Positions 1 to 64,000 of a DNA stretch of 64,000 nt are shown here, in pieces. Positions within the stretch are counted from its first letter, which is position 1. Each line of letters begins with the position of its first letter. A program made the translations under genes and the position numbers. The DNA is from a virus (lineage: Duplodnaviria > Caudoviricetes), in IMG/VR virus record IMGVR_UViG_3300003523_000075, positions 4,581 to 68,580 of that record, one strand, 5' to 3'. Under the pieces are notes generated by a model that was not told the DNA's origin, made no database searches, and was given only the letters and a program-made list of their open reading frames with translations.

Positions 1-344
1 GCAATCTCAGGATTAGTAGCACTAACAACAAATTCATGAATACCTTTAAAATATTCACTGACATAACGTCTTACAATATCAGACATTATATCATAATTCC
101 TCATAGTAGCAGGAAAACGTTTATATTTTTCATTTTTACTATTATAAGGATTTAAAGTTTTAGCATAAAACTCTTGAGGTATATTACCGTGAAGAATATC
201 AAGCATACGCTCTTGTTCAGACCTATCATTAAAAGATAAACCAGCTTCTATGATAAAATCTATACAATTACTATACCATTCTGCTTTTTCTTTAACAGCT
301 CTACCTACACGTTGTTGCGGAAAATTAACGTTAGATGAATACAT
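1..344 (-). CDS. Portal protein, N-terminal part (runs off window start)
   Basis: Manual translation from ATG at 344 gives MYSSNVNFPQQRVGRAVKEKAEWYSNCIDFII...LNPYNSKNEKYKRFPATMRNYDNMSDIVRRYVSEY, open to position 1. This resembles the crAss-like portal N-terminus and lies directly downstream of the terminase gene. Confidence 0.8.
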   Translation of the reverse strand, partial: MYSSNVNFPQQRVGRAVKEKAEWYSNCIDFIIEAGLSFNDRSEQERMLDILHGNIPQEFYAKTLNPYNSKNEKYKRFPATMRNYDIMSDIVRRYVSEYFKGIHEFVVSATNPEI

Positions 345-359
345 AATAATTTAATTTAA

Positions 360-2642
360 TTAAAACCAAGGTCTATGTAATATATCATTTTTATCATCAT
401 CAATGACTTTTTTTCTACTTTCAAGTTCTTTTGCAGCTTCTATATCAGTAAGCTTCCATTGCAAAGCACGTATAATCATTTCAGATACTCTATCAAAGTT
501 ACCAATATTATTCCATTTTTGTAATTCAAGAATAGATTGATAATCATAAATAGTTTGAAATAGTTTTTTAGGTTGACCGAGTTCATCAGTACCTACTTCA
601 GAATATAACATTTCTTTTAATAAACGCAAACCTTCAAGTTTTTTAGTTGAACCGTTTGCATCACCTCCCATATTAACACCATATTCAATTGTAGTAGAAG
701 CTTTAGCAGAAGTATTCCAAAGTTGAACTGGATCTTTCATTAAATATTTTAGTGCTTTCCATTTACGGAAATTACTAACAGTTTCACCTCGGTTAACCTC
801 AACACCAGTAGTTCCAATACAGTTATAGTATCTTGCAAGAAGGTAACATATTTTATCAGCTTCTTCTAGTTTTTCAGGACGACCATAATATGCAGCTACA
901 AGAGCTGTTCTAAAGTTGTTATGTTTAGTTGGGTTCATCCAAACTTTAATACTATTATGGGAATGTCTTTGAGTGATTGCTTTATTTTCTTTATTAATAC
1001 CTACAGGGTCATAACTAATAGAATATAGTCCTGGTGGTATTCCCATTACTTGTTCTCCTTTTTCATCTATAAAAGGAAATTTTAAAGGTTGAAACCATAT
1101 ACGAACACAACCATGATGATGTTCATGTCCTTTAATAGGCACACCTTCAATCCAATCAAAAAAGTCAATATTGTGTTTACCACCATTAGCTGCTATACGA
1201 GCATTACTTCTAAATTCTACTTTAGGTCCAATATCATATAACATACCATCAGTATAAAATCTAAGACTACTATCAGTACGTAAACGCTCTTCCCACATCA
1301 TTAATTCTTCACTACTAAATATATTTTCAGTAGTAGAACTAAATGACTCACAAGGCATATTAGCATATTGACCAAGATAATTTATATATTCAGAATAAGT
1401 TTTAGCACTAGCTTTTTTATCTTCACGTTCTTTAAAAGCAATCTTAAGACCAACTTCTATATCAGAATTACCGTCTTGATCCATTGCTTTTTGTCCATCA
1501 ATCTCTCCTTGAAGTCCCCAACAATAAGGTTTAAAATAACCACATATTTCATTTCTACAATCTTTATCCCAAACATTTTCAAAAGGCATAAAATGATATG
1601 CTTTTGGATTATAAAAGTTTTGTTCAAAAGTTTGCATATTACCTTCTGTTGCAGTACCCCATCCTATAAGATTACCAGTAACATAACTACCAGTTCTCAT
1701 AGCAGGCTCAGTTACTCCCATAAAATCATCAAAGTTATCCATTGTAGATACCTCTTCAGTTTTTACTTTCATAGCATCTTTACCAATAGCACAGTTAGGA
1801 TTATTCATTGCTGAAACGCTGAACAACGCACTATTCCAAGATTTAGGAGAAATAAGACCATTAGGAAGTTTAAAACCAAGTGTAAAGTTTTCTTTATCAG
1901 TAGATATTATACCACGTTTAAAGAAAGTTTTAGTTTCGTAGAAACGAAGATTATTTATAGTGAAATCTGTAAGACCACCAGTTTTAGTAAGATATTTTTT
2001 ATCTGCTGCAACATGAATTTCTACCTTTCTAGGATTAAGGTTCAAATCATTTGCAGTATCAGAAGCCATAATATAAGAGAAACCTCCACGACGTGTTTTA
2101 TCTATAAGTAAATGAAAACCATTTTTAACAGCAAATTCCATTATATGCCAAGTCCAAAACTGAGCATCAACAAACTTACTAAAGTCATATTTCTTTTTAC
2201 CTACACTTGCATTATCAGTAACAACAGTTGAACTTTCATCAAGTTGTTCCATTAATGTATAATTAAGAAAATTGTAGTGTCCACCAGTAATATGAACATC
2301 TACAGTTTCTCCATTATGTATTAAGCAAGGTGCAGTAAAACCGTGTCTTCTTCTATATTCTTCTCTTTTACGAAGTTGTCTATGTGGAATACTATCTTCT
2401 TTATATGTTGTATATACTTTTTCTTTTCTAAAAGTATCTGCCATTTGTGTAAGCAGATAAGTATCTACAAACTTATCACCTGGGTTTATATTAAGAAGAA
2501 ATCCACCACTATCACCAATAAGAAATAAATCATAAGGATCATTATAACCACAATCTTTAGCGTGTTTATAACGACTCTTATCTTCATTTATATATTGAAG
2601 AAAAGGATAATCTCTAATATATTGTTCTTGTGATAAATCCAT
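360..2642 (-). CDS. terL: Terminase large subunit
   Basis: 760 aa. Walker A-like KTRRGGFSY, Walker B-like KTEEVS, coupling motif GTA, C-terminal RNase H-like nuclease (ISYDP, VEVNRG, GNFDRVS). Portal-adjacent position. Confidence 0.93.
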   Translation of the reverse strand: MDLSQEQYIRDYPFLQYINEDKSRYKHAKDCGYNDPYDLFLIGDSGGFLLNINPGDKFVDTYLLTQMADTFRKEKVYTTYKEDSIPHRQLRKREEYRRRHGFTAPCLIHNGETVDVHITGGHYNFLNYTLMEQLDESSTVVTDNASVGKKKYDFSKFVDAQFWTWHIMEFAVKNGFHLLIDKTRRGGFSYIMASDTANDLNLNPRKVEIHVAADKKYLTKTGGLTDFTINNLRFYETKTFFKRGIISTDKENFTLGFKLPNGLISPKSWNSALFSVSAMNNPNCAIGKDAMKVKTEEVSTMDNFDDFMGVTEPAMRTGSYVTGNLIGWGTATEGNMQTFEQNFYNPKAYHFMPFENVWDKDCRNEICGYFKPYCWGLQGEIDGQKAMDQDGNSDIEVGLKIAFKEREDKKASAKTYSEYINYLGQYANMPCESFSSTTENIFSSEELMMWEERLRTDSSLRFYTDGMLYDIGPKVEFRSNARIAANGGKHNIDFFDWIEGVPIKGHEHHHGCVRIWFQPLKFPFIDEKGEQVMGIPPGLYSISYDPVGINKENKAITQRHSHNSIKVWMNPTKHNNFRTALVAAYYGRPEKLEEADKICYLLARYYNCIGTTGVEVNRGETVSNFRKWKALKYLMKDPVQLWNTSAKASTTIEYGVNMGGDANGSTKKLEGLRLLKEMLYSEVGTDELGQPKKLFQTIYDYQSILELQKWNNIGNFDRVSEMIIRALQWKLTDIEAAKELESRKKVIDDDKNDILHRPWF

Positions 2643-3043
2643 TATAACAATGCTATTATTAATAAGATGATAGATACTAATGTACTTGCACCTAAACTAC
2701 CACATATAATGTTTCTTTGTCTTTTAACTTTCTTTACTTCTTCTCCACATCTTATTTGGGTATTATTAATGCTATCGCGAAAAGCACCAATAATGATAGA
2801 ATCATTATGTACAATTTGTACAAGATTTTGATTAATTTCTTTTTCATATTCTAATTCTATCATTTTACAGTTTGCAACTTTTATAAGATTTACTGGAATA
2901 AGAACACTATCAGTACATTCAATCCCCCCTTTAGAAAAGAAATATGTAGAATCATTTTGAGCATAACTCAATGAACAACTTAACACTAGAGCTGTCATCA
3001 AGAGCATATATTTTTGCAATCGTATCATATTTAACACTATCAA
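2642..3043 (-). CDS. Spanin-like envelope protein (signal peptide/possible lipobox VLSC plus C-terminal TM)
   Basis: N-terminal MIRLQKY-MLLMTALVLSC signal and C-terminal hydrophobic helix (GASTLVSIILLIIALL). Overlaps the upstream membrane gene, downstream of the endolysin. Confidence 0.5.
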   Translation of the reverse strand: MIVLNMIRLQKYMLLMTALVLSCSLSYAQNDSTYFFSKGGIECTDSVLIPVNLIKVANCKMIELEYEKEINQNLVQIVHNDSIIIGAFRDSINNTQIRCGEEVKKVKRQRNIICGSLGASTLVSIILLIIALL

Positions 3044-3230
3044 GATATTTAATTCTATATTTAATTTCTGTATTAGTAACAGTTAAAGTATCTATTATAT
3101 TCTTCTCTATAGGGCGGATAGTTTCAACAGTTTTTTCTTTTTTAATACTATATCCACAGAAAACTCCTAAACCAAATATAACAATAAATATAACAATACT
3201 TACTATAGTATATAACTTATCTGACTTCAT
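2952..3230 (-). CDS. i-spanin (Rz)-like protein with N-terminal TM anchor
   Basis: 92 aa, single N-terminal TM (LYTIVSIVIFIVIFGLGVFCG) followed by a soluble domain. Sits between the endolysin and the second membrane gene and overlaps the latter by 92 nt. Confidence 0.5.
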   Translation of the reverse strand: MKSDKLYTIVSIVIFIVIFGLGVFCGYSIKKEKTVETIRPIEKNIIDTLTVTNTEIKYRIKYLDSVKYDTIAKIYALDDSSSVKLFIELCSK

Positions 3231-3868
3231 TATAAATCCTCCTCAAGTAATAAAGTATATGTAAAACTATTACCATATTTTTCTATTTGTTTCTTACATA
3301 AAGTAAGGAAAGAAGTAAATTGTGTAGGATTAGCAAATACTTGACAACCTGCAGACCATCTATCTATAATTTTAGAAGTATGATATTGATTACTTCTATG
3401 AATGTTAATACCAAATAAACCATTATCTATAGTTTTAGGATCATAATCATAAATATCATCTTTATTATTATCTCTATAAACTTTAACAGGTTTAGCTTGT
3501 ACTAATGCAGTATATTGACCATTATGTTTACCTAATTTCCAACAACTACGATATTGACCAGGAACAAGTATAGCAGTACCTTTAATATTACATTGACTTT
3601 TCATCATATAATATTTACCCGGATCTGTAGTAATACAATATATTAATTTATTCCAACCTTTTTCATTTTTATAAATAACAACCATAGCATCATCAAATGT
3701 ATTTGTAACTTTACAATTGTTATTTGCTCGTATACCTATAATGTTAAGATTATATAAACCTTCTTTAAAATAAGTATAACCTTTATTTCTAAATATTTTT
3801 TCAAAATTAGCTGTTTCTATCTTCTCAAGAAGACTACGTTTAATATCAAAATATTCTTGTTGTTTCAT
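3230..3868 (-). CDS. Endolysin, L,D-transpeptidase (YkuD)-like peptidase
   Basis: Motif GINIHRS...WSAGCQV matches the H-x(n)-S-x-G-C catalytic signature of YkuD-type enzymes. Adjacent to spanin-like genes. Confidence 0.75.
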   Translation of the reverse strand: MKQQEYFDIKRSLLEKIETANFEKIFRNKGYTYFKEGLYNLNIIGIRANNNCKVTNTFDDAMVVIYKNEKGWNKLIYCITTDPGKYYMMKSQCNIKGTAILVPGQYRSCWKLGKHNGQYTALVQAKPVKVYRDNNKDDIYDYDPKTIDNGLFGINIHRSNQYHTSKIIDRWSAGCQVFANPTQFTSFLTLCKKQIEKYGNSFTYTLLLEEDL

Positions 3869-3870
3869 AA

Positions 3871-4866
3871 TTAAAATAATTCTGTTTGATTAGTAACTAC
3901 TTTATTTTTCTTAGCATCAGCTAAAAGTTTTAAACTTCTATCATGAAATAAAGCATCTGCTTCATTTCTAAGATAATTAATTCTATACCAAGTAACTTTT
4001 TCTTCACCATTAGGATCTACATGATAACCATCTTTATCTCTAAGAGGTTGACCATAAGTATTAAGAACAAAAGGACTTGCTATATGACAAAGACCCAAAC
4101 CTGTACATGGTTTTTCAAATATTCTTTCACATAATCTTGCATATATAGATAATTGCATAGAATAATGACTACCATTACATTCAGGAAGATGATTAAGTGG
4201 TGCAAGCATAAATTCTTTAGTATCTACCCATTCATTAGTTAATTGATTAGGTACTGTAGATTTATCTTTTTTGTAATAACCACTATTAAATTTAAGACCA
4301 TCACGATTAGTTTTCCAATCAAGTATTACGAAATCACTCGGACGATCACATAAAATATCAATAGTGCCGGAAATAAGTAAAAGAGGATCAAATACACCAA
4401 TCTCAGAATATATAGTATAACCATTATTAAGATAGTGTTCAAAAACTCTATAAATTTCTTCATATTTATTATTAGTAGCTTCTTTAAATTTATCTAAATC
4501 TAGAGGTTGTGGAATAAGATATTGTATATCAGCAACAGTAACACAACGACCACTTTCTAATTGTTGAAGATAACGAATAGCATCTTTGAATTTACTTACA
4601 TCTTTTATGGCATTTTCTATACCATTATGAGTTTCAGTTCCTCTTTCACAAGCTTCATTTTTAATTTTGTCCCATTGACGAAGTATTTCTTTTTCACTTA
4701 CTCCTTGCTCTCTTGCTTTTTTATGAGCCCAATACTTTGTATTAAACTTTGGAGCATACTCACCCATAATAGTGGTAACAGAAATATAAGTATTACCATT
4801 ACTATCAGTGTATTTATGAGGTCCTTCATCAAAGTACAGATATGTATTTTCATAAATATCTTTCAT
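3871..4866 (-). CDS. PD-(D/E)XK exonuclease (Cas4/YqaJ-like)
   Basis: SVTT, RGTETH, SE...ISGTIDIL...ILDWKT and YSMQLSIY motifs typical of RecB-like PD-(D/E)XK nucleases. Confidence 0.8.
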   Translation of the reverse strand: MKDIYENTYLYFDEGPHKYTDSNGNTYISVTTIMGEYAPKFNTKYWAHKKAREQGVSEKEILRQWDKIKNEACERGTETHNGIENAIKDVSKFKDAIRYLQQLESGRCVTVADIQYLIPQPLDLDKFKEATNNKYEEIYRVFEHYLNNGYTIYSEIGVFDPLLLISGTIDILCDRPSDFVILDWKTNRDGLKFNSGYYKKDKSTVPNQLTNEWVDTKEFMLAPLNHLPECNGSHYSMQLSIYARLCERIFEKPCTGLGLCHIASPFVLNTYGQPLRDKDGYHVDPNGEEKVTWYRINYLRNEADALFHDRSLKLLADAKKNKVVTNQTELF

Positions 4867-4872
4867 AAGTTT

Positions 4873-5511
4873 TTACATATAATTTTCTGCATCCATAGAA
4901 CTAGTAACAATACCACCTCCACGAGATGTTTCAGTTTCTTTTTCGTACATTAAGTTTTCTTTAGCTTCTTCTAATTGTTTAATTAATTTAGGTAATGAAC
5001 CTGCTATATCATTAACTTTATTTACATTACTTAGCAAATCACCTATACTATTTAAGTCAATACCAGTACTTAATTTTTCAGTAATAAGATTGTTAATAAC
5101 ACTAACACTAAGATTAATATTATGTAATCCTTTAAGTATGTTTTCAACGACTCTACCAGCTTCAGTAATATTTTGTTCATAATAACGTTTAATAAGTTTT
5201 AATACAAGATTATCAGGTACATAACTTTTAGGAAGATTAGCTTGTTCCATTGCCATTTTAAGAGCCTCAGGATCACTAAGACCACTTTGTCTAGCAGGAG
5301 ATTTAGGATCACCAAGATAATATATCACAATACATTCTTGAATGTAAATATGTTTATCATCAGTGGGATCTCTATTATATAAATCTCTAATATCTTTATC
5401 TAGTAATTGACGAACTGTTGGAGCTTTTGGCATTCCATTATCATCAATAGTTATAAGATAATCTATATCTAGTTTAAATTGAGCCATGATATGTTCTATA
5501 TTGGTCTTCAA
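4873..5511 (-). CDS. Conserved hypothetical crAss-like late protein
   Basis: 212-aa ORF with genome-typical codon usage, in an operon-like arrangement. Confidence 0.7.
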   Translation of the reverse strand: MKTNIEHIMAQFKLDIDYLITIDDNGMPKAPTVRQLLDKDIRDLYNRDPTDDKHIYIQECIVIYYLGDPKSPARQSGLSDPEALKMAMEQANLPKSYVPDNLVLKLIKRYYEQNITEAGRVVENILKGLHNINLSVSVINNLITEKLSTGIDLNSIGDLLSNVNKVNDIAGSLPKLIKQLEEAKENLMYEKETETSRGGGIVTSSMDAENYM

Positions 5512-5971
5512 GAGTATAAATACGCATACTATAACTTATTAATCTAGCTTCAGCTTCAGTATGAGTTTTACATAGAAAACGAAAATAACCAAAATTATGA
5601 GTAATAAAAGTAGCTATTGTATATTTGTAGAATCTATCTCTACCAACACTAGCTTGAATTTCTTTATTCAGTTTGTGTTTAAACATACAATATTCTTCTT
5701 TACTCATTAATTCTCTACCTTCTCTCTTAAGTTCTTTTATTTCTTCAGAATTTCGTATTTTCTTATCTTCTATAAAACTAATACTACCTAAATAAGGTAT
5801 ACCAGCAGATTTACCATCTTGAATATAAGTCCATATATTATCTTCTAAATCTTCTATAATAGCAGAGAGAACCTGCTTATCTACGATATTTTCATCAAGA
5901 CAAGCAAGTATATCTCTCCTATTACAGACAGTCACATCATAACCATTAGGATATTTGTGAACTTCACTCAT
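5474..5971 (-). CDS. IHF/HU-like DNA-binding protein (putative)
   Basis: N-terminal helices followed by G-x-S-A-G-I-P-Y-L-G-S-I resemble the HU/IHF helix-beta transition. IHF-like genes are known near crAss packaging modules. Confidence 0.5.
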   Translation of the reverse strand: MSEVHKYPNGYDVTVCNRRDILACLDENIVDKQVLSAIIEDLEDNIWTYIQDGKSAGIPYLGSISFIEDKKIRNSEEIKELKREGRELMSKEEYCMFKHKLNKEIQASVGRDRFYKYTIATFITHNFGYFRFLCKTHTEAEARLISYSMRIYTLEDQYRTYHGSI

Positions 5972-5982
5972 AATTTTACTAT

Positions 5983-6543
5983 TTATTTAGTAGAATCTTG
6001 TTTTTTAGAATCTTCAGTAAAATTTACATATTTACTTTCAGGTTTCTGTAAATTTTTATATAAAGATTTAATACCAGTATTGCCAATAATTTTAAATTCT
6101 AAGAAATAAACTTCTCTACTATCATCATCCATAGTTAAATCATTACGTTCTTCTAATGAAAGATTATCACTTAAAGCAGGAATTATCCTATCTATATCTA
6201 ATTCATTAAAAGGAGTAGCACAATGATAAGCTAAATTTAATTCACTAGTAGGAATTAACAATTTATCTTTAATTTCAGCACTTTTAATAAATTCACTATC
6301 AGTTTTTCCAGCTTTAATAAAGATAGGAACTACTGCAATTTCAATATTCTTTTTCTTAGTTTTATAAGCCATTACTAATCTATTAAGATGTTCATGTCTT
6401 ACAAGTGCAATCAAACTATGATGTTCAGCAACTTCAATATGCTTTGTAACATCAATAAGATATTCATTGCTAATTTCATTTAAATCTGTAGGTAAGTTAA
6501 CATTCATAACTTTACCACCTACTTTAACATTAATTTGTTTCAT
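5983..6543 (-). CDS. Hypothetical protein, first gene of leftward late unit
   Basis: 186-aa ORF about 60 nt downstream of a Bacteroidota-type promoter. Confidence 0.7.
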   Translation of the reverse strand: MKQINVKVGGKVMNVNLPTDLNEISNEYLIDVTKHIEVAEHHSLIALVRHEHLNRLVMAYKTKKKNIEIAVVPIFIKAGKTDSEFIKSAEIKDKLLIPTSELNLAYHCATPFNELDIDRIIPALSDNLSLEERNDLTMDDDSREVYFLEFKIIGNTGIKSLYKNLQKPESKYVNFTEDSKKQDSTK

Positions 6544-6602
6544 AATAACATTAATAATTTGATTAATAATATTGTTAATTAAGTTTATGATAAACTTGGT
6601 TG

Positions 6603-6634
6603 CAAAGATATAAGTAATAAATCAAATAATGCAA
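6603..6634 (-). promoter_or_regulatory. Bacteroidota sigma-A-type promoter (-33 TTG / -7 TATCTTTG) for leftward late genes
   Basis: Reverse complement of caaagata (6603-6610) is TATCTTTG. TTG lies at 6632-6634, with a 21-nt spacer. Confidence 0.75.
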
Positions 6635-6639
6635 GTATT

Positions 6640-7330
6640 AAAGATATAAAAGTAAAATTTAACATTTCAAAAATTAAAGAAAATTTCATCAGTATCTTTA
6701 CTATGTTTAGTATTAGTATCATTATCATTAATTTTACTATGTTTAGTACCAGAATTTCTATCTATTTATTTTTAAAATTTTAAGAAAATACACTATATAT
6801 AATAGGTACTTATATAATATATAATATATAAATTATAAATTTATATATTATAATAAACTATATAATACATATATAAAAAATATAAATAAATATATAAATA
6901 AAAATACATATAATAATATAAATATACATAAAAGAGGTAAATATACACCTATAAATACACCCCCTTAAAATAATATAATATATAAACCCCCTGGTACTAC
7001 TTAATATAAAAAATAAAATACTACAAAAGGTGAAATTTTAAGTGAAAATTATAGTAAAAATATAAATAATTAAGATAATGGTAAAATAATAAAGATAATA
7101 AACTTAAAAATGATGAAAATTATAGTAAAAACAATGATAAAATTTATAATAAACTTAAAAATAAAGAAAATAATGATAAAATTAAAAATAATCAAAATAA
7201 TTAAAATAATAATAAAAATAATAGTAAACATAAATGTTATAGTGTATACAAACAATCTCCTGATGAAAATGGAGATTATGATAGTAAAAAAGAAGTTTTA
7301 TGAAATAGAGAATAAAAAGTGAAAAATAGA
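6640..7330. other. Extremely AT-rich divergent intergenic region, candidate replication origin
   Basis: Near-pure A/T tract at about 6810-6920. Paired direct repeats: tttactatgtttagta (6697, 6733), tgaaaattatagtaaaaa (7043, 7114), ataataaacttaaaaat (7095, 7146). Coding strand switches here. Confidence 0.55.
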
Positions 7331-7534
7331 GTTTATAAATGTAACCGTGAGGGTATTGGTATCGACCCCCGTCATGATAATAAGCAATGACATACCCCCG
7401 GTGGTCAACTAGATGGTGGCACTCATCTTCAACATGAGAAATTTTGCACAATCATGGAGATTGTGTACATCAAGAAGAACTCGATGTTAATTATTCACTA
7501 ACAGTTAGCACGACACGTAATAGTGCATACAACT

Positions 7535-7741
7535 ATGAAGATTGCCATGGTAATGATTGATTGCAAAAACGAAAAGAAATTCTTCAGATGCTACGACGAA
7601 GAAGAGAACATGAAGGTCATTTTCCTCATCGAGGCAATGAAGATGACAGGAACGAAAGTTCTAGCAACATTCGACGACAAGATGATGCTGGCAACAGCAA
7701 ACAAACTTGTTGGCATGGAAGTTGCATTGGATGAAGAGTAG
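7535..7741 (+). CDS. Small early protein, paralog A
   Basis: 68 aa from ATG 7535 (aactATG context). 39/68 identical to the ORF at 7931. Higher-GC codon usage than the rest of the window. Confidence 0.8.
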   Translation: MKIAMVMIDCKNEKKFFRCYDEEENMKVIFLIEAMKMTGTKVLATFDDKMMLATANKLVGMEVALDEE

Positions 7742-7742
7742 A

Positions 7743-7772
7743 GAGAGGGGTCGCAAGACCCCTTTCTTTTTG
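7743..7772 (+). terminator. Intrinsic terminator
   Basis: Stem aggggtc-GCAA-gacccct followed by ttcttttt, right after the stop codon. Confidence 0.85.
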
Positions 7773-7930
7773 TCTTTTTCCAACACTTTCTTCAAGTGAA
7801 CATCAACTCATCGTCAACATTGAACATTTTACTCATCATCAACATGAAAGATTTTGGGTAGGAAGAAAAAAGATAAATGATAACTATCCAAATAGAAAAA
7901 TAAATGTTTAACCAAATAAAACACAAAACT

Positions 7931-8137
7931 ATGAAGATTGAAATGGTAGTAATTGAGGAAAAGAATGGTAAAAAGTTCTTTCGTTGTTATGACAACGAGG
8001 AGAATATGGTAGTACTCTTCCTCATAAAGGCTATGTTGCTTACTAAAACTGTTGTACTTGATGCAACAGATAACGAAACTCTCGTTAAGATAGGTAACAA
8101 GCTTATCGGAATGGAGATAGAAAAGGGTGAAGAATAG
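7931..8137 (+). CDS. Small early protein, paralog B
   Basis: 68 aa from ATG 7931. Shares KKFFRCYD.EENM, FLI.AM and NKL.GME with paralog A. Confidence 0.8.
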   Translation: MKIEMVVIEEKNGKKFFRCYDNEENMVVLFLIKAMLLTKTVVLDATDNETLVKIGNKLIGMEIEKGEE

Positions 8138-8168
8138 TAGCCCTTTTTCTATTTATACTAGTTGAACT

Positions 8169-8454
8169 TAGTAAACTTATATCTGATAAAACTATGGAGA
8201 AATATAAAAAAGAACTAGATAAATTAGTTGAAGCTTATGGTAATCTTATGAATGCAAAAGTTATCATAAGAAATATAGAAGAATATTTGAGAAATGAAGG
8301 ATATACCAATGAACTTGGTACACCTATTGCTTCTCATAAGTATCTTCTAGATGCTATTGACAAAGCTTATGCTGAAATGTTTGCTGAACATCTTTAAGAT
8401 AGTATTACAAATACAAACATTACACTAACTGAAATAGTAAACTTATATTTGATA
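8169..8454 (+). repeat. 20-nt direct repeat tagtaaacttatatYtgata (8169-8188, 8435-8454), promoter-like
   Basis: 19/20 identical. The second copy contains TATATTTG (Bacteroidota -7 box). Confidence 0.6.
8194..8397 (+). CDS. Hypothetical early protein
   Basis: 67-aa ORF with aaaactATG start context. Confidence 0.7.
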   Translation: MEKYKKELDKLVEAYGNLMNAKVIIRNIEEYLRNEGYTNELGTPIASHKYLLDAIDKAYAEMFAEHL

Positions 8455-8528
8455 TAAAAACAAATAGTAAGGTAAAGCAGAGTTAGTAAAGAGCAACTGC
8501 ATTAAAAGCTCAAGTAGATGTTTGTTTT

Positions 8529-8782
8529 GATAGTATTACAAGTGACACAGATAGTGTTAATTCTACACTTAATCCTAGTGTCGCTTGTAGTGCTATTACA
8601 TTTACTAATACTGCTTAGTGTGGTATTAGTAATATTCTTAGTCCTAATTCAGCATAAAATACAACTGTTATAAATTGTTTTAGTATGCTGTTAAAAACCT
8701 AAATCTTATAGATTCCAGCATTAGCATTGCTAACCGAGGCTGGTGTATGTTAGTGAGAAGGACATCTAACTTTATAGGTTTT
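8529..8782 (+). ncRNA. Candidate structured non-coding RNA (series of G-U-containing hairpins)
   Basis: 18-bp stem 8531-8548/8578-8595 whose only non-Watson-Crick pairs are three G-U. 12-bp stem 8603-8614/8620-8631. Stems cagcata/tatgctg (8650-8656/8684-8690), aaaaccta/taggtttt (8694-8701/8775-8782) and ccagc/gctgg. No ORF. Confidence 0.5.
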
Positions 8783-9129
8783 AGGTATAAAAAAAAACTC
8801 AATATAAAAGAAGTTGCTAGTAATAGTTCAGCTTTTCCAAGATGTTGAGGACGCCGAGTTTCTTTTATTAAAAAGTAAATTGAAAATGATACTATATGTA
8901 TTAGTAACTTGACAAAGGTAACATTAATTCAGGGCGTTAGTCGCTATGATTACTGGAGTTATAGGTGAACTTTGAGGTATTATTCTTTGATTTATTAGTA
9001 TAATAATAAGTTTTGGGCGTAAAACACAAATTAACAATAATGATAATCAAAAACATTAATCAAAAGCGGATTGATGTTCCAACTAATGTTGGTTTAATAG
9101 CACTAAAGGATAGTGCAAGTGAAAATAAA

Positions 9130-9361
9130 ATGAAATGTTATATGTGTAAAAAGATATACAGAAGTTCAGTGTAATAAACTTAAATACAAAGTAAATCCAA
9201 ACGCTGATGCTACATTTTGTAGTTTCTTTGATATTAGAAGTAAATATCAAAATATCGAAGAAACTGAACAAGAAATACTTAATGAATGTAATTCATCTAT
9301 TTGTGGTTATTCTCCACTTGAGGATTTAATTGAAGATTTAGATGAATTAGAAACTTATTAA
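9130..9361 (+). pseudogene. Small ORF with 1-nt frameshift right after ATG
   Basis: The ATG at 9130 stops after 14 codons. The frame starting at 9134 is open for 75 codons (NVICVKRYTEVQ...LEDLIEDLDELETY*) but has no start codon. Removing one A in atgaaatg joins them. Confidence 0.45.
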
Positions 9362-9456
9362 AATAGTTTCTTATCTTACAACACGTAGTGAATATTGTTG
9401 TAAGATACAATGCCGAAGTGGCAGAACATAATTATTAACTAAATTTTATTAAAATT

Positions 9457-9969
9457 ATGAAAAATTATCAAGAAGTTGTAAATGATTTGCTTAAGCGTGG
9501 TTGTGAAAAGACTATTGCTAGTGTTAAAAATGCAAATCCGAAAGACATGGGTAACTATGTTCGTGTAAGTATTACTCTGGACAAAGATGTTCCTACTATT
9601 GTAGAGGATGAAGAGGGTAATCCTGTTGAAGGTAAAACTAATATTATCTTCAATTCTACATTCACTCTTGGTGGTATACTTAAAAGCAATGAAGACGCTT
9701 CATTTATTGCAAGTAAACTTCAGGAGAATGGTGTAGCTCTTAGTACTTTTATGACAGGTAGTAAAGTTACTGTCATAAGTGAGAAGGTTAATGGTGGGGA
9801 AATCTATCATAATCCTTTCACAGATAAGGATACTGAGAAACCTCTTGAACATGATACTTACATTCAGCATGTAGTATCTGTTGAACTTGGTAAAACTGCA
9901 ATGGATATTATTAACAAGACCAAAGAAGCTATGGCTAATAAGCTTGTTGAACAAGCTCTTGGTCTTTAA
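9457..9969 (+). CDS. Hypothetical early protein
   Basis: 170-aa ORF with strongly biased codons (CTT, GCT, CGT, GGT), followed by a terminator. Confidence 0.85.
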   Translation: MKNYQEVVNDLLKRGCEKTIASVKNANPKDMGNYVRVSITLDKDVPTIVEDEEGNPVEGKTNIIFNSTFTLGGILKSNEDASFIASKLQENGVALSTFMTGSKVTVISEKVNGGEIYHNPFTDKDTEKPLEHDTYIQHVVSVELGKTAMDIINKTKEAMANKLVEQALGL

Positions 9970-9977
9970 TCAACATC

Positions 9978-10012
9978 AGCCTATAGTATCAGAAATGGTA
10001 CTATAGGCTTTA
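9978..10012 (+). terminator. Intrinsic terminator-like hairpin
   Basis: 11-bp stem agcctatagta/tactataggct followed by ttaa. Confidence 0.7.
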
Positions 10013-10024
10013 ATGCTCCGACTA

Positions 10025-10426
10025 CACTTCACATAGCATGAGTAGGAAGTGAAATCTATATTAGTATTGAAATATCTCAAGAAAGTATAGTTGAGCTAGA
10101 TATAACGGATAGACAATGTCCTCTAGATGAGCTAACATAAAAGAGTTGTTAGAAGAGATTAACTGTGGAAAGTTAATCGAAATTGTACGACCACAAGCCA
10201 ATGTGGGGCTACTATGGGTACTAGGACACAACATAATAGTTAATAAACCCGACCTAGATGAGAGTGCACCTCATGGGACGTATGAAGAGGATATTATCTT
10301 CATATATGGAAGGCATCAAATTGGAGAACCTTTACGTGGTGATGCTATAAGTAGTATGAAATACCATGCGGATTAGAATAAGATTTCTATTTCATGCGGT
10401 GTATATATTAGATAAAACATATATAC
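10025..10426 (+). ncRNA. Candidate large structured non-coding RNA (about 400 nt)
   Basis: Stems cacttc/gaagtg, atatct..ctcaa/ttgag..agatat, gattaact/agttaatc (10157-10178), ccaca/tgtgg, tatgaag/cttcata, gcatca/tgatgc and gtatata/tatatac. Raised GC. The only ORF has atypical codon usage. Confidence 0.4.
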
Positions 10427-10486
10427 TAATACGAAACTAATCTCCTATTTTAATTAGAAATAATTATTAACTTAAAATAAATAAAC

Positions 10487-10954
10487 ATGGAAAATATTAA
10501 ACAAGAATTAAAGCAATTCGCAATTTTTATGATTTGCGTAATAGCACTTATGGCTGCTACATTGCTTTTTGCAGTTAGTTGTCATGCAGATAACCCAAGA
10601 GTTAAAACTACTGATACAACTAGAATTGTTGATGTAGCTATGACAATAAATGATGTCATAGAACTTTGGTATGACAAAGATAACAAAGAATATTGGGTTG
10701 TATATGATAATCCAGATTGTTTTGATTACGACAATTTGGCTTATCTTACTGGTGATGAAGAAACTTATAAAGATGAAGTTCTTCATATACGAGTAGACCA
10801 ATGTATTTGGGAGAATCTATATAATGATATTATTCACAATCATGTTGATTATGAAAAATATACATTGTTAGAAATAGGAATACCTAATCATGATAAAGGT
10901 GTTTGGAAGTTTAATTATAATATTGTTGAATCTAAATATCTTGCAGAGAAATGA
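10487..10954 (+). CDS. Exported or lipoprotein-like early protein
   Basis: N-terminal hydrophobic stretch ending in FAVSC (possible lipobox), followed by an acidic soluble domain. Confidence 0.65.
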   Translation: MENIKQELKQFAIFMICVIALMAATLLFAVSCHADNPRVKTTDTTRIVDVAMTINDVIELWYDKDNKEYWVVYDNPDCFDYDNLAYLTGDEETYKDEVLHIRVDQCIWENLYNDIIHNHVDYEKYTLLEIGIPNHDKGVWKFNYNIVESKYLAEK

Positions 10955-11028
10955 TTATTGCTACTGGTATTATCGTTGTTAGTCTTGGCATAGTAGTTTA
11001 TGCTGGTGTCAAGACTAATGACGATTAA
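10951..11028 (+). CDS. 25-aa single-TM micro-protein
   Basis: MIIATGIIVVSLGIVVYAGVKTNDD*, translationally coupled (ATGA overlap) to the upstream gene. Confidence 0.5.
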   Translation: MIIATGIIVVSLGIVVYAGVKTNDD

Positions 11029-11035
11029 TGTGTTA

Positions 11036-11097
11036 TTCTTCTTTATGGGGGAGATATAAAATATTTTTGTTAAAAATATCTCCCCTTTAGAGAAGAA
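11036..11097. repeat. Inverted pair of the dispersed G-run motif
   Basis: ttcttctttatgggggagatat ... atatctcccctttagagaagaa form a near-perfect inverted repeat. Confidence 0.75.
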
Positions 11098-11101
11098 TGA
11101 G

Positions 11102-11109
11102 TATATTTG
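11102..11109 (+). promoter_or_regulatory. Bacteroidota -7 promoter box TATATTTG
   Basis: TAnnTTTG followed by CA, 27 nt upstream of the ATG at 11136. Confidence 0.6.
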
Positions 11110-11135
11110 CACACTAACTAAAATTAATAAATATT

Positions 11136-11261
11136 ATGTGTGAAGATATAAATGTTTTTGATGTAAAGATTGATGATAATCTTTATAATAACGATTTCGA
11201 TGATGTTTATAATAAAGAAGAAGATGAATATCATGAAGAATCAGATATTTTATTTGAATAA
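11136..11261 (+). CDS. 41-aa highly acidic micro-protein
   Basis: MCEDINVFDVKIDDNLYNNDFDDVYNKEEDEYHEESDILFE*, 16/41 D+E, A-rich start context. Confidence 0.6.
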   Translation: MCEDINVFDVKIDDNLYNNDFDDVYNKEEDEYHEESDILFE

Positions 11262-11278
11262 TTAAACATAAAAGAATT

Positions 11279-11614
11279 ATGGAAGTAAAAATTAAAAATA
11301 ATGAAACAAAGAAAGAAGTTAAGAGCGAAAAAGGATTGATGGCTCTTAAAAAAGAAGAACTAGTAAACATTATCTTGAGGAAAGATGATGTTGAAAGAAA
11401 ATTAAAAGCTGATATTGAAGAACTAAAACTTGAACTAGACCAAGCTAGAGATCAAGCTGATGGTCTTGATTATCAAGCAGCCAATGACAAGGCAGAAATA
11501 TTTGTATTGAAAAATGCAAATAAAAAACTTAAAAGAAATATTTATATTATTATAAGTGCTTTTGTAGTCTTATTAATAGTATTTGGTGTAATTATATGCC
11601 GTGTTTCTTCATAG
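11279..11614 (+). CDS. Coiled-coil protein with C-terminal TM helix
   Basis: Heptad-rich K/E/L region followed by IYIIISAFVVLLIVFGVIIC. Confidence 0.75.
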   Translation: MEVKIKNNETKKEVKSEKGLMALKKEELVNIILRKDDVERKLKADIEELKLELDQARDQADGLDYQAANDKAEIFVLKNANKKLKRNIYIIISAFVVLLIVFGVIICRVSS

Positions 11615-11676
11615 TTATTAAATAAACTAATTGTCTAGTAGAGTTTCCCGTAAGGTTTTAAATACTAGACACAATA

Positions 11677-11760
11677 GCCGGAGTGGTGGAATTGGTAGAC
11701 ACGAGGGATTTAAAATCCCTTGTCTGAAAAGACGTGTGGGTTCAAATCCCACCTCTGGTA
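11677..11760 (+). tRNA. trnL: tRNA-Leu (anticodon UAA)
   Basis: Acceptor gccggag/ctctggt, D-loop GGAATTGGTAGAC, anticodon arm gaggga-TTTAAAA-tccctt, long variable arm, T-loop GGTTCAAATCC. No encoded CCA. Confidence 0.92.
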
Positions 11761-11798
11761 CTAAAACAAATTATTGTTAAACATTTAAAACAAACAAC

Positions 11799-12032
11799 AT
11801 GGAAAACATTGCGAAACGTAATTATCATCGTGATAATTGCAGTGGTAAGATTAGAAGAACTATTCTTGCTACAAAAGAAATTAAAATCATTCTTTGTGGT
11901 ATTCATGCTTTTGAATGGAGTATTGATATTACAAATATGGTTACAGGAAATGTAAAATCTTACATTTATCCTAACAGAAAAGCAGCACTTAAAGATATTC
12001 CTCGTGTAAAACGTCATTATCTTTGTGCATAA
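11799..12032 (+). CDS. Hypothetical basic protein
   Basis: 77-aa ORF directly after tRNA-Leu with aaacaaacaacATG context. Confidence 0.65.
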   Translation: MENIAKRNYHRDNCSGKIRRTILATKEIKIILCGIHAFEWSIDITNMVTGNVKSYIYPNRKAALKDIPRVKRHYLCA

Positions 12033-12036
12033 CATT

Positions 12037-12100
12037 TAAGTACTACTTGTAGTGTATCTCCTTTAGAATCTCTCTTTCTACAAGTAGTACTTATTTATTT
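12037..12100 (+). terminator. Long hairpin (terminator or processing site)
   Basis: Perfect 16-bp stem taagtactacttgtag/ctacaagtagtactta with a 25-nt loop, followed by a T-rich tract. Confidence 0.6.
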
Positions 12101-12127
12101 TATTAACTTAAAAAAAAACTTAAGACA

Positions 12128-12391
12128 ATGAAAAAAGATGAAATGGCTTTTATAGTAATGATACTTATATTTCTTTGTACATTTATTACATTTGGAATTA
12201 TAAATATCAATAGAGAAAAACAATATAATGCAAGAATTGATCAATTAACTAATCAACGTGATGCATTATCTGATGCTATTAAATGTTATGCAGATAATAC
12301 AGACACTGTTGTATTTAATTATGCTGATTATTATCTTAGAATAATTAAATCAAATAAAGATTCTTTATATTCATGGTCATATTGCTATTGA
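12128..12391 (+). CDS. Membrane-anchored hypothetical protein
   Basis: N-terminal TM (MAFIVMILIFLCTFITFGII) and a short coiled coil. Confidence 0.7.
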   Translation: MKKDEMAFIVMILIFLCTFITFGIININREKQYNARIDQLTNQRDALSDAIKCYADNTDTVVFNYADYYLRIIKSNKDSLYSWSYCY

Positions 12392-12392
12392 T

Positions 12393-12518
12393 ATGGAAAG
12401 ATATAGTATAAGTAAATATCCACTTAATAACTATTATCAAGTATATGATTGGATAAAACATAGAGTTATATTTATTGGTACTTATTTACAATGCAAAGAA
12501 AGATATGGTACTAAGTGA
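12393..12518 (+). CDS. 41-aa hypothetical protein
   Basis: MERYSISKYPLNNYYQVYDWIKHRVIFIGTYLQCKERYGTK*, starting 2 nt after the previous stop. Confidence 0.45.
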   Translation: MERYSISKYPLNNYYQVYDWIKHRVIFIGTYLQCKERYGTK

Positions 12519-12587
12519 TATTATATTTGAACCTACAGATAAAGATTATGAGTATGTAGATTCATGGTTTAATTAAAATGATAAATT

Positions 12588-12926
12588 ATGAAATATATAA
12601 TAACAAGAACTAGTCTTAATATGTTTAGTGACGAACAACCAATAGACAATGCTGTTCAAGAACCAATACATTATTTTGATTATAGAGCTGGTTCTATAGT
12701 AAATCATTCATTAGTTTGGGAAAACTTTAATAATCTATGTAGAAATATAATTAAACTTCCAAATGGCAATTATAGAGGAATATCAAAAAATTCTATTAAT
12801 ATGTGGGTTGCAGAAATTGATAATCTTAATGATTTTGTTAAAGAACATGGAAGAATTATATTAGATGCATGTGATAATGAAGAAGGTTATATGTCTATAG
12901 AAATATATGATGATTATAGAGAATAA
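12588..12926 (+). CDS. Hypothetical protein
   Basis: 112-aa ORF ending IEIYDDYRE. Its C-terminus resembles that of the ORF at 13170 (ILIYDYYIE). Confidence 0.75.
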   Translation: MKYIITRTSLNMFSDEQPIDNAVQEPIHYFDYRAGSIVNHSLVWENFNNLCRNIIKLPNGNYRGISKNSINMWVAEIDNLNDFVKEHGRIILDACDNEEGYMSIEIYDDYRE

Positions 12927-12950
12927 ACACTTCCTTCCTGTGTTATGATA

Positions 12951-12976
12951 GTCCTGGGTATGACATTAAACTGCCC
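12951..12976 (+). ncRNA. Compact H-type pseudoknot-like element
   Basis: GTC-ctgggtat-GAC (stem 1). Loop GGGTA pairs with downstream TGCCC (stem 2) across an attaaac linker. GC island in an AT-rich spacer. Confidence 0.4.
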
Positions 12977-13005
12977 TTTATTATTAATTTAAAACAAATA
13001 AAACA

Positions 13006-13173
13006 ATGATAGCATTTTTAATATTTTATTGGATATTTTCTTTTATATTAATTTTATCTTATATTTTAGAAACTAATTCAATTATAGGTTTTAAAGAACA
13101 TATAACAGTTATTTTAATATCTCTTATTATTGGAGATATACTTTTACCAATTCTAATTGCTAAAAAGTTATGA
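13006..13173 (+). CDS. 55-aa two-TM membrane protein
   Basis: MIAFLIFYWIFSFILILSYILETNSIIGFKEHITVILISLIIGDILLPILIAKKL*, ATGA-coupled to the next gene. Confidence 0.55.
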   Translation: MIAFLIFYWIFSFILILSYILETNSIIGFKEHITVILISLIIGDILLPILIAKKL

Positions 13174-13358
13174 TATTTAAAGTAAATTCTGCTACAGATA
13201 TTTTTACTTATAAAGATGTCGAAATAAATACTCTAGAAGATTTAAAACAATTTCAAGAAAGTTTACCTAGAACTGAATTTCATAATTATCAAAAACCAGA
13301 ACTGATAGTAGATTTTCAAGAAATGACAATATTAATTTATGATTATTATATAGAATAA
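13170..13358 (+). CDS. Hypothetical protein
   Basis: 62-aa ORF in an operon-like array. Confidence 0.65.
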   Translation: MIFKVNSATDIFTYKDVEINTLEDLKQFQESLPRTEFHNYQKPELIVDFQEMTILIYDYYIE

Positions 13359-13361
13359 ACT

Positions 13362-14009
13362 ATGAATGAAAATTTAGATTTAACAAAAATATTAAAAGAT
13401 TGTCCTAAAGGAACTAAATTGTATTCTCCTATATTTGGTAATGTTACATTAGATGATATTATTGAAAACTGTGATGACTATCCAATTATGGTTAATACTG
13501 ATACTGATGATGGTTATGATTCATTTACTAAAGATGGTAAATTATATGACACCTATGATGGTGAATGTATGCTATTTCCATCTAAAGATAATCGTGATTG
13601 GAGTACATTTAAAGTTCCTAGTAAATTACCTAAAACTTGGGAAGAATTTTGTGAAAATAATCCTGTAACTAAAAATGAATATTATATATCAGAAAATAGT
13701 TGTTTTCATAAACCTTTTCCTGATATAAGAGCATGTGTAGATAAAAATCTTCTTCCAAATAAGGAAATAGCAGAAGCTATGTTAGCTCTTTGTCAACTTA
13801 TTCAACTTCGTGATTGTTATAATAAAGGATGGAAACCTGATTATACTAATAACCACAATAAATATGTAATAAATGTTGATAAAAATGAAATATCAAGAAC
13901 TATTGTTGTTACTATACAAAATGTTTTAACATTTAAAACAAGAGAACTTCGTGATACATTTTTAAACAATTTTAAAGATTTAATTGAAATTGCTAAACCT
14001 TTATTATAA
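13362..14009 (+). CDS. Two-domain hypothetical phage protein
   Basis: 215 aa. An N-terminal LKDCPKGTKLYSPIFG...LFPSKDNRDWS module is joined to an LPKTWEEFC...LIQLRDCYN module. Confidence 0.8.
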   Translation: MNENLDLTKILKDCPKGTKLYSPIFGNVTLDDIIENCDDYPIMVNTDTDDGYDSFTKDGKLYDTYDGECMLFPSKDNRDWSTFKVPSKLPKTWEEFCENNPVTKNEYYISENSCFHKPFPDIRACVDKNLLPNKEIAEAMLALCQLIQLRDCYNKGWKPDYTNNHNKYVINVDKNEISRTIVVTIQNVLTFKTRELRDTFLNNFKDLIEIAKPLL

Positions 14010-14015
14010 ACAAAT

Positions 14016-14228
14016 ATGCATAACAGAAATTTTCATATAGGTTATTATATATTTGAAAATGATAATAATATTGTAGAATATAAAGATGTCTATATAGATG
14101 CTTCTGATATAAAAGAAGCTATAAAAATTTTCAAAGAAAAATATAATATTCCTGTAGAGGATGTTTTTATTATTTCTCTTAGAACAAGAGTTATGAGAAG
14201 TAGTGGATCTGTAATAGATAATAATTAA
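14016..14228 (+). CDS. Hypothetical protein
   Basis: 70-aa ORF immediately before tRNA-Glu. Confidence 0.6.
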   Translation: MHNRNFHIGYYIFENDNNIVEYKDVYIDASDIKEAIKIFKEKYNIPVEDVFIISLRTRVMRSSGSVIDNN

Positions 14229-14235
14229 TAAGGTT

Positions 14236-14310
14236 GCTCTAGTCGTCTAATTGGTTAGGACACCACCCTTTCACGGTGGAGATTTACGGGTTCGAGTCCC
14301 GTCTAGAGTA
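14236..14310 (+). tRNA. trnE: tRNA-Glu (anticodon UUC)
   Basis: Acceptor gctctag/ctagagt, anticodon arm ccacc-CTTTCAC-ggtgg, T-arm acggg-TTCGAGT-cccgt. Confidence 0.92.
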
Positions 14311-14422
14311 CATAATAAAACAATAGTTTATTGTTATAAAGTGGATGGAATTTTGAATACTCCTTTTGAGGAATAACCACTATAATAAAAATCTGAAAAC
14401 GGAGTTAATGTTTTATAATATA

Positions 14423-14621
14423 TTAAACAAAGATTTACAGGCTGACTAATTACAATATATTTTGTAATTAACGTTACTTAGAGTAATCTAAGGTATACGA
14501 TGCGGATAATTATGTAAATTAGCTTGATATTAATGCAAGCCTATATCCTATTAACATATCATTGTGAAATGTTAGTGCCGTTTTAGGTTTAGGAATGAGA
14601 AGAACATGAATCTTTGTTTAA
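14423..14621 (+). ncRNA. Candidate about 200-nt structured RNA abutting tRNA-Gln
   Basis: 13-bp perfect closing stem (ttaaacaaagatt/aatctttgtttaa) enclosing hairpins taattacaa/ttgtaatta, cttaga-GTAA-tctaag, gcttg/caagc and taacat/atgtta. No ORF. Confidence 0.55.
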
Positions 14622-14622
14622 A

Positions 14623-14693
14623 TGTTCTATGGTGTAATGGTAGCACAGCAGATTTTGGTTCTGTTAGTCTAGGTTCGAATCCTGGTAGGACAA
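14623..14693 (+). tRNA. trnQ: tRNA-Gln (anticodon UUG)
   Basis: Acceptor tgttcta/taggaca, D-arm gtgt-aatggt-agcac, anticodon arm gcaga-TTTTGGT-tctgt, T-loop GGTTCGAATCC. Confidence 0.92.
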
Positions 14694-14710
14694 CTAAAAT
14701 AAATAAAACT

Positions 14711-14902
14711 ATGGATAAACCTAAAAACATTAAATATATAGAATATTTCATTGATATAGTAGGTGAAGAAATGACACATAATTATCCTTTACCTATATGT
14801 CCTATAGAAAATGATTTAGTTAAAATAGGTTCAAGTATTATTACTAATAAATCATTAGCTATTCTATTAGTAACTTCTCTTAATAAATGTTGTAATTGTT
14901 AA
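14711..14902 (+). CDS. Hypothetical protein (63 aa)
   Basis: True start is ATG 14711 (aaaactATG). The longer track ORF runs through tRNA-Gln. Confidence 0.6.
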   Translation: MDKPKNIKYIEYFIDIVGEEMTHNYPLPICPIENDLVKIGSSIITNKSLAILLVTSLNKCCNC

Positions 14903-14962
14903 GGAGTTGGTATTTCACATCTTTTCGCAATGCTTTTCATAATTGAAATCCAACTCCTTTAT
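14901..14962 (+). terminator. Long hairpin after small ORF
   Basis: aaggagttgg/ccaactcctt 10-bp stem plus atttca/tgaaat inner stem. Confidence 0.55.
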
Positions 14963-14963
14963 T

Positions 14964-15115
14964 AAAACAACTTAGGCTTCTTATTGTTCGTAGAGCAGAT
15001 AATTCTACAAAAAGATTTAGTTTTGTGTTTTCTCATGCGTCTTTATTGCCATGATTTGAATCTTTCATGATGGTTAATATAATTGTTTGTTTCGTAGCCT
15101 AAGTTGTTTTCTTTT
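14964..15115 (+). ncRNA. Candidate about 150-nt structured RNA
   Basis: Perfect 15-bp closing stem aaaacaacttaggct (14964-14978)/agcctaagttgtttt (15096-15110), internal aaagatt/aatcttt stem, then ctttt. Confidence 0.45.
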
Positions 15116-15161
15116 GAATATTGTTTAATTAAATAAAATATTAATTTAAATTTACTGTAAA

Positions 15162-15461
15162 ATGGCAAAACATGATGAAAGTAAATGTCTGAATAGTATC
15201 AGACGAGTTTGTAGTGTTAATCCTAGTAATAAACTTATTACTGCACAAAAGAGTACCGTTATTGGTATTAAACGTTGGGGAATGATAGATTATCTCTGTC
15301 ATTATTGTGGTTATGTATTTATGTGGGGTAATAACGCTGTTACCATTGATAAAACTTCTTATGAACGTAAAGATAAGAAGAAAGAACTTAAAGAAGTTAA
15401 ACGTCAAAGTAAAAACTCTGGAGTTCGTAAATTCAATGATAAACGTTCAAATAAACAATAA
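15162..15461 (+). CDS. Hypothetical basic protein
   Basis: 99-aa ORF with a Lys/Arg-rich C-terminus. Confidence 0.75.
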   Translation: MAKHDESKCLNSIRRVCSVNPSNKLITAQKSTVIGIKRWGMIDYLCHYCGYVFMWGNNAVTIDKTSYERKDKKKELKEVKRQSKNSGVRKFNDKRSNKQ

Positions 15462-15463
15462 CT

Positions 15464-15934
15464 ATGGATAAACCAAAAATAAATGCAGTGTTTAATATTG
15501 CAAAAGTTAAACCTGCACGAGTTAAAGTATCAAAAGAAGATTTAGGTGAAGTGTTTGCTCTAGCTCTTAAAACTAATATTGGTTGGATAGCTAGAATTAA
15601 ACGTAAAAATAACATTGGTGGTTATGATACTATTCAATGTAAATTCACTGAAAAATCTTTTGATATTACTGGTAGAAAAGAAGTATTTCGTGAAGATGTA
15701 ATTAATGGCAAGAAAGCTATTGTTATGTGGATACGAGATGCTTATGAACGATTAATTAACAAAGGTGTAAACTCATATTGTACTTTTAGGCATGAAGGTA
15801 TATATGCTGGTAAATTATATAATATTGCTGGCACTTATTATTTTGATGCTAAGTATTATGTGGGTCATATTAACAAAGAAGGCAAAATAATTATTTATGA
15901 TGATTATTTTGACTGTGAAAGTATACACGTATGA
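15464..15934 (+). CDS. Hypothetical protein
   Basis: 156-aa ORF coupled to the helicase gene. Confidence 0.8.
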   Translation: MDKPKINAVFNIAKVKPARVKVSKEDLGEVFALALKTNIGWIARIKRKNNIGGYDTIQCKFTEKSFDITGRKEVFREDVINGKKAIVMWIRDAYERLINKGVNSYCTFRHEGIYAGKLYNIAGTYYFDAKYYVGHINKEGKIIIYDDYFDCESIHV

Positions 15935-17391
15935 ACATAATTTCTGTAAATGTAGCAAATAATAAAGACAGAGCTAGTATTGCAGGCTTTACGGATGATC
16001 AAAGTAAGGCTTATTCTGAACTTATTGAGTTTATGAATAAGCCTTATGATGAGAAAGATTATAAAAGAGCTTTAAATGGTCCTGCTGGTACTGGTAAAAC
16101 CTATTTAGTAAGAGCTTTAATTAAAAATTGTAATTATTCTCATTCTGTAATAGGTCTTGCAGCACCAACACATAAAGCTTGTCGTGTTTTAACTGAAAGT
16201 ATTGGATTACCTAATATTAAAGCTACAACTATTGCATCTGATTTAGGTTTAAGACCTAATTATGAAGCAGCTAACTTTGATGTAGATAATCCTCCTTTTG
16301 ATCCACGTGGTAAAATAAAAATTGATAAGTATCAAATATATATTTGTGATGAAGGTTCAATGATTAATAAGAGTATGTTTGGACTATTAGAAAAGAAGTG
16401 TAAACAAGCTCATGTTAAGATAATTTATATAGGTGATGCTTATCAACTCCCGCCCGTAAACGAAAAGTATTCTCCAGCCTTTAAAGGAGTTAAAACTTAT
16501 AGACTAACTCAAATTGTAAGACAAGATGATGATAATCCTATAAGAGAGTTATTAGAGTTACTCCGATATGACATCGAACACAACTCTTTTAAATTTCTTG
16601 AATTTATATCGAGAAATAAGAGTAAGTTTGATGAAGGTTTTACTAAAGGTTATCAAGTATGTAATCTTAAAGAATTTGGAGATCATATTCGTACTTATTT
16701 TAGTGATCCTCAATTAACACAAAATGTAGACTTTTGTAAAGTAATTGGATATACTAATATGTGTGTATCTAGTTGGAATAAGTTTATCAGAGAAAATACT
16801 ATTCAAGATGCTGAAAAGTCTGTTATAACTAAACATGACTTAATTATCAGTTATACTACATTAGTAGATGCTTTTGGAGGAACTATAATTATTAATTCTG
16901 AAGATTATATAATAAAAGAAATAGTTAATTATACTCATCCAGATTATAATCTTAAAGGTTTTCTTGTTAAATTTATTCAAATATTTGGTGGACAAGTTAC
17001 ACAACCGTTATTTATATTAGACCATAGAGATATGGAAACTATGAAACAATATGTTACTATATCTAATCAAATGATAAATATTGCAAAGACTTGTCCTGCT
17101 AAATTTAGAGCTGAAAAATGGCGTCAATATTATGAATTTAAAGAAAGTTGTCTTTTACTTATAGATATTTATAATTCTAGTGGTTATAAATTATATAGTA
17201 GAAGTGCTGACTATGGATTTGCATTAACAGCTCATAAATCACAAGGTTCTACTTTTGATACTACTTTTGTTGATGTGCAAGATATAGTTTATAACAAATA
17301 TGGTCAAATAAGACCTGATGTTGAAGATATTAATCGAAGACTATATGTTGCATGTTCTAGATGTAGAAATAAATTATATTTAAAATTTTAA
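15931..17391 (+). CDS. Dda/RecD2-like superfamily 1 DNA helicase
   Basis: GPAGTGKT, AAPTHKA, DEGSM, GDAYQLPPV, LTQIVRQ, ALTAHKSQGST and LYVACSR motifs. Confidence 0.93.
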   Translation: MNIISVNVANNKDRASIAGFTDDQSKAYSELIEFMNKPYDEKDYKRALNGPAGTGKTYLVRALIKNCNYSHSVIGLAAPTHKACRVLTESIGLPNIKATTIASDLGLRPNYEAANFDVDNPPFDPRGKIKIDKYQIYICDEGSMINKSMFGLLEKKCKQAHVKIIYIGDAYQLPPVNEKYSPAFKGVKTYRLTQIVRQDDDNPIRELLELLRYDIEHNSFKFLEFISRNKSKFDEGFTKGYQVCNLKEFGDHIRTYFSDPQLTQNVDFCKVIGYTNMCVSSWNKFIRENTIQDAEKSVITKHDLIISYTTLVDAFGGTIIINSEDYIIKEIVNYTHPDYNLKGFLVKFIQIFGGQVTQPLFILDHRDMETMKQYVTISNQMINIAKTCPAKFRAEKWRQYYEFKESCLLLIDIYNSSGYKLYSRSADYGFALTAHKSQGSTFDTTFVDVQDIVYNKYGQIRPDVEDINRRLYVACSRCRNKLYLKF

Positions 17392-17395
17392 ACTT

Positions 17396-17557
17396 ATGCA
17401 AGATAAAATTCTTAAATGGTGTAAAGATCTTTCTGCTCATCAAGGTTTTTATGGTAGACTTTATAAGTATCTTGTAGAAAATCCAGATGAACTTGAAGAA
17501 TTAGCAAAACAAAATTTTAAAGATTGTATCGAGTTTATAATGTTTGTTGAATCTTAA
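17396..17557 (+). CDS. 53-aa hypothetical protein
   Basis: MQDKILKWCKDLSAHQGFYGRLYKYLVENPDELEELAKQNFKDCIEFIMFVES*, fills the gap between genes. Confidence 0.65.
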   Translation: MQDKILKWCKDLSAHQGFYGRLYKYLVENPDELEELAKQNFKDCIEFIMFVES

Positions 17558-17566
17558 ATAAATAAT

Positions 17567-17791
17567 ATGGCTAAAATAAATAAAGATAAATATTATATTA
17601 TTCAAGGTAAAGATGATTATCGACCTTACATATATAAAGGTACAACACCACCAGAATTTTCTAACTATGGTGGTAAACAAGTATGTGTTTCATCACAAGG
17701 TTGTGTGCTTGTTGGAGGTTTTAATGATGGACTTATTAAACCTGGTGAGTGTAAACAATTAATTATATATACGAAAGATATAAAACAATAA
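17567..17791 (+). CDS. Hypothetical protein
   Basis: 74-aa ORF in an operon-like array. Confidence 0.65.
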   Translation: MAKINKDKYYIIQGKDDYRPYIYKGTTPPEFSNYGGKQVCVSSQGCVLVGGFNDGLIKPGECKQLIIYTKDIKQ

Positions 17792-17793
17792 CT

Positions 17794-18123
17794 ATGAGAA
17801 ATAAACATAATCTTAAAAAACTTCGTATAACTAATGAGAAGTTTACTATAACTTCTCTTAAAGTTAAATGTATTATTACATGGTTTAATCCTATTACTGG
17901 TTTAGAACAACATTCAACTGGAGTGTCTAAACGAAATCCTGAAGATAAATATGATCAAGATAAAGGTAAACATTTAGCTGAATCTCGTGCTAAATATGCT
18001 ATGTATAAAAGATATATAGCAATGTTACATGATGAAACTGCTAAAGCTGTTATTAAGACAGAAAATCTTGCTATTCATGAAAATCTTCATATTAAAAACA
18101 TTATTAACGATATAAAAGATTAA
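17794..18123 (+). CDS. Hypothetical phage protein
   Basis: 109 aa with a G.SK.NPED.YD...GK.LAESRA motif of the kind seen in small phage proteins. Confidence 0.7.
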   Translation: MRNKHNLKKLRITNEKFTITSLKVKCIITWFNPITGLEQHSTGVSKRNPEDKYDQDKGKHLAESRAKYAMYKRYIAMLHDETAKAVIKTENLAIHENLHIKNIINDIKD

Positions 18124-18129
18124 CTAATT

Positions 18130-18375
18130 ATGAGTAAGTTTTATAATAATTATATTAAAGAAAAATACGGTGAAAACGCTGATGTTATGCTTCCTAATTT
18201 TCAACGTATAGAAAATCGTTATAAGGAAATACATAGGCAAAATCTTAATCAAGCACGTATGATATGTAGTGGTAAACATACTGGTAGTAAGAAATTTCAT
18301 CAAGTACATTATTGTATGATGAAAGCTATTCGTGTTGTTAAGAATTTCTATGAAGTTTATGGTAGAAAGCAATAG
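18130..18375 (+). CDS. Hypothetical protein
   Basis: 81-aa ORF. Confidence 0.65.
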   Translation: MSKFYNNYIKEKYGENADVMLPNFQRIENRYKEIHRQNLNQARMICSGKHTGSKKFHQVHYCMMKAIRVVKNFYEVYGRKQ

Positions 18376-18922
18376 TATTTGCGATACTTGTGCTTTACGG
18401 CTATATAATACTAAGTCTTATAATCTACAAGGTGTTGGCAATCCTTACTTTGGTAATTGTATTGTTGTACCTAATGTAGATTATAAGGCTTATAAAGCTG
18501 GTGCTATGAGTTTTAGCGAACAAGTTAAACTGATTGAGCAATCTATCATTTCTTCTACAGGGGGGTTATTAGAAACTACATATATAGTTCCTCTTATTCG
18601 TTGTAATGAAGCTATTAGTTGTAAAATTGATGATGCTACATTTAACAAATGCTTAACTTATTTTATACAAGATTTGAAAATCTTTAATTTTAAGCATATT
18701 TTGCTTTTAGGTACAGCAGCCCAGCGACTACTTAAAATGTCAATAGAGCAGGCAAAAAACTATGTGTATCGCAGTCCTAATAATCGGTTTTACTCTGTGA
18801 ATTATTCACCGCTGATTAAATATGTAAATGATAAACTATATGAAGATTTTGTAGATAATCTTAATATTTGGTATAATTCTGCAATGAGTAATGAATATAA
18901 TAAAACAATAAAACAAATATAA
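18359..18922 (+). CDS. Uracil-DNA glycosylase superfamily (family 4-like) protein
   Basis: CxxCxL (CDTCAL), GVGNP, IVPLIRC, a further Cys, ILLLGTAA and YSP, consistent with a UDG-4/SPO1-type Fe-S domain. Located upstream of the polymerase gene. Confidence 0.65.
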   Translation: MVESNSICDTCALRLYNTKSYNLQGVGNPYFGNCIVVPNVDYKAYKAGAMSFSEQVKLIEQSIISSTGGLLETTYIVPLIRCNEAISCKIDDATFNKCLTYFIQDLKIFNFKHILLLGTAAQRLLKMSIEQAKNYVYRSPNNRFYSVNYSPLIKYVNDKLYEDFVDNLNIWYNSAMSNEYNKTIKQI

Positions 18923-18939
18923 ATTAAACTAATAAAGTT

Positions 18940-19446
18940 ATGAATAAAATACCTATAATGGAAGAAGATAAACTACATATAGAGTGGTTTAAAGAAGCTG
19001 GAAAATGTAATTCTTTATATAAACTTGGTAAACTAGCTTATAAACTTTTTTATAAGTATCGTCATGATTATGGCACAGTATGTCATGCGATATCTGCTTT
19101 TGCACTTGCTGCTGCTTGGTATGGTGCTAAAAAAGAAGGTATAACTGGTTTTCAAGCAGGTTTTGTTATGTGGGATTTTATAAAACAATGGGAATTTGGA
19201 GATAACAAATGTGGACTTAAAATAACAAATTATGATGACTTGTTATATCCTCAATATGAATATAGATTTGATAAAATAATAACACCTGAACGTTGGAAAT
19301 CTATACAAGAAGAAGCTAAACGTAGATTAGATAATAATAGTGAAGAAAAACAAGGATATACAGCACACCCTGACGTAGCAGCTCATTGGCAATCTATTGT
19401 TGATGGCAAACTACCATTTGGTTTTAAAATTAAAGAAGATTTTTAA
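18940..19446 (+). CDS. Hypothetical protein
   Basis: 168-aa ORF. Confidence 0.8.
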   Translation: MNKIPIMEEDKLHIEWFKEAGKCNSLYKLGKLAYKLFYKYRHDYGTVCHAISAFALAAAWYGAKKEGITGFQAGFVMWDFIKQWEFGDNKCGLKITNYDDLLYPQYEYRFDKIITPERWKSIQEEAKRRLDNNSEEKQGYTAHPDVAAHWQSIVDGKLPFGFKIKEDF

Positions 19447-19448
19447 TT

Positions 19449-19598
19449 ATGGTTTTTGAAATATATTGTAGTAAGTTATATAAATCTTTTGCCATACTTC
19501 CTAGAATAGATATTGATTGGTTTGGTATAGGTGTCGGTATACGTTTTACTTGGTTGATGTGGTATGTAACTATTAGAAAAGTAAATATAAAGTTATGA
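19449..19598 (+). CDS. 49-aa hypothetical protein
   Basis: MVFEIYCSKLYKSFAILPRIDIDWFGIGVGIRFTWLMWYVTIRKVNIKL*, ATGA-coupled to the next ORF. Confidence 0.5.
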   Translation: MVFEIYCSKLYKSFAILPRIDIDWFGIGVGIRFTWLMWYVTIRKVNIKL

Positions 19599-19735
19599 CA
19601 ATTGAACTGTTTTGTAATAAATGTAATAAATTACACAAACTTAGAGTTATTAAACTTTTTAGTAATTTTAAAAACAAAAAGTATTGTGTTTTTTGTAAAC
19701 ATAAATTAAAATTTTATTATTTAAAACAAGATTAA
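19595..19735 (+). CDS. 46-aa zinc-ribbon micro-protein
   Basis: MTIELFCNKCNKLHKLRVIKLFSNFKNKKYCVFCKHKLKFYYLKQD*, two CxxC pairs. Confidence 0.55.
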   Translation: MTIELFCNKCNKLHKLRVIKLFSNFKNKKYCVFCKHKLKFYYLKQD

Positions 19736-19742
19736 TAAAGTT

Positions 19743-22058
19743 ATGATAGTAAGTAAAGCAATGGATGTTGAATGTTTCCATAATTTATTTAGTATAATAT
19801 TTGTGGATTTACAACATTATTTTAAAGTATTTGCAGATTGTGTTGATGACAAAGGCAAACCTATTGCTTTAACTGAAAAACTATCTGTAAAAGAAATAAA
19901 AGAAAGATTAGAAACTGTTAAATGTGATACATTTTATATTTCTGATACAGATGATTCTCAAATGCTTGAGCTTGTTAGTTATATAAATTCTATGCAAGCT
20001 CATTACATAACAAAAGTAGATGATAAAGATTGTGTACATCAAATACCTGTAAGAACTGATTTATATGGTTTTAATAATTTAGGCTATGATGATTTAATGA
20101 TTAGAACATTTCTTATGTATTTTAATCATTATACACGAACTAAAGATCTGCTTGAAAAACTAAAAGAAATAAATGATAAAATTATATCTCTTCAGTCTGA
20201 TAAATCTTTATTCTATGAAGATAAAGAATTAGAACTAATTAGAAAATATAGACTTCCTTATGCTACTGTAGATTTACAACAAGTTTATGGTTTAAATTCT
20301 GCTGGTGTTAATGTTGATAAAGATACTGGAGAAAAAAAGAAATATCCTAAGTCTTTAAAACAAACTAGTATTAATCTTAAATGGCATGAACTGTTAGATT
20401 TCACACTCCCCCCTATAGACGAAGAAGAGAATAATCTTTATTATAAAAAGAACATAGCTAAATATCATAATTATAATGTTGATCAAATTAATAAAATGAT
20501 AACTAATGATTTTGATAGATATGTTATGCCTCAATATGTTGAACCAATGTTACATTATAATAGAAATGATGTATTTCTTGTATGTGAAATGGCTAGACAG
20601 AAACCTGATGAAATAAAACTTAGATATAGTATTAGTAATGCTTTTGGTATAAATGTATTATCTTCAGCTAGAGCTAATATTGCAGATAAGTTAATGACTA
20701 AACTTTATTCTGATTATAGTGGATTACATAAAAGTAAGTTTGAAAAATTAAGAACTGAAAGAAAAAGAATGAACTTTGATAAAGTTATATTTCCACATAT
20801 TCAGTTTAAAACTAAACAACTTCAAGATTTACTTGAAGATATGAAAAAAGTATATGTATATCATACAAATAAAGATGCATTTAGTAGAACTGTTGAATTT
20901 TATGGTACTACATATACTTTAGCAACTGGTGGTATTCATACTGCTGATCCTCCTAGAGTTTGTAGGTCTGATGAAAATTATATAATTCTTCATCATGATT
21001 ATACAAGCTATTATCCTTATATTATGTGGCGTTATCATATTGCACCTGCTCATTTAAACGAACCTGCATTTAATAAACTTTTAGGTTATTTAATTCAAAC
21101 TCGTGTAAAATGTAAACACACTAAAGATTCAGAAGGATATGTAATAGATAATGTTCCTAATAAAGTAGCTGCTGAAGCATTAAAGATTGTTATTAACTCT
21201 ATATATGGTAAATTAGGTAGTGATTTGTTTTTCTTATTTGATAACTTAGCTAAACTTAAAGTTACTATTAATGGACAATTAATGACAATGACTCTTGCTG
21301 AAGAACTTGAACTTAATGGTATACATGTACTTTCTGCAAATACAGATGGTATTATTATAAAGATTCCAAGAGATAAATTTGATTTGTATAAAGAAATAAC
21401 TACTAGATGGAATGAATTTAATAAAATGGGTGCTGATTATGAAGAATATGAAGTACTTACTGAAAGAGATGTTAACAATTATTTCGATGTACAAGTTGAT
21501 GGCACTGTAGAATTTAAAGGTGCAATGGATCCTAAACAATATCTTAAAGATTTGAAGAAAGGATATGATATGCCTATTGTTGCACAAGCTGTCTATAATT
21601 ATTTTAGATTTAGTAAGCCTGTAATGCAAACTTTACAAGAGAGTAAAGATGTTTTAGACTTTTGTAAAACTCAAAATGTTGGTAGACAATTTAATGTTGT
21701 TTATAATGTTGTTGAGAATGGTGAAATTAAAACTATCGAAAGTCAAAGACATGTAAGGTATTATGTATCTAATCATGGTGTTTATTTATTTAAACGTCAT
21801 AAAGAAGATTATGGTATTAAAGTTTCTCTTGTTAAAGAACAAGTCAAGTTAATTAATTCTTTAGATGATAAAGATATTTCTTTAAGAGATATAAATTACA
21901 AATATTATCATGATGAATGTTACAAAATTATTGATCCTATTATGCTAGGTATATCAAGTAGTCAAAAAGGTAACAAACAAAATAAAACTATGAGTGGTAA
22001 ATCTCTTATTAAGAAGTATTCTCAACAATATAAAACTTTATTTGATTTTGACGACTAA
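19743..22058 (+). CDS. polB: DNA polymerase family B
   Basis: ExoI DVE, ExoII FNNLGYD and ExoIII YNRND. Polymerase motifs DYTSYYP, KIVINSIYGKLG and ANTDG. Confidence 0.95.
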   Translation: MIVSKAMDVECFHNLFSIIFVDLQHYFKVFADCVDDKGKPIALTEKLSVKEIKERLETVKCDTFYISDTDDSQMLELVSYINSMQAHYITKVDDKDCVHQIPVRTDLYGFNNLGYDDLMIRTFLMYFNHYTRTKDLLEKLKEINDKIISLQSDKSLFYEDKELELIRKYRLPYATVDLQQVYGLNSAGVNVDKDTGEKKKYPKSLKQTSINLKWHELLDFTLPPIDEEENNLYYKKNIAKYHNYNVDQINKMITNDFDRYVMPQYVEPMLHYNRNDVFLVCEMARQKPDEIKLRYSISNAFGINVLSSARANIADKLMTKLYSDYSGLHKSKFEKLRTERKRMNFDKVIFPHIQFKTKQLQDLLEDMKKVYVYHTNKDAFSRTVEFYGTTYTLATGGIHTADPPRVCRSDENYIILHHDYTSYYPYIMWRYHIAPAHLNEPAFNKLLGYLIQTRVKCKHTKDSEGYVIDNVPNKVAAEALKIVINSIYGKLGSDLFFLFDNLAKLKVTINGQLMTMTLAEELELNGIHVLSANTDGIIIKIPRDKFDLYKEITTRWNEFNKMGADYEEYEVLTERDVNNYFDVQVDGTVEFKGAMDPKQYLKDLKKGYDMPIVAQAVYNYFRFSKPVMQTLQESKDVLDFCKTQNVGRQFNVVYNVVENGEIKTIESQRHVRYYVSNHGVYLFKRHKEDYGIKVSLVKEQVKLINSLDDKDISLRDINYKYYHDECYKIIDPIMLGISSSQKGNKQNKTMSGKSLIKKYSQQYKTLFDFDD

Positions 22059-22063
22059 GTTAT

Positions 22064-23482
22064 ATGGATGTAAACGATATTTTTGAAAGTGCTATACAAC
22101 ATTGGCGTGAAAATAAAGGAAAAGGTACAGCATTTATTCCTTCTAGTCTAGATGCTAAATGGCTACTATATGATGTACTACAAAGATTTTATGCAAAATC
22201 TACTGGTACTACTCTTATAATTGTACCTAACTTTAACGTAAGAACTGAAATTGTTGAATATTTAACACATCAAGATAGTGAAGAAAATAATGCAGAATTT
22301 AAAAAACTATTAGATGATAAATGTATAAAAGTTTTTACTCATGATTTTGTTGAACATGAATTAAACTTTGTGTATCATACTGTTAGTATTCTGTATAAAT
22401 GTGATACATTAGGTGAGAATGTGTTTAAAATATTTAATTCTGGTAATTTTAAACTTGCAATACTTGATAGACTTTTTCCTAATTATGATGATGTTAAAAA
22501 GTTATATGATGTTGCACATTTATTGCCAGATTTTAAACAAAATGAAGTTGACGCTATTCGCTTAAGCACCCCCGTAGAAGAAATAGTATGTGGAATAGAT
22601 TTACCTGAAGATAGTGAAGATAAGAAACTTCTAAATTATTATAATGAGTATATAAATGCTTCAATGAATATATTTGGAAGTTTTGATAGAATGAATGCAG
22701 CTCGTTCAGGTGATCCTGCTACACATCTTTCTTCTGCTCAAATATGTTATCAAATAGCTTATGAAAATGGTTGGAGTCCTACTCTTGATATGACTGCTAG
22801 CTTTAATATATCTTTGGATAATACTTATAATCCTAATAAGATACTTGATAGAGCTACAGAAACATTTGAAATGATTAGGAAACGAACTAGACTTCTAAGT
22901 GATAACAATGTTAAATTAGAAAAAATATTAGAAATTGTAAAAGAACATAAAGATGAGAAAATTTTAATTATTAGTAAACGTGGAGAGTTTGCAAGTAAAA
23001 TAACAGATTATCTTAACAATATATCTGAAAAAATAATATGTGGTAATTATCATGATAAAGCTGAACCAATGTTGGCATCAGATGTTTATGGTAATCCTAT
23101 TTATATTAAATCTGGACCACATAAAGGTGAAAGAAGGACTTATGCAGCACAAGCACAAAAAAGTATGAGTCAAATTTCATTCAATAATGATATTATTAAT
23201 GTTATTTCTACTAGTAATACTCCTGATAAAAGTTTAAACATAGAGGTAGATGTTGTGATAATAACTTCGCCAATATGTGAAACTATAGAAAGTTATATGT
23301 ATCGTCTAAATAATGTGTTTTTCAGGAACTCCAAATTGCGTCTATATACCTTATATATTATGCAATCTCTTGAAGAAACAAAGTTACTAAATAGACCAGC
23401 TACAGCCACACATACTATAATCAATGAGGAACAAAATATTTCAATAAAAGAAAATAATTTTGATTTTGTTGTTGTAGATTAA
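22064..23482 (+). CDS. SF2/SNF2 helicase-like protein, probably catalytically degenerate
   Basis: AIQHW...GKGT start, LIIVP, KILIISKR and DVVIITSP resemble an SF2 scaffold, but there is no intact GxGKT or DExH. Confidence 0.55.
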   Translation: MDVNDIFESAIQHWRENKGKGTAFIPSSLDAKWLLYDVLQRFYAKSTGTTLIIVPNFNVRTEIVEYLTHQDSEENNAEFKKLLDDKCIKVFTHDFVEHELNFVYHTVSILYKCDTLGENVFKIFNSGNFKLAILDRLFPNYDDVKKLYDVAHLLPDFKQNEVDAIRLSTPVEEIVCGIDLPEDSEDKKLLNYYNEYINASMNIFGSFDRMNAARSGDPATHLSSAQICYQIAYENGWSPTLDMTASFNISLDNTYNPNKILDRATETFEMIRKRTRLLSDNNVKLEKILEIVKEHKDEKILIISKRGEFASKITDYLNNISEKIICGNYHDKAEPMLASDVYGNPIYIKSGPHKGERRTYAAQAQKSMSQISFNNDIINVISTSNTPDKSLNIEVDVVIITSPICETIESYMYRLNNVFFRNSKLRLYTLYIMQSLEETKLLNRPATATHTIINEEQNISIKENNFDFVVVD

Positions 23483-23501
23483 AAAAATGGTTGTATCTTT
23501 G
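23472..23501 (+). promoter_or_regulatory. Bacteroidota-type promoter (-33 TTG / -7 TATCTTTG)
   Basis: TTG at 23472-23474, 19-nt spacer, TATCTTTG at 23494-23501. Confidence 0.75.
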
Positions 23502-23539
23502 CAATGAAAATTAAAACAAACTTATAGACCTTTGAAATA

Positions 23540-24451
23540 ATGGATAAAGAAGATGTAACTAAAGCTGATGCTACAAATGATAGTAAAGCTTTACAAGTTA
23601 AGCAGTCTGATGTTAATGCTGGTTTAAAGGTTTTTAATCTACTTGATGAAAATCAACTAGCAGCCGCAGAAATCTTTATTAAAAAGATTATTGCTAGTGA
23701 TAAAAGTGGTATTAAAAGCATTCCAGAAGGACTTGCAGTTCTTATGAGAGCTCAAGATTTAAATCTTCCTTTTTCTTCATGTATTGAACATATACACGTT
23801 ATTAATGGAAAAACTGGTGTTGATGTTCACATTGTTAAATCGTTATTATCGAGGGCAGGAGTAACTTGGGAATGCACTAAAGATTATACTCCTCAGTATC
23901 AATATACTGACGGTAATACGATTTATAAAGAAACACAACTTCCTCAATATTGTGTTAAATGTCGTACTGCTAAAGAAGCTGAGGAAAAGACAAATGATGA
24001 AGTAATAGGTGTATATCCTCTCAGATATTATCAAGATCTTAAAGGAAATGTATTTAATGAATTTGAGATTAGTGATAAATGTGCAATAGCTATTAATAAA
24101 GTGCAAGCTATGGCATTTGCTAAAGAAGGTAAATATCCTATTGTTCGTATTCCTGCTCAACCTATTGATTTTGTTACTGAATATGAATTTACCAGATATT
24201 TTATGATAAATGGTAAAGAAAGAACTAGAAAATGTAAAAGTCATTTCAGTTATACTGAAGCTGCACAAGCAGAACTTTTATCAAAAGATAATTATACTAA
24301 ATATACTCGTCTTATGATTGATGTTAGAGCTTTTACTTTAGGTGCTAGAGATATTGCAGATGATGTTATCATGGGTGTTATGGAAACAAGTGAAATCAAA
24401 ATCATAGAAGATGTACCTATTGTAGATACAGATTTTGAAGAAGTTAATTAA
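23540..24451 (+). CDS. RecT/Red-beta-like ssDNA annealing protein (putative)
   Basis: AQDLNLP...IHVINGK...LL and MI..RAF...ARD..DVIMG pattern, with an acidic tail. Located in the replication module. Confidence 0.6.
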   Translation: MDKEDVTKADATNDSKALQVKQSDVNAGLKVFNLLDENQLAAAEIFIKKIIASDKSGIKSIPEGLAVLMRAQDLNLPFSSCIEHIHVINGKTGVDVHIVKSLLSRAGVTWECTKDYTPQYQYTDGNTIYKETQLPQYCVKCRTAKEAEEKTNDEVIGVYPLRYYQDLKGNVFNEFEISDKCAIAINKVQAMAFAKEGKYPIVRIPAQPIDFVTEYEFTRYFMINGKERTRKCKSHFSYTEAAQAELLSKDNYTKYTRLMIDVRAFTLGARDIADDVIMGVMETSEIKIIEDVPIVDTDFEEVN

Positions 24452-24539
24452 TTAAACAAAATGTTAAACCTTTAATTGAAAGTTGTATTACACAACATAT
24501 TTTTAATTCACTTATTTTATAAATTTAAATCCTACAAAA

Positions 24540-25367
24540 ATGGAAAAATTAAACAAACTTAGTTTCAGTGCTGGCTTCAGTGCCATGCAGAATGGTCAAA
24601 AGAGTTCAACTGTTAATGCAGAACCTCGTCTTATCGCAGCTTCTACTCTTGGTAAATTCACTATTACTGCTCCCGTTAGTAAAATGCTCAATATTGCAGT
24701 TGGTGAGAATGTTCTTTTCTTAGATAACCGTAGTCAGATTGAAGAGGCTATTCAGCAACGTCTTCCTGAGTATGTTGCTTATGCTGAAGAGAACAATATT
24801 GATCTCGATACTCCTGCTGGTGTTGATGAGATGATTCGTCGCCTTCGTGCTTTTGCTATTACTAAAGGTGTCAAGATGTTTGACAATAAAGGTAATGCAG
24901 TTATGGCTTCTGCTCGTCTTACTAAAGACGATAAAGAGAAGTACATTGCTGAACATGCTGATGAAATTCTCGAAGCTAATCGTGATGCTCTTGTTAAGCT
25001 CGTTGGTGATGATAATGCTACTGATGAAGAGCTTAAAGCTGCTATCAGTGTTGATATGATTGAAGGTGAGAAGTATCATGCTTCTAATGGTAGTAAGACC
25101 ATGACTACTGGTATGGCTACTGGTGTTGGTTGTCAGTTGAACTTTACTGATACTGCTATTTGGAATCTTCTTAAGAGTGATTTAGGCGATGATAAAGATA
25201 AGAAGAATCGTATCTTTGATGTCGTATTCCGTGATGAGGAAGGTAAATCAGCTATGATTAATGCTCAAGTTAGCAATGGTAAAGAAATGGTTGATGTTAT
25301 TGCTTATCCTATTGTTTTCAAAGAAGACGTTGATCCCGTTGTTCGTGAACGTAAGAATGAAGAATAA
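24540..25367 (+). CDS. Conserved, probably abundant, replication-module protein
   Basis: 275 aa with strong codon bias (CGT, CTT, GCT), followed by its own terminator. Confidence 0.8.
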   Translation: MEKLNKLSFSAGFSAMQNGQKSSTVNAEPRLIAASTLGKFTITAPVSKMLNIAVGENVLFLDNRSQIEEAIQQRLPEYVAYAEENNIDLDTPAGVDEMIRRLRAFAITKGVKMFDNKGNAVMASARLTKDDKEKYIAEHADEILEANRDALVKLVGDDNATDEELKAAISVDMIEGEKYHASNGSKTMTTGMATGVGCQLNFTDTAIWNLLKSDLGDDKDKKNRIFDVVFRDEEGKSAMINAQVSNGKEMVDVIAYPIVFKEDVDPVVRERKNEE

Positions 25368-25383
25368 GTGATTATTTGAAAAG

Positions 25384-25422
25384 TTGGAGTAGGTGTTTAA
25401 TTACATCTACTCCAATTTTTTT
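25384..25422 (+). terminator. Intrinsic terminator
   Basis: 13-bp stem ttggagtaggtgt/acatctactccaa followed by T7. Confidence 0.85.
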
Positions 25423-25456
25423 GTCTATTGTTTAACTAAATAAACTTAATTAAGTT

Positions 25457-26374
25457 ATGGCAGAAGAAAAAACTAATGTAGGCACTGCAGAACCTACAAA
25501 GAAAATGCGTAGAGGTGTAAGTAATGAAACTCAGGCTGTTACTCAGATGAAGTTTCATGAAAAAGATGCTGCACAAAATAATCTTTTTGTTGGTCATCTT
25601 GAAGAAGTAAAAGTTGATTGGAGTGTTGCTGGTGAAAACACTTCATTTGTAGGACTTAAGATGCCTCGTCTTACTTTACATTTTGGTAGTAATCATGCTG
25701 ATAAGAATGTAATGCGTCATGTTTATCATACTTTATTTCCTATTGAGAGTAATGTTGATACTATACCTGGTGGTAATAATACTTGGCGTGTTGACAATGT
25801 AATGAAATGGATTAAACATATCCTTGATATTTTCTATCTTAAAGGTCGTCAACTTACAGAGAAAGAAGAAGATGCTCTTGCACTTGATTTCTGTGATTTT
25901 GATGAACAAGGTCAATATGTTCCTACTGATCCTCAAGTAGTTCTTAATGCTTATGCTAACATGTTCAATAATGCAGTAGCTATGCTTGAAGGTAAGTTTG
26001 ATACGCTTGCTGAAGGTGAAACTCCAAGATGTTATTACAAAGATGCAAATGGTAAACCTATTGCTATTTGGATGAAACTTCTTAGAGCTACTAGAACTAA
26101 GAAAGGTTGGACTAATATTATGCCTAATGGTGATCTTGGTTTCAGTACTTTCGTTGGTAATGGTGCTATCGAAATTATGAAATCTAATACTCCTCCTCAG
26201 ATTCTTCGTTTTGAAGAGTTTAAAGAGAGTATAACTCCTAAGGAAACTAAGAAAGAACCTACTCTTCCTGGTATCAATCCTATGGGTGGTATTCAGATGC
26301 CCGCAATGGGTGGTGGAATTGGTGTAGATAATACTGCATTCAATGAAGCTGCTATGGGAGATATGCCGTTCTAA
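25457..26374 (+). CDS. Single-stranded DNA-binding protein (putative)
   Basis: 305 aa with a flexible Gly/Pro/Met-rich tail ending GDMPF (SSB-type C-terminal tip). Directly upstream of the primase. Confidence 0.55.
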   Translation: MAEEKTNVGTAEPTKKMRRGVSNETQAVTQMKFHEKDAAQNNLFVGHLEEVKVDWSVAGENTSFVGLKMPRLTLHFGSNHADKNVMRHVYHTLFPIESNVDTIPGGNNTWRVDNVMKWIKHILDIFYLKGRQLTEKEEDALALDFCDFDEQGQYVPTDPQVVLNAYANMFNNAVAMLEGKFDTLAEGETPRCYYKDANGKPIAIWMKLLRATRTKKGWTNIMPNGDLGFSTFVGNGAIEIMKSNTPPQILRFEEFKESITPKETKKEPTLPGINPMGGIQMPAMGGGIGVDNTAFNEAAMGDMPF

Positions 26375-26402
26375 AATGGTATAATTGTTCGTAGTGTTAT
26401 AG

Positions 26403-26440
26403 AAGGGTATCGTGTTTAAGTATACGATACCCTTTCTATT
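26403..26440 (+). terminator. Intrinsic terminator
   Basis: 11-bp perfect stem aagggtatcgt/acgataccctt followed by tctatt. Confidence 0.7.
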
Positions 26441-26455
26441 ATTAATACATAAGAT

Positions 26456-27631
26456 ATGATACGTAATATAAATACATGTAATTTAACTAAAGATTATATA
26501 GAATCTAAAGTTAGTCAAGTATCTATAATGTCAAAATATCTTGATATTCCTGTAGAAGTAATTAATGATTGTATTGAACATAATCATTTAATTTATTCTG
26601 TTTTCAGGGATGATGATAACAACAAAAGTATGGGTTTTGCTATAAATAAAAAAGGAAGACTTAAAGTAAGAGATTTTGGTGGTTATGGATTTTTTGAAGA
26701 TGTTTACGGTACTGTAGCTTATGTATTAAGTATTATGTGTGAACGTAAAATAGAACCAAATAATAAACAAGACTTTTATTTTATTCTTAAACACATAGCT
26801 TATACCTTTAGAGATGTTATAGAGAATAAAACTGTAGATGAAAATTTAGATTCTACAATAAAGTCTGCATTACAAAAAGGTAAAAAAGGAAAAGCAATTA
26901 TTGATGTTGTTCAAAGAAGTTGGAATAAAGCTGATAAAGCTTATTGGAATAGTTTAGGTATAGATCTAGGTTATCTCAATACACATTTTGTAACTCCAGT
27001 AGAACAATATTATATTGATAGAGGTAAAGACTCTGATCCTAAATATTATTATAAAGAAAAAGATCCTTGTTATGCTTATATACTTGGACAAAACAGAAAA
27101 GGTATTAATTTAATTAAACTTTATTTTCCTAAACGTGATAGAGAAAGAAAATTAAAGTTTGTTACTAATTGTAATGTTCTCGAAGGTCTTCTTAATCTTG
27201 AATTATTTAATTATGATTATATTCTTATTACTAAAAGTAGTAAAGATAGATTAGCAATAGGTAATTGGTTATACCATCATCCTTTCTATGGGGGGGATGA
27301 CGAAGAACTTAAAATTGGTGTAATCAATCTACCTAGTGAAAATCATAGATTAAGACAAGAAGAATATCAATATTTAATTAGTAGATTAACTCCTGGAGGT
27401 AAACTTATAAGTTTGTTAGATTTTGATAAAGCTGGCAGAAATGGTGCTAAATTTCTTCAAGAAACTTATGGTATACCTTATATATTTATCACAAGAGGTG
27501 AATTTGGATTGTTAGATTATAATGCTAAAGACTTTAGTGATTTATATCTAACTTATACTAAAGATGAAATTAATGAATTTGTAAAAAATACTATTATTTA
27601 TGTTCGACAAAGATACCCAGTTGTACACTAA
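26456..27631 (+). CDS. DnaG-type (TOPRIM) primase
   Basis: FRDD and VRDFG in the N-domain, LITKSSKD, LDFDKAG (DxD) and KDFSD. Confidence 0.8.
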   Translation: MIRNINTCNLTKDYIESKVSQVSIMSKYLDIPVEVINDCIEHNHLIYSVFRDDDNNKSMGFAINKKGRLKVRDFGGYGFFEDVYGTVAYVLSIMCERKIEPNNKQDFYFILKHIAYTFRDVIENKTVDENLDSTIKSALQKGKKGKAIIDVVQRSWNKADKAYWNSLGIDLGYLNTHFVTPVEQYYIDRGKDSDPKYYYKEKDPCYAYILGQNRKGINLIKLYFPKRDRERKLKFVTNCNVLEGLLNLELFNYDYILITKSSKDRLAIGNWLYHHPFYGGDDEELKIGVINLPSENHRLRQEEYQYLISRLTPGGKLISLLDFDKAGRNGAKFLQETYGIPYIFITRGEFGLLDYNAKDFSDLYLTYTKDEINEFVKNTIIYVRQRYPVVH

Positions 27632-28235
27632 CGATTGTATTAGTGATAAAGAATGTGCTTTTATAGCAAGACCACAAGAAAACCATAATGTTAGAATTGT
27701 AATGGTTGGTATTAGTGAAGAAGAAGAGTTAGAATTAAGACAACTTAAAACTATTAAAGTTGTTCGTGATAAGATTGAATTTAATATTGAACCTACACAA
27801 TGCTTTCATGTAGGAGAATATGATTTTACTCCTAATAATCCTCAATTAAAAGAAACTGAAGATTTATTTACTGCTTATACAATAAGACATTTTATACCTA
27901 CTAATTGGGATTATAATACAAATAAATATGTATCTACTTATAAACTTGGTAAATGGTATGATACTAGTAATCCTGTAAACTTCCTTCCATATCTTTATGC
28001 TTCTATTGGTAAACCTGAAAGAGTTGCTATCTTTAAAGAATTTCTTGATCCTGTAATGATTAAGAAAATTAAAGAAAAAACTAAAGAAGCTGTTGATAAT
28101 AAAAAGAAGAAAGATTCAGAAGGTAAGAAAGATAGTACTTATAATAAGTATAAGAAGTATCAAACTGCTAAACGTAGAAAAGAACTTGAAGATAAAAAGT
28201 TAACTAGTAAAGTTAATATAAAGTTGCATATATGA
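27600..28235 (+). CDS. Hypothetical protein
   Basis: 211-aa ORF with a basic tail. Confidence 0.75.
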   Translation: MFDKDTQLYTNDCISDKECAFIARPQENHNVRIVMVGISEEEELELRQLKTIKVVRDKIEFNIEPTQCFHVGEYDFTPNNPQLKETEDLFTAYTIRHFIPTNWDYNTNKYVSTYKLGKWYDTSNPVNFLPYLYASIGKPERVAIFKEFLDPVMIKKIKEKTKEAVDNKKKKDSEGKKDSTYNKYKKYQTAKRRKELEDKKLTSKVNIKLHI

Positions 28236-28705
28236 TTAAAGAATTAGAAGATGTTTGTAAGCAATATACTTTTATGCTTACTGAACTAGATGATATAGTA
28301 GCTACACAAACTATAAATCATGCTGGTTTTGATTTTTGGTTTAATCATCAATTAGATACTTTTCTAAATTGTACTAAAACATTTAAAAGTGGTCAACGTA
28401 TAACATCTATTAAATCTAATCAATATGGTAAAGAATTATATCTTACTATAAAAATGATTAAAGAACAATGTGATGCTCTATTAGCTGCTGATTATCTCAA
28501 AAGATTATATGAACATCATTTAAAAATGGTTGAATTTGAAGCTAATAATCCAGATACTTATGTACCAACTAAATCTAGTAAAAAGAAATCTACTACTAGA
28601 AAACGTAAACAACTAAGTATGGATTTAGGTGAAGAATTTAGTAAACCTCGTAAAACTAAAATTAATAATTTTCCTAAAATTATTGTTAAAATTCCAGGCT
28701 TATGA
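28232..28705 (+). CDS. Hypothetical protein
   Basis: 157-aa ORF, ATGA-coupled at both ends. Confidence 0.75.
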   Translation: MIKELEDVCKQYTFMLTELDDIVATQTINHAGFDFWFNHQLDTFLNCTKTFKSGQRITSIKSNQYGKELYLTIKMIKEQCDALLAADYLKRLYEHHLKMVEFEANNPDTYVPTKSSKKKSTTRKRKQLSMDLGEEFSKPRKTKINNFPKIIVKIPGL

Positions 28706-29907
28706 TTACAATGTATAAACGTAATGCTCAAGGTAAACCTATATATTGGGGTGTACAAAAATTTTATGATGGTAATAAAACTGTTATAAGAGTTGTACAT
28801 GGAATGGTAGGTAAAACTGAGTTTCAAGAAAAAATAAATACTAATAGAGATTTAGATGCAGAAATAAAATCCCTTGTTGCAGCTAAAAGAAAAACTGGAT
28901 ATAAAGAACTTCAAGATCTTTATGATAATGCTCCTGAATATCTACCAGATCAATCTCTTTGGCATTATCTTAACGATTATCTTCCTAAAAATAATACACA
29001 TGCTGATGGTAAATTTATACCTATGTTGTGTAAAACTCTTAATGACAATAAACCTTTTGAAAAAGGTAATTATTTTGGTCAATGGAAGATTAATGGTGAA
29101 AGATGCATAATTACTGCTAATAAATCAGAAGATCTATTTCAAACTGTAAAACTACATTATAGAAGTAGAGAAGGTGCAGATTGGACTGATAAACTTTCTT
29201 ATTTAGATGAACTATTTATACCAATTCTTAAAAAGAATGGTATATTAGATGAAATGGTTGAAGAAGATTTAGCTTTAGATGGTGAACTTTATATACCTGG
29301 TTATAATATCAATGATATAAATCATTTCATTAAAAATACTGATGTTCCACAACATTATAAACTTCAGTATTGGTTATATGATTTGTGTGTTGAAAATATG
29401 ACTGCTGGTGGAAGACAATCTTATATTTGGAATAGGTTATCTTATTACTCCCCCGTAGTGAATAGTATTGAAGATCATCTAAGAATAATCACTCCATTTA
29501 ATGTTCTTCCTTCTGTAATTGTAAAAGACTTTAATGATGCAGTATACACAAGAGATGAATTTATTTCTTACGGTTTTGAAGGTCTTGTTATTAGAGAAGA
29601 TCAAACTGAATATCAATTTGGTGGTAAACGTAATAATGCTATGCTCAAGTTTAAAAAGAAACTAGATGGTTATTTTGAAATACTTGATATTAGAGAAGAT
29701 AAACGTGGATTACCAATTTATATTCTTAAAAATGATATTAATGATGAAGTTTTTGAATGTACTCTTAATGCAACACAAGATGTTCAAAGAAGTCATCTTA
29801 ATATGAAAGAAGTATTAAAAGGTAAAAAAGGTCTTGTTGAATATCGTGAACGTAGTGGTGTTAAACAAGTTCCTTTTCATGCTAAACTTATTCAAATAAT
29901 GATATAA
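28702..29907 (+). CDS. lig: ATP-dependent DNA ligase
   Basis: Motif I QWKINGERC, motif III LDGELY, IIIa YWLYD, IV EGLVIR and V LKFK. Confidence 0.92.
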   Translation: MITMYKRNAQGKPIYWGVQKFYDGNKTVIRVVHGMVGKTEFQEKINTNRDLDAEIKSLVAAKRKTGYKELQDLYDNAPEYLPDQSLWHYLNDYLPKNNTHADGKFIPMLCKTLNDNKPFEKGNYFGQWKINGERCIITANKSEDLFQTVKLHYRSREGADWTDKLSYLDELFIPILKKNGILDEMVEEDLALDGELYIPGYNINDINHFIKNTDVPQHYKLQYWLYDLCVENMTAGGRQSYIWNRLSYYSPVVNSIEDHLRIITPFNVLPSVIVKDFNDAVYTRDEFISYGFEGLVIREDQTEYQFGGKRNNAMLKFKKKLDGYFEILDIREDKRGLPIYILKNDINDEVFECTLNATQDVQRSHLNMKEVLKGKKGLVEYRERSGVKQVPFHAKLIQIMI

Positions 29908-30089
29908 TTATGTTTGGAAATAAATATTTAAATAAAAGTATAAACATAGATATAAATAAACATGAAATATACTTGACACCTAGTATAATAGTTTCTAAAT
30001 GCGGAAAACATCTTGAGATAACTATAGGTGTATTATTTTTCTTTATTTATATTTGTTATACTATAGATGATTTAGAAAATATGTAAATT

Positions 30090-30446
30090 ATGAATCTTAG
30101 TGCTTATGATAGTGTAAAACCTAAAATTGATAAAACTAAAACATGGGTTGATACTGAAAAGCAAATTCTGTATAGTAGAGAAATACAATATAGACCTTAT
30201 GTTACTTTAAGTAAAAGATATGATCCAGTATGTTGCGATTATGAATATTTTGTGATACTGTTAGATGATTATCCTGAAGACAGACAATATAGTAGAACTA
30301 ATAAAGATGATTATGGGAGAATTAAAATTAAACTCACAGGAATATTCAAAGATTGTGGTTTGTCAGAATTAGGTACTACACAAAATATAAGTATTGAACA
30401 TATTGAACATACAGATGATGGTGATATATATAAAATAGGTTTTTAG
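30090..30446 (+). CDS. Hypothetical protein
   Basis: 118-aa ORF. Confidence 0.75.
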   Translation: MNLSAYDSVKPKIDKTKTWVDTEKQILYSREIQYRPYVTLSKRYDPVCCDYEYFVILLDDYPEDRQYSRTNKDDYGRIKIKLTGIFKDCGLSELGTTQNISIEHIEHTDDGDIYKIGF

Positions 30447-30625
30447 GTTGAAATGAGTTTGCAACGGCGTATCTATAAGGTGTAACAGCCTTGTAGGTAC
30501 GCTTTTTTCTTTATCTCCTGCGTTTTTATATGCTTTGTGATATTTTTATCATAAATCAATTTTGAGGCTCTTAAAAGCCAAAATAAAAAATTATAGAAAA
30601 ATCAGTTTATATTAAATAAAATTTA

Positions 30626-30633
30626 TATTTTTG
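30626..30633 (+). promoter_or_regulatory. Bacteroidota -7 box TATTTTTG
   Basis: TAnnTTTG followed by CA, directly upstream of ATG 30638. Confidence 0.5.
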
Positions 30634-30637
30634 CATT

Positions 30638-31084
30638 ATGAAATTAAACAATCAAATACCAAATCATGTTATTAAAGCTGCTGATAAAAGTTTTAAAGCA
30701 TCTAAACTATTAGATGTTTATAGAAGATTTTTTATTAAAGCTTTTTATTCAGGTTATAAATATGGTTCTTCACACACTAAATTAAGAATAGCATATAGTA
30801 ATTATAAACGTAATAAAGTAGAAGAATCACTAAATACTAAACAAATAGTATATCATTATTATGTTTTTGATTATAGCACTCCTGGTATTTATAAAATAAA
30901 ATTAACAAGAAGTCAAATAGAAAGTATAAGACAAAAACTAATAGATAGAGGTTATTTAAATAAAGATAATGAAATCAAAGATGGTGACGTTTTATATTAT
31001 TTTGGTTTTAAAGAATCTAATTGTTCTTGGATGGTTTATCCAGAAAATTTAGATATACAAGAAATAAAAGAACCTATTAATTAA
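30638..31084 (+). CDS. Hypothetical protein
   Basis: 148-aa ORF. Confidence 0.7.
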   Translation: MKLNNQIPNHVIKAADKSFKASKLLDVYRRFFIKAFYSGYKYGSSHTKLRIAYSNYKRNKVEESLNTKQIVYHYYVFDYSTPGIYKIKLTRSQIESIRQKLIDRGYLNKDNEIKDGDVLYYFGFKESNCSWMVYPENLDIQEIKEPIN

Positions 31085-31096
31085 AATTTTAAAATT

Positions 31097-31444
31097 ATGT
31101 TTGAAACAGTTATTCAAATTGAAGACAATCTTGCAACAAAAGATGTACAAGAGTTTGCAAATATTGCCACAGATGCAGTCATTCTTTATGCTAAAAAGAA
31201 CCATGATTATGGTAATTCTTTTGATAAAGGAATGGATTCTATAGGTGATGCTTATGGTATTGGTCGTATTTACGATAAAGTAAATAGATTAATAACTTTA
31301 ACAAAACCTTGTTGTGAAAGTAGAACAATAACAGATGAAACAATAGACGATACTCTTATTGATTTAGCTTGTTATTCTATTATGTTGCTTAAATATCGTA
31401 AAGCACAAAGAATTAATAAAACTAATGAAGTTGTATTGAACTAA
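31097..31444 (+). CDS. DUF1599 (nucleotide-modification-associated, MazG-like fold) protein
   Basis: KKNHDYGNSF, RIYDKVNRL and ETIDDTLIDLACYSIM motifs. Confidence 0.75.
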   Translation: MFETVIQIEDNLATKDVQEFANIATDAVILYAKKNHDYGNSFDKGMDSIGDAYGIGRIYDKVNRLITLTKPCCESRTITDETIDDTLIDLACYSIMLLKYRKAQRINKTNEVVLN

Positions 31445-31620
31445 TGAACGCTGTTAAAGTTATAGTTATTAAAGATGGAGAACGTATTCCAGCATTACAC
31501 CTATATAGTGGTATCAGTGATAATGATACGTTTTCCTACTTTATAGGCTCTGACGGAGGTGTAATACTAAATGTAACACAATATGAAATAATTAGTGGAA
31601 CTCCAATAATAAAAATATGA
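31444..31620 (+). CDS. 58-aa hypothetical protein
   Basis: MNAVKVIVIKDGERIPALHLYSG...*, coupled to both neighbours. Confidence 0.55.
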   Translation: MNAVKVIVIKDGERIPALHLYSGISDNDTFSYFIGSDGGVILNVTQYEIISGTPIIKI

Positions 31621-31961
31621 ATACAAGAGAATTTATAGATAATTGGCTTGCTAATAAAGGAAAACCTAATATAGGTGTTCGTAAATATCATCATATTACA
31701 TGTAATGCATATCATCTATGGCATTATACTACTTGTATTGCTAGATGGTGGACATTAGATAATGGTAAAAAAGTGTTATTTATCAATAATACTAATTATG
31801 GTCATTGGTCTGATATAATACAAGCACATCTTATTATGAGATGTAAAAAAATGAATATTATTTATTTCATATTAGATAATATTCCTATCAATAGTTTTTA
31901 TATGCATTGTCAAATAGAAGAATTTATTAAACAATATCCTGGTAATATTAACACATTATGA
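31617..31961 (+). CDS. Hypothetical protein
   Basis: 114-aa ORF, ATGA-coupled. Confidence 0.7.
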   Translation: MNTREFIDNWLANKGKPNIGVRKYHHITCNAYHLWHYTTCIARWWTLDNGKKVLFINNTNYGHWSDIIQAHLIMRCKKMNIIYFILDNIPINSFYMHCQIEEFIKQYPGNINTL

Positions 31962-32695
31962 ATATATTTGAATTACAAAGTGAACTTCTTTCTATTTTTG
32001 ATGAAATAGAAGAAAATGGTGGTGAACTCACTGAAGAATTAGAACAAAAACTTGCTATAACACAAGATAGTTTTAAATCTAAAATTGAAAGTTACACAAA
32101 TGTTGTTAAATCTCTTAAAGCTGATATAGAACAAATCAAAAATGAGCAAAAGAGATTAAAAGAACTTGCAGACACCAAACTTAAAGTTATCGAAAAACTT
32201 TCTAATATAATGATTTATTCTATTAATGAGTTTGGAGATACTAGTAAAGCTGGTGCTAAATATATAGATTATGGTACTGGTAGAGTTAGTGTACGTAAAA
32301 CTACTGCTGTTGATGTAGATACAAAACTTGTAGATCATGTTGAGGAAGCAATACAAGATATCCTTACTTATGGTAAAGAAACAAATCAACTTGGTACTGT
32401 TAATTATATAGGTAATGTTACTATTAAAGAATTCTTAGGTAATATAACTGAACAAAATATTACTGATGATGAATTAGATAAACTTGATTTAACTGTAGAA
32501 ATCAAAATGCCTTTGATTGATGTTTCTAAAGGTTTATCTTATGATATTCTCAGAAATATCGCAGCACGTTATGATGATTATAAACTTAAAACTAGTTTAA
32601 GTAAAACTAGAGTTAAACCTATACTCGAAGAAAATGGTGCCGCATTACCTAATTTAGCTAAACTTTGTAATAACGAATCTTTAAATATAAAATGA
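31958..32695 (+). CDS. Siphovirus Gp157-family protein
   Basis: MNIFELQ.E...IEENGGELTEE...KIESY..VVK.LKADIE.IK.E.KRL coiled-coil signature. Confidence 0.75.
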   Translation: MNIFELQSELLSIFDEIEENGGELTEELEQKLAITQDSFKSKIESYTNVVKSLKADIEQIKNEQKRLKELADTKLKVIEKLSNIMIYSINEFGDTSKAGAKYIDYGTGRVSVRKTTAVDVDTKLVDHVEEAIQDILTYGKETNQLGTVNYIGNVTIKEFLGNITEQNITDDELDKLDLTVEIKMPLIDVSKGLSYDILRNIAARYDDYKLKTSLSKTRVKPILEENGAALPNLAKLCNNESLNIK

Positions 32696-32916
32696 ATCTA
32701 AATTTAAAAATTAAAACAAATGACGATGGTATTATTATAATTCAAAATAAAGCAGGATTTTCAACTAAACAATTAGCTGGTATTTTAACTTTTGCTGATA
32801 CGATTGTAACAACATCATCATCTGTTACTTGTGATATGATATCTAAAACAGAACAAAACATTGTAGAAATTAGAATAGATGATATAGGAGTTTCAATGTA
32901 TGATACGATAAATTAA
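32692..32916 (+). CDS. Hypothetical protein
   Basis: 74-aa ORF. Confidence 0.6.
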   Translation: MNLNLKIKTNDDGIIIIQNKAGFSTKQLAGILTFADTIVTTSSSVTCDMISKTEQNIVEIRIDDIGVSMYDTIN

Positions 32917-33019
32917 AATAATAAAAATATAAAAACTATTAGAATAATACACTCGGATAGTTGTAAATTAGAAGAATTTATCAAACTTGTTATAAACAAA
33001 TCTTTAATTATTAAATAAT

Positions 33020-33196
33020 ATGCATTTAAGTAAAACTAATGAAAATGGAATAACTTTAGAACAATTAAAGTTATTTATAGATGATTGTTATGAAAGATTA
33101 CCTGCTAATACACCTGTTTGTGTTAATAATAATGTAACACCTTGTGTCGATATAAAAGCAGATGAAGAAAGTATAAACTTTTATGATTGGATTTAA
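33020..33196 (+). CDS. 58-aa hypothetical protein
   Basis: MHLSKTNENGITLEQLKLFIDDCYERLPANTPV...YDWI*, ends 2 nt before the DUF932 start. Confidence 0.6.
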   Translation: MHLSKTNENGITLEQLKLFIDDCYERLPANTPVCVNNNVTPCVDIKADEESINFYDWI

Positions 33197-33198
33197 TT

Positions 33199-34290
33199 AT
33201 GAAATATAATCAAAAATATGCAGCTATCGGACTACCTTGGAACGGTCCTTTTGCAACTGATGTTTCAGATTGTAAAACAGCTAAAGATGTAATCAAAAAA
33301 GCTAAATTAGATTATACAGTAGATAAATGCGAACTTGTAGCAAGAATGCCTATAAAAGAAGGTAACAATAATTCTGTTAGTGAAATTATGGGCGATTTTG
33401 CACATGAAGGATATATTTATAGAAATTGTCCTGATGCATTTTCTACTTATAGAACTGATAAGAATATACCTTTAGGTCTTGTTAAAGATAGATATGAAGT
33501 TGTTCAAAATATTGACGCTTTTAATTTCTTTGATGATGCTATTGGACCAGATAAAGCTATTTGGCAAACTGCTGGATGTTTTAGATATGGTGAAAGAATA
33601 TTTATATCTGCTAAACTACCTCAAACTACACAAATACATGGTGATCCTATAGATCATTATCTTGTATTTAGTAATTCTCATGATGGTAGTAGTAGTATAA
33701 ATATAATGTTTACTCCAATTCGTGTATTTTGTTTTAATTGTCTTAATTCAGCAAAGAAGAATGCTGACGCTTATATTAGAATAAGACACACTGTATCTGC
33801 TAAAAATAAAATGCAACAAGGTGCTGATATTCTTAATATGGCATTAAAGTATATAACTGAAGCACAACAACTTTATGAAGCACTTTACACTATTAAAATG
33901 TCAGATGCTGAAGTTATGCAATATCTTGCTCATCTTGTACTTAATGCAGAAGAAGAACGTAAAATATTAGAGTATATGTCTAATCCTTATGAAATAGATA
34001 TTACTCCTTTTAAACGTTTGATAAATCGTGATGCTACTATTCTTGAAAGCACTAAGATAAGTATGCGTAAAGCTAATCAAATAGCTAATATGTATGACTA
34101 TTATCAAAATGGTGTTGCTCAAGAAAATATAGCTGGTACTGCATGGGGAGCATATAATGCCGTTACAGGATATTTCTCTAATGTTAACACTGATAAAGGA
34201 ATTAATCGTATGAACGATTTACTTTATGGTGGAGATAATAATAAGATGCAAAATGCTTTTAATGAAGCTTTAGCACTTGCAGAAATATAA
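33199..34290 (+). CDS. DUF932/DUF945 family phage-plasmid protein
   Basis: YRTD...LGLVKDRYEVVQN..AF.FFD, ETAG-like QTAG, NSHDGSS, FTPIRV.C.N.L, IRHT and GTAWGAYNAVT. Confidence 0.85.
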   Translation: MKYNQKYAAIGLPWNGPFATDVSDCKTAKDVIKKAKLDYTVDKCELVARMPIKEGNNNSVSEIMGDFAHEGYIYRNCPDAFSTYRTDKNIPLGLVKDRYEVVQNIDAFNFFDDAIGPDKAIWQTAGCFRYGERIFISAKLPQTTQIHGDPIDHYLVFSNSHDGSSSINIMFTPIRVFCFNCLNSAKKNADAYIRIRHTVSAKNKMQQGADILNMALKYITEAQQLYEALYTIKMSDAEVMQYLAHLVLNAEEERKILEYMSNPYEIDITPFKRLINRDATILESTKISMRKANQIANMYDYYQNGVAQENIAGTAWGAYNAVTGYFSNVNTDKGINRMNDLLYGGDNNKMQNAFNEALALAEI

Positions 34291-34310
34291 ACCAAACTAA
34301 TTCATCATAT

Positions 34311-34385
34311 TCTTCTCTATGGGCGGGATTTAGTTAATAATTATAAACCTTTCTCTCATGTTCCAAATAACCCGCCCGTAGAGAA
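34311..34385. repeat. Second intergenic inverted pair of the dispersed G-run motif
   Basis: ttctctatgggcggg ... cccgcccgtagagaa. Confidence 0.75.
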
Positions 34386-34440
34386 AATGATGATAGAAAT
34401 TCTAATAGAGATTACAATATAAAATTTTTATTTATTTTAC

Positions 34441-34472
34441 TTGCATTATTAGATTTTAATATATTATCTTTG
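34441..34472 (+). promoter_or_regulatory. Bacteroidota-type promoter (-33 TTG / -7 TATCTTTG)
   Basis: TTG at 34441-34443, 21-nt spacer, TATCTTTG at 34465-34472, upstream of dut. Confidence 0.8.
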
Positions 34473-34501
34473 CAAGCAAATAAATTAAAAACATTAAAAA
34501 T

Positions 34502-34930
34502 ATGAAAGTTAAAATTAAAGTTCTTAATGAAAATGCTAGAGTACCTAAGTATGCCAAACCTGGTGATGCTGGTATGGATTTAGTAGCTACTTCTCACATT
34601 TACGATGGTGAAATCGATTGTGAAGTTTATGGTACTGGATTAGCAGTAGAAATTCCTGAAGGTTATGTAGGACTTGTGTTTCCTCGTAGTTCTAATCGTA
34701 AAACTGATTGTTATTTAACTAATTCAGTAGGAGTTATTGATAGTGGATATAGAGGTGAAATCATGGTTAGTTTTAAAAACCGTAATACAGGTGGTAAACG
34801 ACCTTATAAAGTTGGAGATAGAGTCGCTCAACTCATAATTATGCCTTATCCTCAGATTGAGTTTGAAGTAGCTGATGAATTATCAGAAACTGAACGTGGA
34901 GAAGGTGGTCATGGTTCAACTGGAAAATAA
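34502..34930 (+). CDS. dut: Trimeric dUTPase
   Basis: All five motifs present: AGMDL, PRSS, GVIDSGYRGEI, DRVAQLII and RGEGGHGSTG. Confidence 0.97.
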   Translation: MKVKIKVLNENARVPKYAKPGDAGMDLVATSHIYDGEIDCEVYGTGLAVEIPEGYVGLVFPRSSNRKTDCYLTNSVGVIDSGYRGEIMVSFKNRNTGGKRPYKVGDRVAQLIIMPYPQIEFEVADELSETERGEGGHGSTGK

Positions 34931-34937
34931 TACAATT

Positions 34938-35405
34938 ATGAATAACTATATTGGTATAAAAGTAGTAGATGCAGAACAAATGACTCGTTATGAAGCATTT
35001 GAAAAAGGTTATTATAGACTTGCTAATGGTGAAACTATTGAAAACCAAGTTAATGATAATGGTTATCATGTTAAATATGAAGATGGTTATGATAGTTGGT
35101 GTCCAGCAGAAATATTTGAAAACTATAATAAACCTATAAATACTCTTCGTGAAACTGCTATTAAAATGAATAGTAATGACTATAAAGATAGATTTATAGC
35201 AGAATATGTTCAGCTTAGTACTCGTTTTGATGCTCTTGCTAATATGTGTAAAAAATGGGATGAACAAGGTGTTGAAGGCTTAGGCTTTACTCCTACTTGT
35301 CCTCGTGAAACATATACACGTCAACTTAAAGCTATGCATGAATATCTTACTATTCTTGAAGAACGTGCTGAACTTGAAAATATAAACTTACATAATACTA
35401 AATAA
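34938..35405 (+). CDS. Two-domain hypothetical protein (C-terminal crAss001_48-like helical domain)
   Basis: YIG.K.V.AE.M...GY.V.YEDGY.SWCP..IFE followed by RF..EY.QL..R...L...QL.AM..Y..IL..RA. True start is ATG 34938. Confidence 0.7.
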   Translation: MNNYIGIKVVDAEQMTRYEAFEKGYYRLANGETIENQVNDNGYHVKYEDGYDSWCPAEIFENYNKPINTLRETAIKMNSNDYKDRFIAEYVQLSTRFDALANMCKKWDEQGVEGLGFTPTCPRETYTRQLKAMHEYLTILEERAELENINLHNTK

Positions 35406-35407
35406 AT

Positions 35408-35809
35408 ATGAAAGATTTCGTTAAAAGAATGATTGAAGAACATGCTGATCTTCAAATTAAGATTTTTAAACTTGATGCATTTATTTATTCTGGTGATGCT
35501 AAAGAAATTTGTGTACCTGAAGAATATGCTAATGCTTGTATTCAACTTAAAGCTATGCGTAATTATGAAGATGCGTTACGTGCTAGATTGTTGAATCACG
35601 GTATTGAAGAAAATAATGGTAAATACTTTGAACAAGTAGGTGAAATTATTACTGTTTCTAATCCTACTGAACCTACAGGTAAAGATGATAAAGAACCTAC
35701 AGACAAAACTGGTTCTCCTGAAGATGATGGAAACAAACGTGAAGTTTTTATAGATCCTGCTGAACCTAATGACAGTGTTTGTGGTGTAAAATTTATTTTC
35801 TTTGATTGA
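35408..35809 (+). CDS. crAss001_48-like helical domain protein
   Basis: RMIEEH.DL..KI.KL..FI...QLKAMRNYEDALRARL, paralogous to the C-terminal half of the upstream gene. Acidic P/T-rich tail. Confidence 0.7.
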   Translation: MKDFVKRMIEEHADLQIKIFKLDAFIYSGDAKEICVPEEYANACIQLKAMRNYEDALRARLLNHGIEENNGKYFEQVGEIITVSNPTEPTGKDDKEPTDKTGSPEDDGNKREVFIDPAEPNDSVCGVKFIFFD

Positions 35810-35811
35810 TT

Positions 35812-36087
35812 ATGATAGACGTTAAACTTATTACTACTGAAGGATGTGAAGCTTGTAAAATACAAGATAAAATTCTTCAACGTGCATTACCTACTGCTGG
35901 TAAATCTGCTATAATATATACTAGGTTAGATTGTAAAGATGAACGAGTTAAAGAACTTGTTAAAAAATATAATAGACCTATACATGATTTTCCAACAACT
36001 ATCTTTTTTAAAGATGAAGAATTAATTACTTATATTGAAGGTACTTGTACTAGTAAAAGAATAACTGATATTATAAATTCTATTTAA
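35812..36087 (+). CDS. Thioredoxin/glutaredoxin-like protein
   Basis: TEGCEACK (CxxC) and the cis-Pro motif FPTTIF. Confidence 0.85.
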   Translation: MIDVKLITTEGCEACKIQDKILQRALPTAGKSAIIYTRLDCKDERVKELVKKYNRPIHDFPTTIFFKDEELITYIEGTCTSKRITDIINSI

Positions 36088-36128
36088 GAACTATGTTTTC
36101 CATGATATAGTATTTTAGAAGTGAACAG

Positions 36129-36165
36129 ACTCCTACAATGTAAAAGTTGTAGGAGTTTTTTTTTT
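36129..36165 (+). terminator. Intrinsic terminator
   Basis: actcctacaa/ttgtaggagt stem followed by T10. Confidence 0.85.
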
Positions 36166-36175
36166 AATTATTATT

Positions 36176-36424
36176 ATGTGTAAATTACCAAAAGAAGACA
36201 GTGGAAAACTTATAACTAAAAAAGTAAATGAAACAAATGTTTTTATTTATCCAATACATAATGTTATAACAAATGGAGTTAATTGTGATGGTAGATGTAT
36301 AATTGCTAATACTAAATGTAAACATTTAACAAGAATAAAACTCAAACCTTATCCACAAATTATCTGTATAAGAGATTACAATAAGCCCATAGACACCCAA
36401 AACAAGCCGACTGATGAAAAATAA
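36176..36424 (+). CDS. Small Cys-containing hypothetical protein, last rightward gene
   Basis: 82-aa ORF. Confidence 0.5.
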   Translation: MCKLPKEDSGKLITKKVNETNVFIYPIHNVITNGVNCDGRCIIANTKCKHLTRIKLKPYPQIICIRDYNKPIDTQNKPTDEK

Positions 36425-36498
36425 AATAGTTTATGACTAATTGCTCGTAGATTAAAAATAGTATTCTCAAATTGAATTTCAAAAAGTTAAAATAAATT

Positions 36499-36605
36499 AG
36501 AGTTATAGTAGCATCTTGTTCTTTTCTTGCTTTTTCAACACAAGATTACTTACTATAACTCTTTTAATAAAAATAAGGACTAGATTAACTTCTAGCCCTT
36601 ATTTA
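36499..36605. terminator. Convergent (bidirectional) terminator hairpins
   Basis: 12-bp stem agagttatagta/tactataactct with inner atcttgt/acaagat. A second hairpin aataagg.ctag/ctag.ccttatt is flanked by A and T tracts, at the meeting point of the two transcription units. Confidence 0.7.
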
Positions 36606-36606
36606 T

Positions 36607-37570
36607 TTAATAAATATTTGTTATACTATCTAATATTGGTTTGAATTTTTTATTTCTTCTATTATTAGGTTTAAATCGTTTTTCTACATTATCATAATAA
36701 TATCTAATATAACTATCATTAATTAATTTTTTATCTTTTGTTCTAAAACCTTTCATTAAATTTTTAAATTGAGGTAACGTACCATCATAAGCGTAATCTG
36801 TTAAAACTCTTTGTTCATTAATAGATAATTGATCCCAAGCATTGCTATCGTTAGCATTTCTATTATATATTTTTTTAGCTCTATTATAATGTTCTAAAGT
36901 AGATTCTTCTTGTAAATTTTTAGCTTGTTTTTCAGTTAAATAACCTTGTTTAGAATATATTTTCTCAACTTTAGTTCCTGGATTAAGTTTTAATCCATCA
37001 TATACTGTATTAGCACCTCCTTCTACAGAAGGATATGATTTATATATTATATTCCCAGAAGCATCATGTTCCAATCCTTTATTTTTATCATTTTCTATAT
37101 CATGAATATCTTTATTAAATTTGCTAATTACAGTTAATCTTTTTTGCAATTTATTAACTTTATCTAAATAATTTTTAGCATTTAAATCTTTAGCTAAAGT
37201 ATACGGATATTCATTATATTTACTTCTATCAACTCCTATAACAGCTAATCCAAAAGTTCCTCTATTTACAAGTTGTTTTACTTTAGGTGATATTTTGCTA
37301 GTATCTAAATCTGGAACAATAGTTCCATTATTATTAGCATTAAAGCTTTGTATTTTTAAGTCTAAAATCTATAGGTTCAAATTTTTTACTTTTACTTTTA
37401 TTTGATACTGTACCTCCTGGACCATATTGTTTTCTATGGGGGAGATTTAATTCACTATAATCTCTAGTGTAATTAGGATTTGTTATTGGATTTCTACCTG
37501 CTATATGATTATAAGCATCATAATGAAGTGTTGGATCAATAGCTAATACTTTACGTTTATAAGTTTTCAT
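36607..37570 (-). pseudogene. Virion-associated muramidase (lysozyme/pesticin-like), split by a 1-nt frameshift
   Basis: ORF 37340-37570 overlaps a second frame open from 37368 to 36607 that carries IEN...SVEGGANTVYDGLKL...WDQLS.NEQ.VLTDYAY...F.NLMK. The frames join at an A5 run (plus-strand T 37353-37357). Confidence 0.6.
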
Positions 37571-37619
37571 AATTATATCTATTTTTTTTGTTAATATTAT
37601 GTTACATATTATTTACAGG

Positions 37620-40600
37620 TTATCTACCATGTTCATCAGCCCATTCTAACCATTTTTCAGTAAAACCAAATTGAAGAGGATCTTTACCAATTTTATAATA
37701 ACTATTACTTTCAGCAATATCTATAAAACCTGTTTTAATACCTCTCCAAATAGGAATACGACGTTGTACATAAACACTTAATTTATATTCACCTGCATAA
37801 CGACCACTATGATAATAAGGATCGAAATCACTACCTTCTCTTAAAAACTTAGTAAATAAACCAGCAGATTGAACTAAATCTTGTATACCAGATTGAGCTG
37901 CAATAGGTGTACTCCAAAGAGTTCTAAATTGAGTCATCATACCATAAGGATTAAATTGGAAACTTTCTTGTGAAAGTCTATCAGCTTCATACAAAGATAA
38001 ATTATATAATATACCTTCTTCGTCATCATCATCTGCAAGTGCTCTTATAGCCATACTAGCAAATAAAGCTGCCATTACACCATACCAATTAGCTAAATAT
38101 CTTCTAATATTAGCTTTTTCATAATCAGGTAATAAATTCCAATTTAAATTAATATGAGTAGCAAAATCAAGTAATTCTTTAAACAACATTTTAATACTTT
38201 CAAGACCTTTTATTTCAGCATCATTAAGTTTCTTTTTAGTTTTATAAGAATCTATAGGAGTCTTAATGAAATCTATAAGTGAAATAAAACAACCTTTTTC
38301 TATAGTACCTCTTTGTTCATTATAAAAACCTTCTCTACGATAACGTTTAAGAATACCTGGATATATATGTTTATGATATTGCATTGCTAAACTTCCCCAC
38401 CAAGTATTTTCTATTTGAGCTTGACCTAATTTATCATAAACACCATGTATTTTCTTATTTACAGAAATAACTCTACCTCTAAAATCTGCAAGTATTTTTT
38501 CTGCATCAGATGGTTCTCCTTTTTCATTAGGTACATTATATTTAGAAAGAAGAGTTCCTTCTTTTATTCCCATATAACCATCTTCAGTAAGTTCTAATTG
38601 AGATAATATAGTAGGATGTATTTCATCATTATTGAATTCATCTTTTGCAAGTTTAGTATTTTCTTTTCTCTTTTTAGCAAATTCTCTTTGTTGTTCAACA
38701 GAACATTTCTTTAGAAAATCATGTGTTATATCTTTTCTAAATAAAGCATAATCTTTTTCTACATTAGCATCAGAAGCTATAGTTCTTTTAAACTTTTCAT
38801 ATTCTGCTTTTTGTTCATCAGAAAGAATTTCCATTAAAGTATTTTCATAAACTCTATTTATAAACTCTTGTTCATTCATAAATACAAGTTTACCATCTAC
38901 TTCGCATAATCTATGAGAAAGTAACATTCCAAGTAGTGTACTATTTTGCATATAATGTTCACCTACAGTTTGTGGTGCAAACATAGAATTTCTAAATCTA
39001 GTAATATATTTACTAGCAGGATCTTCTACTATTCTACTTTTACCTGTTTGTTCATCATAATCTACTACATTGAAATGTTTTATAATAGCGTCAACAAGAC
39101 TACTTGAATTTTCTTTATATAAATGAGTTAAAAATGATGGTACTGCACCACTCCACATAGCCATACCTTTAAGTAGTTCTTTTCTATCAAGATATTGACC
39201 TGCAACAGCTTCAGCATACATTTGTGTTTGACCTAATGTAACGTTAGCAATACCACCTCTTATGTTCATCATCATATATTGTGCAGAAGTAATACTTTGT
39301 AATCTAGAAGCCCATTTAGTAAATTCACTATTAGGTTTTTTCCATTGATCATGTATAAGTCTTCTACTCCAATTTATATATTGTTTTTTAAGATTATCAT
39401 CATGCTTTGTTATATATTCTTTAGAATTATCAACACCACTAAATGTTTTATAATCACCAAAGAAACCATATTTTCTTTGATAAACTTCTAAATCATCTAA
39501 CATATCTCTTCCATAATACAATAACATTTTATTATCTTGAATTGCATTATAATGAGATGCTTGCATAATAAAATCTTCAAATACATTCCACCAATCTCTA
39601 CTTATAGCTTCTTTATGTGCTTTTACATTCTTTTCTTTTATTTCTTGTACTTTATTAAGTTTTTCTTTAACTCTTTCTAAATATTGTTCATCTGTTTCAC
39701 CAGGTTCACGTAAAGGAGCATTTAAATTATCTTTAGTTAATGTAATTTGATCAAGTTTATGCAACATTGGCATATCTCTAACAACATCATAAGCATAATC
39801 AATTTCATCATCATCAAAGAAAGGTTTTTTACCATCTTCTCCTTCTACCCAACCTACTGTTTTAGCTAATTCTTTTCCTATACCTTTAAGTCCTTCTTCT
39901 TTTTTCTTATGTTCATAAGGAAGATGACCTTTGTTAAGGTATCTTCTAGCAGATTCAATTCTAGCTAAACTATTAAATAAAGATTGAATATGTGTACGTA
40001 ATTCTATTTCATATTTATTAAGATTTTTATAAGCAGGATTATCAAAACCAGTTCCTTCCTTATAATTCATAGAATTACCAACACCTTTTTTAAAGTTTTT
40101 ATTTAATGTTGTTTCTTTAGGTGTATTTTCTTCTTTAGTAAAATTAGGTATCCATTCTCCAAGATTATTATCTTCGTTTCTATATGTAAACGTCATCCAA
40201 CACTTTAAAGGTTGATACATATGAGTATTAGGATTATAAATATGATTTTTATAATACCAATCTTCAAATGCTTTTTTACCTTTTTTCTTCATTTCTAAAC
40301 TTTTTTCATAATAGAAAGAAGTAGGTGTTGTAGTATAAGTTTCTTTAATTAATTTTAATGCATCAGATTTTTCCTTATCTATAAATTGTTCTTCTTTACC
40401 AGCTTTAGGTTTGGCATATCCATAAATATAATGATTTATTTCAGATTTACCATCAACTAAAATCCTATTAGCTCTTCTCCATGCATTTCTAAAATCAATA
40501 CTTTTACCTTGAATAAAACTTTCTTGACGTTTATATTCATCTTCATCTACAACAAATTCAACATTATTTTCTATAAATTTATGAACTTCTTTTCCATTAG

Positions 40601-43600
40601 AAGAACCTTCTGTTTTCTTTATTTCTTCTAATTCATCATAAAGTTTTGCTAATTCATTAAGTACAGCTATACCTTCTTTAGTATCAGGAATTTTTTCAAA
40701 TTTAATAAGTCTTGTAGGATTATCATAATAAGGTGCTAATAAGTCGTTTATACGTTGAACTATATCAAGATATTCTTTTGTCTTTTGACCATCAGAAGTC
40801 ATACCTTGATAAAATTTTTCATTATAAACAACACCATCATTATGTTTACTACGAATTAATATAGTATCTGATAAAGGAGAAGATTCTCTTGTATTGTAAT
40901 CTTTAAGTTCATCTTCTCTTATAGCTTCAATATCTTCATCAGTAAATTTAGTACCATCTATTTCACCAGTTGAAGTTCTAGCATTACGTTTTGCTATAAG
41001 TTCTTTAAAAATACTACTTTTCTTTTTCTTTCTTATAGCTTTAAACGCATTATTTATTTCTTCTTTGTTTTCTTTTTTAAGTTTAAATATAGCATTTTTA
41101 GTAATCCATTCTTTAGCTTTTACATATTCTTCGTCTTCCATTAATTCACTCATAGGAACTGTAATATCACCAATAGGATTACGTTTTTCACGATTAGCTA
41201 TAATTTTTAAATTACGTTCTAATTCTTCTTCAAAACCAAATATTGCATCTTTTTCAAAATATTTTTCATTAATTTTCTGTTGTTTTTCAATATAATTATT
41301 AAGAGCTTTAGCTGAAGTAAAACTATTTAATATTTTTTTACGTTTTTCTTCTTCAGTTCCACTCAAAGGATTAATATCATCATAAATAGGTTTCTCTTTT
41401 ATAGTATGAGAATCCATATCTACATAATTTTCATCCCTTAAATCTCTTATTTGTTTATTAATATCTTGTAATTCTTGTTCTAATGCTTGATCTATAGTTC
41501 CTTTATTGATATAAGATTGAATTTCTTTACGACGTTCAATTAACCTATTATATTCTGCAAATATAATAGGATGTTTTTCAATCATATATTCATCAGCTTC
41601 TATTTTTTCTCTATAATAATCATCAACATATTTTTGATTAACATGTTCTAATTTAAATTTATCATAAGCCAATTGAGCCTTAAGTGATTCTATACTACCA
41701 GCACCATAAACTTGTTTAGCTTGAAGAATATCTGTATATAATTTATCTAAAGTATCAGTTAATTCTTTAGAAAATGAAAGAATCCAATCACCATTTTCAT
41801 CAATCATATTATCTAAACTAACAGATAATCCTTCTTGTGCTGCACGAGCTTCTATATCTTTCTTAAAATGTCTAAGTTTTCTAACTTCTTCTTTAGCTCT
41901 ATTTTCAGCTATAGTTAAATTATTAATTACACGTTTAGATATTATTTGAATTAAAGGATTAGATGTTTCTTGTAAATCTCCTATAGCAGCAGTAAAAGCA
42001 TTAGTTGACCAAAAACCATCAAGAATACTCGCTATATCTTGTCTAACTAAAGGATTTGTACTAAGAGTAGATAAATATTTATCAGCAAAATAAACTTGAG
42101 CAGTTTTGATTGTAGTATCATTTTCTAAATTAGTAACAGCATCTTTAATAGTTTTAAGATAAAATTGTAAACTTTCATCTTCAGATTTAATATCTAATTC
42201 TTTAATTAAACCAAATTGTTTAGTTAAAGCTTTTGCTTCAGCTATAGTTTCTAAATATTTCTCTCTTATAACAGGATCATCTTTTATTATATCTAAAACT
42301 CTAGGATCAATAATACTCATAAATTCACCAGTATCAGGATCTTTTTCAAAATACTTAAGAGTATCAAGAATATGATTAACTCTACCAGATATATATTGAG
42401 CACTACTTTCTAAAATAGTTTTAGCACTTTCACGAACATTATTACTTGTTATATTTTTATTTGTCCACTTTGCTTTAATTTTAGCAGCGTCTTTATCTTT
42501 TATTTCAAACGAACTTCTTCTACCAATACCTCTATAAATTTGAGATGCTACATCTCCTAAAGTAACAACATGGTTTTCTCTAATAGCAGACTTCATTATT
42601 GTAGGTTCATCAGTAGAAGGTTTTGTTTGTGTTTCTCTATAACCTACAACTTCATAAATAGGAATACTATGAATATTTTCATCAGTTATAGTTCTTTCAG
42701 CTCTTAATTCATTAATAAATCTTTCATAATCTTTATCTGCTTTTTTAATTGAAGCTGTTCTACCTTTTTCACTTAAATAATATTTTATATGTTTGTTTAT
42801 AGTATCTTTAGATAATCTAACAATATTAGTTGTTACAACTTGTTCATTTTCTTTACCTTCATTTATAATAAAATCTTTAGATAAACCATTAGCACTACCT
42901 GGATATTTTATATATTTATCAAAATTAACTAAACGTAAAAACAATCTACTATCTAAATTATTTTTATCTTCAAAAAACCTTTTAGTTTCTTTATCTAAAT
43001 AGTAAACACTTCCAGCAATGTCTATTGTAGGATTATCGAAATCTATAGGTGTTGCTAATCTATTTTCAGATTTCTTTTTAGTTTTAAATTTATAATCTTT
43101 TTTAGTTTTTAATTCTCTTACAGCTTTAAAATCTGTTGTGTTGAAAGAAGAAACATCATCTTTAAAATAATCATTTATTATAAGATTATAATATTCAGAA
43201 CTAGCGTATTTGTTGTTTTGTGGATTAGCACTAAATACACCATGTTCGTTTTCTTCTAAATTATTTAACGGATATAAAACAACCATTCCGTTATATACTT
43301 CTTCTATCTTATATAATACCTCTGAATTAGAACCAAATGATAATCTAACATATTTATTTATATCATAATCTTTGCCTTTTGTATAAATAATATGATATTT
43401 CTCTGCTAAAGCCCTATTATTTTTTCTCTTATCTGCATCTTCTGCATTTAATTCTAAAACAATAAAATCATCATCTTTTGTTAATTCATATTTACCATTA
43501 ACTTTTTTAACTTTAGCAAAATCTATATTAGAATTAGTACTATGGCTTCTTAAATAATCTTCATATACACTATCTGTTAATACAGATTCTATAGTACTCA

Positions 43601-46600
43601 TTTGATGTCTTAATGCTTCTACAATTCCAGTGCCGTTAATACCAAAATCATTATATAATAAACTATTAGGTATCATTCTACTAACACCAGTTTTAGTCAT
43701 ATTATATCCTTCCACAACAAAAGCATATTTTATTACATCATAAGCGGCTAAAGCTATAAGAGGATTTGTACTAGTAAATGCATTTTCAAAATCAATATAA
43801 ACATCTTCTATAGATTTAGATGTATCTATAAAACTAAGACTATGAAAACCATATTTATATTTACCAACACCTTCTGTATTATTTATATTAGGTTCTATAT
43901 AATCAAACAATCCTCTATCTCTAAAATTCTCCTTAATAAAAATAACTTTTTGTGCAGGAGTCATTTTAGCAAATTCTTTTAATTCATCATCAGTAGGATT
44001 ATTAAGATTTTTAACACTAAAAGGTTCTAATACAGGTTCTCCATCTTTATAAGATTTTTCTACTAAATATACTGCATCAGCACTGTATCCAAAAATTCTA
44101 CTTTTTTCTATTTCTTTTGCTGATTCTAAAATATCAGATTTACTATCAATAGGAATATCAAAATCAAAACCTGTAAAATCTTTAGTTCTAACATATTTAA
44201 TAGGTAAACTTATATTACCGGTAGCATCATATAATCTACCAATAATATATTTTTCAAAAGATTTATATAGTTTTTCATTAAACTTTTTATCTCCACTAAA
44301 TCTATCTTCTAACCCTTTAACAAAATTAATAAAACCTTCTTTTTGAGTATCGAATAACATTCTATTAATTTTAATACTAGGTGCAGTAGAATATTTAAGA
44401 AAATAATATAAAGGAGGATATTTACTTTCTTCTACGGGGGAGCTTATAAAAGAATCAAGTCCTTTTTCAATACCAGGATAAATAGCACTAAGAAAATTAC
44501 TTTCACCCACCTGTAAAGGAAAATCTTCAATATTATTTTCAATTAAATCACTAATATCATCAAATACCTTATTAGTTTCAAATATTGTTTGTTTTGCACC
44601 AAATCTATCAGGATTACATAATCTAGCAGTTTTAGTAATAATACTAGATAAATTATTAAGTTTATTAAACATTAAAATTATACCTAAATCATAAAGAAGT
44701 TTTTCTTTACCAGATCTAGGATGTTTAACTTCATCTATCATTTCTTGGGAATTTAATGCTAATTCAGCATTATCTTCAGTATAAATAGATAATTCAGCAC
44801 CATTCCATAATTTTTTAAATTCACTACCAAAATGTTTTTTAAGAAGTTTAATAGTATCATCTAAAGTTTTATAAGTTAAATCCATTCCATCAAATAATTC
44901 AGAAGCTATTTCTTTAATAGCTGAATCTATTGGTTTAGTAGTACTATCTTTATAAACAGATTTACTTATATTATAATGTTTAACAATTCTACTAATACCA
45001 TCTTGTAACATAAATGCTACTGCAGTATTATAATCCATTCCTAAATCAGGAAATAGTTTATATACTCCAAAAGTAAAATCATTAACATTAGGAACAGCAC
45101 CTTCTTTAATAATATCGAGTTGGTGTGCAGTAGTTTGTGAAGAATATGCAGTAAGAAGTTTACCTATTATATTTCTATTATCATTAGTCCAACCAAATTT
45201 ATCAAATGTTATTTTTATATTACTACCTTTAACAGATTCTACATTGTTTTCTCCAAATCTTTTTATAGCATCTTCTTTACTTATAACATCAGTACTATAA
45301 ATAACTTTTATTGCTTGTTTTTCTATTAATGTTGGTCTAATAGTATTACATACAGAACAAAAACTATCACGAGTAACACTAAATGCTTTAAGTTTAGCAC
45401 CACTCATAGCATCTTCCATATAAGCTGCTTGATCTAAAAATGAATAAGGACTTCTACTATTTCTTTTTTCTTTAATAGAAGGTTTCATGATATCTTTAAT
45501 AGCATCTTTAATATCATCAAAATTAGATCTAGACAAATTCTCTTCTAAACTAGCAGGATTAGATAATATTTTAAGCATACAATCAACAAGTTCATTATCA
45601 ATTGCATTTCTACTATTATCTGACATTACATCTAATTGATGTTCTTTAGACCAATCTTCTCTACTTTCGAATCCATGTTCTGTAGCCCAATTTTCGTAAC
45701 TAAAACCACCTTGTTCTTTTATTATTTTATTTACATCTTTTAATACACTATCTGACATTTTACTTCTAATATAGTTATCATAGCTTTCTCCAGCTAAATC
45801 ACTATATTTTACTTTTTCTATAGTACCATCATATTTAATTTGTGTAGCATGTTGAATACCATATACAGAGTCAATATCAAAGTCAGAACCTGTTTGAGCA
45901 ACCCATTCATTAGGAACAACTATTGTAGAACCATAGGCATCATCTATAAATCCTACAACTTTCATTTTACAAATAGATTGCTTACCTTCAGTAGGAATAC
46001 GGTAACCTATAATATCATCAAGTTTTGCATCTTGTAATTCTTTTAGTAAATCTTCTTTAGATTTAATATTTCCGTCTTTATCATATCTATTTAATCCAAA
46101 GAATGAAGCAGGAACCATTACTTCAACATAATCACAATATTTACCATCTTCAGTAGTATGATATTTTAAATTTTTATCATAAGTTACACCTTGTACTTTT
46201 TCTCCAAAAGATTTAAAACCTATATTAGTTACTTGTGCTGCATGGAATCCTGGAAGTTTTTGTCTAGTAATATTATTATTAAATATAGCTTGAGCCATAC
46301 TTTCTAATTTCTGAGAAACCATACTCATAAAATTAGGCATAATAGTAACATTTCCATCTTCTCCAATTTGTATTGTATCTAATGTTACGTAATCTACCAT
46401 ATTACTATCAAGACCTAGACGGAATAATTCATTTTTTAATTTCTCATATAAAAGCCTAAAATCTACTTTGCTTATCGTAGTACCTAAAACGCCATTCGAA
46501 GCCATAATCGGGTTATTTTGGCTGTCTAGTGGTACTTTTAACTCTCGCATCAACTCTACAAAACTACCTTTAATCTTTGAACAATAACAATCTATAAAAT

Positions 46601-49600
46601 GTTTTTTAGTTTCATATAATGCACTACCTTCAGAAATATTATCAATAATTTTCTTCATTATTTGAATACCTGCTTTATTTTGTGCATTAGCGTGTTGAGG
46701 TGTTTCTTGTTGAGTATATAAAAACCTATAATCATATAGTTTTTTAGCATTTTCAACTTTAGTACCAAAATCACTAATAGGATGTTCTGGATCATTAAGT
46801 TCGTCAACTATATCTTGTTTTAAAGTTCCAGTTTTAGCATCCCATATTTCAAGAGTATTACTTTTACCTGCTTTACTAGTTTCTTCAGTATTTAATTGAT
46901 CAATACCATATTTAGTCATCAAATTATAAACTTGTTCTAATTCAGTTCCTTTAATTAACTGAGGTATTAAAACAAATTCAGAGTTTTTGATTTGATTAGG
47001 TGCAAATAAATTCTTACTATCTTTTAAATCAACATTATAATAGAAATTCTTTTGTACTTGTACAAATTCTTCTAAATCTTGAGCATTTAAATCTTCACCT
47101 CTAAGAATTTTCTCTATTAATGCTTTATGTTTATAAAGTTGACCTCTACCAGCAATACGTCTAATAAACTCATCAAATGTTATATAAGATTGAGCATTAT
47201 TAGCATTTATATCTTGATAACCACCATCACCTTTTGGACCATAAATTAAAGCGTTTGCTGCTTTTTCACTAAGATTTATATCTTTAGCAGTTAATCTATC
47301 TTTAAGTATTTTTAATGTTTCTTTATTAGTAATTATACTATTTTTAATAGTTATTCCAGTAAATCTATTATATTGTTTTACTTGATAACCACCACTTACA
47401 TTATCGTTTTGATCAACAGTTATTGTACCATCATCAAAACGCATTGCATTTAAAGCACTAGTATGTACTACAGTTTTAGTATTTACATCAAAATCATCTG
47501 TAAAATTAACAAAGCCATAAGGAACACCACTACCTTGTACCTCTTTTGCACGTTTAAGAAAAGTTTGAGTATCTTTATAAAATTTACTATCACCTTCAAA
47601 TAAATCACCAAAACTATTATAAGTTAAATGATAATTTAAAAGAAATTCACCAGCAGTATCATGATTTAATTGAACTGTACCATTCTCATTAATGTTATCA
47701 GTAGATTGAAGAACTTGATATCCTTGTTCAATATATTTAAGGATAAATTGTTCTATCATATCATCTATTTTATCTTGTATTTCTGGAGATATATTTATTT
47801 CTTTTATAGTACTATATCCGTGTAATGAAGCTTCTTTATCATTGCTATCTTTAATAACTTGAATAAAGTTTCCACTTTCTCCCCCGTAGAGAAAATTGAA
47901 TAGTTGTTGCATTAATTTATCACCATAATTAACTTCTTCACCTTTTTCTTCATCATATAATACAAATCTATCACTATGAAATACATTACCAACAAGATAT
48001 TCTGTACCATCAGAATTCTTTTTAACTATAACTCCTTTTTTATGATGATAATTATCAAAACAACCATCTATTTCATATCCATTTTTAGTATTAGGTTGTT
48101 TCCACATAATTTCATCATTACTATCTCTAGCAACACATCCATTTTCATGAGTAACAAATAAAGTATCTATAGCTATTGCTGCATTTAATATTTCTTGTTT
48201 AAATATATTTCTAAAATTATTAAATATAGGATGAGTTCTACTAACTGAATATTTATATTTTCCTTCTTTTTCTAATTTAGTTCTAGTAGTTTCTCTTAAA
48301 TTTTTCTTTATATTAATATCAATACCTTCATTACTAATACCAACAAATTCAATATTAGATATAGTTTCACCGTCATAATGTCCTTTTATAAAGAAAATAT
48401 TTTTATCATTTTGAATTTTATTTTCTTCATCTTCAACTTCTTCACTTTTATCTATATATTGAAAAGCAAGAGTTATATCTTGATCTTTATATTTATTTAA
48501 AGATTTTCTATAATAAGGAGATATAGCATAATTTCTAATACCAGTAGAAGTAAATAATTTATTAAAAATATCAATATCATATATTTTTAATATATTCTTT
48601 TTATTATTAGCAGTAACAACTTCTTTCATCTGTTCTGCTGATAATATACTACCTACAAGTTTTTGTTCTTGGTCTTTAAGTATATTGTTTATTTCATCAG
48701 TATTACTATGTTTAAATAATCCTTTAACAGAAAGTTTAGGTGCAGTTACTACAAAATTCTTTGGTGCATCAGAAGGAGTACGCATAAAATATTTTGCAGT
48801 TTGAAAGTTTTTAATAGTAGTATCTAAACTAGTAGGTTCGTTAAAAGCAATAAAAGCAGAAGCTATATAATCACTTCCACTCATTTCTTTGTATAAAGAA
48901 GAACTATCTGTATCTTCGTTTTTAGCACCATCATATAGATTTAATGATAATAAATCTTTAGCATATTCTGTAGGTGTTATTTTTCCAGTTATATCTTTTC
49001 TAAATAAACCAGGATTTTCTATTTGACCTTTCTCATTAACTCTTTCGAGCATTATATTACTAAAGTCGTATTGTCTAGATTTAAATCTAAATTTACCAAA
49101 ATTTTCTAAACTTTCATCGTTCTGCAATGTTTTAAGTATTCCACTAAGCATATTGCTATTAATAACATCAGAAGATTGATTATTATTAACATTAGTAGAA
49201 TTTAATTCAACACGAACTACAGAATAATCAGAAAGCATATCAGCTAAAGTAATAACTATAGAATTATGTTTATCTGAAATATAATGTTCTCTATATAATG
49301 AATTTACATCAATATATTTATCAGGATCTTTTTCTTCTTTTTCAGCTAATTTAGCATTTTCCTTATATGCTTTAGTTATTCTTATAGCTCTGTAATCAAA
49401 ATTACGTTTAGTAGCTTTGGAGGCTTCTATTGTGTCATCTAATATTTTGATTAATGATGTTATATTAGATTGTATATTAACGACGTTGTTAACTTTATTA
49501 TTAGTTATATAACTTCTAACAGCATATTCTGTTATATTAGGATAAAACTTTTTAAGTTCTTTTGTTATATCGTTTATAATAACATCTCTTATATCAAAAT

Positions 49601-51248
49601 CACTTATTACATTTTCACCAGCAAGACGTATTTTATTTTTAATATTATCTACTTTACTTTTTACATCATCTAAATCATTTGTTAAAGATGTATATTTTAA
49701 ATTATTTAAATACTCTTGTCTTAATGAATATTTTTTATTACTTCTTGTGTTAGATATTCTAGCATAAGGTTTTCCGTTATTAACACCTGTTATTATTTTA
49801 CTAACAACTAATTTACCAAATGTTCTATAAAAAGCATAACAAAAATCTTTATTATTTTCTAATTCTTTAGCTAAAGTATGAAATGCTGCACATCCTTCAA
49901 TAGTATCAGCTATAGTTCTTATAGATTGTATCATAGTTTCTGGACTAGTATAATCTACACTAGAATATAATATAGTACAACATTCATCAGCATCCATACA
50001 AGTAGGAACACCTAATGGATTATCTAAATTATAATCTGCACGACCATCAATTTCAGAATCAGAATTAAGTTTTTTAAGTGTTGATAAGTAAGTTCTAATA
50101 TTTGTATCAACATGAGCCATCACAGTAGTATATGTTCCACTGTGATCATACATAGATATTGTAATATTTGTATCATCATTAGATAAATTACCATCTTCAG
50201 GATTAGATTCTCCATCTTGAGATATTTCAGCATCTACAGCTTTCAAATCTTCTTCATTATCTAATTCATCATCTTTAGCAAAACGAATATCTTTTAATTC
50301 TTTAGTTCTACATACTTCTTCTATAAATGAATCATCTAATTTATAATTTTTCTTTTCTTCAGCAGGTAAAGAATCATATTCTCCTTTAGTCAATCTATCA
50401 CTATTAATTTTGTTTACATACGAAGGCAATACAAATTCTTTATATACAGCAAATCTATTCTTATCAGTTAAAGACATATTATCTCCACCTAATATAGATT
50501 CTATTTCATTAGCTGATAATCGACCTTTACGAATTCTAGTTATTATCTCTTGTTTACTTAAATCACTTTTATTAGAAACAGCTTCTGCTAATTCTTCTAT
50601 TATTCTATTTTTAGCTATATTAAAACAAAAAGTTTTATCTTTTGCCTTAATATTAAAATTACCATTTAAATTTTTACTAGTTAAAAAGTTTCTTATTTGT
50701 CCTACTTCTTGTAAAGATTTTAAATGATTTAAATATTGTAATTTAGTTTCGTCATTAAGTTTACTTTTTCTTATAATACTTTCTGCAACATATTTTGCTC
50801 TAATTAATTGAGCATTTTCATATTTAGCAGGATCTGTAAATATATAATTACGTTCTAAATTATCATAAAATTCTTTAATATGTTCTGCAACATGTTTTTT
50901 AGCAAAACTTCTATCATTTGCAGATTCATATCCATTTACTATTACAGGATTATATGATGTAGTTTTACGATTAGCAGCTTTAACGCTTGGTGTACTTTCA
51001 TTATAATATTTTATAATAGCTTCACGCATTCTAACACCTTCTCCTTTATCAAAATTAAGTGGAGTTTTATAGTGTTCTTCATACCAAGTTTTAAATTCAT
51101 CTGTAGGTATTATTGTACCATCAGATTCTTGTTCTTTTACAACTTTATTAAAATATTTAAAAAATTGAGTAGTATTTAAACCACAAAAATCTTTTAAATT
51201 CTTTAAAGCAGAAGCTTTACTTAAATCAATTTTAATAGGACAACTCAT
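37620..51248 (-). CDS. Giant virion RNA polymerase (fused beta/beta-prime-like, crAss type)
   Basis: 4542 aa. Catalytic GSDFDIDS (about 45870-45890), GYRIPTEGKQS, RTPSDAPK and FLKRAKE motifs. Confidence 0.93.
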   Translation of the reverse strand: MSCPIKIDLSKASALKNLKDFCGLNTTQFFKYFNKVVKEQESDGTIIPTDEFKTWYEEHYKTPLNFDKGEGVRMREAIIKYYNESTPSVKAANRKTTSYNPVIVNGYESANDRSFAKKHVAEHIKEFYDNLERNYIFTDPAKYENAQLIRAKYVAESIIRKSKLNDETKLQYLNHLKSLQEVGQIRNFLTSKNLNGNFNIKAKDKTFCFNIAKNRIIEELAEAVSNKSDLSKQEIITRIRKGRLSANEIESILGGDNMSLTDKNRFAVYKEFVLPSYVNKINSDRLTKGEYDSLPAEEKKNYKLDDSFIEEVCRTKELKDIRFAKDDELDNEEDLKAVDAEISQDGESNPEDGNLSNDDTNITISMYDHSGTYTTVMAHVDTNIRTYLSTLKKLNSDSEIDGRADYNLDNPLGVPTCMDADECCTILYSSVDYTSPETMIQSIRTIADTIEGCAAFHTLAKELENNKDFCYAFYRTFGKLVVSKIITGVNNGKPYARISNTRSNKKYSLRQEYLNNLKYTSLTNDLDDVKSKVDNIKNKIRLAGENVISDFDIRDVIINDITKELKKFYPNITEYAVRSYITNNKVNNVVNIQSNITSLIKILDDTIEASKATKRNFDYRAIRITKAYKENAKLAEKEEKDPDKYIDVNSLYREHYISDKHNSIVITLADMLSDYSVVRVELNSTNVNNNQSSDVINSNMLSGILKTLQNDESLENFGKFRFKSRQYDFSNIMLERVNEKGQIENPGLFRKDITGKITPTEYAKDLLSLNLYDGAKNEDTDSSSLYKEMSGSDYIASAFIAFNEPTSLDTTIKNFQTAKYFMRTPSDAPKNFVVTAPKLSVKGLFKHSNTDEINNILKDQEQKLVGSILSAEQMKEVVTANNKKNILKIYDIDIFNKLFTSTGIRNYAISPYYRKSLNKYKDQDITLAFQYIDKSEEVEDEENKIQNDKNIFFIKGHYDGETISNIEFVGISNEGIDINIKKNLRETTRTKLEKEGKYKYSVSRTHPIFNNFRNIFKQEILNAAIAIDTLFVTHENGCVARDSNDEIMWKQPNTKNGYEIDGCFDNYHHKKGVIVKKNSDGTEYLVGNVFHSDRFVLYDEEKGEEVNYGDKLMQQLFNFLYGGESGNFIQVIKDSNDKEASLHGYSTIKEINISPEIQDKIDDMIEQFILKYIEQGYQVLQSTDNINENGTVQLNHDTAGEFLLNYHLTYNSFGDLFEGDSKFYKDTQTFLKRAKEVQGSGVPYGFVNFTDDFDVNTKTVVHTSALNAMRFDDGTITVDQNDNVSGGYQVKQYNRFTGITIKNSIITNKETLKILKDRLTAKDINLSEKAANALIYGPKGDGGYQDINANNAQSYITFDEFIRRIAGRGQLYKHKALIEKILRGEDLNAQDLEEFVQVQKNFYYNVDLKDSKNLFAPNQIKNSEFVLIPQLIKGTELEQVYNLMTKYGIDQLNTEETSKAGKSNTLEIWDAKTGTLKQDIVDELNDPEHPISDFGTKVENAKKLYDYRFLYTQQETPQHANAQNKAGIQIMKKIIDNISEGSALYETKKHFIDCYCSKIKGSFVELMRELKVPLDSQNNPIMASNGVLGTTISKVDFRLLYEKLKNELFRLGLDSNMVDYVTLDTIQIGEDGNVTIMPNFMSMVSQKLESMAQAIFNNNITRQKLPGFHAAQVTNIGFKSFGEKVQGVTYDKNLKYHTTEDGKYCDYVEVMVPASFFGLNRYDKDGNIKSKEDLLKELQDAKLDDIIGYRIPTEGKQSICKMKVVGFIDDAYGSTIVVPNEWVAQTGSDFDIDSVYGIQHATQIKYDGTIEKVKYSDLAGESYDNYIRSKMSDSVLKDVNKIIKEQGGFSYENWATEHGFESREDWSKEHQLDVMSDNSRNAIDNELVDCMLKILSNPASLEENLSRSNFDDIKDAIKDIMKPSIKEKRNSRSPYSFLDQAAYMEDAMSGAKLKAFSVTRDSFCSVCNTIRPTLIEKQAIKVIYSTDVISKEDAIKRFGENNVESVKGSNIKITFDKFGWTNDNRNIIGKLLTAYSSQTTAHQLDIIKEGAVPNVNDFTFGVYKLFPDLGMDYNTAVAFMLQDGISRIVKHYNISKSVYKDSTTKPIDSAIKEIASELFDGMDLTYKTLDDTIKLLKKHFGSEFKKLWNGAELSIYTEDNAELALNSQEMIDEVKHPRSGKEKLLYDLGIILMFNKLNNLSSIITKTARLCNPDRFGAKQTIFETNKVFDDISDLIENNIEDFPLQVGESNFLSAIYPGIEKGLDSFISSPVEESKYPPLYYFLKYSTAPSIKINRMLFDTQKEGFINFVKGLEDRFSGDKKFNEKLYKSFEKYIIGRLYDATGNISLPIKYVRTKDFTGFDFDIPIDSKSDILESAKEIEKSRIFGYSADAVYLVEKSYKDGEPVLEPFSVKNLNNPTDDELKEFAKMTPAQKVIFIKENFRDRGLFDYIEPNINNTEGVGKYKYGFHSLSFIDTSKSIEDVYIDFENAFTSTNPLIALAAYDVIKYAFVVEGYNMTKTGVSRMIPNSLLYNDFGINGTGIVEALRHQMSTIESVLTDSVYEDYLRSHSTNSNIDFAKVKKVNGKYELTKDDDFIVLELNAEDADKRKNNRALAEKYHIIYTKGKDYDINKYVRLSFGSNSEVLYKIEEVYNGMVVLYPLNNLEENEHGVFSANPQNNKYASSEYYNLIINDYFKDDVSSFNTTDFKAVRELKTKKDYKFKTKKKSENRLATPIDFDNPTIDIAGSVYYLDKETKRFFEDKNNLDSRLFLRLVNFDKYIKYPGSANGLSKDFIINEGKENEQVVTTNIVRLSKDTINKHIKYYLSEKGRTASIKKADKDYERFINELRAERTITDENIHSIPIYEVVGYRETQTKPSTDEPTIMKSAIRENHVVTLGDVASQIYRGIGRRSSFEIKDKDAAKIKAKWTNKNITSNNVRESAKTILESSAQYISGRVNHILDTLKYFEKDPDTGEFMSIIDPRVLDIIKDDPVIREKYLETIAEAKALTKQFGLIKELDIKSEDESLQFYLKTIKDAVTNLENDTTIKTAQVYFADKYLSTLSTNPLVRQDIASILDGFWSTNAFTAAIGDLQETSNPLIQIISKRVINNLTIAENRAKEEVRKLRHFKKDIEARAAQEGLSVSLDNMIDENGDWILSFSKELTDTLDKLYTDILQAKQVYGAGSIESLKAQLAYDKFKLEHVNQKYVDDYYREKIEADEYMIEKHPIIFAEYNRLIERRKEIQSYINKGTIDQALEQELQDINKQIRDLRDENYVDMDSHTIKEKPIYDDINPLSGTEEEKRKKILNSFTSAKALNNYIEKQQKINEKYFEKDAIFGFEEELERNLKIIANREKRNPIGDITVPMSELMEDEEYVKAKEWITKNAIFKLKKENKEEINNAFKAIRKKKKSSIFKELIAKRNARTSTGEIDGTKFTDEDIEAIREDELKDYNTRESSPLSDTILIRSKHNDGVVYNEKFYQGMTSDGQKTKEYLDIVQRINDLLAPYYDNPTRLIKFEKIPDTKEGIAVLNELAKLYDELEEIKKTEGSSNGKEVHKFIENNVEFVVDEDEYKRQESFIQGKSIDFRNAWRRANRILVDGKSEINHYIYGYAKPKAGKEEQFIDKEKSDALKLIKETYTTTPTSFYYEKSLEMKKKGKKAFEDWYYKNHIYNPNTHMYQPLKCWMTFTYRNEDNNLGEWIPNFTKEENTPKETTLNKNFKKGVGNSMNYKEGTGFDNPAYKNLNKYEIELRTHIQSLFNSLARIESARRYLNKGHLPYEHKKKEEGLKGIGKELAKTVGWVEGEDGKKPFFDDDEIDYAYDVVRDMPMLHKLDQITLTKDNLNAPLREPGETDEQYLERVKEKLNKVQEIKEKNVKAHKEAISRDWWNVFEDFIMQASHYNAIQDNKMLLYYGRDMLDDLEVYQRKYGFFGDYKTFSGVDNSKEYITKHDDNLKKQYINWSRRLIHDQWKKPNSEFTKWASRLQSITSAQYMMMNIRGGIANVTLGQTQMYAEAVAGQYLDRKELLKGMAMWSGAVPSFLTHLYKENSSSLVDAIIKHFNVVDYDEQTGKSRIVEDPASKYITRFRNSMFAPQTVGEHYMQNSTLLGMLLSHRLCEVDGKLVFMNEQEFINRVYENTLMEILSDEQKAEYEKFKRTIASDANVEKDYALFRKDITHDFLKKCSVEQQREFAKKRKENTKLAKDEFNNDEIHPTILSQLELTEDGYMGIKEGTLLSKYNVPNEKGEPSDAEKILADFRGRVISVNKKIHGVYDKLGQAQIENTWWGSLAMQYHKHIYPGILKRYRREGFYNEQRGTIEKGCFISLIDFIKTPIDSYKTKKKLNDAEIKGLESIKMLFKELLDFATHINLNWNLLPDYEKANIRRYLANWYGVMAALFASMAIRALADDDDEEGILYNLSLYEADRLSQESFQFNPYGMMTQFRTLWSTPIAAQSGIQDLVQSAGLFTKFLREGSDFDPYYHSGRYAGEYKLSVYVQRRIPIWRGIKTGFIDIAESNSYYKIGKDPLQFGFTEKWLEWADEHGR

Positions 51249-51264
51249 AATTTTATTATTTTAT

Positions 51265-54200
51265 TTATTTTTTACAACTAATATTAAATTCACCTTTATT
51301 AATTCTATCAACTATTTGTTCACGTTCATCTCCTTCAAATCTATTTATGAAATCAGATATAGATGAAGATTTATCTTCTATAACATCTTTAGATGTTTTA
51401 ATTTCTTGAATAGATGATTTACGTATATCATTATCTTCAGTACTATAAGTACCTATATTATCAGTAGCTGATTTAATTTGATTAGGATTTTTAACAACCC
51501 ATTGAGTTGTTGGATTACTCATATTACTTTCTTTATCATATCTTTCTATGATAACAGAATCGTAATTATTGTCTTTTATAAGTTCATTTTCTCTAGCAGT
51601 ATATTCAGATAAAGTTTTATATTTACCATCTTTTACAGAAGAATATGCAGGTGTTCTCATGTTTAAAAACACTGTAATAACTCTATTCTTTTTGTATCTA
51701 AAAGCTTTATTATAACTATCAGTGAAAAATATTGAATGTTTGTCATGTACTAAATGTTTACCTCTTTCATTGTTTTCATCAATTTCAAAAGTATTGAAGT
51801 CTTTGTCAGTACCGTGATAAAACAGTTTTGGTTCACCATTTTCATCAACTGCTTTAGAGACATCGCTTCTTAAATTATTAGTAAATGTAGTATCTACATA
51901 ATCATCTAAAGGCTGTATCTTATCTTGATTGTTCTCAAGTTCTTTGTTGCTTTCAAACGGCTTAACACCTTCAGCAGTAGCAAGAGTTATATGAGAAATT
52001 TTATTATCACTATTAGGATTTTCAACAACAAGTACATCTACTTTATCTGTAGTTAGTCTACCTATAATATGCAACTTCTCTTTATTACCCTCTCTATTGT
52101 CAAAAGGTTGTCTACCAAACTTATTAGTAGAATGATGATAAAATTTATTAGGAAGCTCTGAAGGGTACTTATCCATTAGTTCTTTGATATTATCTACATT
52201 ATTAGCAGTAAATATTGTAGGATTTTCCCAATCACCAAACCATTCTTTAAAGGCTTTAGTACGAACTTGTAACCATTGTCTTTCATTAAGATTAGTATGA
52301 TTACCATTAGGAGCCTTCATAAAAGTACCATCAGCAATAGCTTGGTCTTTTATTTTTTGCATTTCTTCAGTATAATCTACTTTTTCTTCTTGTATTGATG
52401 AAAAATTTATTAAATCATCATCACTAATTATACTACTACTATCAACAGATTGTGTATCACTAACTATTGTATTATCTTGTTCTACAATTGGTTCTTCTTT
52501 TGTTTCATTTATTTCTTCTTGTACTTCAGGTTCTTTTAAATCTTCATCTAAAGTTAATTCTAATTGTTTTGTATTTACTTTTTTACGAACAACTTTTTTC
52601 TTAATAACAGGTTTTTCTTCTTCTGTTTTAGGTTCTACTATTTCTTCAACTTCTTTTTGTTGATTGTCATAAATAGTAAATACAGTACTTAAAGTATTAA
52701 ATTCTTTTTGTAAAAGACCTTGTTTGTTATTTATTTTCCAACCAAAAGCTTTAGCTAAAAAATTAAATATCTTTTGTAATAAACTTTGTTTTCTTTTACC
52801 ACTTTCAACTTTATCAGCATCAATACTATCTAAAGTTAATGCAAGTTCTTTACTAGTTAATGTTTCAACAAGAAATTCTTCAAGACCTCTTCTATTTATT
52901 TTACCATCTGTATAATATAATTTTTTATCTTCTTCAGTAAGATTATATAAATATTTATTTAACGAACTATTAGTATTTTTAGCTGCAAATTCATCAAACA
53001 CTTCTCTAAGTTTATCTATTTCAGAATCTTTAGTTCCTATTAAAACTTGGTGTATTTGTTCATGTATAAGTTTTCTTACAGCTTCTTTTTTATCTTCTAT
53101 AGTTCCATTAGCTAAATCTAACCACTCTTTTCCTATTACAGTAGTACCGGCTGGAACTTCTATACCTAATGTTTCATCTTTATAAGTTTTATCTTTACTA
53201 ACATTAGTATATGCGTTATCACCGATATATTTGTTTACAAAAATAAGATTTTTTGGGAATAAATCAATCATTTGACTGTTAAAATTTAATCCCTTTAATA
53301 AATTTTTCAAAATATTATCTGTAATACTTTTATCATATTTAGCAACACCAGTAAATATTGTTTTAACAAGTCTTTTACTAGCTGTTTCAGATGCAGAAGG
53401 TTTATTATCTTTTTCTACATCTATAGTATCTAATATTTCTTTTACCTTAGTAATTATAGGTTTTTCTTCATTTCTTCTTACGGGGGAGGTTACAGAAACA
53501 ACTTTTAATTTTACTTGTTGTGCAGCCTCTGGATTTCCACCACCAAATCTATCAAAATTTGTTTTACCATTTTCTAAATTAGGTCTAGTTCTTAATAATA
53601 CTAAATCATTATCTAAAATGAAATCATTATAAGTATCATATTCAAATACTTTATCTCCTAAGGTAATAGTAAATTTACCAGTACTTTTAGGAATACTGAC
53701 TATTTCACTTTCAGGAACTGTATGAGTAGTATCTGATTTTACAAATTCATGATTTATATTTATAGTAAAATTATTAGTTAATGTATTAACTAAAGTATCT
53801 ACTATTTCATTACTATCTGTTATAGTATTATAATCAGTAGGAACGTTATAACTTTTATCTCCTTTTATTCTAAGTTGTAAAAATCCGTTGTTATCACTAA
53901 CAAGCATTATACTTAAATAAGGAGAGTTATTACTATCCCTTTTAGATATATTAAATCCTATAGTTTTACCTGTATTACTATTTTTAGCTACTTTAACAAA
54001 ACCATATAATAAACCAGAATTTATTGTATTACCACCAATTCTATTATTAAATAAACTAGTTAATAATCTTTCTAATTTATCTAAACTAGGATTTTCAGCA
54101 ATATCTTGTAATTCAGATTTAATGTATTTCTTTAAAGCAGAAGTAAAATCTTTTCCTTTTTTACTACTTCTTTTATCTGTATTTATATTAGCTATTGTTC

Positions 54201-57200
54201 TAGGATAAGCTTGTATTAACTCAGGTTTTGCATTTGTACTAGTACTTCTTACAGGTATTAATACACAAGTATTACCAACTGTTGCATTAGGTCTATCTAT
54301 TTCACCAGTTTCTGTACTAATATAAGGTTTATTATCAGTTCTATCTTTATTATTTCCAGCAACAAGTAATTTACCTGTTTTTTCACAAGAAGCTAATCTT
54401 ATTGTACCTTTATGTTCACTACCTATTGCCTTACTAGCAGGATAAAGTTTATCTTCTATTTCATTATAATTAATTTTTTCACCTGATTCTAATTCAATAC
54501 GTTTTCCTTCTGTAATATCAGATACAACAACATCACTATCAGCAGAAGCTTGTAAATTTAATACAAGGTTTATACTAGTAAATACTTTATTAAACCAATG
54601 ATTTACACTTAACTTACGAAGATCATTTATAAAATCTTTACTATCTTCATCTGGTTCTACTTCTTTCATATAACCCCAAATCTTACCAAGATGATTTAAT
54701 AAAGTAACATCATCTGTATTAGAATTAGCATAACCATTCTTTTTAGCATCTTGTATATACGGATGATTAGCAAAATCAGATACAAGGTTATCAAATTGTT
54801 CTTGATTTAAATAATTTCTATAATAAGCCCATTTAAGAATTATATCATTTAATTCTTTAGCTTTAGGATCACTACCTGAAATTCCATTTAACAACCATCT
54901 AGTAAATAATGTTTTAAGATCACTTCTTATTCCACCATTACCTTCAAAATGAACATCATAATTCCAACCTTCATTAACTTGTTTATACCCTCCATCTGAT
55001 AAAACTTCAGGATAAGGAAAATGTCCTATATGAATACCGTTTATTTCAAATTCTATTGCTTTATCTGTTTTAGATACTTTAATTTTATCATTTATATTTA
55101 AACTATCTATAGTATCATATAATTTTTTAAGAGAATCTTTATCATTATTTTTATTTAAATATTCTATAACATCCATAAGATTTACTGGAAATTCATTTTT
55201 ACTTATAGGATGTATATGTTTTAATCTTTCAATAGCTTTAATTCTAGAAAGATTTAATGCTTCTTCTACATTACTATCAGTTAATACATAATGTTCAATA
55301 TCTTGTTCTAATACAGTTTTAAGTTTATTAAATAATACTTCAGAAATATGACTATTTCCTCCACAAACTTTATTACAAAAACTTAATAAACTATTTAAAC
55401 TAATATAATACTTACCATCTATTGCTTCTTCAGAAATATAATTTATATAAGTTTTGACAAGATTATCAACAGAATCTTTAAAATTTTGTATATCTTCAGC
55501 AGTACTAGCAGCTATGTTTTCTTTTATATTACTAGCTTTTACTACAGCATCTACTACCGCATTTCCTTCTTTATTAACTTTATCAACACTTAAATTATAT
55601 AATTCTTCAGCAGTTTTAACAGCTTTACGTAATACTTTATCAGCTTTGTCTATAAGATTAGGATCTTTAAGTAATTCTCTATATTCTGGAATCATAGATA
55701 ATTCTGATTCTAATGCAGAATAATCTATTTTATTTCCAGTTTTTATAGCTGTTATTAATTTATTATAAATTTTATTATCAAATATACTTTCTACTTCTTC
55801 TACTTTAGATAAATCTTCTATACCCGTTTCTAAAATATCATCATTTGGTATTTCAACATCATCATCTGGAGGAATGGTATCAGACATATATGTATCTTCT
55901 ATAGGAGTTTCTATTTCCTCCCCCGTAGAAAGAATTGATGCATCTTCTTCAGCTTCTAATTCTTCATTTTCTTGTTGTTCTTGATTATAATTATCTCTTT
56001 CTATCTTTGCTCTATTTTCTTCATTATTAACAACAAGTCTTCCTTTTTCTACAACTTCTACTATTTGTCCATTTTGTATTCTAACTATAGGTCTTTTAGC
56101 AAATAACCAAGCAGGTTCTCCTTCTGGAGTTTCATCCATTAAACTAACTCCTTCTTCTTGATCATAAAATTCAGGATCTTCTAATCTTTTATGACCAAGA
56201 GTAGTACGAATATCTTCTGTAACAATTTGTCCTTGATTATTTGTACCAAGAAGATTTATTTCTTCTGCTATTTCTCCATTTTCTATATATACTAAACCAT
56301 CATCACTACGTTGATATTTGACTAGTCCGCTTTGTGGGTTGAAAGGCTCTTTTGATTGTCCGACAGCCTCGCTCGTATCGGTTTTAGCTTGTTTGGTAGG
56401 TTTTTGTTGCTTTTTGGATATATCGGTAGGAGATTGTTTTTTATTGTCAGATTTTGAATTTTCAGATTTTGAAGAACTTTTCTTTTCGTTCTCTTTTTCT
56501 TTATTTTCTTCAGTATCAACTCTTGCAGCTTTTACATCTGCATGAGTATCAAGTATTCTTTCTATAGCCATAAAAAGATTTCTATTAAGACTACTAGAAA
56601 GATTAAGATAATTTAATGTATTCTTTAATAAGGTTTTATCTGCATCAGATAAAGCTTCAAGACCTGGAATATCATTAAATTGTTTACCATAAAAACATTG
56701 ATATACAGCAGATTTTATAACATCTTTACCATATTTATCAGATAATGATTTAAGAGTTTCTATTGCATCAGCAACAGCTTTTTGTCTTAAATCATTCATA
56801 ACATTGTGTTTATATTCTAATTCATGTTCAAATTGAGATTTACTAGTTATAATAGTTGGTTCAAGTAAAGCTTTTTCTGTTTGAATTGCTGCTATAGTAC
56901 TATAATCTGCAAATAATTCTGGACTAAGTTCAGTAAGAGATTCTACACTATTTTTACCTAAATGTCTAGAATATGTATCTTGAAATACTTGAAAAGCTTG
57001 TAATGCATATTCATCTATATCACTAAGTTTTTCATCAAGAGTTTTTAAATAATTAAAGTTTCCTTCTTCTATTGCTTTAGCTATAGCTACATATTCTTTA
57101 CTACCTTCTACATCTTGTATTATTTTTTCTGTATTATCTTTATCAGTAACAGTTTTGTAATTTAAACTATTTTGTATTCCAAATAATAATGCAGATTTAC

Positions 57201-59562
57201 CATTTTCAGGATTAACATTATATATTAAATTACGAAGACTTTTAATACTTTCGTTTATTTCATGTAATTCTTCAGTTCCTTCTATTGTAGAAAGTCTTGT
57301 TTTATCATTAAGAAGTTTTTTCTTTTCTTGTTCAAGTTCTCCTAATTGTTCAGTTAGATAAGAAACTTGTATCATGTCTTGCCAAGATAGTTTAAGAGTA
57401 TCTAATTGTTGAGCAATATCTTGATGTTCTCTTAAATAATCTTCATTAACCTTCGCACTAGCTTTCCATCTTTCTAATTCAGTATTTAATTTATCTTTAT
57501 ATAATTCTTTATTAATATTTTCTCTAGCTATAAGTTGTATATATTCTGTAGGAACATAATCACCAGTTTCAGCTGTTATTTGTTTTGATAAATTATTAAG
57601 ATGTTTTACATTAGAATCATATTTATTTTGTACTTCATCTATTAATCTTAAATCTTCTGCTTGTTGACGTACAGATTCTTCTTCACTAATACCTAATTTT
57701 TCACTTATAGCTTTTCTAACATTTTCATCAGCAATATAAGACTTTAATTGTTTAATAGTACCTGCATCCATAGCTGTAAGAGCCATCTGAGTAATTCTAT
57801 CTCTTCTAGCTCTTTCTTTTAACAATTCAGCTTCTTCAGGAGTAATAGTTCTATTTTCACTTGGATTGAATGGATCTTTACCTTCATTAATAGCTTTTAC
57901 TTGACTTTGATAAATATCATCAGCCATCAATCTATTACGAAGTTCAGCTTCAGCTCGTTTAGTATCATCACTAAACCATAATTCTTTATATTTAGGTTCA
58001 GCTACTTCTTTACCTTCTGCTTTAAGTTTTTCATATCTTTCTTTTGCTTTTTTATTTTCTTCTTTTCTATCTAAAGCAACTCTACCTTTATTAAATGCAG
58101 AACCTAAACCTTGGAAAGCAATACCACCAGCAACACCCCAAAATGCACTTTCCCATAATTCAGGTTGATTAATATAACTATTAAATCTTTTACTAAAATA
58201 AGATTCATTAGCATCTCCTAACATAACATGCCCAAGATTCATTCCTTCCTCTTGAGCAATATAGTTAATACCTTCTTCTAAACCTTCACTTAATTGAGCA
58301 CCTATTGTTAATGTAGAACCTACTGTTAAATCATTTATTTTATCTAATGCTTTTCTTTTAAATGTTTTATTTCTTTGGATTTCTTTAAGTTCTTCTACAG
58401 TTTTATATTTACCAGCATATCGTTTAGCATCTTTGTTTAAACGTCTTGCTTCAGTAGTAAGTTTAGCATTTCTAAATCCATGAAATGGTATATTCTTAAG
58501 AGCATAAAGTTGAATAACATCAAATACAGTATTTACATAATCTATTTTAAATGTAGTATCAGCAGCTTTTTTAGCTATATCTTTAGCAACTGCATCTCTG
58601 TCATTAACATCAACATTTTCACTTATACTATCTTTATTTTGTTCTAACCATTCTTGATATTCTTCTGGTGTCATATTGTTAAACTTCTCAGAAGCATCAG
58701 CATACATATTATTATATGTTTGTCTAGCTTCTTGATAGTTTTCCATAGTTCTACTTAAAGCAGCTGTAGCAAAATTTTCACCCATAAGTTTGAGTGTTTC
58801 TTTTGTACCAGATGAAGGAGTAAATGCAGTTTTTAACCCAGTAAGTTTTTCATTTTTTATTGCTTTTTCAGCATTAGTTGCAAACTTTTCAGTTTTAGCT
58901 GCTTTACGCATTAATTTATCTGCTTTTGCAGCACTATTAAGTCCTTTAACTCCTTTACCTGCAAGTTTTGCTAATTTAACAGCACCAGTACTAGGAATAA
59001 GAAGTGTTAGTGAACTCATAATACTTGGAATATTATTAGCCCACCAACCTACATCTCCTAGTCCACCATGTGCTATATCTACACCAGGAGTCGTATAAAT
59101 AGGTGCTATCTCATTATTAAATTTATCCTGCCAACCTTCTAAAGTTCTGCTGACAGGATTATTAAAATCATGATCTGAAACACCTATTGCTTGTCCTACT
59201 GCATCAAACAAATCTGATATAGCTAGTCCAGTACCTAAACCTATTTCTGAAACAACAGTTTGAGCAATAGCATTTCCAATTTTTTCCCAACCAGATTGTG
59301 CAGCAGCTAATTGTTCATCTAGTTTACCACTAGCATAATCTTGAGGATTAAATCTAATTCCTCTATCTAAATATTTTTTAACATCTTCATAATTTATATT
59401 AAATGCTGAAGGAGATGTTTTTTCTAATTCTTTATGAATATAAGGATCATAATCAGAAGCAAACAAATTATCGGTAGGATTTATTGCAATTTCAGGAAGT
59501 ATGTCAGCTATTGATTCTTGAGATTTGTTGCTATTTGAAGTAACACTTTTTGGAATAGGCAT
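51265..59562 (-). CDS. Giant ejected cargo protein with zincin protease motif and C-terminal ADP-ribosyltransferase/2H-phosphodiesterase cassette
   Basis: 2765 aa. HEQIH...EEFLVE (53050-53064). QVRTKAFKEWFGDW...DENGEPKLFYHGT...IFFT...NPNQIKSAT with an inserted HHST...HITL domain. Confidence 0.8.
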   Translation of the reverse strand: MPIPKSVTSNSNKSQESIADILPEIAINPTDNLFASDYDPYIHKELEKTSPSAFNINYEDVKKYLDRGIRFNPQDYASGKLDEQLAAAQSGWEKIGNAIAQTVVSEIGLGTGLAISDLFDAVGQAIGVSDHDFNNPVSRTLEGWQDKFNNEIAPIYTTPGVDIAHGGLGDVGWWANNIPSIMSSLTLLIPSTGAVKLAKLAGKGVKGLNSAAKADKLMRKAAKTEKFATNAEKAIKNEKLTGLKTAFTPSSGTKETLKLMGENFATAALSRTMENYQEARQTYNNMYADASEKFNNMTPEEYQEWLEQNKDSISENVDVNDRDAVAKDIAKKAADTTFKIDYVNTVFDVIQLYALKNIPFHGFRNAKLTTEARRLNKDAKRYAGKYKTVEELKEIQRNKTFKRKALDKINDLTVGSTLTIGAQLSEGLEEGINYIAQEEGMNLGHVMLGDANESYFSKRFNSYINQPELWESAFWGVAGGIAFQGLGSAFNKGRVALDRKEENKKAKERYEKLKAEGKEVAEPKYKELWFSDDTKRAEAELRNRLMADDIYQSQVKAINEGKDPFNPSENRTITPEEAELLKERARRDRITQMALTAMDAGTIKQLKSYIADENVRKAISEKLGISEEESVRQQAEDLRLIDEVQNKYDSNVKHLNNLSKQITAETGDYVPTEYIQLIARENINKELYKDKLNTELERWKASAKVNEDYLREHQDIAQQLDTLKLSWQDMIQVSYLTEQLGELEQEKKKLLNDKTRLSTIEGTEELHEINESIKSLRNLIYNVNPENGKSALLFGIQNSLNYKTVTDKDNTEKIIQDVEGSKEYVAIAKAIEEGNFNYLKTLDEKLSDIDEYALQAFQVFQDTYSRHLGKNSVESLTELSPELFADYSTIAAIQTEKALLEPTIITSKSQFEHELEYKHNVMNDLRQKAVADAIETLKSLSDKYGKDVIKSAVYQCFYGKQFNDIPGLEALSDADKTLLKNTLNYLNLSSSLNRNLFMAIERILDTHADVKAARVDTEENKEKENEKKSSSKSENSKSDNKKQSPTDISKKQQKPTKQAKTDTSEAVGQSKEPFNPQSGLVKYQRSDDGLVYIENGEIAEEINLLGTNNQGQIVTEDIRTTLGHKRLEDPEFYDQEEGVSLMDETPEGEPAWLFAKRPIVRIQNGQIVEVVEKGRLVVNNEENRAKIERDNYNQEQQENEELEAEEDASILSTGEEIETPIEDTYMSDTIPPDDDVEIPNDDILETGIEDLSKVEEVESIFDNKIYNKLITAIKTGNKIDYSALESELSMIPEYRELLKDPNLIDKADKVLRKAVKTAEELYNLSVDKVNKEGNAVVDAVVKASNIKENIAASTAEDIQNFKDSVDNLVKTYINYISEEAIDGKYYISLNSLLSFCNKVCGGNSHISEVLFNKLKTVLEQDIEHYVLTDSNVEEALNLSRIKAIERLKHIHPISKNEFPVNLMDVIEYLNKNNDKDSLKKLYDTIDSLNINDKIKVSKTDKAIEFEINGIHIGHFPYPEVLSDGGYKQVNEGWNYDVHFEGNGGIRSDLKTLFTRWLLNGISGSDPKAKELNDIILKWAYYRNYLNQEQFDNLVSDFANHPYIQDAKKNGYANSNTDDVTLLNHLGKIWGYMKEVEPDEDSKDFINDLRKLSVNHWFNKVFTSINLVLNLQASADSDVVVSDITEGKRIELESGEKINYNEIEDKLYPASKAIGSEHKGTIRLASCEKTGKLLVAGNNKDRTDNKPYISTETGEIDRPNATVGNTCVLIPVRSTSTNAKPELIQAYPRTIANINTDKRSSKKGKDFTSALKKYIKSELQDIAENPSLDKLERLLTSLFNNRIGGNTINSGLLYGFVKVAKNSNTGKTIGFNISKRDSNNSPYLSIMLVSDNNGFLQLRIKGDKSYNVPTDYNTITDSNEIVDTLVNTLTNNFTININHEFVKSDTTHTVPESEIVSIPKSTGKFTITLGDKVFEYDTYNDFILDNDLVLLRTRPNLENGKTNFDRFGGGNPEAAQQVKLKVVSVTSPVRRNEEKPIITKVKEILDTIDVEKDNKPSASETASKRLVKTIFTGVAKYDKSITDNILKNLLKGLNFNSQMIDLFPKNLIFVNKYIGDNAYTNVSKDKTYKDETLGIEVPAGTTVIGKEWLDLANGTIEDKKEAVRKLIHEQIHQVLIGTKDSEIDKLREVFDEFAAKNTNSSLNKYLYNLTEEDKKLYYTDGKINRRGLEEFLVETLTSKELALTLDSIDADKVESGKRKQSLLQKIFNFLAKAFGWKINNKQGLLQKEFNTLSTVFTIYDNQQKEVEEIVEPKTEEEKPVIKKKVVRKKVNTKQLELTLDEDLKEPEVQEEINETKEEPIVEQDNTIVSDTQSVDSSSIISDDDLINFSSIQEEKVDYTEEMQKIKDQAIADGTFMKAPNGNHTNLNERQWLQVRTKAFKEWFGDWENPTIFTANNVDNIKELMDKYPSELPNKFYHHSTNKFGRQPFDNREGNKEKLHIIGRLTTDKVDVLVVENPNSDNKISHITLATAEGVKPFESNKELENNQDKIQPLDDYVDTTFTNNLRSDVSKAVDENGEPKLFYHGTDKDFNTFEIDENNERGKHLVHDKHSIFFTDSYNKAFRYKKNRVITVFLNMRTPAYSSVKDGKYKTLSEYTARENELIKDNNYDSVIIERYDKESNMSNPTTQWVVKNPNQIKSATDNIGTYSTEDNDIRKSSIQEIKTSKDVIEDKSSSISDFINRFEGDEREQIVDRINKGEFNISCKK

Positions 59563-59580
59563 AATATTGTATATTTTGTG

Positions 59581-61626
59581 TTATTTAATTTTACTATACT
59601 TATTATTTATGTTATCTATTTCATTCAATTTTCGTTCTAGATAATCATAAAGTTCATTTACGTATTTTCTAAAATAAGATTGATTTGGAGTTAAATAATC
59701 ATCAGAAACACCGCCTTCTTCTTCTGTATGTATTAATTGGTCTATTGTAATAGGTTCATTATTCAAATCAACTATACTATTATTTAATATTCCATTAAAT
59801 ATAGATTTATCATAAGCTGCAGCAAAAGAACCTATTGTACTAGTAAGTAAAACTTGTCTTAAAGGTTTTGTTACAATAACACCTTTTACATTAGAATTAG
59901 AACTAAAAACTTCATTTTGCAATCTATCTTTTAATAAATCACAAGTATATAAAGCTTTTTCTTCTCCAATACCTAATGATTCGCTATTCACACTTCCATC
60001 ATCATGTTTTATATAATATCGTTCTCCTTTTTTTACAACACTTTCACCACCTTCAAATCTAGCAAATTCACTTCCATTATCTACATTTTGAGATATTTGA
60101 TTTATTAAAACTTCATTACTAGAAGCATATTGTTTAGCATATTCGTTATTAGCTTTCCAAAAAATTTGATGTTCAACTCCACCTTTACCTGTTACAGTAA
60201 AAATAAAACCAGGAACGTTTCCATTATCATAACCAAATTGTACTGCTATATCTTTATCAGCAAATATAGATTTTGATTCTTTATTTTTACTTACAGGATC
60301 ACTAACTAAAGTACTCCATTCACTTTGGTTTTCCAATGGTGCAAACAAACCAACATCTCCTTTTTTATTATACTTATTAGATATACCAGTAACAAGAAGA
60401 TTATCAGTATTAGTTTCTGTTTTAAGAAGATTTATAAGTTTTGTTTCTAAATCTTTATCTATTGTTCTAAAAGTACTATATTTTACAGTTCCGTTTTTTA
60501 AACCATTTACTAAAGCAGGAGTACAATCGTACATAGGCATATCAGTTATAGTAATGTTATGTACTTCTGCATATTGTTTATCTCCAAAAGCTCTGTTTAC
60601 TTTATCATTATCGTATTTTAAATTTCCTATCATTCTTTGTATTGAAGATATAATTCTTCCTTGATTATTATTTTCATCTTTAAAAATAGTATTTCCTTCA
60701 GAATCTCTACCTTCTAAATTAAGTGTATTATGTATTCCTTGTAACATTCTGTTTGGAATACAATCTAAAATCTTTAAAGCTAAATTATTTTCTAAATTCT
60801 TATTAAAACTAAAATCTAAACCGCCTCTATCGCCAGCACTAGGTTCGACAACAACTCCTAAATTTTTTAAATCATCTATTGTTAGATTATATTTTCTCAA
60901 ATTATTACTGAATTCTTCAAGTAATCTACCGTCTTTTACTAAAAAATCAGCACCTAAAAAACCAACTTCTTTTTTAGGTATAGTAAAATGTAAATCTGTT
61001 ACATTTCTATCTATAGAGTTTACGAGAGTTTCAGAATTATTTACCATTTCTTTATGCGGATAATAAACTCCTTTTTCTCTATACATTGTTACATCTGTAG
61101 GAATTTCTTCAAATATGTTAGTAAAAGCGTCTTTACTACCTAAATTAGCTAAATAATTATCAAGTCTATGAGCTATAGGATATTCTTCTCTAAATTGATT
61201 TTGATTCATTTTATAACCTAAATTACCATCAGGTTTTTTCTTGGATAAATCTTTTCTAAATCTAATATCTCTAAAACCAGTTTGCCCATATAAAAAGCTA
61301 TTCCATGTGTCTATTGTTGTTTTATCTCCTATATTCTCAACAGCTCTTAAATTACGTTGTAATTTAGAACCTTGAGTCCAATTATTTATGAAAACTGATG
61401 ATATAGCACTTCCTTGACCTCTATTTCCAGCTACAAATGAAGACATAGATTTGTTATAAGAAGTGTAATCAAAAACACTTTGATAATATTCTTGAGCAGA
61501 AGCAACACTATCTATAGTTTTTTGATCATCAGATTCCAAATCAATAGCATAATACGTAACTCCGTTACTATTTGCTTTATATCTAACTCCTTTTTTAGGA
61601 TTTTCTTCGTCTAATATTGTACTCAT
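59581..61626 (-). CDS. Putative ejected virion cargo protein
   Basis: 681-aa ORF in the cargo/RNAP operon. No recognisable enzyme motif. Confidence 0.65.
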   Translation of the reverse strand: MSTILDEENPKKGVRYKANSNGVTYYAIDLESDDQKTIDSVASAQEYYQSVFDYTSYNKSMSSFVAGNRGQGSAISSVFINNWTQGSKLQRNLRAVENIGDKTTIDTWNSFLYGQTGFRDIRFRKDLSKKKPDGNLGYKMNQNQFREEYPIAHRLDNYLANLGSKDAFTNIFEEIPTDVTMYREKGVYYPHKEMVNNSETLVNSIDRNVTDLHFTIPKKEVGFLGADFLVKDGRLLEEFSNNLRKYNLTIDDLKNLGVVVEPSAGDRGGLDFSFNKNLENNLALKILDCIPNRMLQGIHNTLNLEGRDSEGNTIFKDENNNQGRIISSIQRMIGNLKYDNDKVNRAFGDKQYAEVHNITITDMPMYDCTPALVNGLKNGTVKYSTFRTIDKDLETKLINLLKTETNTDNLLVTGISNKYNKKGDVGLFAPLENQSEWSTLVSDPVSKNKESKSIFADKDIAVQFGYDNGNVPGFIFTVTGKGGVEHQIFWKANNEYAKQYASSNEVLINQISQNVDNGSEFARFEGGESVVKKGERYYIKHDDGSVNSESLGIGEEKALYTCDLLKDRLQNEVFSSNSNVKGVIVTKPLRQVLLTSTIGSFAAAYDKSIFNGILNNSIVDLNNEPITIDQLIHTEEEGGVSDDYLTPNQSYFRKYVNELYDYLERKLNEIDNINNKYSKIK

Positions 61627-61650
61627 ATAACAAATATATTTAAATTATTA

Positions 61651-62754
61651 TTATCTTACATTTACACTATAATTACCAGGAGATTGTAATACAACTGCTG
61701 TTCCTCCTGTTGTTTGACCAGTATATGGTGTTATTCCTTGTCCTTCATAATCATCACCATTTCCACTACGAGGTTTTGTTTTAGTTTCATCAGTATGTAT
61801 TAAATTATAATTATAAGCATATCTTCTAGCATAATCTTTGCAAACTTGTTTTATATATTCATTATCACTCATTGAATTTTCTCCAATCATATAAGTTTCT
61901 TGTATATGATTTATTTTTTCTTGTACTTTAGGATCTGGATCATCAGAATGAGTTTCTACATAATGAACTTGAGCTCTTAAATTTTGTAATACCATATTTC
62001 TATAAGTATCATTGTTAGCTAAACTTGTTTCAAATTCTTTAGCTATTTCCGGTTCACTAAGCCATTCTTTTATTCCACTACTACTTATATGTACAATACT
62101 TCCAGTCTCTTCATCTATATCAGAATAACCATTAGAAGGTCCTTGTTTATTAGGTGTTATACTTTTAGCTATACCTGCAAACATAGCATCTATATCTCCT
62201 TGAGATACAGGAATCCAATTACTTTTCCATTCTTCACTGCCTATAATTTTACCAGAATTATCACGTACCCAATTAGCATTAAATTTATTAGTATGTTCCC
62301 AATATTCTCTTACTTCATCACTAATATCTCCTTTATTTGCTCTATCTCTAACAGTTTTTAATGCTTCTTGATATCTAGCTGTGTTTTGAATAAGACCTAA
62401 ATAAGCTGGATCATTAGTTAAATCTCCAGCACTTTGTTGAGCAGCTTCTATAGCAGCAGCAGCATCTCCACGTTCTGATGCAGCAAGTATCGGTTCTTCT
62501 AATTGTTGAGCAAATTCATCAAAAAATCTAAGAGAATCTTCATCTTGATTAACTTTAAGTCTAGCTTCACCTAATGCTTTTTTAAGTGCTGCTTTATGTG
62601 TTGAAGCTTTCTCATTACGTTCTTCAATTTGTGCTAAACTACGTTGAAGAATATTTACATCAGGAGTAAAAGGTTTATACTCTAAAGGGTTAAATGCTAC
62701 ACCTTGATAAGGTATAGCATTTGGAGCAATTAAATCTTCTATATTTTTAGCCAT
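61651..62754 (-). CDS. Putative ejected virion cargo protein
   Basis: 367 aa, helical Ala/Gln/Glu-rich, in the cargo operon. Confidence 0.65.
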   Translation of the reverse strand: MAKNIEDLIAPNAIPYQGVAFNPLEYKPFTPDVNILQRSLAQIEERNEKASTHKAALKKALGEARLKVNQDEDSLRFFDEFAQQLEEPILAASERGDAAAAIEAAQQSAGDLTNDPAYLGLIQNTARYQEALKTVRDRANKGDISDEVREYWEHTNKFNANWVRDNSGKIIGSEEWKSNWIPVSQGDIDAMFAGIAKSITPNKQGPSNGYSDIDEETGSIVHISSSGIKEWLSEPEIAKEFETSLANNDTYRNMVLQNLRAQVHYVETHSDDPDPKVQEKINHIQETYMIGENSMSDNEYIKQVCKDYARRYAYNYNLIHTDETKTKPRSGNGDDYEGQGITPYTGQTTGGTAVVLQSPGNYSVNVR

Positions 62755-62760
62755 ATTTAT

Positions 62761-64000
62761 TTAAATTAAATTATTAACATCAATACCTCTCTTTCTAAGT
62801 GCATATTCAAGCATTGATTTTTGACGTCTTCCTGAATCATCTAAATCTTTACTACCTAATGCTTGATAAGCAGCTATTAAATCTTCATCACTACCATTTT
62901 GTGTAAGATATCTATTATATGCTTCATTACTAGCACCTAATAATGCAAGATTTACATCTTGTCTATATTTAGCATTAGCACCTAAAGTATTAGCAAATGT
63001 ATTACCAATACTAGCAGTTGTATTACCCCATATTTGTCCAATATTTTGAGCTCTACCAGCATCAATACCTGCAATACTTAAATCTCTATTAGCTAATGTT
63101 TGACCAATACCTAATACTTTTTGATTTGCTATATCTGCATTATATTTAGCTACATCTACTCTATGTGCAAGATATTGTTGACTTGCTTGATTATCCATCA
63201 TAGCATTTCTCATAGCAACTTCATTAATAGTTTGCTGATTAGCTTGTTTAATCTTTTCAGCAACTTCATTACCTGCACCATAAATCTTACTTCTCATATC
63301 ATAAGCATTAGTTTCAGCATTTGTATATCTATTCAAACCAGCAGCTGCACTAACACTTCCTCTTCTAATATCTCCACGTTGTTTTTGTAAACTTCTTTCA
63401 ACAGATGCTAATTGAGGATTAAGATTTACATAAGGATCTCTAACAGCAGCCATTGCATGAGCAGCAGAAAAATCACTTCTACGAATAAGATTAGGATCAA
63501 TTCCTCTTAATTGATTATAAGCATCAACAAGATGTTGAGAAGCTGTTTTAGCACCACCAGCATTAATTCTAGCAGCTTTATTAGCAGCAATTGTACTAAT
63601 ACCAGCACCAACTATATTTGCTAATCCTGTAACACCAGCACCTATAAGATTTTCAGCAGAAGAATCTAATTTATAATTTGAAGATTTAGGTTGAGTAGTT
63701 GTTGAAGGTTTAGAATTTAATACAGCATTTACAGCATTTTTAGGACCATTAGGTAAAACAGAAGTATTTACTGGATTAACTGTTGAAACTCTAGGTGCAA
63801 TATCTAATTGAAAAAGCATCGGATTGTATAAACCACCATAAGCTTTTTTAATTCTACCACCACATTTTTGTTTTTCTCTATTATTCATAATATATTCAAT
63901 ACCTCCAACAGTAGGAGCAATAGTATCAGTTGAAAAATTAATTGGATTACTTAAATCAAATAATGCAACACTATTTCCACCAGCTTTACGTTTATTCCAC
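62761..64000 (-). CDS. Putative ejected cargo protein, 5-prime end beyond window
   Basis: The frame stays open upstream of the track ATG (63888) to 64000 (WNKRKAGGNSV...GIEYI-MNN). Contains KRKAGG, KQKCGG and KKAYGG motifs and Ala/Gly/Asn-rich amphipathic segments. Confidence 0.7.
   Translation of the reverse strand, partial: WNKRKAGGNSVALFDLSNPINFSTDTIAPTVGGIEYIMNNREKQKCGGRIKKAYGGLYNPMLFQLDIAPRVSTVNPVNTSVLPNGPKNAVNAVLNSKPSTTTQPKSSNYKLDSSAENLIGAGVTGLANIVGAGISTIAANKAARINAGGAKTASQHLVDAYNQLRGIDPNLIRRSDFSAAHAMAAVRDPYVNLNPQLASVERSLQKQRGDIRRGSVSAAAGLNRYTNAETNAYDMRSKIYGAGNEVAEKIKQANQQTINEVAMRNAMMDNQASQQYLAHRVDVAKYNADIANQKVLGIGQTLANRDLSIAGIDAGRAQNIGQIWGNTTASIGNTFANTLGANAKYRQDVNLALLGASNEAYNRYLTQNGSDEDLIAAYQALGSKDLDDSGRRQKSMLEYALRKRGIDVNNLI

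Follow-up and report, generated by a model that had tools for sequence, protein, structure and literature searches.

What does the giant protein of a crAss-like phage carry at its C-terminus, and what might this part do once it is inside the host cell? The crAss-like phages are the most abundant human gut viruses, and what they inject with their DNA is largely unknown. The question is raised by a gene for a protein of 2765 amino acids (aa) in the window, i.e., the whole stretch of 64,000 nucleotides that was analysed. Most of this protein (aa 46-2278) is orthologous to the crAssphage "RNAP-associated protein fused to zincin protease" (tblastn: Carjivirus communis KP06_gp45, cr271_1, ctcc615 and others), and a C-terminal cassette lies beyond the orthologous part as an add-on. 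The link to the RNAP proposed by an earlier sequence-only reading of this DNA agrees with the orthology and with related cargo of crAss001, in whose virions RNAP-associated cargo proteins were detected by mass spectrometry (PMC10172136). The parts of the gene are arranged as follows, the cassette comprising a leader, a 2H phosphoesterase and an ART-PolyVal core.

51265-59562, minus strand: gene of the 2765-aa giant protein (open reading frame list and translation)
53050-53064, minus strand: HEQIH, a zincin-type HExxH motif (aa 2167-2171) upstream of the cassette; annotations of relatives name a zincin protease fusion
52384-52404, minus strand: upstream linker motif FSSIQEE (aa 2387-2393), which recurs as KSSIQE past the cassette
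52222-52362, minus strand: leader segment (aa 2401-2447: ...MKAPNGNHTNLNERQWLQVRTKAFKEWFGDWEN) ending in WFGDW, contiguous with the ART core at about 70 loci
51859-52221, minus strand: inserted mini 2H phosphoesterase (aa 2448-2568; phmmer homologues, invariant motifs, AF2 and fold matches)
51448-51858, minus strand: ART-PolyVal core (aa 2569-2705; Pfam PF18760, fold matches and column counts)
51403-51447, minus strand: conserved post-ART tail with the end NDIRKSSIQE (aa 2706-2720; N.G.FS..N.DIR.S is kept in alignments)
51268-51402, minus strand: C-terminal tail (aa 2721-2765) with the end ...NISCKK (alignment with relatives, L076)

All strings quoted in the sequence-only reading were located in the minus-strand frame 51265-59562, with YHHST (aa 2475-2479; 52126-52140) and SHITL (aa 2523-2527; 51982-51996) exactly where they had been placed and EGVKPFESN at aa 2531-2539. 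The pattern S[SA][IVL]xE occurs twice in the 2765-aa protein (0.49 matches expected) and the two matches bracket the cassette; the post-ART tail is a typical inter-module linker of polyvalent proteins, and the terminus ...ISC[KRM] is common to the protein and its crAss-like relatives in the alignment. Pfam matched no peptidase domain in the 2765-aa protein, and for the neighbouring genes, including an open reading frame of 4542 aa, PHROGs and Pfam gave nothing useful. The GC content of the cassette is about 30% vs. 22-26% in its flanks, a difference too slight for base composition to indicate a foreign origin. Within its 2765 aa the protein joins an HExxH region, a 2H and an ART-PolyVal domain; it is a large multi-domain phage protein with unrelated effector domains, and its C-terminus carries an added effector cassette of a type already known from "polyvalent proteins".

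The reading that we prefer, with a probability of roughly 0.55, is that leader, 2H and ART form a cassette in a polyvalent protein, in which a mobile 2H opens 2',3'-cyclic phosphates on cell entry and the ART binds NAD+. The domain identities, the intact motifs, the insertion polymorphism and the nesting of the domains (the last at the level of models) come from sequence and model analysis and are given below.

The sequence-only reading had recognised, between leader and core, an insertion of about 115 aa with a 2H domain of the tRNA-ligase CPD type. The insert is 121 aa long (aa 2448-2568); it takes the place of a linker of 5 residues and so adds about 116 aa net. It contains the two H-x-T/S motifs of the 2H superfamily as H2477-S-T2479 and H2524-I-T2526; the H, T, H, I and T of these motifs are invariant in 58 aligned homologues, and no full-length match lacks either motif. 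An exhaustive phmmer search with the insert returned 197 cluster representatives at E<=1e-3 (117 at E<=1e-10), and judged by sequence the similarity is far beyond chance. Structure prediction also recovered the 2H fold: in the AF2 model of the insert (pLDDT 93.8), the 42 Foldseek rows with E<0.05 were all entries of the CNPase catalytic domain (prob 1.0), and unrelated rows (miropin, a fungal RNA kinase) scored worse. Mouse CNPase was the top fold match with Z 10.8 (rmsd 2.3 over 111 aa) for the insert (VIA) and Z 12.0 for the cassette model; other 2H enzymes followed in VIA at Z 3.8-5.7, and all fold matches with Z>=3.8 were solved 2H enzymes with the bilobed alpha+beta fold.

The assignment to the CPD type is further backed by Pfam tRNA_lig_CPD, which matches 38 of the 58 family members at E<0.01 (best E 2.6e-8). 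At least one relative (P0137, 25.4 bits) exceeds the cut-off of PF08302, and the copy in the 2765-aa protein scores 22.6-22.7 bits, below the gathering cut-off of 23, in a match that spans only the second motif (profile positions 190-220 of 250). The insert is thus named here a relative of CPD and CNPase, predicted to work alike, and not a full-length member of PF08302; it is a complete 2H phosphoesterase of 121 aa, the smallest form of the fold found here. NCBIfam had no match for insert or cassette, and PHROGs placed members in families of unknown function only (phrog_36523 in 27 of the 58, plus phrog_30335 and phrog_21376). A profile match to the fimbrial protein 3r4r (E 5e-4) was discarded as spurious: its alignment did not place the His motifs and its per-domain E-values were 0.42 or worse.

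That the segments on both sides of the insert are normally contiguous, as claimed from the sequence, was seen in three crAss-like relatives in GenBank, where WFGDWxN is followed by SKVVDENGEP within about 5 residues, and likewise in about 70 IMG/VR loci. The survey of presence and absence in relatives that had been suggested found the insert at only four viral-contig loci (L004, L005, L076 and L077) vs. about 70 related loci with a direct join of leader and core; several metagenomic giant proteins likewise carry it, and in a variant (P0010, P0012) the 2H is placed ahead of a short leader helix. In the leader, F38, K39 and WFGDW are invariant (27 sequences). In the core, the invariant motif NQIKSA corresponds to aa 2694-2699.

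Models agree with a nesting of the 2H inside the ART. The cassette model has a pTM of 0.77 with leader pLDDT >90, and alignments to PARP1/2, tankyrase and exotoxin A run from model residues 12-26 to 301-302 and skip the insert, with 118-131 residues aligned when the leader is included and 103-109 for the core only. A complex prediction of leader vs. core scored 0.71 (best of three controls 0.19). Of 80 solved complexes 58 came up to this mark, and of 110 mismatched pairs 2; these counts hold only roughly because purpose-built alignments were used. Contact agreement between runs was at least 75% and partner pLDDT at least 79; in the predicted interface WFGDW lies against the VFLN strand and the invariant IKSA motif. 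Contiguity, cassette model, fold alignments and complex prediction all point to leader and core as one ART-PolyVal-type unit around the insert, so the 2H would be structurally nested, as the sequence-only reading had held; this is supported at the level of models by alignment ranges, pTM and a model-confidence score. The leader is predicted to be the N-terminal helical element of the ART unit, which suggests that the ultra-conserved WFGDW segment is part of the ART fold and not a linker. Alignment A5 comprises the cassette rows and solo 2H proteins only, and excludes insert-free leader-ART rows and separate leader or ART fragments, with which MAFFT misaligned ART cores to the 2H.

The two domains differ strongly in conservation. 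The inserts are always 120-121 aa long and 54-89% identical between cassettes, and the ART cores around them, compared wherever 56 or more residues align, are 27-52% identical; therefore the 2H behaves as a mobile plug-in with one fixed site. The core of L076 is 85% identical to that of the insert-free L048, and the core of L077 69% identical to that of the insert-free cr271_1. In the preferred reading, divergent ART units swap or drop the 2H at this site, probably via recombination through the extremely conserved flanks.

The core matches Pfam PF18760 (ART-PolyVal) over practically the full profile (positions 1-139 of 140, aa 2573-2705) with 75.5 bits against a cut-off of 31.2 (E 1e-20), and its fold matches include PARP, NatT, ParT, RES and DT-type enzymes (Z 5-6.7). 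Its triad positions are H2583, F2612 and Q2687 (in TTQWVV), which departs from the H-Y-D configuration (PMC5512222). This deviation is common in the leader-linked subfamily, because among 28 leader-linked cores the first position is H in 26, the second F in 14, Y in 9 and W in 3, and the third acidic in 10; as far as sequence comparison goes, H-F-Q is within the variation of the family. The residue ahead of the final strand, which the sequence-only reading had called usually acidic, is indeed Q here, whereas D or E stands there in only 10 of the 28 cores, so the "usually" holds only in part for this subfamily. The caution about ART activity was justified by the H-F-Q triad, yet at position 2 F occurs more often than any other residue, and position 3 is variable in the family. 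Transferase activity is doubtful because two of the triad positions hold F and Q and the third is acidic in only 10 of 28 cores.

From these data the following mechanism may be proposed. The leader helix segment and the ART-PolyVal core would form a composite ART-fold unit, which the 2H would interrupt at the loop joining the leader to the first core strand. For the 2H, the most likely activity is that of a cyclic phosphodiesterase which needs no metal and opens 2',3'-cyclic phosphates; its substrates would be free 2',3'-cyclic nucleotides or the RNA ends that metal-independent host nucleases leave behind. The ART core (H-F-Q) would bind, and possibly use, NAD+ on some target. The fold and motifs of the 2H leave its substrate unfixed: the activities of 2H enzymes also include cleavage of 3'-5' cyclic oligonucleotides (Acb1) and of 2'-5' oligoadenylate, as well as RNase activity. 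We lean to RNA ends and cyclic phosphates because the family is fused to a Pnkp-type polynucleotide kinase (P0104, TIGR04075 positions 6-154, E 9e-14; AAA_33 also), to nucleotidyltransferases and to HD and ASCH domains. Searches of the 68.6-kb record (about 72% complete) with PF09414 and RtcB PF01139 revealed no RNA ligase; PF09511 had no match either, but neither did its control. Pfam likewise showed no RNA ligase among the neighbours of the 2H-kinase fusions P0048 and P0104 (the contig of the latter is only 1.6 kb), and Iyer et al. never met these 2H versions together with ligases (PMC5512222). A "repair" would not obviously be completed, because the 2'-phosphate product of a CPD-type enzyme is unsuited to RtcB-type ligation.

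The 2H would act once the giant protein enters the cell along with the DNA, a delivery and timing that we infer. The 2765-aa protein showed no direct orthology to a crAss001 virion protein at E<=1e-6, and its packaging is for this reason deduced from the related cargo; on this analysis it is probably carried in the virion.

Other readings of the cassette have to be weighed against this evidence. The insert might be an anti-signalling nuclease of the Acb1 kind, which on entry cleaves CBASS 3'-5' cyclic di- or trinucleotides, cyclic oligoadenylate (type III CRISPR) or messengers of the 2'-5' oligoadenylate type, which was the main idea of the sequence-only reading and is one option of Iyer et al.; we regard this as unlikely, if worth serious attention. 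It has the 2H fold in common with Acb1 (7t27, Z 5.7-6.5), the phosphodiesterase of Burkholderia phage BCSR5 (Z 5.1-5.4) and viral 2'-5' PDEs, solo 2H versions of 120-160 aa exist in phages, as for Acb1, delivery before expression would suit the countering of fast signalling systems, and section 20 of PMC5512222 contains this prediction. However, the profile of the 58-member family retrieved no Acb1 from the PDB sequences even at E<=10, structural similarity to CNPase is about twice that to Acb1, and the fusion partners of the family are RNA-end enzymes (polynucleotide kinase, nucleotidyltransferases, HD) and not signal-binding domains. The equivalent positions in polyvalent proteins often hold RNases (PMC5512222, section 20), and some 2H enzymes are RNases, so that the insert could also attack host RNA on entry as a Usb1-like 3' exoribonuclease or an endonuclease leaving >p ends, the other option of Iyer et al.; with Usb1 being a weak fold match (Z 3.0-4.0 vs. 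Z 10.8-12 for CNPase) and the 118-aa core having no RNA-binding extension, we consider this very improbable. Least probable of all is a passenger module spread by recombination with little or no activity, in which the ART would be inactive and the 2H in decay or of structural use only. The H-F-Q triad, its unconserved third position in the subfamily and the lack of the cassette in most relatives would fit, but the four catalytic residues of the 2H are invariant, and its identity of 54-89% across hosts whose ART cores share 27-52% argues for strong purifying selection on the 2H.

The two domains might also work as a coupled RNA-end cassette, in which the 2H opens RNA 2',3'-cyclic phosphate to 2'-phosphate and the ART-fold domain then removes the phosphate (Tpt1-like) or caps the end with ADP-ribose via NAD+, or the 2H clears the by-product ADP-ribose 1'',2''-cyclic phosphate. 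The precedent is the yeast and plant pathway, in which the ART-fold enzyme Tpt1 acts after a CPD of the CNPase/tRNA-ligase lineage (PMC9503650, sections 21 and 29); moreover, the 2H directly adjoins the ART in most close homologues (including the P0010, P0012 variant), a PARP-type domain accompanies the 2H in P0096, and the cassette model (pTM 0.77) is compact. Against this, the ART-PolyVal domain showed no specific likeness to Tpt1 (phmmer to 8tfz gave only E=1 in a generic YHGT region, and Tpt1 is not among the best 50 fold matches of the cassette model), and the segment ahead of the core is the conserved leader, without a lobe like the N-terminal RNA lobe of Tpt1. The counts of adjacency are not independent because they largely reflect one inherited junction (DDYVDTTF..NNL..DVSKVVDENGEP), and ART is the commonest domain of polyvalent proteins anyway (PMC5512222). 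The 2H occurs both together with ART and apart from it, and identical ART subtypes are found whether or not a 2H is present, which argues that each works alone; neither ligase nor kinase was found in the 68.6-kb phage record. We judge such coupling clearly unlikely, and the same holds for a single two-site machine, in which the 2H is kept at the ART loop so that cyclic-phosphate cleft and NAD+ site cooperate; such a machine might, for instance, first open RNA>p or an immune signal of the cyclic ADP-ribose type, the product then being ADP-ribosylated or de-phosphorylated. If true, such cooperation of two active sites would be a new NAD+-linked chemistry of RNA or other nucleic-acid ends, or of signal processing, delivered before phage gene expression.

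The mobile 2H that opens 2',3'-cyclic phosphates next to an NAD+-binding ART, which we prefer, can be compared with several known systems. With CNPase and the tRNA ligase CPD (PF08302) the insert shares the two H-x-T motifs and the second-motif signature PHITL..A.G..P..SN, with CNPase an rmsd of 2.3-2.4 over 111-117 aa at about 20% identity, and some family members have a polynucleotide-kinase-like P-loop fusion as in CNPase and Trl1. It differs in size (a core of 118 aa vs. 210-250, about half), in the His-His spacing (47 residues vs. about 80-100) and, unlike those enzymes, it is phage-borne and without a ligase partner. Acb1 (7t27; Hobbs et al. 2022, PMC9117128) resembles the insert in being a 2H phosphoesterase of small size from a phage, and a role in counter-defence is plausible for both. 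The two have no detectable sequence relationship, and their likeness of fold (Z 5.7-6.5) is at the level of the superfamily only. Acb1 is presumably a free protein and not a domain of a virion protein. T4 Alt is an injected ADP-ribosyltransferase carried in the capsid and represents the same concept, an ART-fold enzyme delivered with the DNA, as we would expect here; Alt belongs to the R-S-E clade, whereas the cassette domain is an ART-PolyVal of the H-Y-[EDQ]/PARP-like clade with H-F-Q.

The closest system is that of the polyvalent proteins, for which Iyer, Burroughs, Anand, de Souza and Aravind had already described 2H and ART domains in 2017 and made the same guesses about function (PMC5512222, sections 9 and 20); the cassette extends this class. 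These are likewise giant multi-domain phage proteins encoded beside virion and RNAP genes, with a zincin-type HExxH region, ART-PolyVal and 2H (solo 2H proteins also occur in phages), and are likewise predicted to be early injected effectors; the text of the paper neither mentions crAss-like phages nor describes a 2H inside the junction of ART leader and core. The cassette offers a small (118-aa), easily expressed candidate enzyme, for which catalytic residues are predicted and the candidate substrates form a clear set. Going beyond the text of PMC5512222, the 2H is here a fixed-site plug-in, far better conserved than its host ART; a conserved 2H in rapidly diverging ART units with near-invariant junctions is of more general interest, and makes the cassette a tidy example of the assembly of polyvalent effectors by domain shuffling.

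Near the C-terminus of the 2765-aa protein, the insert forms a 2H domain of minimal size that belongs to the CNPase/CPD lineage. The strings quoted in the sequence-only reading were all recovered in place in the translated ORF, and the features of the region are:

2765-aa ORF: window 51265-59562, minus strand, with the leader, 2H insert and ART core at its C-terminus
4542-aa ORF: window 37620-51248, minus strand, directly downstream of the 2765-aa ORF
HEQIH motif: aa 2167-2171 of the 2765-aa protein (motif search)
FSSIQEE (F-SSIQE-E): aa 2387-2393, window 52384-52404, before the cassette
2H insert: aa 2448-2568, window 51859-52221, in place of the usual DPENA-type linker
ART triad positions: H2583, F2612 and Q2687 of the 2765-aa protein
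KSSIQE (K-SSIQE-I): aa 2711-2720, window 51403-51432, after the cassette

When 1.84 billion representatives were searched exhaustively by phmmer with the insert alone as query, 197 proteins matched at E<=1e-3; some are free-standing and 120-160 aa long, and others are giant proteins that carry the module at many different positions. The sole invariant columns in an alignment of 58 homologues were H, T, H, I and T (H2477, T2479, H2524, I2525 and T2526), and both His motifs noticed earlier are conserved throughout, the first as H-x-T-[IVL] and the second as HIT[LI], with an inter-His distance of 47 residues in a domain of ~118 residues in all. Foldseek searches with the AlphaFold2 model of the insert (pLDDT 93.8) gave 42 rows at E<0.05, which were CNPase catalytic-domain entries with probability 1.0 (no row had an E-value <1e-3). 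CNPase was also the top match in a Foldseek-independent structure search (Z 10.8, rmsd 2.3, 111 residues), followed by Acb1 (5.7), a Burkholderia phage phosphodiesterase (5.1), Arabidopsis CPDase (4.9) and, behind these, LigT, ns2, VP3 and YjcG; all matches with Z >=3.8 were 2H enzymes. The Pfam fungal tRNA-ligase CPD model matched 38 of the 58 members (best 2.6e-8), the match being confined to the second motif; the score of the window copy was 22.6-22.7 bits (cut-off 23). Motifs, fold matches and Pfam matches thus agree with the earlier proposal of a 2H fold of the tRNA-ligase CPD type. The family has no dedicated entry in Pfam or NCBIfam, and its PHROG is one of unknown function.

For the role of the domain we lean towards cyclic-phosphate opening (CNPase/CPD-like) over Acb1-like cleavage of 3'-5' cyclic oligonucleotides, because the fold resembles CNPase about twice as strongly as it does Acb1, a profile of the mini-2H family did not find Acb1 in PDB sequences, and the fusion partners (polynucleotide kinase, nucleotidyltransferase, HD, ASCH) represent an RNA-end toolkit. 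In two homologues, P0104 (302 aa; kinase domain matching TIGR04075 positions 6-154, E 9e-14) and P0048 (574 aa), with loci L084 and L085, mini-2H is joined with a polynucleotide 5'-kinase domain of the Pnkp type, which makes a "healing" pair like that of CNPase and Trl1 but with the domains in the opposite order. Across seven further fusion proteins (P0096, P0024, P0091, P0137, P0039, P0049 and P0060) the partners were PARP catalytic, pol-beta-type and poly(A)-polymerase-like nucleotidyltransferase, HD, ASCH, GNAT, DUF7178 and Phage_L5_gp82 domains. A complete repair pathway is argued against, because the 68.6-kb record (~72% complete) yielded no RNA ligase, none was recognisable beside the 2H-kinase fusions, and Iyer et al. 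never encountered such 2H versions together with ligases (PMC5512222); their own suggestions were an RNase function or the breakdown of immune nucleotides (PMC5512222). Three phage tRNA genes lie in the window (Leu-TAA 11677-11761, Glu-TTC 14236-14311 and Gln-TTG 14623-14694).

The segments flanking the insert had been described as normally contiguous, and in an alignment with three GenBank relatives SKVVDENGEP indeed follows WFGDWxN within 5 residues, where the window has 121 extra residues. The Pfam ART-PolyVal match (aa 2573-2705, profile positions 1-139 of 140, 75.5 bits with the cut-off at 31.2) falls entirely downstream, so that a full-length core follows the insertion. When relatives were surveyed for presence or absence with domain HMMs (74 loci: 71 from IMG/VR and three GenBank records), the leader was joined directly to the ART core in all except L004 and L005, which carry the insert; a second scan added two insert-bearing loci, L076 and L077. 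In L005 (IMGVR_UViG_3300028534_000004, a crAss-like contig) one protein, matching the 2622-aa P0007, contains an ordinary leader-ART unit with a short-leader-2H-ART unit directly after it (ORF aa 488-1072).

The claim that the 2H domain is nested within an ART-like domain is supported by leader-core contiguity (about 70 loci), by fold alignments that skip the 2H domain and by predicted leader-core packing. When aa 2401-2730 were modelled on the basis of cassette-bearing rows, pTM was 0.77 and leader pLDDT >90. PARP1/2, tankyrase, RCD1 and exotoxin A aligned from model residues 12-26 to 301-302 over 118-131 positions, and NatT, ParT, RES and DT-type matches covered the core alone (103-109 positions). 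Complex prediction from leader and core entered as two chains put the leader on the core with a score of 0.71, and the best of three controls scored 0.19 (among solved complexes 58 of 80 attained 0.71, among mismatched pairs 2 of 110, counts that are only rough because own alignments were used); runs agreed in at least 75% of contacts, with partner pLDDT of at least 79. In the predicted interface, WFGDW contacts the first core strand together with the VFLN strand and the invariant IKSA motif; such contacts would account for these elements being the best conserved in the unit. FKxWFGDW was invariant in 27 sequences. The models support, short of proof, a leader that belongs structurally to the ART unit and a 2H domain-in-domain insertion. 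Nesting is not obligatory, because in P0010 and P0012 the 2H domain stands before a short leader helix and in P0009 and P0019 only the first ART strand follows it. The leader (window 52222-52362; loci L008-L071) has the consensus APNGxxxNLxxxQxxxVRTxxFKEWFGDWEN; identity to the window copy across contigs is 44-91% for the leader and 23-37% for the ART core, and short leader copies occur in Shewanella and Pseudoalteromonas phage proteins annotated as methyltransferase or DarB-like.

Among nine cassettes the insert is 120-121 aa long and 54-89% identical, whereas the surrounding ART cores share only 27-52% (where >=56 residues align). By contrast, insert-free L048 shares 85% identity with L076 in the core, and insert-free cr271_1, an Obtuvirinae-like relative, shares 69% with L077. 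Gain or loss of the 2H domain has thus taken place at one exact site in divergent ART units; these sequence comparisons demonstrate the behaviour of a fixed-site plug-in, far better conserved than its host ART. The 2H-ART adjacency often seen in close homologues accordingly goes back to one inherited junction and provides no independent evidence for functional coupling. The near-invariant flanks of the site, FKEWFGDWEN and SKVVDENGEPLVVYHGT, are candidate recombination sites. The pattern S[SA][IVL]xE occurs twice in the 2765-aa protein (0.49 expected), and the two SSIQE motifs could be processing sites that free a ~330-aa leader-2H-ART fragment, with an HExxH zincin region upstream, or recombination joints. 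Relatives have SSVTE/SSITE at these positions.

The ART triad of the window, H-F-Q, departs from the published H-Y-D configuration of ART-PolyVal (PMC5512222), yet is ordinary within the leader-linked subfamily: of 28 such cores, 26 have H at position 1 and only 10 have D or E at position 3, and at position 2 there are 14 with F, 9 with Y and 3 with W. The Q reported at the third position is present, but the expectation of a usually acidic residue holds only in part for this subfamily. The histidine, the NQIKSA motif and the leader interface are the invariant features of the unit, and many leader-linked "ARTs" may, judging from these residues, not be classical transferases.

The very low-GC virus record is 68.6 kb long with an estimated completeness of ~72%, and the window covers most of it. 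In tblastn searches, aa 46-2278 of the protein corresponded to the crAssphage "RNAP-associated protein fused to zincin protease" (Carjivirus communis KP06_gp45 and many others), and the extension beyond aa 2278 was matched only in the Obtuvirinae-like relatives cr271_1 and ctcc615; the cassette region has thus been added onto a conserved crassvirus protein. The 4542-aa ORF, without a PHROG match at E<=1e-5, is presumably a giant RNAP-related protein; a relative's annotation is "nuclear pore complex-like protein". Three RNAP-associated cargo proteins were identified by mass spectrometry in crAss001 virions (PMC10172136), to which no orthology of the 2765-aa protein was detected at E<=1e-6; from the polyvalent-protein concept and these virion data we infer that it would be delivered with the DNA. 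The C-terminal tail (aa 2721-2765, window 51268-51402) ends ...ISCKK (...ISCM in cr271_1, ...SSCR in ctcc615, ...ISCR in L076), a conserved Cys-basic end on a presumed cargo protein.

Polyvalent phage proteins with ART and 2H effector domains, as well as solo 2H phage relatives, are already known in kind. The present analysis contributes the placement of the module in a minimal CNPase/CPD-like family whose catalytic residues are invariant, the model evidence for an ultra-conserved WFGDW leader as part of the ART fold, making the 2H a predicted domain-in-domain insertion, and the recognition of the 2H domain as a fixed-site plug-in much better conserved than its host. Expectations from the known systems are not overturned; rather, a well-defined enzyme has been made testable.
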